From assembly GCA_021162365.1 (NCBI GenBank), contig JAGGYW010000020.1:9154-73153 (forward strand): 64,000 nt of DNA, written 5' to 3'. The notes beneath the pieces are model-generated. The model saw only the letters and a program-made list of their open reading frames with translations, made no database searches and was not told where the DNA came from. Made by a program: the position numbers and the translations under genes. This document shows, piece after piece, positions 1 through 64,000 of this stretch (positions are counted from its first letter, which is position 1; every line of letters starts with the position of its first letter). The DNA comes from Nanobdellota archaeon (GTDB taxonomy: Archaea > Nanobdellota > Nanobdellia > CSSed11-243R1).

Positions 1-3000
1 ACACTTTCCATAGTGGAACCGATATAGATTGGATAAAATTCGAGTGTATACAAAATGAATCATACAATATTTCTGTGAGCGACTTAAATATCTACATTCA
101 GGTATATGTCCCTGATGGCTCCTCTCTCTCTTTAGATAGTTTTAACTACTACTATGATGGAAGCAGTTATAACATAAAGAGCTCGAAGGTCGTTTTTTAT
201 TGTAGCGAGAATAGCACGGTATATGTTAAATTAGAGTATAAATATTACGCAACAGCAACATACACTGTAAGTGTTATAAACACAAGTGTGCCAGCCAATG
301 AGTGGGATAACTACTACTTTAATGCTTCTTCAATTTCAACAGATGGTACATTGGTTTCAAAATCCTTCTCGTTCTTTTCTAATGATAAAGACTACTTCAA
401 ATTTGATGCAACTGCTGGAAGTATCTATGTAATTGAAACGAATAATGAGTCTGCAAATGTGGACACATATCTAACTCTTTTTGACACTGATGGAAAGACG
501 ATTATTAAAGAGAATGATGATGCTTCCGTTTATCTTAATTCAAGGATTGTGTGGAAGTGCCCTTCAGATGATACATACTACATTAGGGTTTGGGATAGAT
601 ATGGGAGAGAGGGAGATTATACACTTAAAGTATACTCCCCCACAATCACATCTCTACAGACAGATGGAACAAATGTAGGAAAAACATTTTCTAATGGGGA
701 TGCACACTACTTTAGTTTTTCAGCTACTACCGGCAACAGATATATTATAAAAACAATAAATACCTCCGCAAGCACAGATACTTATCTTAAAGTCTACAAT
801 TCCACATTTGATTTGGTCCAATACAATGATGATACATATTATACTGGCTTGCAAGATAAAAACTCATTGACGACAATATACGCGACAAATACGGACACTT
901 ATTATGTTGAAGTTTCAGACTACTATGTTGCTGGCGGAAGCTATGACATTTCTGTAGACTCGAATGTGCCGACCAAGTATAATGATAATTTTGAAGTTGA
1001 TGATGATTTCGCTCTTTCGAATTCAATTTCAGTTGACGGAACACCACAAACACATTCCTTTTATTACTATGGCGAATCCGATTTTGTCAATTTCTCTGCA
1101 ATTGCAGGAAACACATACAGAATTAAAACAGATAACATTGGTGGTAGAATAGTTGATACTTACTTGGTTCTCTACGATAGCAGTCATAAACTAATAGATT
1201 ATAATGATGACATTGGTAGTAGTTGCAGTCTAACCAACATAGACGATTGTCTTTCGGAGATTGACTTTACGCCAGACACATCAGGTGTTTATTATCTCAA
1301 GATTTGGGATATATCTTCTGCTGGAAATAACTACACCCTCTCTGTAGAACAAAACGGGACAATAACAACCACACTTGTAACACCTTCTGCAGATGTAAAT
1401 GTGACCAAGACCGGAATCTTTGAGTTTACTGTTAATGTTTCATGTAGTGGCGGGAGTTGTGGGGATGTTTCTGTTTATTTAGATCCAAAATATTCTGATA
1501 AAGTTGTGGAGAAGAAGGTATATGCCTCAAAAGAATTGCCAACAACAAGGGGAAGATACATCGTCATATTGAAGAATCCTTCCAGTGAATTTTCTACTTC
1601 ATCTGTAAGTTCTGATGTTAAATCCCTTCAGAAGAAGTTTTTGGATACAGCGCCAGATTTGAAGGTTGTCCGAGAGTATTCCTCATTCCCACTATTGTCT
1701 GTTGAATTAACAGGTGAGCAGCTAAGCGCGCTAAAGGACAATCCTTACATACTAGATGTAGTTCCGGATAGGGTTTTCCATGCTACATTAGATGAGAGTG
1801 TGCCACAAATAAAAGCAAATGATACTTGGAATGTTCAATATGCAAACACAAACATTACAGGATTATACCAAACGGTTTGCATACTTGATACAGGAGTTAA
1901 TTATTCTCATCCAGCACTAGCACATGCATATCTTGGTGGCTATGATTTTGTGAATAACGATAGTGATCCTATGGATGATTCTACTGGGAAAGCATATAGT
2001 CATGGGACACATGTTGCCGGTATAATTGTGTCTAATGACACTATCTACCGAGGCGTTGCTCCAAACGCTAAGTTTGTTGCTATTAAGGTTTTGAATTCAG
2101 TTGGTGGCGGGCAGGCGAGTGACATTCTCGCAGGCATTGATTGGTGTATTAACCATTCTTCACAATATAATATTTCTGTAATATCTATGAGTCTAGGTAC
2201 CGAAGGTGTTGGATGGAATGATACAACTTCGTGCGAGCAGGATAACAAAGAATGGATAGACCCCATCCAAACTGCTGTATCTAACGGTATCGCAGTTGTA
2301 GCTGCTTCAGGTAATGATGGATTCTCTGATAAGATAAATGCGCCAGCTTGCTTAGGGGATGTTATTTCTGTTGGTGCAGTTGACAAGAGCGATGAAGTGA
2401 CTAGTTATTCAAATGCAGCATCCATTTTAGATCTACTCGCTCCTGGAAGTGAAATAAATTCTACATGTAGAAATTGTGGATTTATGAGCATGTCTGGTAC
2501 ATCAATGGCAACACCACATGTTTCGGGAGCAATCTTGCTTTTGAATCAATATGAGAAGCTTCGTTTGGGTAGAAACTTAAAGCCAGACGAGGCATTAAAT
2601 TATCTAAAATCTTCTGGCAAGTCTATTTTAGATCCACGAAATGGGTTATCTTTCCCAAGGGTTGATGTGCTTGCAGCAGTTGAGCTTATGAATGGAACGA
2701 AAGATTTAGTGCCCATGGATTCGGGTACCCCATTCTTTACAACAACACACCCACAATACACAAACACAAGTCAAAACCCCTTTACAAATACTTGCCTTAG
2801 TAATATGAAAGATGGGGACTCATGTTTTGTTACATGGGTGGTTAATGCCACTGGAGCTGAAGATACTACATGGGAGTTTTATGCAGAATCAAAGGGTAAC
2901 TTTGCTGGAAGTGAATTAGATTCAATTTCCTCTAAAGTTAATGTGACTATAATCGCAGATGATTTGCCCCCAAATGTGGTTATAATATCTCCTCTAGATA

Positions 3001-5396
3001 GTCAAGTGTTTGGTAGGGGTGAAGTTCATATTAATGCGAGTTCAACGTGCCCTACCTCCCTTATTTCTCAGGTTTCATTTAAGCTTTTCAATTCAACAGG
3101 TGGGTTGGTGAAAAGCGGTAATTTAACAAAAGTTGTTGGAACATTCTATTGGAATACTTCATTTGATACAGCCAATCTAGCTTCTGGGGATTACATTCTA
3201 AATGTGACATCTGTTAATTCGCTAGGTAAATTGAGCTATGCTACGCGGGCAATAGTTATTGATGGTATTTCGCCAAATGTTATAATTCACACAAGTTACC
3301 CACAAAATTCTAGCACGCCTTATTTTAATTTCACAGCAACAGATGATCATAATCTAAGTTATGTATGGTATAAACTTAATGGAGTCGATGTTGCGAAGTA
3401 TCCTGCAAGCGGAACTTCTTTTTCAAGGAATGATACGCTTAATTTAAACTATCCCGGATGGAATTATGTTAAAATCTATGTAAATGATACCTCAAATAAT
3501 ACAATTAGTCGTATAAAAGAGTTTTATGAAATCTCTAAGATGAATGCAACTAAATGGGTGGATGAACACAACGCAACAATCTCCCCGAGTGGAGATGCAA
3601 TATGGAACAATCAAACATTTAACATATCTTTAAGTACAACACACTTTAACGTTACATTATATGATGTCAATGGAGAGCATGTTTGGTGGGATTATGATTT
3701 CTCTTTTGAGGAGAACAACACTGCCTTGAATAATATCACAGAAGATTATGGATTGACTCCCTACATAAACCTTTATCTTGATGAGAATTTAATTAGAGAT
3801 ACCATTTGCGATGGGGCTAACTGCGAGAATCTTACGAATAACGATTACGCAGAGGTTACCTTCTCTCCTAATTCGACAGGATATTATGCTATATACTCCT
3901 GTGGCAGGGGGATTCCAAGCGACTTTTCTTCATGTGAAAAGTTGGATGAATGTAACTCAACAAACAACATGAATTGTTATAATGATACTCCAACGAAAAC
4001 AATTGTTTACCTAAGTCGATTTTCGACATTAGTTGTAGTGAATGACACTACTCCGCCAAATGTTACTATAAATTCGCCAGAAGATAAAGCATATGATATA
4101 AGTAGTGGAATTTTGGTTAACGTTAGTTCTTCTCCAGATACAGTTGTATGTAATTATTCCATCGACAATGGAGCAAATAGTTCATTATCTAAGAATGGAG
4201 ATTATTTCATATCTACATTTGGTCCGATAAAAAATGGAAACCATAACCTGACTGTGTATTGTTGGGATGGTGCAGGTAATTTAGGGAATGATAGTGTTGA
4301 TTTCACAATTTATGATACTAACGCACCTTCAGTAAGTAGTGTGATTACGGATACTTCTAAGACAGCTGTGGAAATAGACTGGACAACAAATGAACCCTCA
4401 GATGGGAAAGTGACTCTTTATTCTGATAGTGCTTGTGGAAGTGAAAAGACATATAAAACAAGCAACACAATGTCACAGGCGCACTCACTAACGTTCGAGG
4501 ATTTATCCCCTGCTACAGATTACAGTTTTAAGGTCACATCAACTGATTATCAGGGAAATGAAGGCACTTCAATATGTTATACCTTTACAACAGATCCTCT
4601 TGAATCTCAGTCAGATGAAGGTGGAGGGGGTGGAGGAAATAGAACAACACAAACAGTAAGGGAAACTTTCTTCTGGAGCACTATCTCTCAAGGGGAGAGC
4701 GTTGTAGCAGATGTCAGAAGTGAATACATACCTGTAGATTCTTTAGAAATTTATTTGTCGAGTGAGATGATTAATGCAAAGTTGGAAGTCGAGTCCTATG
4801 ATGATAATCCACCACCAGGTGTACCTGAAGCACCCGTAGACATAATATACAAGTACTTTGGGATATCCACCAATTTTAATCAATACATAAATTGGATAAA
4901 GATAAAAATTAAAGTTCCAGCAAGTTGGTTTACTAACAATAACTATGACCCCAACAATGTTAGTTTGTATCATTACAGTTATATTTCTGAGAGGTGGGAA
5001 GAGGAGAATATAACTTATCTTGGTGAGTCAGATGGATATCACTTATATAGTGCCATAGTAAATAGCTTGTCTCCTTTTGCCATTTCTGCCGCAGAGCTTG
5101 AAGTCAAAGAATATTGTGGTAATGGAATATGTAACCAAAGTGCTGGCGAAAATTGTTCCACTTGCGAGGTAGATTGCGGGCTTTGTTTAACTAAAATCAT
5201 AAAAAATGAAACGCAAGGCAATTACACGGCAAGTTCCAACATTACTCCTCCCGAGAGCAATAATAACTTTGAAGTTGGATATTTTGAATATGTATTGATA
5301 GGTGTTGCTGTGGGGATAATTGGATTTTTTGTTATTCAGTTTAAATTACTGTCGAGGATGGAAAGACCAAAAAGAAAGAAGAGAAAGAGGCGATGA
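1..5396 (+). CDS. Surface-anchored subtilisin-like (S8) serine protease, 5'-partial (reading frame open to window start; ORF track start at 75 is an internal GTG)
   Basis: Catalytic triad motifs DTGVNYSHP (Asp), HGTHVAGII (His), GTSMATPHVSGA (Ser). Upstream I9-like propeptide. At least 4 N-terminal ~100-aa PPC-like repeats (pattern YYF..S...DG....SF.F.S..DYFKF.A.AG..Y.I.T.N.....DTYL.L.D..G.....NDD). Multiple Ig/FN3-like beta domains downstream. C-terminal TM helix followed by basic tail PKRKKRKRR. Very many N-x-S/T sequons. No stop codon in frame between nt 3 and 75. Confidence 0.85.
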   Translation, partial: TFHSGTDIDWIKFECIQNESYNISVSDLNIYIQVYVPDGSSLSLDSFNYYYDGSSYNIKSSKVVFYCSENSTVYVKLEYKYYATATYTVSVINTSVPANEWDNYYFNASSISTDGTLVSKSFSFFSNDKDYFKFDATAGSIYVIETNNESANVDTYLTLFDTDGKTIIKENDDASVYLNSRIVWKCPSDDTYYIRVWDRYGREGDYTLKVYSPTITSLQTDGTNVGKTFSNGDAHYFSFSATTGNRYIIKTINTSASTDTYLKVYNSTFDLVQYNDDTYYTGLQDKNSLTTIYATNTDTYYVEVSDYYVAGGSYDISVDSNVPTKYNDNFEVDDDFALSNSISVDGTPQTHSFYYYGESDFVNFSAIAGNTYRIKTDNIGGRIVDTYLVLYDSSHKLIDYNDDIGSSCSLTNIDDCLSEIDFTPDTSGVYYLKIWDISSAGNNYTLSVEQNGTITTTLVTPSADVNVTKTGIFEFTVNVSCSGGSCGDVSVYLDPKYSDKVVEKKVYASKELPTTRGRYIVILKNPSSEFSTSSVSSDVKSLQKKFLDTAPDLKVVREYSSFPLLSVELTGEQLSALKDNPYILDVVPDRVFHATLDESVPQIKANDTWNVQYANTNITGLYQTVCILDTGVNYSHPALAHAYLGGYDFVNNDSDPMDDSTGKAYSHGTHVAGIIVSNDTIYRGVAPNAKFVAIKVLNSVGGGQASDILAGIDWCINHSSQYNISVISMSLGTEGVGWNDTTSCEQDNKEWIDPIQTAVSNGIAVVAASGNDGFSDKINAPACLGDVISVGAVDKSDEVTSYSNAASILDLLAPGSEINSTCRNCGFMSMSGTSMATPHVSGAILLLNQYEKLRLGRNLKPDEALNYLKSSGKSILDPRNGLSFPRVDVLAAVELMNGTKDLVPMDSGTPFFTTTHPQYTNTSQNPFTNTCLSNMKDGDSCFVTWVVNATGAEDTTWEFYAESKGNFAGSELDSISSKVNVTIIADDLPPNVVIISPLDSQVFGRGEVHINASSTCPTSLISQVSFKLFNSTGGLVKSGNLTKVVGTFYWNTSFDTANLASGDYILNVTSVNSLGKLSYATRAIVIDGISPNVIIHTSYPQNSSTPYFNFTATDDHNLSYVWYKLNGVDVAKYPASGTSFSRNDTLNLNYPGWNYVKIYVNDTSNNTISRIKEFYEISKMNATKWVDEHNATISPSGDAIWNNQTFNISLSTTHFNVTLYDVNGEHVWWDYDFSFEENNTALNNITEDYGLTPYINLYLDENLIRDTICDGANCENLTNNDYAEVTFSPNSTGYYAIYSCGRGIPSDFSSCEKLDECNSTNNMNCYNDTPTKTIVYLSRFSTLVVVNDTTPPNVTINSPEDKAYDISSGILVNVSSSPDTVVCNYSIDNGANSSLSKNGDYFISTFGPIKNGNHNLTVYCWDGAGNLGNDSVDFTIYDTNAPSVSSVITDTSKTAVEIDWTTNEPSDGKVTLYSDSACGSEKTYKTSNTMSQAHSLTFEDLSPATDYSFKVTSTDYQGNEGTSICYTFTTDPLESQSDEGGGGGGNRTTQTVRETFFWSTISQGESVVADVRSEYIPVDSLEIYLSSEMINAKLEVESYDDNPPPGVPEAPVDIIYKYFGISTNFNQYINWIKIKIKVPASWFTNNNYDPNNVSLYHYSYISERWEEENITYLGESDGYHLYSAIVNSLSPFAISAAELEVKEYCGNGICNQSAGENCSTCEVDCGLCLTKIIKNETQGNYTASSNITPPESNNNFEVGYFEYVLIGVAVGIIGFFVIQFKLLSRMERPKRKKRKRR

Positions 5397-5959
5397 ATCC
5401 AATGAAAAGAGTATTCTTAGGGATCAAAATTCCGCAGGGTGTTTCAAAAGAGGTGTCCCTTTTTCAAAAAGAGTTGAAGAAGATTGATATTGATGCTAAG
5501 TTTGTTGAGGAAGAAAATTTACATATTAATCTTAAGTTTTTTGGCTCCCAGAGTGATGAGATAATTGACAAAATAATAGATGTTGTCAGTAATGTTGTGA
5601 AAGAATTTCAAGGTTTTAAGGTAACCCTCAAGGGAGTGGGTGCTTTTCCAAGTCAAAATTTTATACGGGTTGTCTGGATCGGCGTTCTTTCCAAAGAACT
5701 ACATGAGCTGTTCAACAGATTAGAGGAAAGGTTTGTTGAAATAGGCATCCTTAGTGAAGGTAGAGAATTCACACCACATCTTACGCTTGCGAGGTTGAGA
5801 TCACAAAAAAATAAAAATTTATTAATTGAAAAAATAAGAAGTAGCACAAACAAAGAGTTTGGTGAATTTTTTGTTTCGGAGATATATTTGATTGAAAGCA
5901 AGCTTTCGCCAAAAGGTCCAACATATTCGGATGTGAAAGTTTTCAGGTTAGGAAAATGA
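5393..5959 (+). CDS. 2H phosphoesterase, LigT/ThpR-like (RNA 2',3'-cyclic phosphodiesterase / 2'-5' RNA ligase family)
   Basis: About 185 aa. Two H-x-T/S-x-like motifs (LHINLKF and PHLTLARL) at the expected spacing. ATGA overlap with the upstream stop. Confidence 0.55.
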   Translation: MNPMKRVFLGIKIPQGVSKEVSLFQKELKKIDIDAKFVEEENLHINLKFFGSQSDEIIDKIIDVVSNVVKEFQGFKVTLKGVGAFPSQNFIRVVWIGVLSKELHELFNRLEERFVEIGILSEGREFTPHLTLARLRSQKNKNLLIEKIRSSTNKEFGEFFVSEIYLIESKLSPKGPTYSDVKVFRLGK

Positions 5960-8028
5960 AGAAGACAATAATCATTTGTGAAAAACCAACTGCTGCGAAA
6001 AAGATAGCTACTGCACTTTCTAATGGGAAATTAAAAGTAAAGGAATCAAAGGAAGGAGTTAAGTTTTATGAGTTTAAAATTAAGAATAGGAAGTATATAG
6101 CTGTTCCGGCTGTAGGGCACATATTTGCTTTGAAAGACACAAAGAAAGGATGGGATTACCCCATATTTGATATGGAATGGGTCCCTGTTTTTGAGGCAAA
6201 TAAAAGAGCAGAGTATGCTAAGAAATATTTTGAAACATTTAAAGAAGTTGCTGAAGGCGCAGATGAATTTATTGTTGCTACAGATTTAGATGAGGAAGGA
6301 AGTGTAATTGGATACAATATCCTTCGATTTTTATTTAACAAAAAAGATGCTAAGAGAATGATGTTCTCCACATTAACTAAAGATGATTTACAGAAGGCAT
6401 TCGAAAATTTGAGCAAACATCTTGACTTTGGTAGGATTGAATCAGGACTTACAAGACATTACTTAGATTTTCTTTGGGGTGTAAATGTTTCGAGAGCGTT
6501 AACCCTTTCTATTAAGCACTTTGGCAAAAAACTTAATCACTACTTATTATCTGCAGGAAGAGTACAGACACCCATGCTTTACTTTTTAATAAAGAGAGAA
6601 AAGGAGATTGCTGCCTTCAAGCCAAAACCATACTGGGAGTTGTATGCAGAAATAGCTACGAAGCCAGAGCTAAAAGCACATCACAGAAAACTTAAATTTT
6701 GGAAAAAGGGAGAGGTGGATAAAGCATATAAACATGCTGCAAAAAAGGTGGCGGTTGTAAAGAAGGTATCGAAGACAAAAACAAAAAAGGACCCACCGAA
6801 TCCATTTGATTTGACTTCTCTGCAAACAGAAGCATATAGGTTTTTTGGGTACTCCCCGAAAAGAACTTCGGACATTGCCCAAAATCTTTACACAAAAGGG
6901 TATATATCTTATCCAAGAACCTCCTCTCAAAAATTACCCAAGCAAATAGGGTATGCCTCTATCTTGAAGAACATAGCAAAAATAAAGAAATATGAAAAAG
7001 TTGCAAAGAAGCTTTTGTCAAAAAAAGAGTTGGTACCAAAGGAGGGAAAGAAGAGTGACCCAGCCCACCCAGCAATTTATCCAACAAAGGAAGTGCCAGA
7101 TATATCTAAGCTTCGTCCAGAGGAGAAGAAGCTTTATGATTTAATTGTAAGAAGGTTCCTTGCAGTGTTTGGAGAGCCAGCTATTAGAGAGTCAACTAAG
7201 GTTGTATTTGATATTGGTGGGGAAGATTTTGTTGCAACTGGTTCTAAAACTATAGAAAAAAATTGGATGGAATTTTATGGACCATATGCCAAGTTTGAGG
7301 AGGCAGAATTCCCAGATATTAGTGAAGGAGATAAGTTTAAAGTTAAGAAGTTGGACTTAGTTGAGAAGCAAACTCAACCGCCATCTAGATATTCCCAGGG
7401 ATCGATAGTTAAGGAATTAGAAAAGAGGAATTTGGGAACGAAGGCAACAAGGGCGTCCATTTTACAGACATTATACGATAGAGGGTACATAGAAGGAAAA
7501 AGCATTAAGGTTACTAAATTAGGAATGGCTGTCGGTAAGACCCTTGCGGAAAGTGTGCCTGACTTAACTTCAGAAAATTTAACGAGACAGTTCGAAAAGG
7601 AGATGGAGAAGGTAGAGAAAGGAAAGGTAAAGAGGGAGAAAGTAATTGCTGACGCGATTAAGGTTATTAAGAAAATTTCAAAAGAGTTTAAGGAGAATGA
7701 AAAGAGGATTGGACTAAAAATTGAAAAAGCAATATTAGATACTCAAGAGGAACAAAGCATACTCGGTGAGTGTCCGAAGTGTAAAACTGGTCAACTTAAG
7801 ATTCTTTATTCTCCTAAGACAAAGAAAAGGTTTGTTGGATGCACCAATTACCCTAAGTGTAACAATATCTACCCATTACCTGGAGGTGCAAAGGTTATAA
7901 ATACGGGGAGGATTTGCGAACATTGCCACACACCCATTGTAAAGATTATACGAAAAGGTAAGAGGCCATTTAACATGTGCTTGGATCCAAAGTGCAAAAC
8001 AAAGGAGAGTTGGGGTAAGAAAAAATAA
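5956..8028 (+). CDS. topA: Type IA DNA topoisomerase (topoisomerase I/III-like)
   Basis: N-terminal Toprim motif (IICEKPTAAKKIA, DLDEEG). Active-site tyrosine motif GYISYPRTSS. C-terminal Zn-ribbon repeats (CPKCKTG...CTNYPKC, CEHCHTP). No helicase domain, so not reverse gyrase. Confidence 0.85.
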   Translation: MKKTIIICEKPTAAKKIATALSNGKLKVKESKEGVKFYEFKIKNRKYIAVPAVGHIFALKDTKKGWDYPIFDMEWVPVFEANKRAEYAKKYFETFKEVAEGADEFIVATDLDEEGSVIGYNILRFLFNKKDAKRMMFSTLTKDDLQKAFENLSKHLDFGRIESGLTRHYLDFLWGVNVSRALTLSIKHFGKKLNHYLLSAGRVQTPMLYFLIKREKEIAAFKPKPYWELYAEIATKPELKAHHRKLKFWKKGEVDKAYKHAAKKVAVVKKVSKTKTKKDPPNPFDLTSLQTEAYRFFGYSPKRTSDIAQNLYTKGYISYPRTSSQKLPKQIGYASILKNIAKIKKYEKVAKKLLSKKELVPKEGKKSDPAHPAIYPTKEVPDISKLRPEEKKLYDLIVRRFLAVFGEPAIRESTKVVFDIGGEDFVATGSKTIEKNWMEFYGPYAKFEEAEFPDISEGDKFKVKKLDLVEKQTQPPSRYSQGSIVKELEKRNLGTKATRASILQTLYDRGYIEGKSIKVTKLGMAVGKTLAESVPDLTSENLTRQFEKEMEKVEKGKVKREKVIADAIKVIKKISKEFKENEKRIGLKIEKAILDTQEEQSILGECPKCKTGQLKILYSPKTKKRFVGCTNYPKCNNIYPLPGGAKVINTGRICEHCHTPIVKIIRKGKRPFNMCLDPKCKTKESWGKKK

Positions 8029-8083
8029 TCCCCCACAAGGAGATAACGGCATGTCAATTTTTTCTAATTCTTTTCCATTCCCA

Positions 8084-8091
8084 TTTATACA
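8084..8091 (+). promoter_or_regulatory. Candidate TATA box (TTTATACA) about 25-30 nt upstream of the TrmB-family gene ATG; suggests a leaderless or short-leader transcript
   Basis: AT-rich TATA-like octamer at the canonical archaeal distance from the start codon; not otherwise supported. Confidence 0.25.
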
Positions 8092-8113
8092 AAAGGAATG
8101 AATTATAATATAT

Positions 8114-8872
8114 ATGGTAAACGCGAAAGTGCTTTCATCCCTTAATGCAATTGGCTTGACGCAGTATGAGGCTAAGGTATACACAGCTCTTGCATCTGAA
8201 GGGGTGGCAACTGCAAAGGACATAAGTAATATTTGTGGCATACCTTATGGCAAAGTATACGAGATTTTAACTTCTCTTGCGAATAAAGGATTCATCCTGG
8301 TGCTCCCATCAAAGCCAATGAAATATAAGGTAGTGAATCCTGACAAGGTAGTTGACATCATAAAGAGTAATAATTTAAAGAAAATTGAGGATGCAAAGAA
8401 AGTTATTCTTAAAGAACTACTTCCCATTTTTAATAAACACGATTCATCTGGTTTTGAGGATGTTTATTGGGTGATTCACGGAAGGTCTGCAATTAATAAA
8501 AAGATTTCTGAGCTATTGAGTAAGGCAAAGAAGTATATCTACATCTTAACTTCTCCTAATGGAATAATTCGTTTAGGTTGTTGTGCAGAGTTAATAACGA
8601 AAGCTGCAAAAAAAGGAGTGAATGTTGTAATAATCTCCAAAGTTACGGATGAAAATAAGCAAATAGTAAAGCAGTTTAAATCATGTAAGATAATTAATTC
8701 AGATGTAAAGGGACATCTTGTATTAATAGATGGGAAAGAAGTTCTATTTTTTGACGCCATCCCAGATGATACTGATGTTAACTATGGGAGAGATAGTGGC
8801 ATTTTATCTCAGAATCCTGCCTTTGTGCAGTTCATGGAGTCATTTTTTGAGCTTCGCAGCAAATTCAAGTAG
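8114..8872 (+). CDS. TrmB-family transcriptional regulator (wHTH plus C-terminal sugar-binding-like domain)
   Basis: N-terminal motif LTQYEAKVYTALASEGVATAKDISNICGIPYGKVYEILTSLANKGFI is typical of the archaeal TrmB HTH; about 250 aa. Confidence 0.65.
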   Translation: MVNAKVLSSLNAIGLTQYEAKVYTALASEGVATAKDISNICGIPYGKVYEILTSLANKGFILVLPSKPMKYKVVNPDKVVDIIKSNNLKKIEDAKKVILKELLPIFNKHDSSGFEDVYWVIHGRSAINKKISELLSKAKKYIYILTSPNGIIRLGCCAELITKAAKKGVNVVIISKVTDENKQIVKQFKSCKIINSDVKGHLVLIDGKEVLFFDAIPDDTDVNYGRDSGILSQNPAFVQFMESFFELRSKFK

Positions 8873-9755
8873 TTACAATTGGAGAATCTAACAGCAAAAT
8901 TGTGTGCTCTGTTTGGGCGACCATCCCTCCACTTTCCTCTTTTAACACAGAGAAGTTATGCAGAATTCCATTTCTGGTTAGCTCTCTAAGTCCAAGCTCT
9001 AATCCAAAAGTACCTACTTCTTTTGCTAGCCATCTTTTCCCAAATGGCAATGTTTGATAATTCTCGCTAACAAAGTTTAAGATTTTTCTTGCAGTTTGAC
9101 TTCGTATCGGCTTCGGGTTCTCTAACATGAAAATATCTGATTTCATTGCATCTATTACTCTGCCAACACCATTTGTTGCAAATGGTTCAATTGCTATTGC
9201 CATTCCTTCTTCTAATTTTAAGGTGCTCCTGTTATCAAAATTTGGTATTGTTGGTGGTGTGTGATTTTGGTATTGCTCTAATCCGTGCCCGGAAAGATTA
9301 GCAATTGGAACAAAACCTTTTGACTTTATCGCATCTTCAATCACAGCACCAATTTTCGATATTTCTACCCCAGGCTTTGCAACATCAATTGCTGCCTTAA
9401 CCGCTTCTTCGCTTGCTTTTATTAGCTCATTCCAATTTTTAGTTCCAACCTCTATTGTTATTGCTGTATCAGCAATGTGTCCATCGACATGTACACCAAC
9501 ATCAACTTTTACCAAATCTCCTTTTTTGAATATAGTTTCATCATTAACTGTTGGTGTCCAGTGTGCGGCGATTTCATTTACAGAAAGATTCATGGGCCAC
9601 GCTGGCTTTCCACTAAGTTTAATTATTTCTTTCTCAAGTTTTTCTGCAACATCTAATGTTTTTGCATTTTCTTTTATTATCTCTCTTGCCAATTCTTTTA
9701 TTTTTTTGGCAATCTCACCTGCTTTTTTGTACTTTTCAATTACTTCTTCTTCCAT
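8865..9755 (-). CDS. map: Methionine aminopeptidase type 2 (archaeal MetAP2)
   Basis: Pita-bread metalloprotease motifs (AHWTPT, DLVKVDVGVHVDGHIADTAITI, HG..., metal-binding E/H residues). Start set at the internal Met (MEEEV) to avoid a 44-nt overlap with the polB stop; the ORF-track start at 9800 remains possible. Confidence 0.8.
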   Translation of the reverse strand: MEEEVIEKYKKAGEIAKKIKELAREIIKENAKTLDVAEKLEKEIIKLSGKPAWPMNLSVNEIAAHWTPTVNDETIFKKGDLVKVDVGVHVDGHIADTAITIEVGTKNWNELIKASEEAVKAAIDVAKPGVEISKIGAVIEDAIKSKGFVPIANLSGHGLEQYQNHTPPTIPNFDNRSTLKLEEGMAIAIEPFATNGVGRVIDAMKSDIFMLENPKPIRSQTARKILNFVSENYQTLPFGKRWLAKEVGTFGLELGLRELTRNGILHNFSVLKEESGGMVAQTEHTILLLDSPIVTT

Positions 9756-9756
9756 C

Positions 9757-12216
9757 TCAACCACCAAAAAATCCTCCAAGTTTTGTTTGGCGCTTCCCAA
9801 GCAGTTCGTCTTTACTTACACCTATAACTTCAAAAATTCTTTCTACTGCTGGTAACACTTGATTGTTTATATAATACTCGGGGTCATATTCTAACTTTCT
9901 CTCCAAAACTTCTTCTAATATAAATGCTTTGTCGGATATACTACCACTACCTTTAACAATTACATATTTAATTATTTGCCCTGGCTCAAATGTGTATCCT
10001 TTTTCTCTTGCTTTAATTGCTGCAGAAACATGCGGACCTATTGATTCATAATCCTCTATTCTTCTCGTCAACTGTGTGTAGATGGTTACTTCCTCGACTG
10101 GCATGTCTCCTGCTTTTAGCTTCTTAATTGTGTCAAGAACTATGTTGATTGCTTCTTCTTTTGAGCCATCTATCAGAATTGCTCTTAACACTTTCATCTG
10201 GGTGTCTTTTGCAATTTTTGACCAATCTCTTCTTACCCACTCTAACCCTTTTATGGTTAAGTTTCCTAAAGTGTCTGCTAATGCGTATCTTTTTTTTGCT
10301 ATGAAAATGCCCCTTGAGTAAAATCCTTGGAAGTCAAGTTCCATCATTTCTGGGAGGGATGAATTAACCTCTTCTATGAACTTTTCAGCTTCCTCCAAGC
10401 TTTTGTTTTCTAGAGATATAAAAAGCGAATCTGTGTCTGCATACAACACTTTGAACTCTCTTTTTTCAGCTTCATCAATTACTTTTTTGATATAATGTCT
10501 TCCAAGAGCAGTTATGCTTGCGGCACACTCCCAGCAATACCATCTGCTTCGGGCAAACCCAAGATACCCATACATTGCATTTGCAATTGTTTTAATGGCA
10601 TAACTTCTTGCAGATAATATTGTATAATCCTCATCTTCTTTAGTTAGAGTTTTTAAGATTTCTTTAATTCTCACTCTTCTGTTTATTAAATCTTCTAGCA
10701 GCTGTGGGATGAACCCCTTATGTTTCTTGCAGAAGGAATATTTTTTTCCCTCTATCTCTGGGGTGGTATACCCTTCTTTGCAACAATCACAGAAAAGTGT
10801 TGTAGGGCAAATGTTGTACGATACAATTATGCTTGGATAAAGCGAACGAAAGTCATAAACTACCACGTTTTCATAAAGTCCAAGTGCAGGGGAGTGAACA
10901 TATGCACCCTCATACGATCTGCTTAATCTATTTGTTACAAAACTGCCAACCGGTTTTGGTGGGATTAGCTCCTTGAATTCATGTGCATTTTTTGCCAAAA
11001 ACCATTCTACACACTGTCCATAAGTCATTCTGCTGACATCAAACGGGGTCTGCCCAACAATTTTTGTGAGCTCTACTATTAATGCAAATAATTTTTCCAT
11101 GAGCTTAAGTGTTATCTCTGCATCCTTCATAGAATACTCAATCATTTTCTTTAGGTCTTCTCCACCACTATCCCACATTTTAGATATTTCAGTCCAGTGG
11201 AACCCATCCACCTTTGTTTCACCGATTAGCTCGTCTGCGACGGAATTCAAGTCGTAAGTTTCCGTTTTTAATGTTGGACCGAGTATGTTTTTAATAAACA
11301 AGTACAAATCAATATGAGGTATTCCAATAATCTTGGCGGAATGTCCTATGCCTCGTCTGTTAATTTTTAGCTTTGAATTATCTACTCCAAGTGTTAGGTC
11401 AATTTTGTATTTCTTTGCCCTCTCGTTTATATAAGGGAAGTCAAAATTGTCGCTGTTATATCCAACAATTATGTGTGGTTTTTCTTTTTCTATAGTTTCC
11501 ATGAACTTGATTAATACATCCATCTCTGATTCGACGATCTCCGCGTATTCTGAGTTACACCTTTTCCAAGTTATCACTTTATTTGTCCCATAATTTGTGG
11601 CTATCGAAATCATGAGAATGGGGTCTTTACTCGGTCGCGGATTCCCAATCGGATTATATGTCTCTATGTCCACCGCCATTATCTTTACATTCTCCATGAA
11701 CTCACTACTTGTTTCTTCAATATCCTCCGCTTCTAAGATATAATCCGCCTTATACTTTTTTGAGTCAATTCGTTCCCCCTCGCATCTGACCCTTGTAAAC
11801 ATTTTGAATTTCTTATCCATCAAATATCTTTTTTTGATTCCTATGTCTGTTTCCACTACCTCACTGACACCTGGCAGAGTTTTGATTACATCTTTAATGT
11901 GCCGTATGTCAGAGAATTTTTCCACCCACACTTTTAAAGAATTCACTTTTCTTCCAATTAAGTTTAATTCGTACTCCTCAACTTTTATTGGTTTTATCTT
12001 TTCTTCTCCATTGCTTAATTCAAGTTCCTTTAAGATGTTAATTACTTCTTCTTTTTTGTCTTTATCTACTATAACAAAAAAATACGGCCTAAAAGATTTA
12101 TCTACAACAATTACTCTCTCTCCACCTTTTGTATATCCAAATATCACTATTGCTTCGTCCTTTTCGTCGTAATCTACATCAAATGGATAAAATTCAATTA
12201 TTGTTTTCCCCATCAA
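9757..12216 (-). CDS. polB: Family B DNA polymerase (PolB); no intein apparent
   Basis: Exonuclease motifs (VDIETYN), polymerase motif A (DFRSLYPSII) and motif C (YADTDSLF). 819 aa, a normal length for an intein-free archaeal PolB. Confidence 0.9.
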   Translation of the reverse strand: MMGKTIIEFYPFDVDYDEKDEAIVIFGYTKGGERVIVVDKSFRPYFFVIVDKDKKEEVINILKELELSNGEEKIKPIKVEEYELNLIGRKVNSLKVWVEKFSDIRHIKDVIKTLPGVSEVVETDIGIKKRYLMDKKFKMFTRVRCEGERIDSKKYKADYILEAEDIEETSSEFMENVKIMAVDIETYNPIGNPRPSKDPILMISIATNYGTNKVITWKRCNSEYAEIVESEMDVLIKFMETIEKEKPHIIVGYNSDNFDFPYINERAKKYKIDLTLGVDNSKLKINRRGIGHSAKIIGIPHIDLYLFIKNILGPTLKTETYDLNSVADELIGETKVDGFHWTEISKMWDSGGEDLKKMIEYSMKDAEITLKLMEKLFALIVELTKIVGQTPFDVSRMTYGQCVEWFLAKNAHEFKELIPPKPVGSFVTNRLSRSYEGAYVHSPALGLYENVVVYDFRSLYPSIIVSYNICPTTLFCDCCKEGYTTPEIEGKKYSFCKKHKGFIPQLLEDLINRRVRIKEILKTLTKEDEDYTILSARSYAIKTIANAMYGYLGFARSRWYCWECAASITALGRHYIKKVIDEAEKREFKVLYADTDSLFISLENKSLEEAEKFIEEVNSSLPEMMELDFQGFYSRGIFIAKKRYALADTLGNLTIKGLEWVRRDWSKIAKDTQMKVLRAILIDGSKEEAINIVLDTIKKLKAGDMPVEEVTIYTQLTRRIEDYESIGPHVSAAIKAREKGYTFEPGQIIKYVIVKGSGSISDKAFILEEVLERKLEYDPEYYINNQVLPAVERIFEVIGVSKDELLGKRQTKLGGFFGG

Positions 12217-12251
12217 AAGATATTAATCTTGCGAAGTATTTAAACTATCCT

Positions 12252-14225
12252 ATGAAAGACTCATTAACCTTCATAGAAATTATGGTTTTGATTAGGGAAT
12301 TGAAGGAATTAGTTGGGGCAAGAGTTGAGAAAATATATCAGCTAAGTAGAAATGAAGTTGTCTTTTATTTGTATAAAGGAGAGAAAAAGATATTGAAAAT
12401 TGATGTCCCAAAGGTTGTTTGCCTTACAGAGTATAAAAAGGAAAATCCTGAAACACCATCCCATTTTTCTATGTTTTTGAGGAAGCATCTTAACAATGCA
12501 ATTATAGTAGATGTGTTGCAGCCAGATAATGAAAGGATTATAGAAATTAAATTTAGAAAAGGGGAGAAGAATTATAGTTTATTTTGCGAGCTATTCAGTA
12601 AGGGGAACATTATTCTCTGTGATGATAATAAAAAAATATTGATTCCTTTGTTTGCCCAGTCATGGAGAGATAGGGATATTCGTCATGGTGAGACCTATGT
12701 TTTGCCCCCAAAGAGAGTGGAAGTAAATGATCTAGATTTTAGTAAATTTAGTCAACTTCTAATTGATTCTGGTAAGGATGTAGTTAGAAGTTTGGCAACA
12801 ACGCTTAGTGTTGGGGGGACATATGCAGAAGAACTTTGCTATATTTCAAATATTGATAAGCACGCACTACCGCAAGACCTCTCCCAAGAACAGCTTAGAA
12901 TTTTATTTGATAACTTCATCAAATTAATTGAAAGAGCAAAAATAGGAACAATAGAAGCAAACGTTATCTTTGAGATAAACTCTCCCGTAGATGTCCAACC
13001 CTTTTTGCTTGAGATTTATGCAGATAAGAAAAAAAGGATTTTTAATAGTTACAACGAAGCGCTTGATTTTTACTTTGCGAATTATGTCGCCACATCAACA
13101 ACTAAGCAATATTCAGATGCTGTTTTAAAGGAAATCGTTAAGCAAGAAGCAATCCTTAAACAACACGAGAATTACCTAAAAGAATTGCAAGAAAAGTCGG
13201 CGCTATTTAAAGAACAGGCAGATTTTATATACCAACACCTTGGGGAGATAAGTGACTTATTAAAAGTAATTCATGATGCAAAGGAGAAGGGATATTCTTG
13301 GGACGAAATAATTAATAAGATAGAGTGGAAGAAGAGAGAGGGAAATCGCGAGGCGATGTTAATAAAAGAGATACGTCCAACGGATGCAATTATCGTGCTT
13401 AGTAACGGCACGCAGATAGACATGCGCAAAAGCGCGACCGAGAATGGAAATGAGTTGTACGAGAAGTCAAAAAAGCTTGCATCTAAAATTGATGGTGTAA
13501 AGTCAACAATCTCTCTCGTGAAGGAAAAAATACAGCGTTTGAAAGAAAAAGAGGAAACTATAGAAGTTATTGCTCCGAAGAAGATTGAAAGAAGAGAAAG
13601 AGAATGGTACGAGAAATTTTATTGGTTCTTTACAAGTGGGGGTAAATTGGTGATTGCTGGCAAGGATGCCACACAGAATGAGATTCTAATCAAGAAATAT
13701 CTTGAGCAAAATGACATTGTGTTTCATGCGGATGTTTATGGCTCCCCGTTTGTAATAATGAAGGATGGTAAGAATAGCAATGAAGAAGACAAGAGAGAAG
13801 CAGCCATTTTCACCTTGTGTCACTCAAGGGCTTGGAAGAATAAAAGAGTTGAAAGTGTGTATTGGGTGCTTCCTGAGCAGGTTTCAAAGAAGGCACCAAG
13901 TGGGGAGTACATCGGAAGAGGGGCATTCATGATTTATGGCAGGAAGAATTACATTAAAGATGTTGAATTGAGGTTTGGCGTGGGCGTCCAGCTTGATCCA
14001 TTTAGGGTTGTGTCGGGTCCTGTTGAAAATGTCAGAAGAAGGGCAAAATATTACGCTGTTTTAATACCAGGGGATAAGAGCAAGGATGCAATTGCAAAAG
14101 AGGTTAAAACTTATTTACAAAATGTTGCAAGGGAAGAGCATAAACAAATGATTAATAGTATCTCTATAGAAGAAATAAAACAACATGTTTTAGATAGTTC
14201 TAATGTATTTGGTGTGGTAGAATGA
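12252..14225 (+). CDS. NFACT-family protein (Rqc2/NEMF/FbpA homolog; ribosome quality-control factor)
   Basis: N-terminal NFACT-N-like region, central coiled coil, and C-terminal NFACT-R/DUF814-like segment (FHADVYGSPFVIMKDGK). Start moved to ATG 12252 (MKDSL...) because the 12129 start overlaps polB. Confidence 0.65.
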   Translation: MKDSLTFIEIMVLIRELKELVGARVEKIYQLSRNEVVFYLYKGEKKILKIDVPKVVCLTEYKKENPETPSHFSMFLRKHLNNAIIVDVLQPDNERIIEIKFRKGEKNYSLFCELFSKGNIILCDDNKKILIPLFAQSWRDRDIRHGETYVLPPKRVEVNDLDFSKFSQLLIDSGKDVVRSLATTLSVGGTYAEELCYISNIDKHALPQDLSQEQLRILFDNFIKLIERAKIGTIEANVIFEINSPVDVQPFLLEIYADKKKRIFNSYNEALDFYFANYVATSTTKQYSDAVLKEIVKQEAILKQHENYLKELQEKSALFKEQADFIYQHLGEISDLLKVIHDAKEKGYSWDEIINKIEWKKREGNREAMLIKEIRPTDAIIVLSNGTQIDMRKSATENGNELYEKSKKLASKIDGVKSTISLVKEKIQRLKEKEETIEVIAPKKIERREREWYEKFYWFFTSGGKLVIAGKDATQNEILIKKYLEQNDIVFHADVYGSPFVIMKDGKNSNEEDKREAAIFTLCHSRAWKNKRVESVYWVLPEQVSKKAPSGEYIGRGAFMIYGRKNYIKDVELRFGVGVQLDPFRVVSGPVENVRRRAKYYAVLIPGDKSKDAIAKEVKTYLQNVAREEHKQMINSISIEEIKQHVLDSSNVFGVVE

Positions 14226-14620
14226 TGGAAATAACTTTGCCAACTTCGAAGAAGTATGAATTAATTGATATAACTGAAAAGGTTGCTAGGTTTGTTAAAG
14301 ATATTAAAGATGGCATTTGTTTAGTTTATACACCACATGCTACTGCAGGAATAATAATTAACGAAAATTGGGATGAAAGTGTTCAGGATGATTTTATTAA
14401 TTTGCTTAACAAGCTAATCCCAGAAGGAAAGTGGAAGCATGATAAAATTGATGGAAACGGTGCTGCTCACTTAAAGGCTTCAATTGTTGGTCCAAGCGAG
14501 ATGATTCCAGTTAAAGATGGAAAACTTCAGCTTGGAAGGTGGCAAAATATATTCTTCTGCGAGTTTGATGGCCCGCGCAAGGAGAGAAAAATAATTGTAA
14601 AGGTGGTAAAATGCATGTAG
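14222..14620 (+). CDS. yjbQ: YjbQ/UPF0047 family protein (secondary thiamine-phosphate synthase enzyme family)
   Basis: 132 aa with conserved stretches (VYTPHATAGIIINENWDE, DGNGAAHLKASIVGPS, LQLGRWQNIFFCEFDGPR) typical of YjbQ. Confidence 0.7.
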   Translation: MMEITLPTSKKYELIDITEKVARFVKDIKDGICLVYTPHATAGIIINENWDESVQDDFINLLNKLIPEGKWKHDKIDGNGAAHLKASIVGPSEMIPVKDGKLQLGRWQNIFFCEFDGPRKERKIIVKVVKCM

Positions 14621-15291
14621 GAATTATAATGGATGGCAACAGAAGATATGCGAAGATGAAGAAACTTTTTCCAAGATTTAGAGGGCATCTTGAAGGGAAA
14701 AAAGCATTAGAAACTCTTTTGAAGGCATGGATTAAGATGAAGGAACCAAAATATCTTACCCTATATGCCTTCTCACTTTATAACTTTAAGAATAGAAGTT
14801 CTCTAGAAAAGAAGTTTATATTCGCTCTTTTAAAAAAGGGATTTATGGAGCTACTTAAGTATGAGGATGTATTCAAGCGTGAAGTCAGAATTAATTTCAT
14901 AGGTGATACCACTAAATGTCCTAAGAGCTTGCTAAATGTTATAGATGAGGTTATTGAAAAAACAAAGAATCACAAAAAGAAGTTTCTCACATTTGCAATT
15001 TGTTATGATGGTCAGCAGGAAATAGTTGATGCAGTTAACGAGATTCTAACCTCCAAAGGGAAGAAGGTGACAGTGAATAACTTCAAAAAGTATCTTTATA
15101 CAAGGGAGTTGCCCCCAGTTGATTTGATAGTTCGCACTGGAGGGGAGAAGAGGTTATCGGGATTTTTACTTTGGGATACATCGTATGCGGAGTTAATCTT
15201 TAGAGAAGAAACTTGGCCAGAGTACAATGTTACCATGTTGAAACAGGACATTTCTGAATTCAGAAGAAGAAAGAGAAGATTCGGAAAGTAA
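14611..15291 (+). CDS. uppS: Undecaprenyl/dolichyl-type cis-prenyl diphosphate synthase (UPP synthase family)
   Basis: HVGIIMDGNRRYA matches the UppS signature (GIIMDGNRRWA). Conserved C-terminal RTGGEKRLSGFLLW motif. Confidence 0.85.
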   Translation: MHVGIIMDGNRRYAKMKKLFPRFRGHLEGKKALETLLKAWIKMKEPKYLTLYAFSLYNFKNRSSLEKKFIFALLKKGFMELLKYEDVFKREVRINFIGDTTKCPKSLLNVIDEVIEKTKNHKKKFLTFAICYDGQQEIVDAVNEILTSKGKKVTVNNFKKYLYTRELPPVDLIVRTGGEKRLSGFLLWDTSYAELIFREETWPEYNVTMLKQDISEFRRRKRRFGK

Positions 15292-15319
15292 TAAAAATGC
15301 GTAGATTTTTGGTGTTAGT

Positions 15320-16333
15320 ATGGAATTAATTGATAAGTTTAATCTTGTAAAGCAAAACACAGTTGAGATTTTGACAGAAGATGAATTAAAAGAATTATTG
15401 GAGTCAAAAAAGAATCCAACAGCTTATTGGGGGATTGCCCCCACAGGACCAGTTCATATGGGTTACTTGGCTACGATGGGTAAAATTTTTGACTTTATGA
15501 AAGCAGGAATAAAAACAAAAATATTAATTGCTGATATTCATGCTGCCTTAGATGACTTAAAAGCACCTTGGGGAGAAATAGAAAAAAGAAGAGAGTATGT
15601 TAAAAAATGCCTTGAGCTTGCAATTCCTTGGGAGAAAAAACCAGAATTTGTTTTTGGCTCCGATTATGAGTTATCAAGAGAATACCAGGCAGATGTTTTA
15701 AAGATGGCTTCGATAACAACCGTAAAAAGAGCTATGCGTGCTGCTTCTGAAGTAACCCGTATGAAAAACCCAAAGGTTTCGGAGTTAATTTACCCAATTA
15801 TGCAGTCTCTCGATGAAGAATACCTTGGGGTAGATATACAACTTGGTGGAATAGATCAAAGGCATATTCTTGCTTTTGCAAGGGAGTACCTCCCAAAGCT
15901 TGGATATAAAGCAAGGGTTGAAGTGATGACCCCTTTGATTGTAAGCTTAAAAGGTCCAGGAGTTAAAATGAGTGCATCTATCCCTGAAACAAGTATCAAG
16001 GTTCATGATTCAGAAGAGGCGATTAGGGAAAAAATAAAGAAGGCATATTGCCCAGCAGGTGAGGTGAAGGATAATCCTATTTTGCAGCTTTTCAAATATG
16101 TTGTTTTCCCAATTAGGGGGAGCGTCACAATTGAGCGTCCGGAGAAATTTGGCGGGAACGTCAGTTTTGAATTTTATGAAGATTTAGAGAGGATGTTTAA
16201 GGAAAAAGAATTGCATCCACTTGATGTAAAAGCCGCACTCACGAATGAGTTAGTTGAGATATTTTCTAAGGTTAGAAACTACTTTGAAAAACACAAAGAT
16301 GAATTAAAGGAACTAGGCGAACAGTTTGTATAA
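15320..16333 (+). CDS. tyrS: Tyrosyl-tRNA synthetase, archaeal type
   Basis: HIGH-like motif (PTGPVHMGY) and KMSAS (KMSKS) motif. Strong resemblance to archaeal TyrRS (KKAYCPAG, RPEKFGG, KELHP segments). Confidence 0.8.
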   Translation: MELIDKFNLVKQNTVEILTEDELKELLESKKNPTAYWGIAPTGPVHMGYLATMGKIFDFMKAGIKTKILIADIHAALDDLKAPWGEIEKRREYVKKCLELAIPWEKKPEFVFGSDYELSREYQADVLKMASITTVKRAMRAASEVTRMKNPKVSELIYPIMQSLDEEYLGVDIQLGGIDQRHILAFAREYLPKLGYKARVEVMTPLIVSLKGPGVKMSASIPETSIKVHDSEEAIREKIKKAYCPAGEVKDNPILQLFKYVVFPIRGSVTIERPEKFGGNVSFEFYEDLERMFKEKELHPLDVKAALTNELVEIFSKVRNYFEKHKDELKELGEQFV

Positions 16334-16348
16334 TGTTTTTTAATAAAT

Positions 16349-16400
16349 CTTCTTTCTTTTAGTGCAGGTTTTCTTTCTTTTTAAGAAAGAAAAAGTGCTA
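16349..16400. terminator. T-rich tract plus about 11-bp hairpin (TTTTCTTTCTTT/AAGAAAGAAAAA) between convergent tyrS and the helicase gene; candidate bidirectional terminator; copy A of a repeated ~47-nt element
   Basis: Perfect inverted repeat flanked by oligo-T tracts, located between two gene 3' ends. A near-identical copy lies at 56111-56158. Confidence 0.45.
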
Positions 16401-19166
16401 CCAGAAAATCCTCGTTTCTATGAATTGTTTCTCAGCTTTTATTATATCCTTTATTAAAGCATCTTCATCTTCATGGAACCTATTTAGGATTCTTTTTCCT
16501 ACTTTTGGGCCAATTCCATATCCAGAAAGAACAAATACTGCTTTCCACCCATAGTTAATAAACATCTCTGCTGTTTCTTCAAACTTGGTGAGGAATCTTA
16601 TCTCTTCTTGTTTAAGTTTTTGTTTTGATATATACCTCTTAAGAATATTTTTTGCGAGTTCGCTTTCTTTAAAAGGCACAAACCCAATTAATTTTGCTCC
16701 ACATTTTGGACACTTTAGTTCCTTAGGTAAGTTTCTTACGGAGAAAACACCAATTGACTCGCCACAATTTAGGCATCCAAACCAAAACTTCCTGCTCAAG
16801 AGACGTTCTTTTACTAAGGTATATACTTCTTTTATTTTTCCCTTTGGTTTTATGAGGTGAGTGGTATACCTTAATCCTTCAACGCCAAGCGGAGAAATTT
16901 CATAATTAGGAGAGTTAATTATCTCTATCTCCCCATTTTTTATTTTCTTTAGTATGTCAACTGCATTCTTGACGTCAAGTTTTTCTCTTAGTATTTCTTT
17001 CACAGCTTCTAAGTAGATGAAGGTGTTGTTGTAAACGTTTGTCAGCCGTGATACAACATATTGGGAAAATTCTGCATCTTTGCTTACCACGCCGAAGCGT
17101 TTGGCCACCTGATAAAATCTAAATAAAAACACAGATGTATTCTTTAAGGATTTTATTATTATATCATCTACCCATTCGGGTTGTGTCTCCTTTATCGCTT
17201 CAAATATTTGCTCTTGCCCAATTATTTCTGGCATCTTAAATATCAATCTGTATGCATCATTATGCACTCCTATGGATGTCCCGACTTTGGAGGCAAGCAT
17301 AGCACCAATTGCTTTCGATAATGTTTGATTTACTTTGCTACCAAAGCATGAGTGGACAATCGTATAGTCCTCATACGACTCAATAAACATTTTCTTGCTT
17401 GTTGGGATGACAAATTCTTCTTTTTGTTTTTTAAGCTCGCCCAGCGTAAATTCTTCTCTCAAATCACCCGCAAGCTTTGCAATCTCCATAGGGACAGGTA
17501 TTAACTCCCCTTCCCAACTTGGTATTGCACCTTCACCCTCTTCGCTGGATACTACAATGACTTTGTCCTCTTCAACATCTACTACTCTCCATACCTCCCC
17601 TTTCATTATGAATTGAGCTCCTCTTTTTACATGCTCTGCTACAAATCCTTGATGAAGTATCCCAATCACTTTGTTGAGGTCCGATGCAAACACTTTATAA
17701 TCCTTCTCGTGAGGGATCATGGATAAATTTTCAAAGTAGTAAAGTAGCCCCTTTCTTGTTCGATATATTCCATTCTCCTTTTCCCCAATTAGTCGTATAT
17801 CCTTCATTAGGTCAATCATTGCTTCTATCTCTTTCATTGTTAAATCTCTATAAGGGTATGCTTTTGATACAATTGAAAATATATCCTCTTTTGTAGGTGT
17901 TTTTTCCTCATTTTGGAAATCCATACATATTCCAACAATTTGGTGGGCTAAGACATCAAATGGCTTCTCAGGAATTGTAGGCTCCTCAAGCCACCCTTCT
18001 CTTATCTTCTTCACAATTGCAAGCGACTCTAAGTAATCATCTATTGTATTACAAATAATCTCTCCTTTAGAGATTCTACCAACTCCATGACCGCTTCTTC
18101 CAACCCGTTGAATCAACTTTGTTGCCTGCCTTGGGGATCCATATTGAATAACCAAATCCACACTTCCAATATCTATCCCAAGCTCTAAAGAGGATGTGGA
18201 TATAATTGCTTTTAGTTCACCATTTTTGAATTTTTTTTCAACATCTAATCTAACATCTTTTGAAAGGGAAGAATGATGAACGGCAATTTTGGCATCAGGC
18301 TGCCATGTTTTAAATTTAACTCCCAAAGATTCAGCTGTTTCTCTTGTGTTCACAAAAATAATTGTCGACCTACTTTTCTTTATTAAATCATCCATTTTCC
18401 TCAGGCAGTATGCTATGTTTGGAGTAGTCCCAAGCTCTTTTGCAAGGGAAAAATCTTCTATTGTTGGCTTAGGGTAATCTACGTTGAATTCGTATTTCTT
18501 TTCAGAGCGCGCATCAATGATTTCACATTCTTTATTTGTTAGAAATTTAGCTATCCTCTTTGGGTCTCCTATTGTTGCAGACAGCCCGATTCGTTGAAAC
18601 TCTCGTTTGCATAACAATCTTAGTCTTTCTAATGCAAGTGTAAGCTGCGCTCCTCTCTTGTTTTCGCAGAGCTCATGTATTTCATCAATAATTACATATT
18701 CTACATTTTTTAGAAGCTCTCTAAACCGTTTGCCAATTAGTATCGCCTGAAGAGTTTCTGGCGTAGAAATTAGAACATCCGCCGGGTCAACAAGTTGTTG
18801 TGCTCTTTCCTTTTTTGTGGTGTCCCCATGCCTTAAATCTACTTCCAACCCAATATAACTTGCAAGTTTTATTATTCTATCAAGGATATCCCTATTTAGG
18901 CTTTTTAATGGAGTAATATACAACAATCTTATTCCTTTTTTGTTCTTGTTTTCAATAAGTTTGTTGAATATTGGTAAAATTGCCGCTAAAGTTTTGCCAT
19001 GTCCTGTTGGAGCAATGATTAATATATCCTTCCCCTTTGATATGTTTGGAATGGCTAATTTTTGAGGGAGAGTGCTATCTAAGTAACCTTGTTTTTTAAG
19101 CCATTCTTGTATTTTTGGAGTAAGTACTTCAAACGACATATTACCACTATTTTTTAAAGTTTGCAC
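16398..19166 (-). CDS. lhr: Lhr-type superfamily-2 ATP-dependent helicase with C-terminal zinc ribbon
   Basis: Walker A (APTGHGKT) and DEIHE (DEAH) box. Lhr-like N-terminus (LTPKIQEWLKKQGY...LPQKLAIPNISKGKDILIIAPTGHGKTLAAILP...LYITPLKSLNRD). 922 aa. C-terminal CLNCGESIG...CPKCGAKL. Confidence 0.8.
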   Translation of the reverse strand: MQTLKNSGNMSFEVLTPKIQEWLKKQGYLDSTLPQKLAIPNISKGKDILIIAPTGHGKTLAAILPIFNKLIENKNKKGIRLLYITPLKSLNRDILDRIIKLASYIGLEVDLRHGDTTKKERAQQLVDPADVLISTPETLQAILIGKRFRELLKNVEYVIIDEIHELCENKRGAQLTLALERLRLLCKREFQRIGLSATIGDPKRIAKFLTNKECEIIDARSEKKYEFNVDYPKPTIEDFSLAKELGTTPNIAYCLRKMDDLIKKSRSTIIFVNTRETAESLGVKFKTWQPDAKIAVHHSSLSKDVRLDVEKKFKNGELKAIISTSSLELGIDIGSVDLVIQYGSPRQATKLIQRVGRSGHGVGRISKGEIICNTIDDYLESLAIVKKIREGWLEEPTIPEKPFDVLAHQIVGICMDFQNEEKTPTKEDIFSIVSKAYPYRDLTMKEIEAMIDLMKDIRLIGEKENGIYRTRKGLLYYFENLSMIPHEKDYKVFASDLNKVIGILHQGFVAEHVKRGAQFIMKGEVWRVVDVEEDKVIVVSSEEGEGAIPSWEGELIPVPMEIAKLAGDLREEFTLGELKKQKEEFVIPTSKKMFIESYEDYTIVHSCFGSKVNQTLSKAIGAMLASKVGTSIGVHNDAYRLIFKMPEIIGQEQIFEAIKETQPEWVDDIIIKSLKNTSVFLFRFYQVAKRFGVVSKDAEFSQYVVSRLTNVYNNTFIYLEAVKEILREKLDVKNAVDILKKIKNGEIEIINSPNYEISPLGVEGLRYTTHLIKPKGKIKEVYTLVKERLLSRKFWFGCLNCGESIGVFSVRNLPKELKCPKCGAKLIGFVPFKESELAKNILKRYISKQKLKQEEIRFLTKFEETAEMFINYGWKAVFVLSGYGIGPKVGKRILNRFHEDEDALIKDIIKAEKQFIETRIFW

Positions 19167-19181
19167 AGATTATATTTTACT

Positions 19182-20429
19182 ATGGATTCCATACTCAAAA
19201 AGGTGTTGAAAAAGATAACTCCAACGAAAGTAGAGATAGATAAATTAAATTCTGTTATAAACCTTTCTAAGTCAAAACTTGAGGAGCAGATAGATAAAAT
19301 GAAAATAAATGCAGAAGTTTTTGTTGGTGGAAGTATTGCAAAAGGAACATGGTTAAAGGGAAAACATGATGTTGATTTATTTGTTAGGTTTGATGGGTAT
19401 AATGAAGATGAAATTGGAGATATACTAACAAAAATTGTAAAATCTGCTTTTGGTAAGTGTATAATAATGCATGGGAGCAGAGATTATTGCAAAGTTAATT
19501 TCAAGGGATATGAAATTGAGTTTGTCCCAGTTATGAAGATTGCATCACCAGGCGATGCAAGGAACAGCATGGACGCTTCATTATTTCATGTTGGTTATGT
19601 AAAAGAAAAAATTCTAAGGGATCCCAAGCTTGCAGATGAGATTAGATTATTCAAGGCATTCGCAAGGACGTGTGGAGTATATGGTGCAGAAACACACATT
19701 TCTGGAATTTCGGGATATGTCAGTGAACTTCTTATGATTTACTTTGGTTCATTTAGAAATTTAGTTGAAAAGTCAGACGAGCTTAAACCTCCAATTTTCA
19801 TAGATATAGAACATCACTACCCTTCTATATCCACCATTAAGAATGCACTGTCAAGTTCTAAGTTAAAATCACCCATTATTTTGATAGACCCTGTCTTAAA
19901 AAGCAGGAATGCATGTGCAGCCCTCAGTTACACAACTTTTTCACATCTCTTACTTTCATTGAGATTGTTCAAGAGAAAGCCATCTGCATCCTTCTTCAGG
20001 GAGCGTAAGGTTTCTCTTGATGACATAAAGAAGAGAAGTAGGATTAGGGGGACAATACTTGTTATGGAGAAAGTAAAATTAAGTAAGGACACAAAAAAAG
20101 ATATATTTCTTGCTAAATTAAACAAACTTCTTAATAGAATTAGATCTTCAATTGAAAGAGAGGGTATAGAAGTGTATGGCTTTGGATATATTGTTGAGGA
20201 TAAGTTCGTTTTAATTTATTTTGAGATTGAAACTCTAAAGCTTTCGAAAGTAAAGAAGCACTATGGGCCACCGGTATGGGTCCCAAAAGAGCATTTTGAT
20301 GCGTTTGTTAAAAAGTGGAAGAAAGTGTATATAGAAGGTGTGAATTTGGTTTGCGATGTTAAACGTAAGGAAACAAATGTTCGAAAAATTGTTAAATCAA
20401 TAGTTAGCAAGGGTCTTAAAGATGTATGA
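19182..20429 (+). CDS. cca: CCA-adding enzyme (archaeal class I tRNA nucleotidyltransferase)
   Basis: GGSIAKGTWLKGKHDVDLFVRF nucleotidyltransferase motif at the N-terminus; about 415 aa. Start set at MDSILKK to avoid a divergent overlap with lhr. Confidence 0.85.
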   Translation: MDSILKKVLKKITPTKVEIDKLNSVINLSKSKLEEQIDKMKINAEVFVGGSIAKGTWLKGKHDVDLFVRFDGYNEDEIGDILTKIVKSAFGKCIIMHGSRDYCKVNFKGYEIEFVPVMKIASPGDARNSMDASLFHVGYVKEKILRDPKLADEIRLFKAFARTCGVYGAETHISGISGYVSELLMIYFGSFRNLVEKSDELKPPIFIDIEHHYPSISTIKNALSSSKLKSPIILIDPVLKSRNACAALSYTTFSHLLLSLRLFKRKPSASFFRERKVSLDDIKKRSRIRGTILVMEKVKLSKDTKKDIFLAKLNKLLNRIRSSIEREGIEVYGFGYIVEDKFVLIYFEIETLKLSKVKKHYGPPVWVPKEHFDAFVKKWKKVYIEGVNLVCDVKRKETNVRKIVKSIVSKGLKDV

Positions 20430-21345
20430 GGACTATTCAAAATTTCTTCTTAATAGATTTAAGAAACTTTTTAAAGATGATTTCAAAAAAGTTATGAAGG
20501 TATATTCTACTCAGCCACGTAAAGCAATTAGAGTAAATACTTTAAAAACAAGTGTTGGGTGGTGTCTCTCAAGATTGGAAAAGAAAGGATTTAAGTTTTC
20601 AAAGGTCCCTTGGAGTGGATATACTTTTTTTGTAGAAAAAGAGCCAAAGGCACTTTCATCTACTACAGAATACTTGCTCGGCTTTTTTTACATTTTGGAC
20701 CCAACAAGTGTGCTTCCACCTATTGAGCTTTCTCCCAAGGTAGGAGAGGTTGTTCTGGATATGACTGCTGCTCCTGGAGGGAAGACAACACACTTATCTC
20801 AGATGATGAAAAATAAAGGGGTAATCGTCGCGTTAGAAAAGAACAAGCAAAGAATACACTCACTAGTTAATAATATTGAGCGAATGGGCTCTGAAAATGT
20901 GATTGTTGTCAAATTAGACGCAAGAAATGCGAGGAAATTAAACATAAAATTTGATAAGGTCTTGTTGGATACACCTTGTTCATCAGATGGCACTATAGGT
21001 AAGAATCCAGAGTTAAAGAAGAGAATTAAAAAGGAAGATTACTTAAAATTCCCAAAGATGCAGCGTTCCCTTGTGAGAGCAGCACATTCTGTCCTTAAAA
21101 GAGGAGGTATTTTGCTTTACTCTACTTGCTCCACAGCTCCAGAAGAAAATGAGGAAGTTGTTGAGTTTGCAGTAGAAAATCTTGGATTTAAACTGCTCCC
21201 ATTAAAGACGAAGGAATTTCTTTATGAAGGGATGACAGAATTTTTTGGGAAGCCACATAGCGAATATCTAAGTAGGTGTGGGAGGATTATGCCTTTTCAG
21301 TACAACACCCAAGCATTTTTCCTTGCAAAACTTAAGAAGACATAA
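20422..21345 (+). CDS. NOL1/NOP2/Sun-family RNA cytosine-C5 methyltransferase
   Basis: SAM-binding (DMTAAPGGKT) and catalytic Cys motifs (DTPCSSDG, STCS) of the NSUN/RsmB family. Confidence 0.8.
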   Translation: MYEDYSKFLLNRFKKLFKDDFKKVMKVYSTQPRKAIRVNTLKTSVGWCLSRLEKKGFKFSKVPWSGYTFFVEKEPKALSSTTEYLLGFFYILDPTSVLPPIELSPKVGEVVLDMTAAPGGKTTHLSQMMKNKGVIVALEKNKQRIHSLVNNIERMGSENVIVVKLDARNARKLNIKFDKVLLDTPCSSDGTIGKNPELKKRIKKEDYLKFPKMQRSLVRAAHSVLKRGGILLYSTCSTAPEENEEVVEFAVENLGFKLLPLKTKEFLYEGMTEFFGKPHSEYLSRCGRIMPFQYNTQAFFLAKLKKT

Positions 21346-21514
21346 TCTTTTTTGAGAGTAGATGTAGAAGCGCCCCAGCAATTACCAATATACTTGAAAT
21401 TAATTTGTCCCAGAAAAATGAGATAAACCCACTCACTACAAGCACCAATGCAATTAAGTTTAAAACAATATGTTTTTCCATAGGCTTATATTTAAGTTTT
21501 TCATCTTTAAATTT

Positions 21515-22006
21515 ATGGGTTTCGTAAAAGTAGACGCAAGGGAATTTAAATGGCTAGACTCTATTCTGCCTAAAGTTACTTCCCTTTTTAATGATAAAGT
21601 CTTGCTTTTGAAAGATGGGAAAGAATTATATCTCCTTACGGATGATGTATATACTTCATTTAAAAAGTTAAACAAACCTCCGGAGTTTGCGGGCGTTTTA
21701 TTTGCAAACATTTCAGATGAAGTAAAGTTTAGTTTTTATGTTGCGGATAACTATTTTAAATTCGGTAAAAGAAAGGTTATAGTTAACAAATACGGGGAGG
21801 AAAAATTTCTCTACAAGCGAAATCTGACAGGTAAACACATAATAAGTTTTACCAACGACTTTTCTGAAGGGGACCTTGTTTTAGTTGTAAACAAGGTGGG
21901 GGATGTATTAGGGTTTGGCAAAGCTCTTTTTTCAGCTAAAGATGGAATCAGGCAAGGGACATTAATTAAAAATGTATTAGATAAAGGTTACTTTGTCAAA
22001 CATTAG
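21515..22006 (+). CDS. PUA-domain protein, Nip7-like (60S biogenesis factor homolog)
   Basis: About 163 aa. C-terminal PUA-like segment (GDLVLVVNKVGDVLGFGKALFSAKDG). Size and architecture as in archaeal Nip7. Start taken at MGFVKV. Confidence 0.45.
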   Translation: MGFVKVDAREFKWLDSILPKVTSLFNDKVLLLKDGKELYLLTDDVYTSFKKLNKPPEFAGVLFANISDEVKFSFYVADNYFKFGKRKVIVNKYGEEKFLYKRNLTGKHIISFTNDFSEGDLVLVVNKVGDVLGFGKALFSAKDGIRQGTLIKNVLDKGYFVKH

Positions 22007-22008
22007 TT

Positions 22009-22698
22009 TTAAACTCTTGTTAAATCTATGAGGATTACTCCCGTCTTTTTTATTGCTTTTGAGAGAGGCCCACTTGGTTCGGAAGAATATCCAGAAACAA
22101 GTGGATTAAAAGAAGGCATTATTATTACATTTATCATTTTGTCGCTTTTATATCTCTTTAGTTTATCAATCTCCAATTCTCCAACTATCCAGCACGGGTA
22201 TTTGTGAGTAACACCAGATTTGTCTTTGAGTTTAAGTGTTGGGTGAGTATGTGCCATTACTATCAATTTACTTTTTAAGATGGCTTCGCTTGGATATTTA
22301 TGCCCATGGATGAAGAGCACATCATCTATTTTTAATTCACCCACTACAACAATATTCTTCGTAGGAATTAATTTTTCAATGTTGCCATCATGATTCCCTT
22401 TTATAATTACTATTTCATCAAATAGTTCTGAGATTGCCCTTAGAAATCGTTTTACTTCAAATGTTTCTTCCAAAGTTATGTGGGGTATGTTGTGCTTGAC
22501 ATCCCCAAGTAAAATTAATTTGTTTGTGTTTGTTTTATCTCTTAATCTTTTTATTCTTTCTACAAAGCTTTTTGATTGGCGGGGAATAGTGTATCCCTTC
22601 TCTTTTAGTACTTTTCCGTATCCAAGATGTAAGTCTGCAATAACTAAGTAATCTTTATACACTAACACCCCTTCATTTTTTACGAATTGTATTTCCAT
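22009..22698 (-). CDS. Calcineurin-like metallophosphoesterase (small Mre11/SbcD-like phosphoesterase)
   Basis: Phosphoesterase motifs DLHLG, GDVKHN, GNHD, GH...HTH in canonical order; 229 aa. Confidence 0.7.
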   Translation of the reverse strand: MEIQFVKNEGVLVYKDYLVIADLHLGYGKVLKEKGYTIPRQSKSFVERIKRLRDKTNTNKLILLGDVKHNIPHITLEETFEVKRFLRAISELFDEIVIIKGNHDGNIEKLIPTKNIVVVGELKIDDVLFIHGHKYPSEAILKSKLIVMAHTHPTLKLKDKSGVTHKYPCWIVGELEIDKLKRYKSDKMINVIIMPSFNPLVSGYSSEPSGPLSKAIKKTGVILIDLTRV

Positions 22699-22735
22699 CC
22701 AAAGTTATTTATTCTTTAATCATATTTAAAATCCT

Positions 22736-23263
22736 ATGGAGCAATGTATTTTTTGTAACATAGTTGCAGGGAAAATCCCGAGTTACAAAGTTTACGAAGA
22801 TGAGTTTCTTGTAGCTATTTTGGACATAAACCCAGCAAATCCAGGGCATATCGTTTTGCTCCCCAAGCCACACATAAGGTCGATTATGGAGTTGTCCCCA
22901 CAGCAACTTTCAAAGTTAGCAATTGTTGCTCGTGCCCTTTCGCTAGCATTACTAGAATTTGGTGCTGAAGGCGTAAATTTTTTGTATTCTATGGGTGAAG
23001 CTGCTGGCCAGAGGAGCCCTCATCTTTTAATTCACATAATCCCAAGATACAAAGAGGACAAAGTCAGGTTTATTTGGGAACCAAAGAAATTCTCAGAAGA
23101 GGATTTAAAAAAGCACCAGCAGAAGCTTTCTTCGTTAATAAATAAAAGCGTCCAAACACAGCAACAAGTCCACCAGCCGCCGCAACAACGGGTTGTCAAA
23201 AAAGAAGAACCACAGCAGAAACGAATTTATTCTCTTGAGCCCAGACATGGTGGGTATTGGTAG
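22736..23263 (+). CDS. HIT-family (histidine triad) nucleotide hydrolase with Q/P-rich C-terminal tail
   Basis: N-terminal CIFCNIVAGKIPSYKVYEDE and histidine-triad region (HLLIHIIPRY). The last ~45 aa are Q/P-rich low complexity. Confidence 0.7.
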   Translation: MEQCIFCNIVAGKIPSYKVYEDEFLVAILDINPANPGHIVLLPKPHIRSIMELSPQQLSKLAIVARALSLALLEFGAEGVNFLYSMGEAAGQRSPHLLIHIIPRYKEDKVRFIWEPKKFSEEDLKKHQQKLSSLINKSVQTQQQVHQPPQQRVVKKEEPQQKRIYSLEPRHGGYW

Positions 23264-24085
23264 CTAAATAAAAAGAAGTTTCAGTAGGATGTTTCCAAAC
23301 AATATTGTTATTATCAACGATATTAGGAAGGATGGAACGAATGGAATCCCTATTTTAATTTTTACTTTCTTTATCTTTGATTTCGCTTTTTTGAGCTTTT
23401 TAATATCCGAAATTGTTAGGCCAATATTTCGTTTTTTAACATACACTTTCCCATTTAATTTTATGTCGTTAACGAGCCAATCTCCTTCAGTTAGTTTGTC
23501 AATTGGGACATACCTCTCCATTAATTTGTTTTCTATTTTTTTGATGAACAATAGTGATGTAAGGGATATAACCACTATTGCGCCAAGGAATGCAACTGCA
23601 GGAGGCAGAGTATAAAACATTGCAATTATTAATCCCATCGACACAATAAGAGAAAGCTTTTGGTATATGTTAAACTTAAGTTTCTTATGGCTTTTGAGTG
23701 CTAAGATTGCTATTCCGGCAATCCCATAAAATGCACCGACAAACAAGGTGTTTAGTAGGAAGTTTGCGAAAAATGGTATTCTTTCTCCAGGGAAGGAGCA
23801 CATTAAAATACCAATTCCCGCCATTATTTTTACATCTCCTCCCCCCCATTGACCTGTTTTGTACATCATGTATGCAAATCCAGCAAGGGCTGCGAATGAG
23901 ATGGGGACCCAAAGAAGTACACTCACATCTTTACTGAAGATATACCAAATGATTCTTATTGCAATTGCAATTGCAATAAAAAAGTAGCTTAAGAAGTCCG
24001 GGACTTCACGTGTTTTTATGTCATTTATGCTTGCTATAGTTAGCATTATCAATGATGTGGTAATTGCAATTAGTTGAAACAACAT
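23264..24085 (-). CDS. A24-family type IV prepilin / preflagellin peptidase (PibD/FlaK-like)
   Basis: Polytopic membrane protein carrying both catalytic Asp motifs (NDIKTREVPDFL and WGGGDVKIMAGIG). Confidence 0.65.
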   Translation of the reverse strand: MLFQLIAITTSLIMLTIASINDIKTREVPDFLSYFFIAIAIAIRIIWYIFSKDVSVLLWVPISFAALAGFAYMMYKTGQWGGGDVKIMAGIGILMCSFPGERIPFFANFLLNTLFVGAFYGIAGIAILALKSHKKLKFNIYQKLSLIVSMGLIIAMFYTLPPAVAFLGAIVVISLTSLLFIKKIENKLMERYVPIDKLTEGDWLVNDIKLNGKVYVKKRNIGLTISDIKKLKKAKSKIKKVKIKIGIPFVPSFLISLIITILFGNILLKLLFI

Positions 24086-24122
24086 AAAAAAGATTAAAAA
24101 AGTATTGTTTATAATTCTTGTT

Positions 24123-24878
24123 ATGGCACTTTACTTAATTGGACTTGGATTGTATGATGAGAAGGACATCTCCGTTAAGGGACTGGAAGCTGCTAAAAAG
24201 TGTAATAAACTCTTCATGGAAGAGTATACTTCCAAGCTTGGTGTTGATAAATCAAAAGTGGAAAGCTTAATTGGAAAAGAAATAATCCTTCTGCGAAGAA
24301 GAGATGTAGAGCAATCTGATCTTTTAATTAACGAAGCATCAAAAGGGGATGTTGCTTTTCTTGTGGGCGGGGATCCGTTAACTGCTACAACTCATATTGA
24401 TATTCTAATCCAAGCAAGAAAGAAGGGGATTAAAACAAAAGTTATACACGCTTCTTCCATTTATACTTCTGTTTGCGAATCCGGGCTTTTCATCTACAAA
24501 TTTGGGAAGAGTTGTTCTATTCCTTTTCCAACGGAAAATTATAATCCAAGCTCCTTTTATGACACAATTGTTGAAAACTTAAAGATGGGACTGCACACAA
24601 TCGTATTTTTAGATATTCACGGGGAAGAAAATAGATTTATGACAGTTAATGAAGGACTTAAAAGAATTCTTGAGGTAGCAAAAGAGAGGAAGGATAATCA
24701 AATTAACGAGGAAACTCTTGCAGTTGGTTTTGCAAGAATGGGATCGGATGACCAAGTAATTAAATTTGGTAAGATAAAATATTTAATTAACTTTGATTTC
24801 GGAGCACCGCAACACATTTTAGTAATTCCTGGAAAGCTACATTTTGTAGAAGAAGAGGCACTTAAATTGTATCAATAA
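24123..24878 (+). CDS. dph5: Diphthine synthase
   Basis: N-terminus MALYLIGLGLYDEKDISVKGLEAAKK matches the diphthine synthase signature; about 250 aa tetrapyrrole-methylase fold. Confidence 0.85.
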   Translation: MALYLIGLGLYDEKDISVKGLEAAKKCNKLFMEEYTSKLGVDKSKVESLIGKEIILLRRRDVEQSDLLINEASKGDVAFLVGGDPLTATTHIDILIQARKKGIKTKVIHASSIYTSVCESGLFIYKFGKSCSIPFPTENYNPSSFYDTIVENLKMGLHTIVFLDIHGEENRFMTVNEGLKRILEVAKERKDNQINEETLAVGFARMGSDDQVIKFGKIKYLINFDFGAPQHILVIPGKLHFVEEEALKLYQ

Positions 24879-25702
24879 ATTTTAAAGTCAACAACGACCC
24901 TCCAAATTCGTGGTGCAAGTTGCCCACATTTTCTCTTCCGTAAGATTCTTGTTTTCCTTCTCAATTTTTTCTCTGCATCTTTTATTTTCTTAATTGCACC
25001 TTTAAACAATTCTTCCTCTGGAAGGAAGAAGTAACAATGCACAATTGCATTTGGTTTTGCTACATAGAAAGCAACATCAAGAAATTCCCACGCATGCATA
25101 GGTAGATTCATTATGATTCTATCTGCCCTGTGTTTCCATCTGTGTTTTTTCACTACTTTTCTACAATCTCCAACATATGCCTCAATCTTGTCTTCAACTT
25201 TGTTTAGCTTTGCATTTTCTTTTAGGTACTTTATCGCGTGCGGATTTATATCAATTACAACAACTTTTTTGGCTCTTTTTGCAGCAGGAATTGCATAGGG
25301 GCCAACGCCTGAAAATAGATCAAAGACAACTTCATCCTTCTTTATTTGATTTACAACTCTCAGGTGTTCTGTTCCAAGCCGTGGCGAGAAGTAAACCTTG
25401 TTTATATCTAATTTTAACCTTACCCCATTCTCAACATGAATTGTTTCTGTCCTTTTTTCTCCTGCAATTACTTTGACTGGTCTTACCCTCTCTTCTCCTG
25501 AGGTAGGTCCTATCTTTTTTACAACAACTTTCACATTCTTATGTAGCTTCATTATCGCGTCCGCAATTATTTTTTCTTTTTTTTCAATATTTGGTGGTAT
25601 CTCTATCTGTGCTATATCCCCCACTATGTCAAAACCACGTCTAACTGAAGCTAATTCCTCCTTACTTAGCTTGCCTTTGAGAATTTCTTTAAGAGTTGCC
25701 AT
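24872..25702 (-). CDS. Met-10+-like class I SAM-dependent tRNA methyltransferase (Trm5/Taw2 family)
   Basis: VFDLFSGVGPYAIPAA SAM motif and NPH...NLP motif characteristic of Trm5/Taw2. Confidence 0.7.
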   Translation of the reverse strand: MATLKEILKGKLSKEELASVRRGFDIVGDIAQIEIPPNIEKKEKIIADAIMKLHKNVKVVVKKIGPTSGEERVRPVKVIAGEKRTETIHVENGVRLKLDINKVYFSPRLGTEHLRVVNQIKKDEVVFDLFSGVGPYAIPAAKRAKKVVVIDINPHAIKYLKENAKLNKVEDKIEAYVGDCRKVVKKHRWKHRADRIIMNLPMHAWEFLDVAFYVAKPNAIVHCYFFLPEEELFKGAIKKIKDAEKKLRRKTRILRKRKCGQLAPRIWRVVVDFKIY

Positions 25703-26654
25703 TGTTTAACACAGAACCCCTTCCAAGAGTTGTTGAGATTTTTACCCCATCTCCAATTTTACACCCAATGTCTAAAATTGAGTTTACAATATGGCAATTG
25801 TTTCCTATTTTATTATCTTCAAATATAACTGAATTTTTTATTATGCAGTCCCTACCAATTTCTGTCCCGTTATATATTACTACAGGACCAACAAGTTTTG
25901 TTCCTTCACCTATTTTTACATTCTCATCTATCCAGTTTTCTTTTCCATATTTTCTTAATATATACGCTGTTGCTTCAAGATAAGAAGATGGTCTCCCCAC
26001 ATCGACCCAAAATGAATCACTTACAAAGCCATTTATCTTTCCACCCTTTTGTAATATTAGTGGGAATAGCATGCCTGTTGAATCGAGAAATTTCTTTGGT
26101 ATATACTCTATGATCTTTGGCTCCATTATGTATACACCCGTAGAAATCAAGTTGCTCGGCTCTTTTCCAATTGGTGGTTTTTCAACAAACTCAGTTATTC
26201 TAATCCCATCCAATTTTGCAACACCATACCTCCATGGCGTCTCCGTTTTGGCTAGAGCTATTGTGACAACAGCAGGGTTTTCTTTATGAAACCCAAACAT
26301 TTCTTTTAAGTTTATATCAGTAATATTATCTCCAAGAACTAATGCAAATGTTTCATTTATCTTAGATTTTTCAACAGCATATTTTATTGCTCCTGCACCA
26401 CCCAGTCTTTGGGGCTCTTTTATGAAATAGATATTTGCATTTACCTTATTTTCAGAAAAATATTTCTCAATTGCTTCAAATAACTCGTGGCTCCCTATTG
26501 ATATCCATATTTCATTAACCCCATTTTCAATTAAGTAATCAACGATGTGTCTTAGCATAGGTTTATCTACAATAGGGAGCATGTGTTTTGGCCTAACAAA
26601 TGTGAGCGGTTGCAGCCGTGTTCCAAAACCACCGGCTAAGATTATTGCTTTCAT
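25689..26654 (-). CDS. Sugar-1-phosphate nucleotidylyltransferase with C-terminal left-handed beta-helix (hexapeptide) domain
   Basis: MKAIILAGGFGTRLQPLT NTP-transferase signature. C-terminal hexapeptide repeats (IGEGTKLVGPVVI..., IGNNCHIVNSIL...). Confidence 0.8.
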   Translation of the reverse strand: MKAIILAGGFGTRLQPLTFVRPKHMLPIVDKPMLRHIVDYLIENGVNEIWISIGSHELFEAIEKYFSENKVNANIYFIKEPQRLGGAGAIKYAVEKSKINETFALVLGDNITDINLKEMFGFHKENPAVVTIALAKTETPWRYGVAKLDGIRITEFVEKPPIGKEPSNLISTGVYIMEPKIIEYIPKKFLDSTGMLFPLILQKGGKINGFVSDSFWVDVGRPSSYLEATAYILRKYGKENWIDENVKIGEGTKLVGPVVIYNGTEIGRDCIIKNSVIFEDNKIGNNCHIVNSILDIGCKIGDGVKISTTLGRGSVLNNGNS

Positions 26655-27568
26655 TTTTTGTCCCTCAAATAGTTTAAGGTGTCAATAATTGCTTCCTTTA
26701 TGTTATACTTGGGTGCCCATCCAAGCGACTTTAGTTTCTTAATTGAAAGCAACATTTGTGGGATGTCCCCAGGCCAACCAATCTTCCCACCAGTAAACTT
26801 AAATTTGACATTACTTAGTCCAAGTTCATTAACAATTAGTTCTGCAATTCCCTTAACAGAAATCTGTTCTTCGCTTCCCACATTAAATACATCATATTTT
26901 TTGTTTAACTTTTCTGCTGTGAAAACTGTTGCATCAACACAATCTTTTACATGCAAGTATGATTTCTTTTGTGTTCCATCGCCAAGGATTTCAAGTTCAT
27001 TTGGATTTTTCAATAACTTGTGATAAAAATCAAATATTATTCCATGCGTTGATTTCGGGCCAATGATATTTGCATATCTTAACGATAGGCAGTTTATTCC
27101 ATACAAATTTGAGTAACTCATCATATAATTTTCACTTGATGCTTTTGCGGCCCCGTAGTTGCTGATGGGCTTTATTGGTGCTTCTTCAGGTGTTGGAATT
27201 TCAGCTATCCCATATACAACAGAACTTGATGAGAAAACAAATTTCTTGACATCATTTATTCTTGCTGCTTCCAGGACATTAAGCGTTCCCTTTGCATCAA
27301 TTTCAAAGTTTTTAATTGGTTCATAATAGCTCTTTCTGACATCTGGGTCTGCAGCAAGGTGATAGATAATCTCTACATCCTTTGCGGCTTCTTTTAGTTT
27401 TTCTAAATCTAGGATACTTCCTTTGATTATTTCACAGTTTATTCCATCTAAAAATTCCTTTTTTCCGCTCGAAAAGTTGTCATAAACAATTACTTCACGT
27501 TCTTTTGAGAGTTTTTCAACTAAGTGACTCCCAATGAATCCTGCCCCACCCGTTACTAATATTTTCAT
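26651..27568 (-). CDS. NAD-dependent nucleotide-sugar epimerase/dehydratase (UDP-glucose 4-epimerase family)
   Basis: MKILVTGGAGFIGSHL Rossmann motif and YxxxK catalytic region. Confidence 0.8.
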   Translation of the reverse strand: MKILVTGGAGFIGSHLVEKLSKEREVIVYDNFSSGKKEFLDGINCEIIKGSILDLEKLKEAAKDVEIIYHLAADPDVRKSYYEPIKNFEIDAKGTLNVLEAARINDVKKFVFSSSSVVYGIAEIPTPEEAPIKPISNYGAAKASSENYMMSYSNLYGINCLSLRYANIIGPKSTHGIIFDFYHKLLKNPNELEILGDGTQKKSYLHVKDCVDATVFTAEKLNKKYDVFNVGSEEQISVKGIAELIVNELGLSNVKFKFTGGKIGWPGDIPQMLLSIKKLKSLGWAPKYNIKEAIIDTLNYLRDKK

Positions 27569-27643
27569 AAAGACTCTTAGATTTTTAACATTAAAAAAGG
27601 TTGCTTAATAAGTTTTTTAACTAATTATCTGTGTATATCATAT

Positions 27644-28285
27644 ATGGTAAAACCAATTTTTATTGGAATGGGTGGTAGCTCAGGTTCTGGAAAAACAACT
27701 GTTGCAAGGAAATTACTTGAGGAACTCCCTAAGATAAGTAAAAAGATAGGGAAAGAATTGAAGGGTGTTGTTATATCCATGGATGATTACTACAAAGATT
27801 TATCTCATCTACCTTTAAGCGAAAGGAAGAAAGTTAACTTAGATGACCCAAGGCAAATTGATTTTAACTTGTTAAATAGGCAAATGAATCAGCTTTTGAA
27901 GAGAAGGGCCATTAAGAAGCCAATTCATTCTTTTGAAAAGTTTACTCAATTGAAGAGGAGGGAGTTGGTTGGCCCCGTTGATGTAATAATCCTTGAGGGG
28001 ATATTTGCTCTCTATAACAAGAAGTTGTTAAGTAAAATGGATTATAAGGTGTTTGTAATGACAGACCCAAGAATATCCATCCTACGTAGAATTTATAGGG
28101 ATACTATTGAACGTGGAAGAGATTTGAAAGATTCAATAGAGTATACTTTAAACGTTGTTATCCCCATGCATGATAAATATGTTTTTCCGACGCGGAAAAA
28201 TGCAGATTTTTTAATAATTTGGGAAGGTAATGCAACTAGGGCAATCAGTGGGCTAAAAGCATTAATTATTGACTATTTCGAATAA
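27644..28285 (+). CDS. udk: Uridine kinase
   Basis: P-loop GMGGSSGSGKTT, DDYYKD, and the udk hallmark RRIYRDTIERGRD. Confidence 0.8.
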   Translation: MVKPIFIGMGGSSGSGKTTVARKLLEELPKISKKIGKELKGVVISMDDYYKDLSHLPLSERKKVNLDDPRQIDFNLLNRQMNQLLKRRAIKKPIHSFEKFTQLKRRELVGPVDVIILEGIFALYNKKLLSKMDYKVFVMTDPRISILRRIYRDTIERGRDLKDSIEYTLNVVIPMHDKYVFPTRKNADFLIIWEGNATRAISGLKALIIDYFE

Positions 28286-28320
28286 AAATATTTATTAACT
28301 CCTCTTAGGTTTCCTTATTT

Positions 28321-29763
28321 ATGTCAGAGTTAAGAAAAATAGTTAAAAGCTCAATTTATGTTTTTGCAGCGTTTGTAATTGCTGCTGTATTTGGATACCT
28401 TTCTAAAGTTTTGTTGGCAAGGATGCTTGGTCCATCCGAGTTTGGTATGTTCACTCTCTCACTTACTGTTACATATATTTTCTCTGCTTTTGCAATAGCA
28501 GGTGTCGGTACATCTATCACATACTATCTATCCAAAGAAAAAGACAAAAGTAGGAGAAATGCATTTTTCTCTGCGTTATTTTTAATTTCGGTTTTATCTC
28601 TCTTACTGCTTTCAGTTGTGCTTATTTTATTTCCTTCAAAAATCGCATCTATATTTGGAAACACTAATCTGGTAAATATCTCATATTTCCTTGCGGGGTT
28701 CACTTTTCTTTATGGGATTACACGCGTTATGTATTCTATACTTCGTGGGGAGGAAAAATCGAAAGTGTTTGCAATATTCTATGCAGCAATTCCCACATTA
28801 TATTTTACTCTAATCTACTTACTAAAAGTGTCTACGGCACGTCAAGCGCTTCTGTTTTACGTCGTTACATATCTTTCAATTGATTTGTTTTTGTTTCCAT
28901 ATATCTCCAAAAAAGTTAAGTTTGTAAAACCAGATTTTAATCTTGTTAAGAAGGTGTTTTCTTTTTCTGTTGTGTTGTTTTTGGTTGAGGTCCTTTTTAG
29001 CTTAAGAAGATGGACAGATGTTTGGATGCTTAGCTTGCTTTCAAGTGTAGCAAATATTGGGTTTTATAATGTTGCCGCGCTTTCTGCTTTTGCATTTAAC
29101 ATGGCGTTGATGTCTATGAACTTTTTATATCTCCCAGTATCAAATAAGTTATTCCATCAAAACAAGTTATCCCGTCTCCGCGAAGTGTACAACAAAATTT
29201 GTTTTATACTGACGATGGTAGTTTCCCCATTTGCCATTGCTCTTACTATATTTGCCCCACAGTTTATCTCGCTTGTGTTTGGAAGGACCTATCTTCCTTC
29301 TGTAGCTCCTTTTTCAATTTTAATGGTATCCACTTTAGTGAATGTTATGTTCGGCCCTAATTGGACAAATTTAGTAATAAGGCAAGAGAAAAGACTTTTA
29401 GTTTTATTTGCATTGTTTGCACTTATATTGAATGCTATCCTTAACTATTTGTTTATACCAACTTGGGGTATTGCTGGCGCCGCAATAGCAACAGCAGTTT
29501 CAATTATTGCGTGGAATGTAATAACTACAATTGCTATTTGGAAAAAGCAGAAGATGACGCCTTTCTCTAAGAGCATGTTTAAATCTTTGTCTCTTGCATT
29601 GGTAGTCTCAATTCCATTCTTGGTTGCAAGATACTTTGTTTCTCTTTCGGTTCTTTGGGCAATAATCTTTGGAATAGGATATTTATCCCTTTATACATTG
29701 CTTGTAGATAGATTTGTAATAAAATTAAGGAAGGTAGTTAGTTTTGTATTTAGACTTTCATAA
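28321..29763 (+). CDS. Wzx-like oligosaccharide flippase (MOP/polysaccharide biosynthesis family, about 12 TM)
   Basis: 480-aa polytopic membrane protein with the repeated 6+6 TM topology typical of PST/Wzx flippases, inside the glycosylation cluster. Confidence 0.6.
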   Translation: MSELRKIVKSSIYVFAAFVIAAVFGYLSKVLLARMLGPSEFGMFTLSLTVTYIFSAFAIAGVGTSITYYLSKEKDKSRRNAFFSALFLISVLSLLLLSVVLILFPSKIASIFGNTNLVNISYFLAGFTFLYGITRVMYSILRGEEKSKVFAIFYAAIPTLYFTLIYLLKVSTARQALLFYVVTYLSIDLFLFPYISKKVKFVKPDFNLVKKVFSFSVVLFLVEVLFSLRRWTDVWMLSLLSSVANIGFYNVAALSAFAFNMALMSMNFLYLPVSNKLFHQNKLSRLREVYNKICFILTMVVSPFAIALTIFAPQFISLVFGRTYLPSVAPFSILMVSTLVNVMFGPNWTNLVIRQEKRLLVLFALFALILNAILNYLFIPTWGIAGAAIATAVSIIAWNVITTIAIWKKQKMTPFSKSMFKSLSLALVVSIPFLVARYFVSLSVLWAIIFGIGYLSLYTLLVDRFVIKLRKVVSFVFRLS

Positions 29764-29797
29764 GGTTTTTGAATAATTGATATGACGTTGGAGAATA

Positions 29798-31105
29798 CTA
29801 TGTGAGGATATTCCTTACTATCTCAGCTGGTTTTTTAGATAATTTCTTAACTTTTGGAATGTTCTTTCTTAACTTTTCTTTTATCTTTGTTTTGTTGTGT
29901 AATAATTGTTCAAACTTATCTTTTAAGATATTAAGAGACACCTTGTCTATGGGGATCACATATTCTTCTAGATTTAGCATTCTCATTATTCCTCTTGTTT
30001 TTGGTAGATATTCTATCGCGATTGTCGGTACGTACATAGATAACGCGAATATGTTAGAGTGCATTCGTGTCCCTACGAAATAGTCCATACCACCTATGAG
30101 TGCCTTTATTTCAAGTGGGGAAAGATCTTCTTTTATGATAATAAATTTACTTTTGTGCTTAACTCTAGTTTTTATTAGACTTGCTATTTCTCTGTCGTCA
30201 CTATACTTTTCGATGTTTACACTTTTGACGGAAGGAGTTAATATGACTTGTGGGATAAACACAGTGTGCATTTTATATTTTACCCACAAGAAGTCGATGA
30301 ATCTTGCTATTGTATTGATATAATTTTCAATTCTTTCTTTTTTATCCTTTGAGTGTGGGAATTTCCAGTATCTTACAGTTAGCCCAACCCTTTTTTTAGG
30401 TAAGTCGTATCTTTTTGATATAGAAGCTATGTCACTGCTGGATGGATTTGGTAAGCTAAATGCTGCGTCAGCGACTAATATTGCTTCTTTTTTTACTTTC
30501 ATTTTTTTTAAATATTCTAATGATACCTTCTCCCTTACAGTAATTAGTGTGACTCTGTTTAACACGTATCTTGCGAACATAATTAAAATTTTTGAGTAGA
30601 AAGGGCCTATAGACTGTGCATATATCACCACTGGTTTTTTCAGCAATATCCCAAAAAATATATTTAATAAATGAATTACACTCCCAAAACCACCGAGCAA
30701 GAATCCACCACCACAGCTTATGATTATATCTGCTGAAATATACTTGTCAATAGCTAGTTTCTCTTCTTTTGTTAATAACTTGTATATTCTAATGTTAAAT
30801 ACCCTCATTAACAATATAAAAAGTAGTATCCTTACTGCTATTACTGAGAGCATCATTGCCCACACAATCTTAGATTTTGAGTTTGTAAATGGTGTGTTAT
30901 ATCTTGGTGAGCCAATAAGATTTCTAACAACTGTTATGTTGTATTTTTGATATAGTTTTATATCTTCTTGTGGTGTAAATGTAGCAACACTAATCGATGG
31001 ATTATCTAGAGTTTTGTTTAAGTCATTAATCATTCCTAGTATTATCCCCGCGTCTCCTTTGTTTAGTCGGGTGCATAAGTCAATTATATGTATTTTCGTT
31101 TCCAT
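29798..31105 (-). CDS. Polysaccharide pyruvyl transferase family protein (CsaB/WcaK-like)
   Basis: N-terminal N-x-GD motif (LNKGDAGIILG) and the size class of pyruvyl transferases. Start chosen at METKIHII. Confidence 0.45.
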   Translation of the reverse strand: METKIHIIDLCTRLNKGDAGIILGMINDLNKTLDNPSISVATFTPQEDIKLYQKYNITVVRNLIGSPRYNTPFTNSKSKIVWAMMLSVIAVRILLFILLMRVFNIRIYKLLTKEEKLAIDKYISADIIISCGGGFLLGGFGSVIHLLNIFFGILLKKPVVIYAQSIGPFYSKILIMFARYVLNRVTLITVREKVSLEYLKKMKVKKEAILVADAAFSLPNPSSSDIASISKRYDLPKKRVGLTVRYWKFPHSKDKKERIENYINTIARFIDFLWVKYKMHTVFIPQVILTPSVKSVNIEKYSDDREIASLIKTRVKHKSKFIIIKEDLSPLEIKALIGGMDYFVGTRMHSNIFALSMYVPTIAIEYLPKTRGIMRMLNLEEYVIPIDKVSLNILKDKFEQLLHNKTKIKEKLRKNIPKVKKLSKKPAEIVRNILT

Positions 31106-32183
31106 TTTTGGATAGCCCCATATATACATTGAGTATTTTTTTTATTATGGTATCCCACGCAAATATTTTTTTTACGGTGTTTGTAGCGTTTCTTGACAAT
31201 TTAATTCTAAGTTTTTTGTCGTTGTGGAGTTTAGTGATTGCTCTTGTAAGACTCCTTACCGAATTTGGTTTGATTAAAATTCCATTCTTGCCGTCTTTGA
31301 TCATCTCTGGGATACCACCCACATTGGTTGCGATTACTGGTTTTCCATAGCTCATTGTTTCGAGAATAGCAATTGGAAATGCTTCATGTAGTGATGGGAA
31401 AACAACCATTTCAGCGGATAGTATCTCCTTTTTGAGCTTGCTGTATGGGAGGTACCCAAGTAACTTCACATTTTTTATTTTTTTATGTTTAATATATTCC
31501 TTTATTCTATTGTATAAAGGACCTTTCCCCACGATGTAAAATGTAAACCCTGTTAGAACTCGCGCGGCATCTAATAGGGTGAAGATCCCCTTTTCCTTAC
31601 TTAATCTTCCGAAAAAAAGAATTTTTCTTTGTGCGTATTTATGGTTGCTCACTTTTGTCGTATTAACTCCATTGTAAATAACTTTAATTTTACTTTTAGA
31701 CACACCACTTCTTAAGAGGATTTCTTTGGAGTAATTAGAGACAGCGATTATATTATCGGATTTATTTAGGTAGTGCACCAATATTTTTCTAAGTATTATG
31801 TTAGTTATTGATTTATGCCCGCCAGTTAGATGAAAAGTTACACTCACAGTTTTCCCACAAAATTTTAGCAAAGGGATGAGAAAAACAAAAGGAAACTCCC
31901 CAAGTTGTATTGAGAATAACTTGGGTAGTTTATCTCTGTTTAATAGGACATACAAGTATGCATACAATACGAAGGAAATGCTTCTTATGTATCTCCCAAA
32001 ATTTATAAATGGGATCTTATGGATTTTAATTTTTTTTAGATAATATGAGGGGTACTTATATGTAATTACTTCGACGTGGACTCCTTTTCTTTTAAGTAAT
32101 CTTATCATATCTTCTGCATATTTTGTGACACCCCCGCCTTTGTACCATTTGCTCTTTAATGGAGTTATAATGCATATTTCCAT
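31080..32183 (-). CDS. GT4-family glycosyltransferase
   Basis: C-terminal E-x7-E motif region (EAFPIAILETMSYGKPVIAT). Confidence 0.8.
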   Translation of the reverse strand: MEICIITPLKSKWYKGGGVTKYAEDMIRLLKRKGVHVEVITYKYPSYYLKKIKIHKIPFINFGRYIRSISFVLYAYLYVLLNRDKLPKLFSIQLGEFPFVFLIPLLKFCGKTVSVTFHLTGGHKSITNIILRKILVHYLNKSDNIIAVSNYSKEILLRSGVSKSKIKVIYNGVNTTKVSNHKYAQRKILFFGRLSKEKGIFTLLDAARVLTGFTFYIVGKGPLYNRIKEYIKHKKIKNVKLLGYLPYSKLKKEILSAEMVVFPSLHEAFPIAILETMSYGKPVIATNVGGIPEMIKDGKNGILIKPNSVRSLTRAITKLHNDKKLRIKLSRNATNTVKKIFAWDTIIKKILNVYMGLSKNGNENTYN

Positions 32184-33238
32184 TATTTCACCAACGTAAT
32201 TATTTCCTTAACAATCTTATCCCAGCTATATTCTTTTTTCACTTTCTTAAATCCATTTTCCGCGATTTTTTGGCGTAGTTTTTTATTTTTTGCAAGTTTG
32301 TTTATCCACATTTCTAATTTTGATATGTCTCCCTTCGTTAGTATCACTAGTTCTTTTCCGCTTTTGAATCTTTTTTTAATGTCTCCGATATCATATGCGA
32401 TACATGCAGTCCTTGCTGCCATCGCTTCTAATAATACTATTGGCATACCCTCATAATAAGAAGGCATCACAAAAATGTCAGCGTGCTTTAGGTAGGGAGT
32501 AACATCATTAACAAACCCAATAAAGTGACAGTTTGGTATTCTATCACACATCTTTTTTACTTTATCCTTTTCTGGGCCTTTTCCAATGATATAAACACCA
32601 ATCTCTTTTGACAATTGCTTGGATACTCTTATAATATCATAAACACCTTTTGATGGGATAAGTCTACCTACAAAAAGGACATTAACTTCATACTTGAACA
32701 CTTTCGGCTTCTTAACTCTTTTTCTGAATTTATTAATATCAACCCCATTTGGGATAACTGGCACTTTTTTTCCTCTAACTTTGGATACTTCCTTTGCGCT
32801 TTCATAATCAACCGCGAATACTTTGGTAGCGTGTTTAAAAGTGTAATGCTCCATTAACTTTAATATAAACTTTACAGGTTTTGGCCAGTCGCTCCTTAAA
32901 TATCCTATACCGTGTGCAACATAAACTATTGGAATCTTTTTGAAAAAGAAAGTTGTTCCAAAACCATGGACTGCATCATTTACATAAATCACGTCTGGCT
33001 TTATTTTTCTAAGTTCTAGAAGCGAGAAAGGTAGCATGGAAAGTTTATTTGTGTATCTACCAGGTATATAATATACTCTATGTATTTTAACCCCATTGAG
33101 TCTTACTTTGTTGTCTTTATTAACAATTAAGTGGACTTCGTTTCCAAGCTTTGCCAATCTAGGAGCTACATTTTTTATGTGTGTTTCAATTCCACCCGGT
33201 TCATTTAGGTTTTTTAGTCCAACGATTGCAACTCTCAT
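32183..33238 (-). CDS. GT4-family glycosyltransferase
   Basis: EGMPIVLLEAMAARTACIAYD motif. Start set at MRVAIVG, which abuts the upstream gene stop. Confidence 0.8.
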   Translation of the reverse strand: MRVAIVGLKNLNEPGGIETHIKNVAPRLAKLGNEVHLIVNKDNKVRLNGVKIHRVYYIPGRYTNKLSMLPFSLLELRKIKPDVIYVNDAVHGFGTTFFFKKIPIVYVAHGIGYLRSDWPKPVKFILKLMEHYTFKHATKVFAVDYESAKEVSKVRGKKVPVIPNGVDINKFRKRVKKPKVFKYEVNVLFVGRLIPSKGVYDIIRVSKQLSKEIGVYIIGKGPEKDKVKKMCDRIPNCHFIGFVNDVTPYLKHADIFVMPSYYEGMPIVLLEAMAARTACIAYDIGDIKKRFKSGKELVILTKGDISKLEMWINKLAKNKKLRQKIAENGFKKVKKEYSWDKIVKEIITLVK

Positions 33239-33615
33239 TTCCACACCACCATAACCACACCAGCTACGATGGTAAATATCCCTATCCATCTAATTAATGT
33301 GATTCTCTCGCCTAAGACGAAGACAGACAATATCGCCGCTACTATATAACTTACTGCGATTATAGGGTATAACATACTTAGCTCTCCTTTTGAAAGGGCT
33401 GCAAGATAAATAATCGTTGAAATGGCATATATAACCACCCCGGCTAAGATATATCTGTTTGTTGCGATTATCTTTAAGAATTGCTTTGTCATTTCTATAA
33501 CAGATATCTCTCCAACATCTGTCATTCCTTTTTTGAAGAGCACTTGGGCACTTCCACCCAAAATTGCCGCACTTACTACAAGCAACAATATAATTACCTC
33601 CATTTTACCACCCAT
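33235..33615 (-). CDS. Small 4-TM DMT/EamA-type membrane protein (ArnE/ArnF-like candidate lipid-linked sugar flippase subunit)
   Basis: 126 aa, four predicted TM helices, conserved G/E in the middle helices; context in the glycosylation operon. Confidence 0.4.
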   Translation of the reverse strand: MGGKMEVIILLLVVSAAILGGSAQVLFKKGMTDVGEISVIEMTKQFLKIIATNRYILAGVVIYAISTIIYLAALSKGELSMLYPIIAVSYIVAAILSVFVLGERITLIRWIGIFTIVAGVVMVVWK

Positions 33616-33619
33616 TTTC

Positions 33620-34063
33620 TCACCAAATTATGTTTAGCACACCAATTGTGCTAAGGGTTACAATTACTCCTGCAATTGTTACCCCAATAGATATCACAAT
33701 GAAGGATTTCCACCATTCGATATCAAATAACCAAGCAATTATTGTTCCAGTCCATGCGCCAGTTAGAGGTAGGGGGATTGCAACAAAAGGGATCAATCCC
33801 CATATGCCATACTTCTCCATTTGTTTATGTCCTTTTTTTCTAATCCTTTCGATTTGCTTATGCATAAAATTATTTTTTCTTAAATGTTCGTAAAAAAATT
33901 CGAGCCCGAAGTATATGGGAAAAAACACTAACGAATTAAATATCACTGCAACAATAAAAACAATAAGTGGATTCATTCCAAGCGCGATTCCTGTGGGAAT
34001 TGCCCCACGTAGTTCGCTTATTGGTATAACTGAAAGTAAAATTACAACTAATTCATTAATCAT
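33620..34063 (-). CDS. Small polytopic membrane protein, COG2426-like
   Basis: SELRGAIPTGIALG motif and a 4-TM layout. The family name 'small multidrug export protein' is from memory. Start chosen at MINELVV, abutting the aglH-like stop. Confidence 0.35.
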   Translation of the reverse strand: MINELVVILLSVIPISELRGAIPTGIALGMNPLIVFIVAVIFNSLVFFPIYFGLEFFYEHLRKNNFMHKQIERIRKKGHKQMEKYGIWGLIPFVAIPLPLTGAWTGTIIAWLFDIEWWKSFIVISIGVTIAGVIVTLSTIGVLNIIW

Positions 34064-35106
34064 ATCATCACCAAAAACACAACAGAGCACCATATAACGA
34101 ATGAGAGTATAATTATTAAACTAACTTGCCATTCCTTAAACCTACCTAGCTTCATTACAACATGTGTGAGGGAATACACTTTTCTGTATGGTGCTTTCAG
34201 AGTCTCATCTTTTTGTAGTACACCAAAGTTTTCTGCTTTAAACTTACTCCTTGCTTTTAGGATTAACTCGATAAACCATGGGGCAAAGAGAAGCAATGCG
34301 AATTTTTCTACATTTCCGATTATTGCTACAATTGCCGTAGCACCGCCAATTAAATAATCGAGACCGCCAGGGAAAATTTTTGCAGGATACCAATTATATC
34401 TTATAAAAGCAATTAGCGTTGCTACGAGTACAAATGAGATTATTGTAGCACCATATGCTCCGTGAACGTATGAATACATCCCTAGAAATGACAATAATAC
34501 AATACCTAACCCCGGCGTTAATCCATTAAATCCAGCAAGCATGTTTGTCGCATTTGCAGCTCCAAGAACTGCAATTGGAATTATAACAAGTGGATATAAA
34601 ATTCCAACTTCAATGGCGCCAAAGAAAGGAAGGTGTAATATGTGCTCTCCAGCACCTGTTGCCATTAATGGTAATGCTGCAAGCGCCATAAGCAGTGGTT
34701 GTTGGTATTGTGCTAATCCAATTCTTTTATGTTTTTCAAATCCATTCTTCCCTTCTCTTTTTTTAATAAGTGTAGTTAATTCATCGAGCGAGGCAATGAA
34801 TGTTAGGATAATTAGTGATGTAATTGCACTTAAAAAGTATAGTAATTCTTTTTCCGTCATTGAATGAATTATGTATTGCTGGGCAAATATGTATGCAAAC
34901 ACCCCAATTATAAACCCAAATATGATTGGTGGTGCACCCATTTCCGGGATTTTAGGATTTCCTCTTTTCATCAGATCTCTGCCTACAATACCCTCAAGTT
35001 TTAGGATTCTAATAAATTGTGGTGTTATTGCATACGTTGTTAAGAATGCAAGAAAGGAAGGGATTAAAATGGAAAGATACATCTTACCACCCCTCTTCAT
35101 TTTCAA
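34060..35106 (-). CDS. Polyprenyl-phosphate N-acetylhexosamine-1-phosphate transferase (MraY/WecA/AglH family, GT4 Pfam PF00953)
   Basis: Polytopic membrane protein with the conserved NATNMLAGFNGL motif (N-x-x-N-x-x-D-G-hh-D-G-L equivalent). Confidence 0.75.
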   Translation of the reverse strand: MKMKRGGKMYLSILIPSFLAFLTTYAITPQFIRILKLEGIVGRDLMKRGNPKIPEMGAPPIIFGFIIGVFAYIFAQQYIIHSMTEKELLYFLSAITSLIILTFIASLDELTTLIKKREGKNGFEKHKRIGLAQYQQPLLMALAALPLMATGAGEHILHLPFFGAIEVGILYPLVIIPIAVLGAANATNMLAGFNGLTPGLGIVLLSFLGMYSYVHGAYGATIISFVLVATLIAFIRYNWYPAKIFPGGLDYLIGGATAIVAIIGNVEKFALLLFAPWFIELILKARSKFKAENFGVLQKDETLKAPYRKVYSLTHVVMKLGRFKEWQVSLIIILSFVIWCSVVFLVMI

Positions 35107-37669
35107 GAGCAGTCCAGTTGTACTTGTATATTCTTATGATTGGACCAGCACCTCTTGCCGTATTTACATCAAGTTTGTACCCATTGTCGTATACCTTTTC
35201 GAATCCACTTATATTTCTGTCAAGAAGGAAAAGTTGTGTGAATAGGATATCCTTTGATTTGTATGGAATATTTATAATTCCCCCATCCACAGGAAGAGCA
35301 CATGTTGGTACTCCCGTTACATTTAACTCAAAACATCCTTTGTGTTCAACACATATACATTCAACTGGAAGTACTTCCATACTCCTAGTTACTTCATCAT
35401 ATATCTGTGCAAGTAAAGGCCCTGTCGTATTTTGGGTTGCAGGCTGTATGTAACTCATTAAATGTGTTTTCTCCCCATTGTACATCATGCTCCCGACTCT
35501 AAAATCTTTCATGATTGGAGGGTATCCTGTTAAAGGATGATAAATAATTAAAAGAGGATACTCTTTGTATTCTTTTAGGTTATTTGGAACGACGCTTTGG
35601 TCTCTTACCAGCCCATACACGCTAAATGTCATTTCTCTACCATGTGTGCCTTCGCTTAAGCTACCAAGCCTCGCTATTTGTACAAATTTTAATATGTCTT
35701 CAGATGGGATTACAAAATAAACATCCTTCCCAGTAAGGTGATATTTGTCTGTAAACCAAAGAATTTCAGAATAGTTAAATGCATTAAATACATGACCTCC
35801 AATGTCGTAGTTTCTCACAACATGAAAATTACCTGGATCGCCAACGGTTGGTCTATTTGCCATAGTTTGGATTAAATAACCATAATCCCACCAGTGAGTA
35901 AATATTGAATCTTGTGGTGTATTCTCTTTTATCCAATCTGTTGCTTCATACCACTTGCTAAGGCTTGCTCCAGGATTCATATGTGCTACTGCTGTGGATA
36001 CGGCAAAAAATGACGGGACTATTACGAGAATGCTTAACACAATTGCAGCAACAATTACCCAATTTTCTTTATGTGATCCCCCCCACTTTATTAACCATTT
36101 GATGAAGTATCCTGCAAGAATTGCAGCTGGTGTAGCCATAATGAAGAATAATCTAACTGCTCCGTTGGTTGCAATTATTGATATTAAATACCACGAGATT
36201 AATAATAATCCCATAGAATCAATTTTCTTTAGCTCTTCTTTTTTGTTTGCAATTAAAACTGCTAAGAGAACAGCGCCGAATATACCTGCGTACACAATTT
36301 GCGGGGAAAATATCGTATTTACCCACGCGTATTTGAAATCATTAGTGAAATGTTCAAATGTAAGCGCTAGTGTAAATATTGCAAATGCCCAAGTTAGATA
36401 ATTCCCATATTTTATCTCTTTGAATTTATCCCTAAATAAGAGAATCGCTCCTGTAAAGAACATTAAAAATACTAGCCCGAATGACACATAGGTGTTGCCC
36501 ATCCCAATAGATATGCCAAACACATTCCACCAGCTTGTTCCACCACCAATAAATGTTGGAGGTTGATTTTCGCTAACAGTCTGCCCAAATACATTTAACG
36601 TTAATGGGGTTGACAACCTACCCACCATATAATTTATTCTATCAGAAACAAATGAAGGACCTAATAGAATTGTTGCACCAACTAAAAGGATTGCAACTCC
36701 AATTAAAATTGCAGTTATCCCCGTAGGGATTATCTTGATTTTTTCTTTTAGCTTCCTCATAAAACTTAGCTTGTCAAATGAAACAAATACTCCACCAATT
36801 ACTATTGCAGCAATTGGTATTTGGAATTGTATTGATTTGTAAAATTTAAGGAACCCACCATACTTTAGGGTTAGTAGTGACGTGAATATGTATGTAAATA
36901 GCAGCCATACTAAGAATGTTTTTAATTTTCTTTCATCAAGTTTTTCAAACAATACTTCAAATATTAGGAACAAAGAGATGTATAAAACTATAAATATAAA
37001 CAACCCTGATGAAAATGCTGCAAGCCCTGTGAATATGCCTGCTGCGATGCTTAGTAAGTAGTGTTTGCGTTGTTCTTTTTCCTTATACGCTTTTATGAAT
37101 AAATACATAGAAATCATAAATAGTGGAAGGAATAATGGTTCTTTTTCTAGGAATCCCCCAACCGTTCTTAAGAGAATTGCTGGGGAAAACGCCAATATAC
37201 CTGTTGAAATTAAAGCAATCTTCTCATCATTTAGTAATTCTTTGGACAGGAAGAAAAATGCTATGAGCGCTATTACAAACAGTGATGGCGCATAATACGC
37301 CGCTATGTCGAACATATTTACGTTTGGATTTAATTTATGCACAAAGTTATAAATATAACCTGCTAAATATGCTGTAAATGCATTTTCTCTTTTTGTATCA
37401 AATCCTTCGGGGTAGTACCTTAGTGTATCATTTGCTGGTAGACTTCCTTTTTCAGCGACAATAGTAGAATATCTCAAGAACACGTATGGGTCGTCTGGGC
37501 TTATCAAATATTTATGTTGTAATTGAGGGACGTCTCTTGTTCTAGAATAAAATCCACCTAATAGTAGGAGTATAAGTAAAATGTATGTAATTATCTTTTG
37601 ATTTCTTTTGAAGAAATCAAAAATCTTGTCAAAGTCAATTTCTATTTCTTTTTTTTCATTTTCATCCAT
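35084..37669 (-). CDS. aglB: Archaeal oligosaccharyltransferase AglB (STT3 homolog)
   Basis: 861 aa, N-terminal 13-TM domain, and the diagnostic WWDYG motif (FTHWWDYGYLIQ). Confidence 0.9.
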   Translation of the reverse strand: MDENEKKEIEIDFDKIFDFFKRNQKIITYILLILLLLGGFYSRTRDVPQLQHKYLISPDDPYVFLRYSTIVAEKGSLPANDTLRYYPEGFDTKRENAFTAYLAGYIYNFVHKLNPNVNMFDIAAYYAPSLFVIALIAFFFLSKELLNDEKIALISTGILAFSPAILLRTVGGFLEKEPLFLPLFMISMYLFIKAYKEKEQRKHYLLSIAAGIFTGLAAFSSGLFIFIVLYISLFLIFEVLFEKLDERKLKTFLVWLLFTYIFTSLLTLKYGGFLKFYKSIQFQIPIAAIVIGGVFVSFDKLSFMRKLKEKIKIIPTGITAILIGVAILLVGATILLGPSFVSDRINYMVGRLSTPLTLNVFGQTVSENQPPTFIGGGTSWWNVFGISIGMGNTYVSFGLVFLMFFTGAILLFRDKFKEIKYGNYLTWAFAIFTLALTFEHFTNDFKYAWVNTIFSPQIVYAGIFGAVLLAVLIANKKEELKKIDSMGLLLISWYLISIIATNGAVRLFFIMATPAAILAGYFIKWLIKWGGSHKENWVIVAAIVLSILVIVPSFFAVSTAVAHMNPGASLSKWYEATDWIKENTPQDSIFTHWWDYGYLIQTMANRPTVGDPGNFHVVRNYDIGGHVFNAFNYSEILWFTDKYHLTGKDVYFVIPSEDILKFVQIARLGSLSEGTHGREMTFSVYGLVRDQSVVPNNLKEYKEYPLLIIYHPLTGYPPIMKDFRVGSMMYNGEKTHLMSYIQPATQNTTGPLLAQIYDEVTRSMEVLPVECICVEHKGCFELNVTGVPTCALPVDGGIINIPYKSKDILFTQLFLLDRNISGFEKVYDNGYKLDVNTARGAGPIIRIYKYNWTALENEEGW

Positions 37670-37679
37670 AACATCACCT

Positions 37680-38639
37680 TCAGCTAAATAACAGTGGCGT
37701 CACACTCACTTCAAGTAATGCACCAATTATTAACAGCAACACAGCTAATGCAATTAAGTCAAAAGAATCAAGCACAATTTCATAAAACTTTGGGTCCTTA
37801 TAATCTGACTTAACAACAGCGGCAGAAATTATTCCTCCCGCGATTGCTCCAAGGAAATAGGCACCTATCTCCGGGAGGCCATGTATCATGTATCTTGCTA
37901 CACCGAGAGAACTGGCTTTGAAGTATGCGGAGACTCCACCACCTAATGTACCTATTTGTCTCTTGATGAAGTTGCCCATAGCTACTGCAAGTATGCTTGA
38001 GTTCCATGCGAGGATAAATATTGCTCCTGCACCGTATAAAAATGAGAATAACAAGGAGAATAAAAGCACCTTGAAATTATTTAGCAGTATAATCTTTAAA
38101 CTTTCTTCTGCTGTGAAGGCACCTTGGATTGCACTTCCTGAGAAATTTGAAGGACCCAATATTGAAGTGATAGTTTTAATTTGCTTAGAGAAAAGTAAAT
38201 TTACTGTTTCGCTGGGGAGGAAAATATATGTGAATATAAACAATACTAAAAATCCAAAGAACATATAAGTGAACACTAAAAATACATCCATGTGTGATCT
38301 TATCAGTGGCATTTTTTTCGCAATTTTTAGGGTCTCCATTTCCTCTTCTTCTTCCACTGTTAGCACATTTATCAGAAGTGGAAGTGCGGCGAGCGTTGTA
38401 AGGAAAATTATAGAAATGCTTGGATCATCGGGAAATATAAAATATGCAAGAACGACAGCTACTGCAGCATAAAATATTCCTAGCATGAATGCGCTTGTTG
38501 GTTTTTCTCTGACATGTGTTGGGCTTAAAATGTTTTCTAAAACCATAAACAAAATTAAAAAAAGAAAAGTTATATAGCTTACTGAATTAATTTTTTGTAT
38601 GGGTGTTAATTTAAAGGACCTCATACTTGCGAAAGACAT
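37680..38639 (-). CDS. DUF95/SpoIIM-family polytopic membrane protein
   Basis: Conserved HGLPEIGAYFLGAIAGG motif of DUF95. The start is uncertain: 38639 would overlap the divergent fen start, and an internal Met near 38549 is plausible. Confidence 0.5.
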   Translation of the reverse strand: MSFASMRSFKLTPIQKINSVSYITFLFLILFMVLENILSPTHVREKPTSAFMLGIFYAAVAVVLAYFIFPDDPSISIIFLTTLAALPLLINVLTVEEEEEMETLKIAKKMPLIRSHMDVFLVFTYMFFGFLVLFIFTYIFLPSETVNLLFSKQIKTITSILGPSNFSGSAIQGAFTAEESLKIILLNNFKVLLFSLLFSFLYGAGAIFILAWNSSILAVAMGNFIKRQIGTLGGGVSAYFKASSLGVARYMIHGLPEIGAYFLGAIAGGIISAAVVKSDYKDPKFYEIVLDSFDLIALAVLLLIIGALLEVSVTPLLFS

Positions 38640-39609
38640 CAGGCTTAAAGATCTTTCTGGAAAAAAAATTGGAATAGATGCGTATAACTGGACCTATCAA
38701 TTCCTTTCCACCATACGACTAAGGACAGGTGAGCTTTTAACGGATAGTAAGGGAAGGGTGACCTCCCACCTAATTGGGATATTCAACAGGACAATTAACT
38801 TGTTAAGAGAGGGAATAAAACCTGTCTATGTTTGGGATGGAGCGCCCCCTCCATTTAAACACAAAACTTTGGAGGAGAGAGAAAGGATTAAACAAAGAGC
38901 TGAGGAGGCGTTTAAAAAGGCTGAAACCGAAGAAGAGAGAAGGAAGTATGCACAGCAAATCTCACGCCTGACAGAGGATATGATTTCTGACGCAAACAAA
39001 CTTCTTGAATTGATGGGTGTTCCGTACTTAAATGCCCCAAGTGAAGGTGAAGCACAGATTTCACACATGGTTTCCAGGGGAGATTTATGGGCTTGTGCAT
39101 CTCAGGACTGGGATTCCCTGCTTTTTGGCAGTAAAATACTTGTTAGGAATCTTTCTATCTCAGGGAAAAAGAAATTACCACGTACCAGAATTTTTAGGAC
39201 TATCAATCCTCAGATAATTTTGTTGGATGAAAATTTGAGGAGACTTGGTATAAGTAGGGAGCAGTTAATTATAATTGGCATGTTGATAGGCACTGACTAC
39301 TGCAGCGGTGTTAGAGGATTCGGTCCGAAGAAGTCTTTAGAGCTTGTTAAAAAGGAGAGAACATTAGATAATGTGTTGAAGGTTGTTAAATGGGAGTGCG
39401 AAGCAGACCCACACAAAATTTTTGATTGGTTTTTGCATCCAAAGGTGACAGATAACTATTCTTTAGAATGGGAAGAAATAGATAAGGAGAAGTTGACTAA
39501 ATTCTTAGTTGATGAGCATGATTTTAGCTTGGAGAGGGTTGAAAGTCAATTGAAGCAAATCTCGGAAGAAAACACTAAGCAAACAGGTTTAGGTAAATTT
39601 TTAAAGTAG
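38599..39609 (+). CDS. fen: Flap endonuclease 1
   Basis: N-terminal MGVNLKDLI...KKIGIDAYNWTYQFL (XPG-N), XPG-I acidic residues and helix-hairpin-helix region; 336 aa. Confidence 0.9.
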   Translation: MGVNLKDLILAKDIRLKDLSGKKIGIDAYNWTYQFLSTIRLRTGELLTDSKGRVTSHLIGIFNRTINLLREGIKPVYVWDGAPPPFKHKTLEERERIKQRAEEAFKKAETEEERRKYAQQISRLTEDMISDANKLLELMGVPYLNAPSEGEAQISHMVSRGDLWACASQDWDSLLFGSKILVRNLSISGKKKLPRTRIFRTINPQIILLDENLRRLGISREQLIIIGMLIGTDYCSGVRGFGPKKSLELVKKERTLDNVLKVVKWECEADPHKIFDWFLHPKVTDNYSLEWEEIDKEKLTKFLVDEHDFSLERVESQLKQISEENTKQTGLGKFLK

Positions 39610-39628
39610 CAATTAACTCTTTCTTTTC

Positions 39629-40444
39629 ATGGTTAATAACACATTTGTAGAGGTAATATTGTCAGCTCTTCCTGGTGAGGGAATCTTGCCATATATTGCA
39701 ACTTTTTTAATTATACTTTTCTTCGGATGGATAACAGGCAAAATCATAAGATGGGTTGTACATAAGATTTTACACATTGTTGGTGTTGATAAATTCACAA
39801 AATCAACAAATAGAGTAGTTAGTAAGTTAGGATATCGGGGAACAACAGTTGACTTTGTTTCCGACTTATGTAAATGGGTGGTTTATTTAATTTTTATTAG
39901 CATTGCAGCCCAGCTAATATTTGGTGAGCAGCTTTTAAGTAATATGCTCCTATCCACCATGACATACCTACCAAAAGTAGTTGTTGCAATTATTTTCATA
40001 ATTGGTGGTTTAATAATTGGGGACCTTCTTGGAGCAATTGTTTCAAACCTAGTTAGCAGATTCCCATTAAAACTGGAAGAAAAGAGTCTAATTGTTTCAT
40101 TATCTTCAGCGGTCACTAAAGTTTTGGTTGTACTTGTCGCCATAGTAATTGCGCTTAATGTTATTGGAGTGTATGTAGAGATACTAACAGTTGGATTTGG
40201 TATAATTGCACTGACAATATCTTTGTTTATTCTAATTGGCACAAAGGATTTGGCAATTAATATTTTTGCAGGGATGTACCTCCATTCTTTTAAAAATTTC
40301 AGAAAGGGAATAAACGTGGAAGTTGATGGAATAAGGGGAACAATTAAAGAGATAGGTTTAGTTTTTACAACAATAACAAACGGAAAGAGTGAGTTTCATA
40401 TCCCCAATTACATTTTTATGAGGAAGAGCTTTGTGATTAAGTGA
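39629..40444 (+). CDS. Small-conductance mechanosensitive channel (MscS family)
   Basis: Three N-terminal TM helices plus C-terminal MscS beta-domain (GINVEVDGIRGTIKEIGLVFTTITNGKSEFHIPN). Confidence 0.75.
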   Translation: MVNNTFVEVILSALPGEGILPYIATFLIILFFGWITGKIIRWVVHKILHIVGVDKFTKSTNRVVSKLGYRGTTVDFVSDLCKWVVYLIFISIAAQLIFGEQLLSNMLLSTMTYLPKVVVAIIFIIGGLIIGDLLGAIVSNLVSRFPLKLEEKSLIVSLSSAVTKVLVVLVAIVIALNVIGVYVEILTVGFGIIALTISLFILIGTKDLAINIFAGMYLHSFKNFRKGINVEVDGIRGTIKEIGLVFTTITNGKSEFHIPNYIFMRKSFVIK

Positions 40445-40448
40445 TATT

Positions 40449-40814
40449 ATGAAAAAGGTAGTAATTGGATTAGTTGAGCCTGTAAAGGTTATTGGTAAGA
40501 AAAGGGCAGTTAAACTTTTAGCAAAAATTGATACTGGCGCAGCAAGGAGTAGCTTAGATGAGGGAGTTGCAGAGCAACTTGATTTGGGACCCGTTGTTAA
40601 GTTTGTAAGGGTAAAATCTGCTGTTGCGGATAAGATGTACGATAGGCGCCCGGTTTACAGAGCAAGAATTGAAATTGGTGGTAAAAAAATTCCAGTCGAA
40701 ATAAGTACTGCAGATAGAAGAAGGTTGAAGTATAAGATGATTATTGGTAGAGACATTCTTCGTTCTAATTTCATAGTTGATGTAGAACACACATATAAGA
40801 CTGTTAAGAGGTGA
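40449..40814 (+). CDS. RimK-associated retropepsin-like putative protease (Pfam Zn_protease/DUF785)
   Basis: 121 aa with a DTGAARSS motif in the position of the DUF785 aspartyl-protease-like fold. Immediately upstream of two ATP-grasp genes. Confidence 0.6.
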   Translation: MKKVVIGLVEPVKVIGKKRAVKLLAKIDTGAARSSLDEGVAEQLDLGPVVKFVRVKSAVADKMYDRRPVYRARIEIGGKKIPVEISTADRRRLKYKMIIGRDILRSNFIVDVEHTYKTVKR

Positions 40815-41692
40815 CTATGGTAAACTTACTTGTTTTAGCGCCAAGGAAGAAGTCTATTTCCACAGATATGTTGATTTCGGCAGCTAAAAGAATGTTTAAG
40901 AGAGTAGATTTTGTGCCGTTGAGAGAAGTTTCACTTGAAGTGTCAGATAAATTTGGTGTGTTACATGATGAAATTTCTCTTTTAGATTATGATTATGTTC
41001 TCCCACGAATCGATTCAAAGCACGCAAGTTTTGGATACCACATAATTAAGATGCTTGATTTCTTTGATGTGAAAAAACCTTATCCAGCAGAGAGCATATT
41101 AATTGCTCACAATAAATTTGCCACAATATTTGAAGCAAAAAAGAATGGCGTACCCGTTCCACGCACCATTTATACTTTCTCACAAAAGTCTGCAAATGAA
41201 ACAATACACCGTATGAGTTTTCCTGTAGTAGTTAAATTGGTAAGCTCTTTCGGTGGGAAGGGTGTTCTTTTTGTTGAAGGGGAAACTGCCGCAAGGAGTG
41301 TTTTCAAGACGATGGATGTTTTAAAACAAGATTTACTGATAGAGGATTATATAGAAAACCCTGGAGAAGACATACGTGGAATTGTTGCAGGGGACGAGAT
41401 TGTAGGTAGTTTCAAGAGGGTCGCAAGAAAAGGAGAGAAACGTTCTAATTTTTTCCTTGGTGGGAAGCCAAAGGAGTATACCTTAACCGAGGAAGAGAAG
41501 GAGATTTGTTTCAAGGCAGCAGAGGCAGTTAAGTCAAAAATAGTAGCGGTGGATATGATACAAAGTAAAGAAGGACCAAAGGTTATTGAGGTTAATTTAA
41601 ATCCAGGGATAAAGGCAATGGCGCAGACAGAAACAGGTAAGGATGTGGCTAAAAAAATAGTTCGTTTTTGCCATAATGAAACAAAGAGGTAA
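40811..41692 (+). CDS. RimK-family ATP-grasp ligase (alpha-L-glutamate ligase-like)
   Basis: ATP-grasp motifs: glycine-rich loop SSFGGKGVLFV, catalytic region ...DMIQSKEGPKVIEVNLNPG. Confidence 0.75.
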   Translation: MTMVNLLVLAPRKKSISTDMLISAAKRMFKRVDFVPLREVSLEVSDKFGVLHDEISLLDYDYVLPRIDSKHASFGYHIIKMLDFFDVKKPYPAESILIAHNKFATIFEAKKNGVPVPRTIYTFSQKSANETIHRMSFPVVVKLVSSFGGKGVLFVEGETAARSVFKTMDVLKQDLLIEDYIENPGEDIRGIVAGDEIVGSFKRVARKGEKRSNFFLGGKPKEYTLTEEEKEICFKAAEAVKSKIVAVDMIQSKEGPKVIEVNLNPGIKAMAQTETGKDVAKKIVRFCHNETKR

Positions 41693-41695
41693 GTT

Positions 41696-42583
41696 ATGAG
41701 AATTTGTTATGTTGGCCAAAATAGTAAGAAAGAAACTGACGAGCTCCTTATTAGTAACTTTAAGGAGCTGGGTGAAGTTAAGTATGTCAAAATATCTAAT
41801 ATCTCCCTTCTTATAGATGGTGGGATCAACTTTGTATATGAGTATGAAGATTTGTCTAAATTCAATATCATCTTTTTTAGGGTCCCCCGCTCTAAGTATA
41901 CATTGGCGGCTTCAATTCTTGAGGCGCTCCCAGAGAGTGTGATTCACTTAAATTCGCCGAGGTCGTTTTACAACGCATCTTCTCGCTTGTCTTTATATCG
42001 GAATTTATCCCATGCAGGAATTAATGTCCCCAAAGTAATCTTTGCGGACAACCCTCAAACATCCATTTTTGATTTGAAACTTTTGAGATTCCCAATTTTG
42101 ATAAAGGTCCCGACAGATAAAAACAAAGTTATGCTTGCAAATTCCCAGCAAGAAGCAAAGTCTATGGTAGATGCACTTCAGGTGTTGGAGCAACCGATAC
42201 TTTTTGAAGAGTATTATCCAGAGGCGAGAGTTATTCAAGCGTATGTTTTGGGGGATGAGGTGATTGCAACGCTAGTTAAAGACCCCGAAGATATAAATTA
42301 TGCTGGTGGGGAAGTTAAGAAGCACACACCTTCTAAAAAGATAATACGGACGGCATTAGATGTTGCAAATGCTCTAAATGCAGAATACATGCGTGTAGAT
42401 ATATTAGATACAGCCAGACCAATTGTAATTGATGTTAATTTGTGTCCTTTTTTAAGTGAGGCAATTAAAGCTAGTGGTGTTGATATTGCAAAAAAAGTTG
42501 CGTCTTATCTAAAGTCAAAGTATGAATCTATAGAGAATGCATCAAAACTTTTTGATGAGGTAAAATCAATGTTTACTCCTTGA
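41696..42583 (+). CDS. Divergent RimK-like ATP-grasp paralog with degenerate glycine-rich loop
   Basis: Same overall ATP-grasp layout (…RVDILDTARPIVIDVNLCP) but the glycine-rich phosphate-binding loop is replaced by KVPTDKNKVMLA. Confidence 0.55.
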   Translation: MRICYVGQNSKKETDELLISNFKELGEVKYVKISNISLLIDGGINFVYEYEDLSKFNIIFFRVPRSKYTLAASILEALPESVIHLNSPRSFYNASSRLSLYRNLSHAGINVPKVIFADNPQTSIFDLKLLRFPILIKVPTDKNKVMLANSQQEAKSMVDALQVLEQPILFEEYYPEARVIQAYVLGDEVIATLVKDPEDINYAGGEVKKHTPSKKIIRTALDVANALNAEYMRVDILDTARPIVIDVNLCPFLSEAIKASGVDIAKKVASYLKSKYESIENASKLFDEVKSMFTP

Positions 42584-43205
42584 AACCATATTTGCCAATT
42601 AACGGCACGAACACAAACGGACCCAAATCAATCTTTTCTATATTTTTCTTTTTAATGATGAGCATCAACCTTTGTAAGTGTTCTTTTTCTCCAACTGGGA
42701 TGACCATCCTCCCCCCAAATGAGAGTTGGTCTACTAAAACTTCTGGGATTTTTGGTGCACATGCGGTAACAATAATACAATCAAACGGTGCTTTTTCTTT
42801 TAGTCCTTCACTACCATCGCCGTGTATAACTTCCACATTTTTGTAATTCCTTAAATTCTTCTTTGCAAATTCAACAAGCTCCTTTATTCGCTCAATAGTG
42901 TATACTTTGCCCGGCTTTACTATCTCTGCTAATATTGCAGCTTGATAACCGCTACCTGTTCCTATCTCTAAAACTTTATCTCCTTTATGTGGCTGTAGTG
43001 CTTCAGTCATGATTGCTACGGTTGTTGGTTGTGAAATTGTTTGTCCTGCAAGAATTGGAAGCGGCTGGTCAACATACGCTAACTTTTTGTATTCATTGAC
43101 ACAAAAATCCTTCCTATCTACTTTTAAGAATGCTGAGATTATTTCTTTTGTCTTCAAACTACCATTGCTTACCAAATGATTTACAAGCTCTTCGTTTGAA
43201 TTCAT
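42573..43205 (-). CDS. pcm: Protein-L-isoaspartate O-methyltransferase
   Basis: SAM motif LEIGTGSGYQAAILAEIV and the PIMT-typical N-terminal QTISQP and C-terminal regions. Confidence 0.85.
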   Translation of the reverse strand: MNSNEELVNHLVSNGSLKTKEIISAFLKVDRKDFCVNEYKKLAYVDQPLPILAGQTISQPTTVAIMTEALQPHKGDKVLEIGTGSGYQAAILAEIVKPGKVYTIERIKELVEFAKKNLRNYKNVEVIHGDGSEGLKEKAPFDCIIVTACAPKIPEVLVDQLSFGGRMVIPVGEKEHLQRLMLIIKKKNIEKIDLGPFVFVPLIGKYGFKE

Positions 43206-44137
43206 CTTAACATACCTCTTATAATTACATCCGTGGCTTCTCCTTCAGTAAGTCCTTTTGACATAAGTGATTCAAGCTGTTTCCTATTTACCTTACCTAA
43301 AGAAGCTTCATGGGTTACTCTAGCGTTCTTGTTATATACCTCAACGATAGGGATTGCTGAGATTTTCCCGTTTCCTTCAATTATTTCAGTGCAATCAACA
43401 TGCCCAACACTTCCATCCCCTATACCTTTCATCACGCTCTTAACAATACATGAGGAATTTTCTGCTGTAGCAACTCTGCTCTTAAGAAGCCCGTGGGAAT
43501 TCCTCCCAGCTAGCTCCATATACTCTATGATAGAAATTATATCTTTCTTCTTGCCAAAAGCTTTTGTGCACACATCCCCACGTGCATTGTCCAACAATAT
43601 AATTTTATAATTCAACTCTAGCCTGCCCAACACCCCTTCCTTTGAAGCAAAAATAGATTTATATGACGCCCTATCTCCTGCCTCAATTTCAACATCTGCT
43701 TTTACGTGTGCACCGTGTTTTCCATGAAAATGCTCTTCTTCATAAATTAACTTTGAGTTTTTACCAATTTCGAACTTGCCTTTCATGAAGTGCTTAACAT
43801 CTTTTGAGTTTGGGAAGAAACAATGCGACAAAATTTTCATTTCCGAATTGGACTCCATTTTCAAATTAACAATTATCCTTTGCGCCCATTCTTTTTTTAT
43901 CACACCCATACACATATGAACAGGAATTTTTAATTTTACATTTCTCTTTAGAATTAAATCAATATAAATTGAACTTCCCCTTTTTCTCGTGTTTATAATT
44001 AATCCTTCTATATCTTTTTTATCCAAAACTTTGCTCTCATTAATTATCACTCTCGGACTAGATAGCAAATCTTCTGAAACAAAACCACTTTTCTCATACT
44101 CTTCTATAAACTTTTTGAATTCTTCTTCGAAATTCAT
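43202..44137 (-). CDS. SufB/SufD-family Fe-S cluster assembly protein (short archaeal SufBD)
   Basis: Beta-helix core and conserved C-terminal segment (KGLTEGEATDVIIRGML). Operon with sufC (4-nt overlap). Confidence 0.7.
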   Translation of the reverse strand: MNFEEEFKKFIEEYEKSGFVSEDLLSSPRVIINESKVLDKKDIEGLIINTRKRGSSIYIDLILKRNVKLKIPVHMCMGVIKKEWAQRIIVNLKMESNSEMKILSHCFFPNSKDVKHFMKGKFEIGKNSKLIYEEEHFHGKHGAHVKADVEIEAGDRASYKSIFASKEGVLGRLELNYKIILLDNARGDVCTKAFGKKKDIISIIEYMELAGRNSHGLLKSRVATAENSSCIVKSVMKGIGDGSVGHVDCTEIIEGNGKISAIPIVEVYNKNARVTHEASLGKVNRKQLESLMSKGLTEGEATDVIIRGMLR

Positions 44138-44808
44138 TTTAATCCCTTAAAGAGTTTGTTAATTTCCTTAGGTGCCCCACTTGCTACAATTTTACCATTA
44201 ACCATTAAGTGAGCTTTATCTGCAATTGAAGTCATACTTTCTTTATGGGTGATTAATAAAATAGTGCTCCCATTCTTATTCATCTCAAGAATAATTTTTT
44301 TTATTCTATTTATAGAAACCATGTCAATTCCAGAATCAGGCTCATCTAAGATAATTAACTCTGGATTCGCTGCAAGAAGAGATGCTAATTCCACCCTTTT
44401 CCTTTCTCCACCACTTAAACTATCATCTAAAAACCTCTCCGAATATTTAGCAGGAAGCCCAACTTTTTCCAGTATTTTTCTAATTTCTTCAATTGATTTT
44501 GCGCTATCTATTTTAATATATTCTCTAATTTTTATACCCTCAAAAGATGGGGGGCTTTGTTGCATAAATCGTATACCTTGCTTAGCTCTTTTAGTTATAG
44601 AAAGGTTAGATATTTCCCTCTCTTTAAATAAAATTTTTCCATTTGCTTTTTCTATACCCATAATTGCTCTTGCAAGGGTTGATTTGCCTGCCCCATTTGC
44701 ACCAAGAACAGCATGTATTTCTCCTTTATTTATCGAAAAAGAAATGTTTCTAAGGATGCTTCTTCCTTCCTTTTCCAAAGAGACATCTACTAACCTTAGG
44801 ATGTGCAT
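44134..44808 (-). CDS. sufC: SufC Fe-S cluster assembly ABC ATPase
   Basis: Walker A GANGAGKSTL, ABC signature LSGGE, Walker B ILDEPDSGID, and H-loop. Confidence 0.85.
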   Translation of the reverse strand: MHILRLVDVSLEKEGRSILRNISFSINKGEIHAVLGANGAGKSTLARAIMGIEKANGKILFKEREISNLSITKRAKQGIRFMQQSPPSFEGIKIREYIKIDSAKSIEEIRKILEKVGLPAKYSERFLDDSLSGGERKRVELASLLAANPELIILDEPDSGIDMVSINRIKKIILEMNKNGSTILLITHKESMTSIADKAHLMVNGKIVASGAPKEINKLFKGLK

Positions 44809-44881
44809 ATGTCAGGATAGATATTATCTGCTTAAAAGTTTAATGATTAGTTTTAAAAAGAGAGGAATTTTGTTCCAAATC

Positions 44882-45934
44882 ATGTGTCTACCAAAAATTA
44901 GGGGTGTTAAGGGTAGGAAGATTGCAGTAGCCATGAGTGGGGGGGTTGATAGTTCTGTTACTGCCTTTTTACTTAAAGAATCTGGAGCAGAAGTTTTTGG
45001 TATAACTATGAAAACAATTCCAGCTACATTTGAAGATGTGAAGCAAGCGAAAATTGTAGCGAAACAACTTGAAATACCTCACTATGTAATTGATTTAAAG
45101 AAAATTTTTGAAAAGGAAGTAATTGATTATTTTGTGAAGGAAAGTTTGAAGGGGAAGAATCCAAACCCATGTGTGCCCTGTAATCAAAAGGTTAAGTTCG
45201 GGGCTCTAGTTAGAGAAGCAAAGAAACTTGGCGCTGAGTTAGTTGCCACAGGACATTATGCACGACTAACAAAAAGAGGAAACAAAGTTACCTTAAGGCG
45301 GCCGGTTGACATTAGAAAGGATCAGTCATATGTTCTTTCTATGCTTCCAAAGAAGGTTTTCTTTGATCTTTTGTTTCCCATAGGAAACTTTACAAAAGAA
45401 GAAGTGAGGAAAATTGCAAAAGAGGATGATATTCATGTTTTTAACAAGCCAGAAAATCAGGATCTCTGTTTTCTTGATAAAGAAAAAGGTGATTTTATTG
45501 AAGAAAGAATTCACAAAAAAGTAGGTGAGGGATATATTGTTGATAAGCGTGGGAATATCTTAGGAAAGCATAAAGGATACATCCACTACACTGTCGGGCA
45601 ACGAAAAGGTTTGGGATTAAATACTCATAAAAAATTATATGTTATAGATATACATCCAAGAAAAAATGAAGTTGTTGTTGGTGAGAGAAAAGATTTATTT
45701 TATGATCACTTTTATGTTAATAGATTAAATTGGGTTTCAATAGAACCTCCAGAGAAACCAATCTTAGCACAAGTGTTGGTAAGAAATAAAACACAGCCAA
45801 AAAGAGTAAGAATAATTCCTGAAGGAAAAAAAGCAAAAGTTGTTCCATTAGAACCGATATGGGCTGTCTCGCCGGGGCAGATAGCTGTTTTTATTAAGAA
45901 AGATGTTGTACTTGGAGGGGGTTGGATAATTTGA
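44882..45934 (+). CDS. mnmA: tRNA-specific 2-thiouridylase MnmA
   Basis: PP-loop AVAMSGGVDSSV, catalytic Cys region CNQKVKFG, C-terminal beta-barrel. The ORF-track N-terminal 211 aa (44249-44881) is antisense to sufC and rejected. An alternative start at ATG 44843 is possible. Confidence 0.85.
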   Translation: MCLPKIRGVKGRKIAVAMSGGVDSSVTAFLLKESGAEVFGITMKTIPATFEDVKQAKIVAKQLEIPHYVIDLKKIFEKEVIDYFVKESLKGKNPNPCVPCNQKVKFGALVREAKKLGAELVATGHYARLTKRGNKVTLRRPVDIRKDQSYVLSMLPKKVFFDLLFPIGNFTKEEVRKIAKEDDIHVFNKPENQDLCFLDKEKGDFIEERIHKKVGEGYIVDKRGNILGKHKGYIHYTVGQRKGLGLNTHKKLYVIDIHPRKNEVVVGERKDLFYDHFYVNRLNWVSIEPPEKPILAQVLVRNKTQPKRVRIIPEGKKAKVVPLEPIWAVSPGQIAVFIKKDVVLGGGWII

Positions 45935-46488
45935 AGTTACCTTCGAGAGAAGAGTGTTTCAAGCTTTTGGAGAAGTATGAATCTTTTCCCCATATTGTTG
46001 AACACAGTAAATTAGTAAATAAAATTGCAGTATATCTGGCTAAAAAACTTAAGGAAAAAGGAGTTAACATAAATGTTGAGTTAGTTGATAGGGCTTCTCT
46101 TCTTCATGACATTGGCAAATCTATTGTTATAAGGATGGACGCTCAAAGGGCAAATACAATTGAGGACAATCACCATATTGTCGGTGAGGAAATTTTAACA
46201 AAGGAAGGCTATCCTGAGCTGGCAAAGATCGTTAGGAAGCACTCCCTTAAAGAAATCCAAAATTTAGAAACGTGGGAAGAAAAGGTTGTTCATTACGCCG
46301 ACTTGAGAGTTAGGCATTCTTCGATTGTAGGTGTGAAAGAAAGGGTTGAAGATATTGTGAGAAGATATAAAGTCCCTCCAGAGAAAAGAATTGATAAAAA
46401 AGTAATTTTTGCTCTTGAAAAAGAGATTTATGGTATAATTGGGGGCTCGCCAGATAAGCTAAAAGAGGAGATTAAAAGTGAACATTAA
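45922..46488 (+). CDS. HD-domain phosphohydrolase
   Basis: H...HD...H...D metal-binding pattern (LLHDIGK, HH, HYAD). Confidence 0.6.
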   Translation: MDNLKLPSREECFKLLEKYESFPHIVEHSKLVNKIAVYLAKKLKEKGVNINVELVDRASLLHDIGKSIVIRMDAQRANTIEDNHHIVGEEILTKEGYPELAKIVRKHSLKEIQNLETWEEKVVHYADLRVRHSSIVGVKERVEDIVRRYKVPPEKRIDKKVIFALEKEIYGIIGGSPDKLKEEIKSEH

Positions 46489-46741
46489 GGTAGCTGCTGA
46501 GCGCGAGATGAAGAGGATGGAAGAAATTTTTAATAACATCAAAATTTCGAATAACAAAAAAGCTGACGAGTTTTATTCCTTTGCTGAGAATTATTTCATG
46601 GATGGAAAATATTTTTTTGGGAAGAAGAAATACATAGAATCATTTGAAGCGTTTATAATTTCATGGGCATACTTGGATATTGGACTAAAACTAAAGTTAT
46701 TTAAAGTTGATAAATCTGTTAAGAAATATTTTACTTCTTAA
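46478..46741 (+). CDS. Hypothetical small protein
   Basis: 87-aa ORF overlapping the HD gene stop (likely co-transcribed); no family recognised. Confidence 0.3.
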   Translation: MNIKVAAEREMKRMEEIFNNIKISNNKKADEFYSFAENYFMDGKYFFGKKKYIESFEAFIISWAYLDIGLKLKLFKVDKSVKKYFTS

Positions 46742-46792
46742 CTTTGTTTTTATAATTTTCAATTGCCTTTTTGAGGTTTTTTATGTGTTGAT

Positions 46793-46987
46793 TCATATGC
46801 TTTTTATACACTTTACATATGGTGATTCGGTGGAGGCATTTGCTTCCTTTTCTTTTAATAGCAAAGATAGCGCCTCTCCTTCAACTCCTTCGAACCAAAA
46901 TCCAACTAAGTTCTCTTTTGAAGTTTCGAATTTATGACTCCCTTTATTTTCTAAATTTCTTCCATTAGCTTGTTTTTTTAGGCCCAT
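46793..46987 (-). CDS. Hypothetical small basic protein
   Basis: 64-aa ORF whose start abuts the cysteine desulfurase stop (possible operon partner). The overlapping plus-strand ORF 46707-46937 looks spurious (low complexity). Confidence 0.25.
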   Translation of the reverse strand: MGLKKQANGRNLENKGSHKFETSKENLVGFWFEGVEGEALSLLLKEKEANASTESPYVKCIKSI

Positions 46988-48205
46988 TTAATTCACCATC
47001 TCAGCGATTTCCTTCACAGCATTTACGAATTTTTCTACTTCATTTAAATTATTATACAGATATAAGGATGCTCTTACAGAACCGTTTATTCCGATTTTTT
47101 TGTGCATAGGCATTGTACAATGATGTCCACTTCTCACACAAATGTTATATTTTGAATCAAGAATTGCAGCAACATCATGGCAATCCAGTCCGGAAATGTT
47201 AAAAGAAACGAGACCGCCACGCTTGCTCCACTCTTTTGGACCATAAATTACTACCTCTTCTATTTTTTGTAGCTCCTCAAGGGCATATTTAATCAACTTT
47301 TGTTCATGTGCCCATATCTTTTCCATTCCAATTTTTGATAGAAAGTCAATTGCAACCCCAAACGCATATCCATCTGCAATGTTTGCAGTCCCAGCCTCGA
47401 ATTTCCATGGAAGTTTGTTTACTTTGTATTGGTTGTAATCCACTTCAGATATCATGTCTCCTCCTCCGAGGAACGGGCTTAATTCTTCAAGTTTCTCTTT
47501 TTTACCATATAAAACACCAATCCCGGTTGGACCACACATTTTGTGGGATGAAAAAGCTAAGAAGTCGCAGCCAATTTTCTTTACATCAATTGGCATGTGG
47601 GGTACTGACTGCGCGCCATCCACAATAAATGTTATACCCTTTTCTTTTGCTATCCTTCCAATTTCTTTGACTGGATTTATTGTTCCTAAAAAATTGGATA
47701 TGTGTACTGTGCTAATCACTTTCGTCTTTTTAGTAAGCATTTCATTTAAATTATCAATGTTAATCTCTCCATTTTCATTGACTTTTAAGTACTTCAATAT
47801 CACACCCTTGTCTTTCAGCATCATCCATGGAACAAGATTGGAGTGGTGCTCCATTTCTGTTACAATTACTTCATCCCCCTTTGATAAGTTAAGTGATTTT
47901 GCTACTAAGTTAATTGACTCTGTGGTGTTTTTAGTGAACACTATTTCCTCTCTCCCATCTGCATTAATAAATTTGGCAACTTTGTCATGCGCTTCCTCGT
48001 ACATTTCTGATGCTTCTTGCGATAACTTATAAAGCCCTCTGTGGATGTTCGCGTAATGGTTTTCGTAAAAATCTTTAAGTGCATTTATCACAACCCGTGG
48101 TTTTTGCGTAGATGCAGCATTGTCTAAGAAAATTATTGATTTTCCATTTATTTTTCTTTTAAGGAACGGGAAGTTTTCCCTTATCTTCTCATTCAAGCAT
48201 TTCAC
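46988..48205 (-). CDS. sufS: Cysteine desulfurase (class V aminotransferase, SufS/Csd type)
   Basis: PLP-lysine motif SSHKMCGPTGIGVLYG and conserved HHSN, TGxxxD regions. Confidence 0.85.
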   Translation of the reverse strand: MKCLNEKIRENFPFLKRKINGKSIIFLDNAASTQKPRVVINALKDFYENHYANIHRGLYKLSQEASEMYEEAHDKVAKFINADGREEIVFTKNTTESINLVAKSLNLSKGDEVIVTEMEHHSNLVPWMMLKDKGVILKYLKVNENGEINIDNLNEMLTKKTKVISTVHISNFLGTINPVKEIGRIAKEKGITFIVDGAQSVPHMPIDVKKIGCDFLAFSSHKMCGPTGIGVLYGKKEKLEELSPFLGGGDMISEVDYNQYKVNKLPWKFEAGTANIADGYAFGVAIDFLSKIGMEKIWAHEQKLIKYALEELQKIEEVVIYGPKEWSKRGGLVSFNISGLDCHDVAAILDSKYNICVRSGHHCTMPMHKKIGINGSVRASLYLYNNLNEVEKFVNAVKEIAEMVN

Positions 48206-48578
48206 CTTTTGATTTATACTCTCTGTGTAATTTTTCCACTCTTCGTCGAGTTACGTAGTTTTTATGATGTTTAAACCCCCCACCCATACTAAAGGGTACA
48301 TGAAGTAATTCGTGGATTATTACTTTTTCTTTTTCATGAGGTGGTAAGTTGTCAAAATTTTCAGATATAACCTCAATTACATAGTGCCCTTTAATCCCTA
48401 ATGCCTTCTGCCAAATTTTCGAGAGTGCATGGCATCTTGCAATTGTCCTTTTTGCCTTAGAGCCCCTACTTTTTACACAAATTATTCTGTTTAGGTCGAT
48501 GTGATTCATATTTAGTTTTTTGACTATGTCTTTGACTTTTGATTCTATCTCAGGAGAAAGCTCATATTTTATTGCCAT
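48189..48578 (-). CDS. Minimal HExxH zinc metallopeptidase-like protein (SprT/Wss1-like)
   Basis: 129 aa; the single conserved motif is KVIIHELLHV followed by G/H-rich GGGFKHH. Confidence 0.4.
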   Translation of the reverse strand: MAIKYELSPEIESKVKDIVKKLNMNHIDLNRIICVKSRGSKAKRTIARCHALSKIWQKALGIKGHYVIEVISENFDNLPPHEKEKVIIHELLHVPFSMGGGFKHHKNYVTRRRVEKLHREYKSKGEMLE

Positions 48579-48580
48579 TT

Positions 48581-48946
48581 TTATCTTACTATGACTTTTC
48601 CTGTCATTTCTGGATTAAACTCAGATGAGTAAATATACACCCCACTTTCATCAAATACGTGTTCATATCTCTCGTTTGGAAGTAATATTGGACTTTTGAA
48701 ATCCGCGCCGACAACCCTTTGCCTAGTTTCACATTTATTTACCCATACTATTTTATCGCCTGCATTAATTGTGATTTCTTCTGGAGTGAATCCCTCGTCT
48801 TCTATGAGAATGGTGTTGGTTCCACCATACTTCTCAGGCTCATTAAATATTCTTACTCTTTCTTCGGGGTATACCATTATTAGATATACTATAAACAATG
48901 CAATTAGAGCTGCAATTATTATTGAAGCTATTGGTGTTTTTCCCAT
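48581..48946 (-). CDS. Membrane-anchored cupredoxin-like small protein lacking canonical Cu ligands
   Basis: N-terminal TM anchor. The pattern F.PEEITINAGDKIVWVN....Q....D.......G.Y.Y.S..NPEMTGKVIV resembles plastocyanin-type beta-sandwiches, but His/Cys/His ligands are absent. Confidence 0.3.
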   Translation of the reverse strand: MGKTPIASIIIAALIALFIVYLIMVYPEERVRIFNEPEKYGGTNTILIEDEGFTPEEITINAGDKIVWVNKCETRQRVVGADFKSPILLPNERYEHVFDESGVYIYSSEFNPEMTGKVIVR

Positions 48947-48977
48947 ATAAATTGGTAGGAATTAGTGGTATAAAAAG

Positions 48978-49862
48978 CTAATCCAACCCAACTTCTTTCC
49001 AAAGTTTTCTTAACATGCTTGGCATAAAGCCTAATGATGGATAGAATACAGGTAAATCTGTCCTTGCCTCAAATTTACCAACATACTTCTGTGGAACAAC
49101 TATTGCTTTGGCGTTTTCAAGTTTGGCTATGTCTACAGCTCTTCCAATTTTGTCTTTAGCGTTAGAAATATTGTAGTAAGTTAATACATCTTCAGTATAG
49201 TAGTATTTTTTGTCAAAATTTTTTGCCCTCTTTTTGTTCTTTCCTGCATCTGCTATAACTATTTCGCATCCTCTCCTTGCCATTAACCACACATTTATCC
49301 ATGATTCAACGTCGTTTGTTGTGAAACAAAGAACTTTACCTTGGGTGCCAATAGGGAGCCCGCCCCAGCCTTTGTAAAACTCATAAAACACATATGTTTC
49401 TTTCTTATCTACCTCAAAAGAAATATTTATATCATATTTTTCTAGGTCAACTTTTGCACCTGTTTTTTCCACAATGTATGCCCCAACTTCCGAACTAATT
49501 TGCATGGAAGTTAATGGGAATTTTTTAAATCTCCTTCTTGTTGTGATTCTAAACTTTTTCTTTTTGCTCTTTTTGTAAATCTTAAGTGCTGTCTTCTTCA
49601 TTTCCTCCAAGTCAGTTTTTATTATCTGCGCAGGGGAATATGAAACAACTCCAAAAACATTTTTAATTACCTTCAACACTTTTTTCATTTGCTTGCACCA
49701 CACATAGATACGCGCCCCCCTCTGTCTTATTTTTTCAATTTCGATTTTATTTTCAAGCAAGGCACGAGAAAGGTTGTCCATAAGTTTCTTTTCAAATTCT
49801 CTTCTAACCCAATATGATTTTATTCCAATTTCTCCATATCTTACGATAATCACTTTTTCCAT
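48978..49862 (-). CDS. ThiI-like protein (N-terminal ferredoxin-like + THUMP domain) with degenerate PP-loop domain
   Basis: N-terminus MEKVIIVRYGEIGIKSYWVRREFEKKL matches the ThiI start. Where ThiI has GKVLVLLSGGIDSPVA this protein has GKVLCFTTNDVESWIN. Only about 295 aa. Confidence 0.55.
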   Translation of the reverse strand: MEKVIIVRYGEIGIKSYWVRREFEKKLMDNLSRALLENKIEIEKIRQRGARIYVWCKQMKKVLKVIKNVFGVVSYSPAQIIKTDLEEMKKTALKIYKKSKKKKFRITTRRRFKKFPLTSMQISSEVGAYIVEKTGAKVDLEKYDINISFEVDKKETYVFYEFYKGWGGLPIGTQGKVLCFTTNDVESWINVWLMARRGCEIVIADAGKNKKRAKNFDKKYYYTEDVLTYYNISNAKDKIGRAVDIAKLENAKAIVVPQKYVGKFEARTDLPVFYPSLGFMPSMLRKLWKEVGLD

Positions 49863-50059
49863 ATTAGCACCCAATAAAAGATGTTTGCCAAAAGCAGAAT
49901 TGTGAGTATAACAGTAAATATTAAAAAATAATCAATTGCTGCGCCAAAAGAGTACGCTGTATAAAGAAGGGCCCACATAATTACCAGTGAAAGAGCCGAG
50001 GAAAAAACCACAACCTCTCTTTTATTTTTGATATTTCCACTTAAAATTTTTCTTAGCAT
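49850..50059 (-). CDS. Possible small 2-TM membrane protein
   Basis: The C-terminal 55 aa of the ORF are strongly hydrophobic. Start trimmed to an internal Met to avoid overlap with the divergent gene at 50135. Weak support. Confidence 0.2.
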   Translation of the reverse strand: MLRKILSGNIKNKREVVVFSSALSLVIMWALLYTAYSFGAAIDYFLIFTVILTILLLANIFYWVLIWKK

Positions 50060-50134
50060 ATAATGTGGTAAGCGAAACACATTTATAATGGTAACTTTTA
50101 GGTTTAACAATAAACATAGATAGGGGTGAAAATT

Positions 50135-51118
50135 TTGAGCGAAGAAAAACACAAGATAAAAATTTCTAAGCTGCAATTGTTCCAAGTTTTAACAGTTGTT
50201 TTAGCAATAGCACTACTTGCTAGCTTTGCAGTAAAGACAACAGGGTGCATGGTTGCAGATGTTGACACTGTTGGCAAGAACACAGTTGACTTTATTAACA
50301 ATAACTTGCTTCCACCCGGAGTATCAGCAACATACATTAATGGGAGGAGTTCGCATGGGATGTACAATTTGTCTGTTACAATAGGTAATCAAACAGGGAA
50401 CTTATTTGTTAGTGCAGATGGAAAACTTTTGTTCATTAACCCAATTGATATGTCACAAAGTATGAGTAATCCACAACAAGACCAACAACAACAAACGGAA
50501 ATTCCAAAGACAGATAAGCCAGTAGTTAAGTTGTTTGTGATGAGCTATTGTCCATTTGGAACACAAATGGAAAAAGGAATAATTCCAGTGATAAAAACAC
50601 TCGGCGACAAGATTGACTTCCAAGTGGAATTTGTGTACTATGCTATGCACGGAGAGAAAGAAATTAAGGAGAATATGTTACAAGTATGTATACAGAAGGA
50701 GTATAGAGACAAATATATTGACTACTTAGAGTGCTTCCTTGAAGCGGGAGATTCGCAGGGTTGTATAGAAAAGATTGGATTTAACAATGCTACATTAACT
50801 ACATGTATGGACAACTTAGATACAGAATATAACATAACTGCAATGTATAACGACCAGAGCACATGGTTGAGCGGCAGATATCCACTTTTCCCTGTAGACA
50901 AAGCAGACAACGATAAGTATAATGTTGGTGGGTCACCAACATTAGTAATCAATGATGTTGTTGTACAAAGTGGAAGAGATTCGGCAAGTTTGCTAAGTAC
51001 AATTTGTTCAGCATTCACAAATCCACCAGAAGAATGTAATACAGAGTTGTCTTCGACAACACCCTCTCCAGGATTTGGATATGAGGGAAGCGGAACAAAC
51101 AGTGGAAGTTGTGGCTAA
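50135..51118 (+). CDS. Secreted/membrane-anchored DsbA-like thioredoxin-fold protein with single-Cys CPFG motif and Q-rich linker
   Basis: N-terminal TM/signal. DsbA-like pattern KLFVMSYCPFG...VEFVYYAMHG...NVGGSPTLVIND, with CxxC replaced by CPFG. Start assigned to TTG 50135, 6 nt after a GGGGTGA Shine-Dalgarno (ORF track uses GTG 50126). Confidence 0.45.
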   Translation: MSEEKHKIKISKLQLFQVLTVVLAIALLASFAVKTTGCMVADVDTVGKNTVDFINNNLLPPGVSATYINGRSSHGMYNLSVTIGNQTGNLFVSADGKLLFINPIDMSQSMSNPQQDQQQQTEIPKTDKPVVKLFVMSYCPFGTQMEKGIIPVIKTLGDKIDFQVEFVYYAMHGEKEIKENMLQVCIQKEYRDKYIDYLECFLEAGDSQGCIEKIGFNNATLTTCMDNLDTEYNITAMYNDQSTWLSGRYPLFPVDKADNDKYNVGGSPTLVINDVVVQSGRDSASLLSTICSAFTNPPEECNTELSSTTPSPGFGYEGSGTNSGSCG

Positions 51119-51393
51119 AGAAGCTTTTCATAAATTTTTTTTATTATTTCTTTTGCTTTTTCTTCATCTTTAATTTCTTTGACTAGAACTCTACCATCCT
51201 TGAATATATTGATTGTGTATTTGTTTTTCGCAATTATCATGTCCTTTAGGGATAGTTTTATTTCGTATCCTTCCTTTTTGAGAATTTCCTTAGCTTTTGA
51301 CATATCTATCTTTACTAACTTCTTGACAACTCCTTGGAAGGCTGCGCCGGTTGTACAAGGTTTGAATATATAATAGTTACTCTTCATTTTCAA
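51115..51393 (-). CDS. Hypothetical small protein
   Basis: 92-aa K-rich ORF in an operon-like arrangement; no family recognised. Confidence 0.3.
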   Translation of the reverse strand: MKMKSNYYIFKPCTTGAAFQGVVKKLVKIDMSKAKEILKKEGYEIKLSLKDMIIAKNKYTINIFKDGRVLVKEIKDEEKAKEIIKKIYEKLL

Positions 51394-51664
51394 TTATCCT
51401 TACAGGGCTTTCCCCCCATTTGTATTCAATGTTTATGTCATCGAGCTTCTTTTTCCACTTTCTTAAATCCATATCTTCTGGCTCAAATATTAGAATAACT
51501 TCATCTGTTTCTGCATAAATACGAAGTACGTTTCCTTTGTCACTTGTATCTAAGTTTATGTAAAACTTTGGATTATCAAGCCTTCCAAACTCTTTTTGGA
51601 ATTCATCCCAGTCATAAATTATTTTTGCTTCCATCCTTTCACCTTCTTTGACATGTAGTACCAT
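51377..51664 (-). CDS. Hypothetical small protein
   Basis: 95-aa ORF overlapping neighbours by a few codons; no family recognised. Confidence 0.3.
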   Translation of the reverse strand: MVLHVKEGERMEAKIIYDWDEFQKEFGRLDNPKFYINLDTSDKGNVLRIYAETDEVILIFEPEDMDLRKWKKKLDDINIEYKWGESPVRIIENEE

Positions 51665-52047
51665 TCCATATGGAAATGATAATCTTTTAACACAGCGTCT
51701 ACTTTTAACCCTTGCTTTTTATAGAATTTTATAGCAGATTTGTTTCTCTCATGCGTTTTTATTATTATCCTGAAGCATCCTTTGTCCTTAGCAAAATTTT
51801 CAACAGCTTTCCAAAGTTTTGTTCCAACGCCTTTACCCCGATGGTCTTTAGAAACAATAAACTCGTCAACATAACATGCTCCACCATTGATAATACATGC
51901 TATGCATCCAAGGATTGTTTTACTTTCTTTGGCGCAAAAAATGTATTTTTTCTCGTCCCAATCTACATTTATTGAGTTGTCATACTCTTCCCATGCTTTT
52001 TCTAAAAAATATTTTGCTTCTTTTTCAGATACTTTCTCTATTTTCAT
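51619..52047 (-). CDS. GNAT-family N-acetyltransferase
   Basis: Acetyl-CoA binding motif (DHRGKGVGTKLWKAVENFAKDKG) and a GNAT C-terminal FYKKQGL segment. Confidence 0.75.
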   Translation of the reverse strand: MKIEKVSEKEAKYFLEKAWEEYDNSINVDWDEKKYIFCAKESKTILGCIACIINGGACYVDEFIVSKDHRGKGVGTKLWKAVENFAKDKGCFRIIIKTHERNKSAIKFYKKQGLKVDAVLKDYHFHMEWYYMSKKVKGWKQK

Positions 52048-52104
52048 AAAATATCTACACGTGGTTGTGAGTTATATTTTAGTGGAAAAAGTGGACAACA
52101 TCTC

Positions 52105-52878
52105 TTGAAATTAATAAATCACTATTTGGTTTCAAATGACATGGATTATATCATCTCAGAGCTTGCTGGTGCTATTGTTGGTGACGGACATATTGTTGAC
52201 AATAGAAAATATTCTTTGTATATCTATGGGAATGCGACGGAAGATTTTTGTTATTTGAGATATTTGTCGTCTCATTTTGAAAAGTTATTTGGCATATCTC
52301 CAAGGTTAGGTATAAGAGTATATAAAAATGGGCGTGCCGCGATATTACAAATCCACAATAAAGATGTCGTAAGATTTTTTACTAAAGTGGTTGGGATCCC
52401 CGCTGGAAACAAAATATACTCAGTGAGCATACCAAGTTTTGTAGATGAAAGTAATATCAAGTATTTTGTAAGGGGGTTATTCGACACGGATGGGTGTATA
52501 GTATTTACGAAGTCTAAAACGAATTCTCTATTTCCTACCTATCCGAGAATTGAAATAAAGACATCTAGTGGTAAGTTGAGTTCACAACTAATAGATGTGT
52601 TAAACAATATAGGGTTTAAAGTAAACTTACGAAGAGATGGAACTTCAAACATAATATACGTTAGTGGAAATCTCCAGGTTGATAAGTGGTTTGGGGAAAT
52701 TGGTTCGAGTAATTTAAAAAATCTAGTTAAGTTCCAATTTTGGAGGTGCTTTGGGTATCACTTGCCTGGATTAGACGTAGGATCTAGATTAAAAATATTA
52801 AAGCGGGCGGGGAGAGTCGAACTCCCTTCTACCGGTGACTGCCAATCATTGCTTAAACAGCTCATCTCACCGAGTTAG
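52105..52878 (+). CDS. Free-standing double-motif LAGLIDADG homing endonuclease
   Basis: Two LAGLIDADG motifs about 100 aa apart (ISELAGAIVGDGHI and FVRGLFDTDGCIV), as in single-chain enzymes like I-DmoI. The last ~25 codons run antisense across the tRNA gene and are probably read-through. Confidence 0.7.
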   Translation: MKLINHYLVSNDMDYIISELAGAIVGDGHIVDNRKYSLYIYGNATEDFCYLRYLSSHFEKLFGISPRLGIRVYKNGRAAILQIHNKDVVRFFTKVVGIPAGNKIYSVSIPSFVDESNIKYFVRGLFDTDGCIVFTKSKTNSLFPTYPRIEIKTSSGKLSSQLIDVLNNIGFKVNLRRDGTSNIIYVSGNLQVDKWFGEIGSSNLKNLVKFQFWRCFGYHLPGLDVGSRLKILKRAGRVELPSTGDCQSLLKQLISPS

Positions 52879-52936
52879 ACCGACTGCAGCTTCGACTCCA
52901 AGTGGAACGGTCGCATAGCCGGTCTGCCACGCCCGC
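52802..52936 (-). tRNA. tRNA gene with about 55-60 nt of inserted intron sequence; isotype unresolved (a UUCCACU loop after a GACCG stem could indicate anticodon CCA/Trp, unconfirmed)
   Basis: Minus-strand transcript begins GCGGGCG-U. It ends GGGAG-UUCGACU-CUCCC-CGCCCGC-U: canonical T-arm with TPsiCGA-like loop, plus a perfect 7-bp acceptor stem. About 103 nt lie between the acceptor 5' strand and the T-arm where about 41 are expected. CCA is not encoded. Confidence 0.6.
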
Positions 52937-52976
52937 ACAACTGAAACTAAATGGCTTTGTTTTAAATTCTTTTTCT

Positions 52977-53414
52977 TTAATCAAGAATTGTTTCTAATTG
53001 TGGTTCTTTTTGTGTTATATAAAATTTAAATCTCCCAATATTGTTTTTTACTATTTTTATAGACATATCTATTATTCTTTCACATTCCCCAGGAAAAGAT
53101 GGGATAATTTGCCTGCTGGCGTACCCTCCTGGCTTAACCTTTCTGTGGACTTCTTCATATACCTCGGGATGTTGATTTAAAAATGATTTGAATTTTTTCC
53201 TGTGTATTGGACTCCATTTTTTTTCAGAATCTTTGTAATCCTCAAATAGCCCCATTCCAATTATTGCTTGAACCAAATTATCATAAAATTCATTAACATT
53301 GTTAATCCCAAATTCCTTAGATTCAGTCACAGCACCATACTCGGTCATTACTTTTATGTATATATCTATAAATGGCGTGCATCTGGCTTTTACATGCTCA
53401 TAAACAGTAACCAA
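52977..53414 (-). CDS. Hypothetical protein
   Basis: 145-aa ORF with good coding bias; no family recognised. Confidence 0.35.
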   Translation of the reverse strand: MVTVYEHVKARCTPFIDIYIKVMTEYGAVTESKEFGINNVNEFYDNLVQAIIGMGLFEDYKDSEKKWSPIHRKKFKSFLNQHPEVYEEVHRKVKPGGYASRQIIPSFPGECERIIDMSIKIVKNNIGRFKFYITQKEPQLETILD

Positions 53415-53458
53415 TTTTTTACACCCCCTTGTGAAGTCAATTAAGCGTTAGTCATTTT

Positions 53459-54880
53459 TTAAATTCTTTTTCTTAACTTTGGACCATCTGGGGTATCCTG
53501 TAACTCCCATCCCATTTCACGAATTTTCTCACGAATTTCATCCGCTTTTCTAAAGTCTTTTTTCTTTCTTGCTTCTTCCCTTTCTTCAACGAGTTTTTTT
53601 ATCTCTTCAGGAACCTCAGCTTTCTCATGTTCTAAAATCCCAAGCACTTTGTCAAACTCAAGCATAACCTCTTTTACCTCTTTAGCATTTTTTTCTCCAA
53701 ATTTGTTATCTGCAATTAATTTATTAATCTCAGACACAAATTCATGAATTGCTGCCATTGCAAGTGGCACATTCAAATCATCATCCATAGCTTCTTCAAA
53801 TTTTTTCTTTGCGTCAGCAATTAGTTCTTTTACTTTCTCATTGTATATCCCTTCATTAATCTCATCAAGTTTTTCCATAAATTCTATCAATCGATTCACT
53901 GTTGTTTCTGCATCTTTCAAACCTTCAAATGTAAAGTTCAGCTGCGAGCGGTAGTGCGCATTCATTAAGAGGTATCTAACTGCCTTTGGTGAATATCCTT
54001 TTGCCAAAACATCACGGAGGGTGTAAAAGTTATTATATCTCTTTGACATCTTCTTTCCTTCTACAAGCACCCACTCATTGTGGAACCAGTATCTAACAAA
54101 CTGCTTTCCGGTTGCTGCCTCGCTTTGTGCAATTTCGTTTTCGTGGTGCGGAAATATTAAATCAACACCCCCAGCATGGATATCTAAAGTTTCTCCAAGG
54201 TATTTCATGCTCATAGCTGAACATTCAATGTGCCAACCTGGGCGCCCGCGAATTGTTTCTTCTTTTCCATCAATGGTAAACTTCACATTCCAGAAAACAT
54301 CTCCATCTTCCGGCGTCCATGCTTTCCAAAGCGCGAAGTCATTAGCTTCTTCTTTCTCATATTCATCTTGTTTTACCCTTGCCCCCACCTTTAACTCGCT
54401 AACTTTTATGCCCGAAAGCTTTCCATATTCTTTGAACTTGGAAACATCATAGTATATTGAGTTATCTTCTCCTTTATAAGCAAAGCCTTTGTCAATTAAG
54501 GTTTGAATTAGTTTTCTCATATCTTCTATGTGTTCAGTTGCTTTTGCATAAACATCTGCGGGCAAAAGATTAAGCTTCTTTGAATCTTCAAAAAATGCTT
54601 TGGTATATCTTTCTGTGAATTCTTTTAGCGAAATCCCTTCTTTTTGACTATCTCTAATGGTTTTGTCATCTACATCTGTTAAGTTCATGACATGCTTTAC
54701 ACTATATCCTTTGTAAAGAAGATACCTTTTGAGTATATCTTGTGCAACATAACTCCTAAAGTTTCCAATATGAGCATAATTGTAAACAGTAGGCCCGCAA
54801 GTATATAATCTCACCAATTTGTCTTCAAGTGGCTTAAATTCTTCCTTTTTTCTTCCAAGAGTGTTAAATAAAACTAACAT
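53459..54880 (-). CDS. cysS: Cysteinyl-tRNA synthetase
   Basis: CGPTVYNYAHIGNFRS (HIGH-type), zinc-binding Cys residues, KMSKR (KMSKS), and anticodon-binding C-terminal domain; 473 aa. Confidence 0.9.
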   Translation of the reverse strand: MLVLFNTLGRKKEEFKPLEDKLVRLYTCGPTVYNYAHIGNFRSYVAQDILKRYLLYKGYSVKHVMNLTDVDDKTIRDSQKEGISLKEFTERYTKAFFEDSKKLNLLPADVYAKATEHIEDMRKLIQTLIDKGFAYKGEDNSIYYDVSKFKEYGKLSGIKVSELKVGARVKQDEYEKEEANDFALWKAWTPEDGDVFWNVKFTIDGKEETIRGRPGWHIECSAMSMKYLGETLDIHAGGVDLIFPHHENEIAQSEAATGKQFVRYWFHNEWVLVEGKKMSKRYNNFYTLRDVLAKGYSPKAVRYLLMNAHYRSQLNFTFEGLKDAETTVNRLIEFMEKLDEINEGIYNEKVKELIADAKKKFEEAMDDDLNVPLAMAAIHEFVSEINKLIADNKFGEKNAKEVKEVMLEFDKVLGILEHEKAEVPEEIKKLVEEREEARKKKDFRKADEIREKIREMGWELQDTPDGPKLRKRI

Positions 54881-55627
54881 TTAATCACCTCCAAAATTAA
54901 AAAGTTGGGTACTAAAATATCTTTCTGCACCATCTGGGAGAACTGTTAGCACAATCCCTTTTAGTTTCTTTGCTACAAAAACATTTGCGCCAGATGAGAC
55001 ACCAACTGCAATTCCTTCCTTTTTTGCTATTTCTCTTGCAGTTTTTATTGCATCTTTGCTGCTTACTTTTACTATTTTGTCAATCTCTATCTTATTAAGT
55101 AATGGTGTTTCTACGTCGTCGCCTATACCTTCTATTTTGTGATTTTTCTCTTTTGGTAGGACGCCAATTATTTTTATCTTAGGAAATTTTTCTTTCAACG
55201 CTTTTCCTATGCCAGAAAGTGTTCCACCAGTTCCAATCCCCGCAACGAAGTAGTCAATTCTGTAGAATACTTTAGCGATTTTCTCCCCCACTTTATAGTG
55301 TGCTATAAAGTTTGCTTCATTTTCAAATTGATTTAAGAATACTCCTTTTTTCTTCTTTGATAGTTTCTTTGCAATTTCTTTTGCTTCTTCCATATTTTTT
55401 AATAGGATTACTTTTGCCCCAAACAACTCAATTAGTTTTTCCCTTTCTTTGCTTGCCCCTTTTTGCATAATGATAGTTACCTTCTTGCCGAGTTTTGCTC
55501 CAATGGCAGCAACAGAAATTCCTGTATTCCCTGTACTTGCTTCAATAATATGTTCCTCTTTAACTCCTTTTAGCATTTCATACACGACTCTATCTTTTAT
55601 GCTTCCTGTCAGATTAAATCTCTCCAC
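54881..55627 (-). CDS. Cysteine synthase (CysK/CysM-like PLP enzyme), compact; non-ATG (GTG) start or N-terminally truncated
   Basis: PLP-lysine motif GSIKDR, asparagine loop TSGNTG-like (STGNTG), glycine loop GTGGT. The motif lysine sits at residue 11 from a GTG start. The in-frame upstream stretch (…LVTKSEVIELRKISKNLFASVERFNLTGSIKDR) still looks CysK-like but has no ATG before a stop 22 codons upstream. Confidence 0.6.
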   Translation of the reverse strand: MERFNLTGSIKDRVVYEMLKGVKEEHIIEASTGNTGISVAAIGAKLGKKVTIIMQKGASKEREKLIELFGAKVILLKNMEEAKEIAKKLSKKKKGVFLNQFENEANFIAHYKVGEKIAKVFYRIDYFVAGIGTGGTLSGIGKALKEKFPKIKIIGVLPKEKNHKIEGIGDDVETPLLNKIEIDKIVKVSSKDAIKTAREIAKKEGIAVGVSSGANVFVAKKLKGIVLTVLPDGAERYFSTQLFNFGGD

Positions 55628-55798
55628 GCTTGCAAATAAGTTTTTAGAAATCTTTCTAAGTTCAATAACTTCCGATTTAGTTACTAAGGCAAACTAAATC
55701 ACCTTTCATTTTACCACCTCCAGAGACAGCTCTAGAAAAATCTTTAGAATTAGTTGCAGAGATAAGCACCTTTCATATTATTCACACTTTGATTGTAG

Positions 55799-55808
55799 TT
55801 TATAAATT
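55799..55808 (+). promoter_or_regulatory. Candidate archaeal TATA box (TTTATAAATT) inside a long intergenic region, not obviously associated with an annotated gene
   Basis: Consensus-like TATA octamer. Region downstream (55835-56110) has locally elevated GC and inverted repeats. See findings. Confidence 0.3.
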
Positions 55809-56110
55809 TTAAGGTTCAGGTGGCCAGCCAAAGAGGGAATTTAGCTTGCGACGCACGACTTTATTTTTGAGCGATATAATTACTGCAATAATCACAATTG
55901 CCAACAATACCCACGGCCAATATACGCTTACTTCGTATGGTAATTCCATGTGGAATTGTAACACTTAAACAATTAAATAAATTTCTTTTTCTTTTGCAAG
56001 CAAAAGCGCCCGGAAAAGTTTCTCTTTGGTGCAGCTTCTTTTCCGCCAGCGCTTTTCTAAAGGGCTGTAAGAAGGTGCTAAGAAAAGCTGTATCAAAAGA
56101 ACCTAAGAGA

Positions 56111-56158
56111 TTTCTTTCTTTAGTGCAGGTTTCTTTCTTTTTAAGAAAGAAAAGTGCG
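56111..56158. repeat. Copy B of the ~47-nt T-tract/hairpin element (TTCTTTCTTTAGTGCAGGTTTCTTTCTTTTTAAGAAAGAAAAGTGC); terminator-like
   Basis: Aligns with 16349-16400 with about 3 single-nt indels. Contains an ~11-bp perfect hairpin. Confidence 0.5.
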
Positions 56159-56295
56159 TGGGGAACTCATTAGCTACCCTGTATCTCATCGGCTTTCGCC
56201 TCGTTGGGTGTTACACTTAATCATCGTTCCCTAATTAAATAAACAACGAATCTTTTATAAGTTTATTACATCTAATAGCTTTTGGGGTGAATTTT

Positions 56296-56421
56296 ATGGT
56301 TTGTAGCGGGTTGCTTGAATATCTGCGAAAAGAGTATGGACTTGTTCCTGTAATCCTTATGCCTCCCTACACTCCTTTAATAGGAGAGCCAGAGGATTAC
56401 AAGCGCAAGGAGAGACCATGA
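56296..56421 (+). CDS. Small upstream ORF (41 aa) translationally coupled to the next gene
   Basis: ATG 6 nt downstream of a GGGGTGA Shine-Dalgarno. Its TGA stop overlaps the ATG of the 56418 gene (ccATGAgg). Its 20-nt leader is identical to that of the 58201 gene. Confidence 0.4.
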   Translation: MVCSGLLEYLRKEYGLVPVILMPPYTPLIGEPEDYKRKERP

Positions 56422-56702
56422 GGAAAAAGGAATTGTGGTATTTTTACTTTGGATTGGCTTCTATTTTTATAGTCATTGGTTTTTTCTGGCTTTTTAGTTA
56501 CTATGCGTCTTTCCCCATTTACATCAAGTCAGCTCTCAACGAAAGCATCCACTCAAATTCTACTACACTTGTTGTTGAAAAACCACCTTTTCCTTGGGTT
56601 GCGCTTTTCCTTGTCATATTTGGCACAGCAACTTTTTTAATCTCTAAATATTTCTATGATAAAGAGGGATATCATGTTAAAAGAACCAGAAAGCATGGAT
56701 GA
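56418..56702 (+). CDS. Small 2-TM membrane protein, hypothetical
   Basis: 94 aa with two hydrophobic helices; SD-like AGGAGAGA upstream. Confidence 0.45.
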   Translation: MRKKELWYFYFGLASIFIVIGFFWLFSYYASFPIYIKSALNESIHSNSTTLVVEKPPFPWVALFLVIFGTATFLISKYFYDKEGYHVKRTRKHG

Positions 56703-56934
56703 ATGTTCCTTTTTTACAAGAAGGATTTTAGATGATGGCACAAAGTTAGTTGCATGGGTGCCTAAGGACACAAATATTGTTAATGTGAAGTATACTTGTG
56801 GCGAATGTGGCAAAAGTGGCGAAATAACACAAGAGTTTAAGAAGCCGATAACTTTTGTCTGTCAGTTTTGTGGTCACAAAATTGTTGTTGAACCATTAAA
56901 CAAGAGAAGGGGCAGAAGAAAGAAAAAAGCTTAG
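56674..56934 (+). CDS. Small zinc-ribbon protein with basic C-terminal tail
   Basis: CGECGK...CQFCGH four-Cys ribbon; C-terminus RRGRRKKKA. Start chosen at ATG 56674 (preceded by GAGGGA SD) rather than 56656. Confidence 0.45.
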   Translation: MLKEPESMDECSFFTRRILDDGTKLVAWVPKDTNIVNVKYTCGECGKSGEITQEFKKPITFVCQFCGHKIVVEPLNKRRGRRKKKA

Positions 56935-57311
56935 ATTCCTTCATATTTGAACATTAGCGTTTCTCCATTTGATACAATGTAATTCTCAATTGATTTATTT
57001 ATCTCTTGGAGTGCCCCATTTTTTATTGAGTATGCATGCCACTCACTTATATCTGTGTTACAATAATCAGCAATGCAATATATACTCCCATTTTGTATGT
57101 CTACAGAGTATGCAAAAGAAGATAGTGCCATCAGGGCTGTTGTGTTTTCTCCAACACCAATTATATTTTTGTATATTTTACCATTGCCCATATCCACTAC
57201 TATTGTTACATCTTGACTTGATGATTTTTTTCCGCTAAACACGACAAGCGTTGAAGACAAGAATATTGCCACTATCACCAATGACACAATTGCTTTCTTG
57301 CTTAGTTTCAT
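56931..57311 (-). CDS. Signal-anchored small secreted beta-rich protein, hypothetical
   Basis: N-terminal TM/signal (AIVSLVIVAIFLSSTLVVF), about 100-aa extracytoplasmic domain with conserved Cys pair. Confidence 0.4.
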   Translation of the reverse strand: MKLSKKAIVSLVIVAIFLSSTLVVFSGKKSSSQDVTIVVDMGNGKIYKNIIGVGENTTALMALSSFAYSVDIQNGSIYCIADYCNTDISEWHAYSIKNGALQEINKSIENYIVSNGETLMFKYEGI

Positions 57312-57398
57312 ACGCCATTAAATTTGATGTCCATTTAAAAAGTTTTCAAATAGCAACATATATAAATTACTATTCTGTAGTAGATACAGGGGTGCACA

Positions 57399-58124
57399 AT
57401 GGGCAAGAAAAAAGAAAATCCATTAGAACCAGAAATAAAATCCTTAGAGGAGGGATTGTTTAATCCTACGGACGATGATGCATTTCCCCCACTTATTGAT
57501 GCAATAGAAAATATAGGAGATGTGAAGAACTATTTGAAATGGATGCAACAGGAATATAATAGAAAGATTATGTCTTTGGAGGAAGAGGTAAGGGAACATG
57601 GAGATGAATTAATTTCTGTTTTAACAGAAGTTAGTTCCCTAAGAGAAAGTGTTGAAACTCTCGGGATGGTAGTTAAGGACGAACTCCCAAAATATATGGA
57701 AAGAGTTGATTCGAACGCTAGAGAAATTTCTAAGGTGTATAAAGAGGTAGAAGAGATTGCTAAAACCCTTACTGCGAGATTAGAAGCTATTGAAGCAAGC
57801 ATCTCTGTTATTTCTAGTTCAAAAAGTGAGACTCCAACGTATAAACCAGAGAAGGAGTACGAGGGGAGGATTATTAGTTATTTAAAAAATGGTAGAGAAA
57901 CAAGAGGAGTTATACCAGGAGAGCCTTATTCTGTCATTGTTAAGTTTGGAGATAACTCTTACAGTGGTCCCGTCGAGGTTGATTTTGAATTGGAAGGTAA
58001 AAGTGAACTTGTTTTAAAAACAAGGTCAGAAGCAGAGAATGGCAGAGCTTTTTGTGAGGATGTGTTTGTGCTACCTAAAGGGTATAAGCTTAAAAGTGTA
58101 AAAATCATTGTCACTAACGAGTAG
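57399..58124 (+). CDS. Hypothetical coiled-coil protein with C-terminal beta domain
   Basis: 241 aa. Acidic/coiled-coil N-terminal two-thirds; compact C-terminal domain. Confidence 0.45.
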   Translation: MGKKKENPLEPEIKSLEEGLFNPTDDDAFPPLIDAIENIGDVKNYLKWMQQEYNRKIMSLEEEVREHGDELISVLTEVSSLRESVETLGMVVKDELPKYMERVDSNAREISKVYKEVEEIAKTLTARLEAIEASISVISSSKSETPTYKPEKEYEGRIISYLKNGRETRGVIPGEPYSVIVKFGDNSYSGPVEVDFELEGKSELVLKTRSEAENGRAFCEDVFVLPKGYKLKSVKIIVTNE

Positions 58125-58200
58125 TTATATACGAAAGATTTATAAAGGGCAAATTCATAACAAAACATAAGAAAATTATAACTCAAAAGGGGTGAATTTT

Positions 58201-58971
58201 ATGGTTTGGCCTTGGAGTAGGAAAAAAGAAGAGGAGGATGATGGTATGGGAAAGTTAGTTTATGAATTGGATGGACCGTTGTCTAACAAATTTATTAAAG
58301 AAGTTTTAGCAGCATCAGAAGAGAAGGCAAGAGAAGTAATTGCAGATATTGTTGGTGAAAATGCAAGTGACGACACAATTAATGATTATGTAAACTTAGC
58401 TGTGGCTGCAGTAGGTGGAATGCTAAAGAGATTTGGAGAGGAATATAGGAGAGGACAAGATACTGAGTTAGAAGTAATCATAGGTCCTGCGGATGAACCT
58501 GGTCTCGCACCAATAGGAACAGATATACATGTTCTTCCACAGAACTACAATAAACCAATCAAAGAAAACAACTTAGGTGTTGGTTCACTTGAGACAATGG
58601 TATATAAGGACAACAATAGACAAGTGGTAGTTCAACCAATTCCATTTGGTGTAGCAGTAAGTGTTGAAAATAAATTTGGAGACAACCTATATTTAGTAGG
58701 TGTGGATGTTGAGAGGAAGATAGTTTATGATAAGGATGTAAAAGATAACTTAATAGTGAAAAAGAAGGAAGTACCAACAGCATTGGAAGATGCAAACATA
58801 ATTGATACAACTCCAGCAGATACAGCATTGATTAGAATGGCATACAACAGGAAGGAAGATTGGGCTGAGGAAAGAGCAATTACAGCTTACACAAAGAGAA
58901 GTAACAATAAGCAACCAGTGCCTAACCCACATAGAAGTAATCCACCAGCTAATCCACCAGCGACACCATAG
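58201..58971 (+). CDS. Hypothetical protein with acidic N-terminus and Pro-rich C-terminal tail
   Basis: 256 aa. ATG 58201 follows GGGGTGA SD (ORF track starts at in-SD GTG 58192). C-terminus PNPHRSNPPANPPATP. No family recognised. Confidence 0.5.
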   Translation: MVWPWSRKKEEEDDGMGKLVYELDGPLSNKFIKEVLAASEEKAREVIADIVGENASDDTINDYVNLAVAAVGGMLKRFGEEYRRGQDTELEVIIGPADEPGLAPIGTDIHVLPQNYNKPIKENNLGVGSLETMVYKDNNRQVVVQPIPFGVAVSVENKFGDNLYLVGVDVERKIVYDKDVKDNLIVKKKEVPTALEDANIIDTTPADTALIRMAYNRKEDWAEERAITAYTKRSNNKQPVPNPHRSNPPANPPATP

Positions 58972-59055
58972 TTTTTTCTTTTTTCTTTGTAGTTTTGTTA
59001 TTTATTAATAATAAACTATTTAATTAATAAATTATTACCAAATATTGGTGATGTA

Positions 59056-60420
59056 ATGGCAGATACCAATCCACTAGCTTCAGTTTTTGGCGTAATTTGG
59101 GGTGCATGGCTCGCTTTAATGACTGCCTTGGACCCTACGACAGTTAATAATCCTATTGCATGTACTTTAGCATCTTTAGTTTTTGGAGTTATATTCTATA
59201 TAATTTTAACAATCGCTATTAGTAAAATTACAGAAGGTCACAACTTAGAAGAAAGTTTAATTAAGTGGGTGAATTTCCTTGTAACTGTAGGGTTCACATT
59301 GTTAATGATTCAGCAGGGATATGTCTACTTGATCGCATCAATGATGTCTTTGATGGTTTTCATGATAGTGTTAATCTTTGGATTGCTTTTCTTCTATTAC
59401 ATATATGCTCATGGCAAGAAGTTTGCCAAGGGTGCATATGAAACATCGAAGAGTGCGAGGTTCCTTAAAGATGCTTTAAGAGAGAGAAGAGAAGAGAAAT
59501 TAAGAAGAAAGGAAGCAATTCTTGAAGAAAATAAAACACTGCAGGAGATGGGAGAACAACTCAGGCTTGTGGACAGGGAATGTAAATACTATCAGGGATT
59601 GGTAGAGTATTTAAAGAATGTTTTTAGAACACTCAAATGGAAAAATCTTTCTTCAGCGTCTAGAAAGGTGATATCAAACTATCTCGCTCAGGTCAAATCT
59701 GCATTGGTTAAATATCAATCTTTGGAATTACACGAGTTAGTTGATATAAACAAGAGAGAGGATATTTTAATATCTCTTCTGAGAAAGGAGGAAAAAGCCG
59801 CAAGAAAACAAATAGCTGATATCGAAAAGATACTAAGTACAATGGATGGGCGCAAAAAGCAAACAAAAGAGTATAAAAAGAAACTGGCCACCCTAAAAGA
59901 AGAACTTAATAAGGAGATAAAGAAATCCGAAAAGTTCATATCTTCACGGATCACCACACTGAAGAATGAGATCACTTCTTTAATGAATGAGAAAAGAAAA
60001 TTGTCTGAGAAGTTGATAAAATTGTTGGATTATAAGTTCGTGGTTGTTAATAAAACAATTCTCAAGACCGCAGAAGAATTGTATGAAAAATGTGTCGAGT
60101 TGTATAAAAAAATAGAAGAAGAGCTTGCTGATGAACGTAGGAGAGCATATACATCTCATGAGTTAGAGAAGATAATAGATGAGATAAATATCCTGCTCAA
60201 CGAAATTCAGAATGCAATGCCTAAAAAACCACCAGTGGGTGGGGAAAATGAGGTTAATTTGATTTTTAATGGTACTAAGGCAGAATGTCCGTTGTGTAAG
60301 AAAGTGATAACAAACAATTATGATAAAAGAAAGCCAAAGACACATAAATGTAGCAAGACAGGTAAAACATATACTATTGATTGGGAGAAGCATATATTGA
60401 AGGTAAAAGGTGGTAAATAA
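59056..60420 (+). CDS. Membrane protein with 4 N-terminal TM helices, about 280-aa coiled coil and C-terminal zinc ribbon
   Basis: Hydrophobic N-terminal about 120 aa, long heptad-rich K/E segment, C-terminal CPLCKKVITNNYDKRKPKTHKCSKTG. Confidence 0.55.
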   Translation: MADTNPLASVFGVIWGAWLALMTALDPTTVNNPIACTLASLVFGVIFYIILTIAISKITEGHNLEESLIKWVNFLVTVGFTLLMIQQGYVYLIASMMSLMVFMIVLIFGLLFFYYIYAHGKKFAKGAYETSKSARFLKDALRERREEKLRRKEAILEENKTLQEMGEQLRLVDRECKYYQGLVEYLKNVFRTLKWKNLSSASRKVISNYLAQVKSALVKYQSLELHELVDINKREDILISLLRKEEKAARKQIADIEKILSTMDGRKKQTKEYKKKLATLKEELNKEIKKSEKFISSRITTLKNEITSLMNEKRKLSEKLIKLLDYKFVVVNKTILKTAEELYEKCVELYKKIEEELADERRRAYTSHELEKIIDEINILLNEIQNAMPKKPPVGGENEVNLIFNGTKAECPLCKKVITNNYDKRKPKTHKCSKTGKTYTIDWEKHILKVKGGK

Positions 60421-60941
60421 TGGCAGAATCAATAATTGTTGGTGGATTGGAAACATTAAGACATATGGGATTTTTTGATTTTTTCCTACCATTCTTGCTA
60501 TTCTTTGCTATAATCTATGCGGCTTTAGATAAAACACAGGTTTTTGGCGCTGATAAGAAAGACACAAACGCCATAATTGCTCTTGTAATTGCTCTTATTG
60601 CTTCAACAACAAGTTGGGTATTAAAGGGCGTAGCAGGTTTCCTTCCATGGGTGGGTTTCATAGCTCTTATTGTTGTCGCCTTTTTAATGCTTGCAGCGTT
60701 AGTATATGGTGGCGAGGTAAATAAATTGTATGAAAGCCCATGGGTAAAAGGGCTCGCTCTTTTATTTGTCGTGATTGCCCTTGGAGCAGGATTATACTAT
60801 GGATTGGGACTTAACGAAACACTTGGTGGAATTGGTAGTGGGATATCAGATGAAGATGTTGCAGTGATTCTTGCTTTGATAATTGGAATTGTTGCTTTTG
60901 CAGTTATAGTCAAAAGTCCAGGTAGCTCAAAAAGTAAGTAG
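60420..60941 (+). CDS. Polytopic membrane protein, paralog 1 of a tandem triplet
   Basis: 173 aa, about 5 TM. N-terminus GFFDFFLPFLLFFAIIYAAL shared with paralog 3; C-terminus ISDEDVAVILALIIGIVAFAVIV shared with paralog 2. Confidence 0.6.
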   Translation: MAESIIVGGLETLRHMGFFDFFLPFLLFFAIIYAALDKTQVFGADKKDTNAIIALVIALIASTTSWVLKGVAGFLPWVGFIALIVVAFLMLAALVYGGEVNKLYESPWVKGLALLFVVIALGAGLYYGLGLNETLGGIGSGISDEDVAVILALIIGIVAFAVIVKSPGSSKSK

Positions 60942-60951
60942 GTGATGTAAG

Positions 60952-61545
60952 ATGGTTACTCTTTCAGGTGTTGTACAAAATCTTTGGGGTATGGCAGTCG
61001 GATTAGTTCCAGCAGGAGTGCAGCCAATCCACTTTTGGCTGACGTTTATGATAACCCTTGCAATAGTATTTTTATTGCTGCAATTTATAAAAATCTTTGA
61101 GGATCATCGCGGCTCCGCTTTCATAGTCGCGGTAGTCATATCCTACTTTGTGGCAAGTAGCGCTTTTGCAACAATTATTATAGCAAAGTTATTCCCAAAT
61201 GTTGGTATCGCGTTAATGGCAATCTTAGGGTTAATGATGGTAATTGCTTTACTATCTCCAAGTTCAATAAGTGGGGGTACAAATTGGTCAAGACTGATTG
61301 TTTTAATTGCGCTTGTATTTGTAATATGGGCGACATATTCGTCTGTCGCGCCGGAGCTGCAAGCAGCAGGGGTTATATCTTCCACAGGTGGCGGTGGAGT
61401 TTCAATTTCGGATCAGGATGCAGCTACAATTGTTGCAGCTTTGATAGTAATTGGTGTAGTATATATGATTGTTTCTCCGAAAAAAGATAATAGAAAATCC
61501 TTCCTAAGGGACTTCTTTAACGCCCTTAAGGGGAAGGAATTGTAG
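60952..61545 (+). CDS. Polytopic membrane protein, paralog 2 of a tandem triplet
   Basis: 197 aa, about 5 TM; G-rich loop GGGGVSISDQDAATIVAALIVIGVVYMIV similar to paralog 1. Confidence 0.6.
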   Translation: MVTLSGVVQNLWGMAVGLVPAGVQPIHFWLTFMITLAIVFLLLQFIKIFEDHRGSAFIVAVVISYFVASSAFATIIIAKLFPNVGIALMAILGLMMVIALLSPSSISGGTNWSRLIVLIALVFVIWATYSSVAPELQAAGVISSTGGGGVSISDQDAATIVAALIVIGVVYMIVSPKKDNRKSFLRDFFNALKGKEL

Positions 61546-61554
61546 GTGATATAA

Positions 61555-62148
61555 ATGGCAACTTTACTTCAATCAATAGGATTTTTCAAGGACCTCTTTG
61601 ACTTTTTCCTACCATTCCTATTAGTGTTTTCAGTAGTTTATGCAATTTTAGTTAAAACAAAGTTCCTTACAGAAGATGCAAATGTTAATGCATTAGTTGC
61701 TCTTGCAATCTCCTTGGTTGTTGTGTTATCAAGGGCAGGGGAGTTTTTGATGCAACTGACACCATTTATGGCGACATTTTTCATAATACTTTTCTTTGTA
61801 TTAATGTTGTTTTTATTCTTCGGGGTAGATTTAAGCAAAGCTATGCAGAGTAAGGCTGTAATTGTTTTGATAATTGTCATTAGCGCAATATTTGTGTTTT
61901 ATGTGTTAGGTAACTTTTTAAGCCCAGAAGCGCAAATGGCTACAGCAGCCACTTCTAATGTTAGTGGTAATGTTACTGTAACAGCGTCACCTGACGTCTT
62001 TGTTGCAAGTGAGAAGACATGTGACTTTTCAGCTATTTCTGGAGGTCATGCAGTAGTTTGCATAATAAGCAATCCTAAATTCCTAGGAGCAATAACAGTA
62101 CTAGGTCTATTAGCAATAGTGACTTTCTTTGTAGTGTATAAACCCTAG
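61555..62148 (+). CDS. Polytopic membrane protein, paralog 3 of a tandem triplet
   Basis: 197 aa. N-terminus LFDFFLPFLLVFSVVYAIL nearly identical to paralog 1. Extracellular T/S/V-rich segment with sequons. Confidence 0.6.
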   Translation: MATLLQSIGFFKDLFDFFLPFLLVFSVVYAILVKTKFLTEDANVNALVALAISLVVVLSRAGEFLMQLTPFMATFFIILFFVLMLFLFFGVDLSKAMQSKAVIVLIIVISAIFVFYVLGNFLSPEAQMATAATSNVSGNVTVTASPDVFVASEKTCDFSAISGGHAVVCIISNPKFLGAITVLGLLAIVTFFVVYKP

Positions 62149-62897
62149 TGTTTTTTCATTTTTTCTACAATTTTTCTAAGTTCTTTTATTTCCTCCGCTA
62201 GTCCTGGGATAAGTTTGCCCATGACTTTTTCTAGTGCTTCCATCTCTGTATTTACATTGTTAATTGTTTCTTTATATTCCTCAGTTTTTGAGACAAGGAC
62301 TTTTGAGAAATCATCAACTCTTTTGTTGAGTTCTGTAACCTTAGCACTTAAGTTGGACACTTTTTCGTCTACTCTTGCTTTCCATGCGTCTAACTTTGAT
62401 ATCTTTTGTTCTACTTCCTTCCACTTTTCTTCGATTATATCTTCAATTATTCTTTGTAGTTCATCTACTAACCCTTCTGTTCCTGCTGGCACGCTTGGTG
62501 CGGGTTGGGAAGGAATCTGTGGAGTTGGTTTTGGCATTTCAGGAGCTGGAGGTACACCTGGCATTGGTGGAAGTTCGGGTGATTCAGGAACTGGAGGCAT
62601 TTCAGGAAGTGGTGGCAATTCTGGAGCTTGAGGTGCTCCTGGCTGTGGAGGTAACTCTGGTGTTGGAGGCATTGGTGGTAATTCTGGGGATGCAACCGCG
62701 CTTTTTATTTCCGCCTGTGAAAGGGCATCCCTAATCTGTTGCAAGCTATATCCTTGTGCCCTTAGCTGATTTGCAATTTGTGCATTTGACAATCCTTGTG
62801 CTTTCATGTTTAGAACTTGTGAAACAGGAATTGTATTGTTTTCAGGTAAAACAGGTATTTCCTCTTCTTTCTTTTTTCCGAACAACTTAAAAGCCAA
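62145..62897 (-). CDS. Hypothetical protein: MxFKLFGKKK N-terminus, HTH-like segment, Pro-rich PELPPMP repeats, C-terminal coiled coil
   Basis: N-terminus MAFKLFGKKKEEE. GLSNAQIANQLRAQGYSLQQIRDAL resembles a sigma-70 region-4/LuxR-type HTH. About 65-aa proline repeat region, then about 110-aa coiled coil. Confidence 0.5.
   Translation of the reverse strand: MAFKLFGKKKEEEIPVLPENNTIPVSQVLNMKAQGLSNAQIANQLRAQGYSLQQIRDALSQAEIKSAVASPELPPMPPTPELPPQPGAPQAPELPPLPEMPPVPESPELPPMPGVPPAPEMPKPTPQIPSQPAPSVPAGTEGLVDELQRIIEDIIEEKWKEVEQKISKLDAWKARVDEKVSNLSAKVTELNKRVDDFSKVLVSKTEEYKETINNVNTEMEALEKVMGKLIPGLAEEIKELRKIVEKMKKH
62489..62690 (-). repeat. Imperfect tandem repeats encoding P-E-L-P-P-M/L-P units within the 62145-62897 CDS
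   Basis: Repeated GGAGG/TGG-rich 18-21-nt DNA units on the plus strand encode a poly-Pro linker. Not CRISPR: no spacers, coding, irregular. Confidence 0.5.
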
Positions 62898-62908
62898 TTT
62901 AGCTCACC

Positions 62909-63319
62909 TCACTTTTTTAATTTTTTGAGTTTTTCTTCAACAATTTCTTCAACATCCTCTCTTGTTATAAATCTCGTAATGTCTATCATGTTTATGTATT
63001 TTTCTAACACTTTAACATCGCTAAGTCTTGCGGTGGATGCCAGCTCTTTTACAACTCTTCTAAGGAGCTCTTTTGCCTCATCAAGCTCTTTTCTTAGAGC
63101 AGAGATTTCTCCCTTTGAATCAGATATCTCATCCATTAAATCTTTTATTTTGGAGGATAATGTTTCGTCTAAAACTTGCAGTTTGTCTCTTGTTTGTTTT
63201 AGTCTTTCTTCTATCAATCTTGTTCTCTCATTTAATTGAGTTATTTTTTTTAAAATGTTTTGCACATCAATTTGTGTGCTTGGTTTTTGTTGCGGCTTAC
63301 CACCGAGCAAGTTTCCCAT
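62909..63319 (-). CDS. Small coiled-coil protein, ESCRT-III/Snf7-like N-terminus (tentative)
   Basis: MGNLLGGKPQQKPSTQIDVQNILKKITQLNERTRLIEERLKQ resembles the Snf7/CHMP4 N-terminus (…FGKxxxxxPTPQEAIQRLRDTEEMLSKKQEFLEKKIEQ). All-helical, about 136 aa. Start at ATG 63319 preceded by AGAGGAG SD. Confidence 0.4.
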   Translation of the reverse strand: MGNLLGGKPQQKPSTQIDVQNILKKITQLNERTRLIEERLKQTRDKLQVLDETLSSKIKDLMDEISDSKGEISALRKELDEAKELLRRVVKELASTARLSDVKVLEKYINMIDITRFITREDVEEIVEEKLKKLKK

Positions 63320-63421
63320 TTTTATCTCCTCTTTAAAAAAGGTAAATATCAATATATAATTATCTATTCCTAAAATATATAATTGCTTGCAAATATAAAA
63401 TATATAGGTTAGGTGAGTCGG

Positions 63422-64000
63422 ATGGTCAAAAAAGAAAGAAAATGTTTTGATTATGAGATAGTTAGAGAAGGTGGAGAAATAAACTTAGTGATAAATACAA
63501 TTGGCTGCCCTTTTTATCCTTCTTTAGAAGATAGCGAAATAACCATGGAGAAAACAATTAACATTCTCATAGAAGTCGGAGGGGTAACAACAATAACATT
63601 TCAGGCGGAAAGAAATTACATCTATCCGTATGAACAAGTAAAACTCTTGAACGAGATTGCATCTGTATATGTTTACCTAATCAAGCAACGGGATATTTTG
63701 AAGATAGATTCAACGGATACAGAGTGCATAGCAACTTATTCTGAGATGATTCATACTGTAAGGCAAATCGTAATGGAACAAATGAAAAGAGATCCTATTG
63801 GTGCATATGTAACAGCTCTGAGAACAAAAAGGGAAAAGAAGGCACAGCTTGAACTTCAGGAAAACAAAAGCAGGTGCCTGAAGAAATTCATTGAAATTTT
63901 GGATGAAATCATAGATAAACTTGGAAGAACATATATGATAAAGCTTGCAAAACCTTACCTTGCAGGATATAAAGTTGGTTCTCGTGACTTGTACTTTAAG
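63422..64000 (+). CDS. Hypothetical protein, 3'-partial (ORF continues beyond window end)
   Basis: Open frame from ATG 63422 to the window end (193 aa so far). Not in the ORF track because no stop is reached. Weak resemblance to N-terminal domains of archaeal GspE/FlaI-type secretion ATPases, unverified. Confidence 0.4.
   Translation, partial: MVKKERKCFDYEIVREGGEINLVINTIGCPFYPSLEDSEITMEKTINILIEVGGVTTITFQAERNYIYPYEQVKLLNEIASVYVYLIKQRDILKIDSTDTECIATYSEMIHTVRQIVMEQMKRDPIGAYVTALRTKREKKAQLELQENKSRCLKKFIEILDEIIDKLGRTYMIKLAKPYLAGYKVGSRDLYFK

Follow-up and report, generated by a model that had tools for sequence, protein, structure and literature searches.

The DNA analysed here, a 64-kb stretch of a metagenome-assembled genome of the Nanoarchaeota, a DPANN lineage (the window), encodes a cluster of uncharacterised membrane and coiled-coil proteins that adjoins a gene for a type IV pilus-type ATPase (PF00437). 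Two genes of this cluster have an identical 20-nt sequence at their starts. The sequence GGGGTGAATTTTATGGTTTG occurs exactly twice in the 64 kb, at 56284–56303 (copy 1) and 58189–58208 (copy 2), both on the plus strand, as direct repeats 1905 nt apart, and no third copy was found on either strand of the whole window at up to three mismatches. It is made up of a Shine-Dalgarno (SD) motif, GGGGTGA, a 5-nt A/T spacer, ATG and GTTTG; its non-SD bases are AAUUUUAUGGUUUG. Both sites lie where the initial annotation placed them. Its spacing and shared codons also hold: the ATG follows GGGGTGA after 5 nt in both copies, the reported 6 nt running to the A of the ATG, and ATG GTT is identical, together with the first two bases of codon 3 (TGT, Cys, or TGG, Trp). 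What is shared extends from the ribosome-binding site to codon 3, with promoters and flanks that differ between the copies and peptides that bear no resemblance past Met-Val. Compared in register, the 120-nt flanks are 24% identical, which is the random level, and the match is sharply bounded. An extended duplication was ruled out, local alignment and the in-register comparison of 120 nt of flank revealing no similarity outside the 20 nt. An assembly artefact was likewise rejected, as both copies are found on one independent JGI contig (L001) and the sequence is identical in other JGI and ENA assemblies.

Copy 1 (SD at 56284–56290, spacer ATTTT, ATG at 56296, GTTTG) opens a gene for a small protein of 41 amino acids (MVCSGLLEYLRKEYGLVP..., 56296–56421, plus strand), the first cistron of a unit that continues with genes for a two-TM protein and a zinc-ribbon protein. 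The two-TM gene (94 aa, 56418–56702, plus strand) has AAGGAG upstream of its start, and the TGA of the small open reading frame (ORF) overlaps its ATG at 56418 as ATGA, exactly as first described; the overlap is kept in the related contig L011. Homologues of the two-TM protein, 57–82% identical, occupy syntenic positions in Nanoarchaeota contigs. The zinc-ribbon gene (86 aa, 56674–56934, plus strand), assigned from Zn_ribbon matches below cutoff, overlaps the two-TM gene by 29 nt and lies downstream of it in all relatives.

Upstream, a TATA box, TTTTATAAG, at 56253–56261 lies midway between the 5' end of a small RNA gene (about 56232) and the first G of copy 1 (56284), and is predicted to act as a divergent promoter. 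Its centre is 26.5 nt upstream of that G, and the arrangement of the TATA box between the small RNA and the downstream genes is the same in L011 and L012. Copy 1 is thereby predicted to constitute the whole 12-nt 5' untranslated region (UTR) of the small-ORF mRNA plus its first 8 coding bases. In archaea the centre of the TATA box lies about 27 nt ahead of the transcription start, and in Thermococcus the SD motif is GGDGRD and the median 5' UTR 11–12 nt long (PMC5316973). With these published transcriptome data the locus agrees in its short UTR, in its TATA distance and in an SD of the GGDGRD type.

The small RNA, of about 73 nt (56160–56232, minus strand), is an unannotated C/D box sRNA that is divergent from the small-ORF promoter and forms no part of the repeat. 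On the minus strand it reads GGGAAC-G-AUGAUUA-(13 nt)-ACGA-GGCGAAAGCC-G-AUGAGAU-(12 nt)-AUGA-GUUCCC. The boxes follow the order C, D', C', D and depart at one or two positions from the consensus, which is RUGAUGA for C and CUGA for D with guides of about 10–12 nt (PMC7994747). In relatives the C box is the canonical AUGAUGA and D' is AUGA. Guides of C/D box sRNAs are complementary to rRNA or tRNA, with methylation at the fifth base upstream of D or D'. Those of the present sRNA, AGUGUAACACCCA and ACAGGGUAGCUA, hardly vary among the relatives, as might be expected if their targets are conserved. In an alignment of six sequences, read by eye, the tandem GA/GA pairs are invariant, the C6-D1 pair is U-A in the window, L011 and L007 and G-C in L012 and L010, and the C'5-D'2 pair is G-C in the window, L011 and L007, A-U in L012 and L010, with U-U in L014; in L007 the terminal stem has a G-U pair in place of A-U. 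Covariation within these six sequences supports a predicted K-turn and K-loop geometry. Rfam returned no family at gathering thresholds and only noise at E values up to 10 around 55900–56450, and ARAGORN detected no tRNA in the window.

The small ORF had been described as a uORF, with conservation of its peptide proposed as a check. That check gave a mixed answer, the peptide being conserved in L011 (57% identity, E = 3e-12) and L010 (63% over 30 aa, E = 4e-9), as judged by tblastn against the syntenic loci, and absent from three other relatives (L007/L008/L009, L012/L013 and L014/L015). A word-indexed protein search found no homologues, an exhaustive phmmer search only two long repetitive proteins that we judged to be false positives, and Pfam gave no hit; on the identical contigs L001, L004 and L005 the ORF is missing from the JGI and ENA gene calls. 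Over its first 19 codons, changes at the first, second and third codon positions number 5/2/9 between the window and L010 and 6/2/11 between L011 and L010, a third-position bias that indicates purifying selection, and the C-terminal half is not conserved. In L010 the small ORF stands apart from the two-TM gene, with an 18-nt gap and no overlap. Where it is missing, the two-TM ATG follows the centre of a TATA box by about 26 nt, and the two-TM mRNA of these relatives appears, by prediction, to be leaderless. With its selected N terminus and its absence from three relatives, the ORF behaves more like a small protein gene than like a regulatory leader ORF; it looks like an accessory small protein gene heading an operon. 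It may nevertheless encode a conserved regulatory nascent peptide, although the evidence favours a small protein.

In these orthologues the SD and the peptide are conserved but the exact 20-mer is not. The equivalent of copy 1 is GGGTGGATTTTATGGTTTGTAG in L011, where the SD region differs from copy 1 by one indel and one substitution, and GGGGTGGTTATAAATGGTGTGC in L010, where the spacer has another length and sequence and codons 2 and 3, GTG TGC, still specify Val-Cys. Apart from the SD and the peptide, the RNA sequence would seem to be without constraint.

Copy 2 has the same SD, spacer, ATG (58201) and GTTTG and opens, as the initial annotation had it, a 256-aa ORF (58201–58971, plus strand), directly followed by an oligo-T tract (58972–58990). 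The 256-aa protein has no Pfam match and no relatives in viral contigs. The one homologue found (L006, 41% identity) differs in its N terminus and its start region, which has an SD-like GTGGT, and the region around the gene varies in content from 0 to 4 genes among relatives. Upstream lies a gene for a 241-aa coiled-coil protein (57399–58124, plus strand) with its own GGGGTG SD at 57389–57394, about 26 nt downstream of the centre of a TATA box; its orthologue in L012/L013, at 38% identity, has GGGGTacaaATG. The TATA-like box nearest to copy 2 is centred 46 nt, not 26 nt, before it, and no oligo-T tract is present between the stop at 58124 and copy 2. The 241-aa gene is likely to be the first cistron of a unit that also carries the 256-aa gene, and we infer that copy 2 lies inside a longer leader or an intercistronic region after the 241-aa gene.

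Start regions of this type are common in the genome, where GGTGA or GGTGGT precedes the start codon by 3–6 nt in about half of the genes. An SD-like motif is present in 31 of the 66 larger genes of the window. GGTGA ending 2–8 nt before the chosen start codon was observed 16 times against 0.29 expected, and GGGGTG before the chosen start codon 7 times against 0.07, both comparisons being partly circular because the choice of start favoured an SD. The usual distance from GGTGA to the start is 4–5 nt, and three of the four GGGGTGA sites in the window lie exactly 5 nt before a start codon. Against an expected spacing of about 3–9 nt, both copies of the repeat and the TTG of a GILT-like gene have 5 nt. 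The SD is also kept, within an otherwise drifting UTR, before orthologues of the small ORF (L011, L010), of the GILT-like gene (L007, L010, L014) and of the 241-aa gene (L012). Spacing, enrichment and conservation together bear out the earlier view that this is a genuine SD at a functional distance. The general archaeal anti-SD, ...UCACCUCC-3', would pair with GGGGUGA, one of the pairs being G-U; Rfam detected no rRNA gene in the window.

The GILT-like gene provides the third, degenerate version of the motif that had been reported ahead of a DsbA-like gene, and GGGGTGAAAATTTTGAGC is indeed present at 50123–50140. This GILT/DsbA-like thiol reductase gene likely starts at the in-frame TTG at 50135, with the same geometry of SD, 5 nt and start (GGGGTGA, AAATT and TTG, 50123–50137, plus strand). 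GGGGTG(A) or GGGGGT followed by 5–6 nt and TTG is conserved before its orthologues in L007, L010 and L014. A comparable case of identity comes from L007, in which two adjacent genes share an 18-nt start region, TAGGTGATAATTTATGGC, with random flanks; this shared region is absent from the orthologues in the window, L010 and L014. Because neighbours in L007 show such an identity, the sequence space of start regions in this lineage is evidently narrow, and because the GGTGA/GGTGGT start context is so common, 10 of the 20 bases of the 20-mer are generic. The initial annotation had allowed that its motif might turn out to be frequent simply as a generic SD and start context. This holds in part: the SD and its start context are of the generic kind, but the complete 20-mer is not a frequent sequence. 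A scan for its 18-nt core, GGTGAATTTTATGGTTTG, gave single matches only, 31 from genome_contigs and 41 from metagenome_contigs, all to unrelated taxa and about as many as chance would produce (the source genome being absent from these sets), with none from viral_contigs.

How improbable the identity is depends on the null model. The given 20-mer was present twice in none of 100 dinucleotide shuffles, and exact direct repeats reached maximum lengths of 15–19 nt across 30 windows simulated with a Markov-1 model, from which we estimate p of about 0.01–0.02 for any 20-nt repeat in such a window. In the 2145 other pairs, drawn from the 66 larger genes, in-register identity through the start codon runs to 12 nt at most, and the decay of run length extrapolates to about 1e-3 to 5e-3 at 20 nt. 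Under a position-specific model for start regions that belong to the same SD spacing class, the value is 3e-7 for one pair and 4e-6 for the 15 same-class pairs. The overall chance of a 20-nt identity is roughly 1e-5 to 5e-3 per window. The statement that such identity is not expected by chance in 64 kb is fair for one window, where it is rarer than chance, but over thousands of windows it comes within reach of chance. A non-random process, copying or selection, may have contributed.

Our preferred reading, to which we give a probability of about 65%, is that these are two ordinary SD-type translation initiation regions with no demonstrated regulatory meaning; for the origin of their identity we favour coincidence, start regions being confined to a narrow consensus. 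The 3' end of 16S rRNA would pair with GGGGUGA, the spacer consists of five A/U bases, and a codon starting with G (Val) comes after AUG. The transcript of copy 1 would start at its first G and encode the small protein, the translationally coupled two-TM protein and the zinc-ribbon protein, and copy 2 would be the ribosome-binding site of the 256-aa gene in a longer leader or in a bicistronic 241-aa/256-aa transcript. A possible, distinctly less probable account of the same identity is that short-tract gene conversion or a replication template switch, acting between already similar start regions 1.9 kb apart, transferred a copy of the small-ORF start region, the older of the two, to the 5' end of the 256-aa gene. 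Both sites would remain plain ribosome-binding sites, and the identity would reflect common descent rather than shared regulation. In favour of this account, the match is perfect and sharply bounded between random flanks, and 20 nt is far above both the 12-nt maximum of other gene pairs and a null that takes start regions into account. Copy 1 also looks ancestral, ATTTTATGGTTTG being common to it and L011, while the start region and N terminus at copy 2 are not shared with the sole 256-aa homologue and the gene sits where content varies by 0–4 genes; the 18-nt identity of neighbours in L007 could be a second local homogenisation. Set against this, there is no direct evidence of a conversion event, and no closer relative with the 256-aa gene was found that would display the preconversion state. 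The patch would also have needed exact register, SD on SD and ATG on ATG, and the narrow consensus accounts for part of the match without copying.

The initial annotation went further, proposing a duplicated regulatory cassette, possibly the target of an sRNA or riboregulator, that ties both genes into one regulon. We consider it quite improbable that the small-ORF operon and the 256-aa gene share an operator through which a trans-acting small RNA or an RNA-binding protein controls the translation of both. The exact identity does span both ribosome-binding sites, and both genes belong to a conserved uncharacterised cluster beside the PF00437 ATPase gene. The window nevertheless holds only two copies and no sequence complementary to the 20-mer at up to three mismatches, and the site is unconserved at the nucleotide level in L011, in L010 and before the 256-aa homologue. 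The transcript contexts differ (TATA at 26.5 nt against 46 nt). Nor were the small ORF and the 256-aa gene found together in any relative examined: L010 carries the small ORF alone, neither gene is present in L007 or L014, and L012 lacks the small ORF, the only 256-aa homologue (L006) coming from the same sample as L012. The adjacent C/D box sRNA does not stand out as a regulator: the duplexes of its two strands with both start regions have unexceptional energies, ranking around the best tenth among all 66 start regions, and its guides are complementary to the 20-mer only through GGGUG. The proposed regulon is therefore not upheld, the sequence being unconserved, the contexts different, a complement absent from the window and the genes not co-occurring in the relatives examined. 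Highly improbable, and already largely refuted by synteny, is the notion that the repeats mark an inserted element, as its ends or its target-site duplication, or serve in a programmed deletion of the 1.9 kb between them. In its favour are the presence of direct 20-nt repeats at a distance of 1905 nt and the variable gene content just downstream; yet the two-TM, zinc-ribbon and 126-aa genes between the repeats are syntenic in every relative, even those without the repeats, no integrase, transposase or mobility domain is encoded between them, viral contigs contain neither relatives of the 256-aa protein nor copies of the motif, and both repeats sit exactly in register on gene starts, unlike insertion scars.

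On the preferred reading of two ordinary initiation regions, the finding itself matters little, amounting to two standard SD start regions in an uncultured Nanoarchaeota genome. It serves as a warning that, where start regions follow a narrow consensus, gene starts can come to carry exact short repeats. Its by-products improve the annotation of the locus: a conserved gene for a protein of 41–50 aa, passed over by the gene calls on identical contigs; a divergent promoter, predicted to give a 12-nt UTR; and a C/D box sRNA, so far unannotated, that is conserved in several lineages of Nanoarchaeota. We think it unlikely that the 20-mer is a lineage-specific operator, for an sRNA or an RNA-binding protein, or the trace of a recurrent short-patch conversion in DPANN archaea that homogenises neighbouring start regions, with L007 as a second example. 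Were the identity of neighbouring start regions systematic, it would suggest that short-patch recombination shapes translation signals in reduced archaeal genomes.

Comparison with known systems places each of these features. The sRNA resembles archaeal C/D box sRNAs (PMC7994747) in its four boxes, guides of 13 and 12 nt, terminal stem, K-turn, K-loop-like motif and length of about 73 nt. It differs from them in its C box (AUGAUUA in the window), in D' (ACGA) and D (AUGA or CAGA), and in a C'/D' loop formed by a 3-bp stem capped by a GNRA tetraloop. The 41-codon ORF before the two-TM gene, with its ATGA overlap and upstream AAGGAG, is like coupled overlapping cistrons or leader peptides; unlike regulatory uORFs, it does not accompany the two-TM gene across relatives, and the N-terminal 19 residues of its peptide are under selection. 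As in sRNA regulons, the shared sequence covers the SD and start codon, where many sRNAs act, but here the window has no complementary RNA, there are two sites only, the site is unconserved and the would-be targets do not co-occur. The closest likeness is to archaeal SD sites on short 5' UTRs, with a purine-rich GGTGA-type motif 4–6 nt before the start that is conserved in orthologues, a predicted 12-nt UTR starting at a purine about 26–27 nt downstream of the TATA centre, and SD-led and leaderless genes side by side. Nothing fundamental separates the two start regions from such sites, and the sole oddity is that an identical 20 nt stands on two unrelated genes 1.9 kb apart.

The 20-mer GGGGTGAATTTTATGGTTTG is present twice on the plus strand, at 56284-56303 (copy 1) and 58189-58208 (copy 2), as the initial annotation had reported, and no further match with up to three mismatches occurs on either strand of the window. 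In both copies, the ATG lies 5 nt past GGGGTGA. Copy 1 opens a 41-codon ORF (56296-56421; hereafter the small ORF) whose TGA overlaps the ATG of the gene for a 94-aa two-TM protein (ATGA at 56418), and copy 2 forms the start of a 256-aa ORF (58201-58971). A related sequence, GGGGTGAAAATTTTGAGC at 50123, lies upstream of a GILT/DsbA-like gene, in which an in-frame TTG at 50135 has the same geometry of Shine-Dalgarno (SD) sequence, 5 nt, and start codon. Identity ends abruptly on both sides: in register, the flanks match at 24%, and the top-scoring local alignment of the two regions consists of the 20-mer and nothing else. An assembly artefact is ruled out as the source of the repeat because independently assembled JGI and ENA contigs that are nearly identical to the window contain the same sequence, one of them (L001) with both copies.

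The first 7 nt of the 20-mer are a generic SD. Within the window, 16 GGTGA motifs end 2-8 nt upstream of a chosen start codon where 0.29 would be expected, and for GGGGTG the count is 7 where 0.07 would be expected, an enrichment that is partly circular in that start-codon choice leaned towards SD presence. An SD-like motif is found in 31 of the 66 larger genes, and SD variants are retained in relatives upstream of orthologues of the small ORF and of the GILT-like and 241-aa genes. GGGGTGA occurs four times in the window, three of them exactly 5 nt upstream of a start. The spacer of the 20-mer consists of A and T only, as in most start regions of the window, and the most frequent start context there has a G directly after the ATG. 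Both copies most likely work as ordinary SD-type translation initiation regions. In archaea, the SD pairs with the 3' end of 16S rRNA (anti-SD ...UCACC...), and from this general knowledge both copies would be expected to pair in the same way. The A/U spacer would keep the initiation site unstructured; when copy 1 is folded with its predicted native 5' end, SD and AUG stay largely unpaired in minimum-free-energy structures.

How unusual the 20-nt identity is was assessed with three null models, based on composition only, on empirical start regions, and on position-specific frequencies. The longest exact repeats in Markov-1 simulated windows were 15-19 nt, giving an estimate of p ~0.01-0.02 for a 20-nt repeat anywhere. 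The 66 larger genes form 2145 pairs, in which identical runs that pass in register through the start codon reached at most 12 nt; run counts drop ~2.2-fold per added base, which extrapolates to ~1e-3 to 5e-3 at 20 nt. The position-specific model, applied within the same SD-spacing class, gave 3e-7 per pair and 4e-6 over the window's 15 same-class pairs. The repeat is thus rarer than chance expectation for a single window but not so rare that chance is excluded when many windows are scanned. A comparable case is provided by L007, a contig of a relative, where at 13633-13659 and 14237-14263 two adjacent genes for 197-aa membrane proteins share the exact 18-nt start region TAGGTGATAATTTATGGC between random flanks, whereas the orthologous pairs in three other lineages (the window, L010, and L014) do not. 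It shows that the tail of start-region identity is heavier than the null models suggest.

We lean towards coincidence within a narrow start-region consensus as the origin of the 20-nt identity. The position-specific figures sit more easily with a short-patch copy, in which the older start region of the small ORF was copied onto the 256-aa gene, and the only homologue of the 256-aa protein (41% identity) has a different N terminus and a different start region, aaGTGGTtattATGaatgta. We consider this reading less probable than coincidence but a serious alternative. That the 20-mers are the repeat ends of an inserted element would account for two exact direct copies, and is scarcely credible: the features that define a mobile-element boundary were looked for and not found, and the 18-nt core has no match in viral contigs.

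A shared operator for both genes would explain identity that extends beyond the SD, and is improbable on the evidence of the relatives. The small-ORF leader reads GGGTGGATTTTATGGTTTGTAG in L011, the closest relative (sample SRR26701687; two-TM protein 82% identical), and GGGGTGGTTATAAATGGTGTGC in L010; relative to copy 1, both keep the SD and the peptide Met-Val-Cys and differ in the spacer and at synonymous positions, which argues for selection on the SD and the protein rather than on a 20-nt RNA element. Nor do the two genes travel together. L010 has the small ORF and no relative of the 256-aa protein, L007 and L014 have neither, and L012 lacks the small ORF; the sole 256-aa homologue, on contig L006, was recovered in the sample that also yielded L012, and the two may belong to one genome. 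In genome and metagenome collections that do not include the source genome, the 18-nt core had only single matches, all in unrelated organisms and about as many as chance would produce. No sequence complementary to the 20-mer with up to three mismatches was found within the 64-kb window, and a conserved sRNA nearby formed no exceptional duplex with either start region.

The transcript contexts of the copies also differ. Archaeal TATA boxes are centred ~27 nt upstream of the transcription start, and in Thermococcus the median 5' UTR is 12 nt and the SD is GGDGRD (PMC5316973). A TATA box is centred 26.5 nt upstream of the first G of copy 1, so that copy 1 is predicted to contain the entire 12-nt UTR of a primary transcript. 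The corresponding distance is ~26 nt for the GGGGTG of the 241-aa gene and 46 nt for copy 2, which is predicted to lie either within a leader of greater length or between the cistrons of a 241-aa/256-aa transcript. Transcription would accordingly begin at about 57389 for the 241-aa gene and read through into the 256-aa gene, and/or begin near 58169. Downstream of the 241-aa gene there is no oligo-T tract; a long one follows the 256-aa gene. The initial annotation had read the repeat as a duplicated cassette, possibly an sRNA or riboregulator target, tying both genes into one regulon. Its SD and its coupled small ORF stand; the regulon falls, drawing no support from conservation, the second gene, transcript context, a partner RNA, copy number, or co-occurrence.

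The small ORF behaves as a protein-coding gene. Its product is conserved in L011 (57% identity) and L010 (63% over 30 residues), and substitutions over its first 19 codons fall mostly in third positions (5/2/9 by codon position for window-L010 and 6/2/11 for L011-L010), the other frames being closed; conservation does not extend to the C-terminal half, which varies in length as well as in sequence. The ATGA overlap with the two-TM gene is retained in L011, and in L010 the small ORF stops 18 nt short of that gene. Where it is absent (L007, L012, and L014), a TATA box lies ~26 nt upstream of the two-TM ATG, predicting a leaderless mRNA. JGI and ENA gene calls on three identical contigs (L001, L004, and L005) skip the small ORF, and no homologues were detectable in large protein libraries. 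On our reading, the small ORF is an accessory gene for a small protein, found at the head of the operon in some lineages and translationally coupled to the gene that follows. A regulatory leader ORF is not favoured; a conserved regulatory nascent peptide is possible.

Upstream, on the minus strand, lies an unannotated, highly conserved RNA of ~73 nt (56160-56232), a putative C/D box sRNA recognized by its boxes, guides, stem, and covariation; neither Rfam nor ARAGORN detected it. It is also present in L007 (about 9892-9964), L010, L011, L012, and L014, with 86% mean column identity over six lineages, whereas the two-TM proteins are only 57-82% identical to that of the window. A terminal stem (GGGAAC/GUUCCC) encloses a C box (AUGAUUA in the window, AUGAUGA in L012, L010, and L014), a 13-nt guide, D' (ACGA/AUGA), a GGC-GNRA-GCC mini-hairpin, C' (AUGAGAU), the 12-nt guide ACAGGGUAGCUA, and D (AUGA/CAGA). 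The guides are nearly invariant between lineages, and two K-turn pairs covary (C6-D1 as U-A or G-C; C'5-D'2 as G-C, A-U, or U-U). The sRNA 5' end and the first G of copy 1 (56284, the predicted mRNA start) flank the TATA box at 56253-56261 at equal distances, an arrangement that suggests a single divergent promoter for sRNA and mRNA. L012 is similar, its one TATA box being roughly as far from the sRNA end as from the leaderless two-TM ATG; in L007 and in L014, the interval contains two TATA-like boxes. The longest exact repeat of the window is a 24-nt T-rich palindrome, TTTCTTTCTTTTTAAGAAAGAAAA, one copy of which (16370-16393) lies between convergent genes and the other (56130-56153) just beyond the sRNA 3' end; it resembles a bidirectional terminator hairpin.

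The two-TM protein is 100% identical to one from a 'Nanoarchaeota archaeon' MAG, and contigs encoding its homologues (57-82% identity) are syntenic with the window. The shared order runs CysS, conserved non-coding element, two-TM, zinc-ribbon, and a 126-aa protein on the opposite strand; then 0-4 variable genes, a ~450-aa protein, and three membrane proteins; and last two coiled-coil proteins on the opposite strand and a type IV pilus-type ATPase (PF00437). In comparison with L007, L010, L012, and L014, the 241-aa and 256-aa genes (57399-58971) fall in the variable part; their C-terminal regions show faint mutual similarity (KFGDN.Y motif, E ~0.4). The three tandem membrane-protein genes (60420-62148), the first and third of which share 66 nt at 76% identity encoding FFDFFLPFLL, stay beside the ATPase in relatives and thus probably belong to a DPANN surface-filament or secretion locus. 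A minus-strand gene (62145-62897) encodes a 250-aa protein with a helix-turn-helix-like segment near its N terminus and a coiled coil near its C terminus; inside it, short tandem repeats (62530-62700) at spacings that are multiples of 9 nt encode a proline-rich repeat of PELPP type. A cysteine synthase-like PALP gene (54881-55627, minus) begins at Pfam profile position 28, its GTG start directly abutting cysS; it may have lost part of its N terminus or have a wrongly called start. The gene is missing from L007 and L010 and encodes 270 aa in L014. Two ORFs, one for a free-standing LAGLIDADG endonuclease (257 aa, PF14528) and one of 145 aa, occupy 52105-53414, with the GNAT acetyltransferase gene on one side and the CysS gene on the other; L007 has no called gene in this interval, which suggests a mobile insertion. 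A 92-aa ORF (51118-51393, minus) aligns with only half a repeat of the TBP domain (PF00352), at a score that passes the gathering cutoff, and may encode a single-repeat TBP-like protein.

The elements described here are all of known kind. The defining features of an sRNA regulon were looked for and are absent from the two start regions, and the element at 56160-56232 is built like an archaeal C/D box sRNA (PMC7994747). The closest matches are ATGA-coupled operon cistrons, for the small ORF and the two-TM gene, and archaeal SD sites on short UTRs, whose testable features of position, enrichment, and motif conservation are all seen here.
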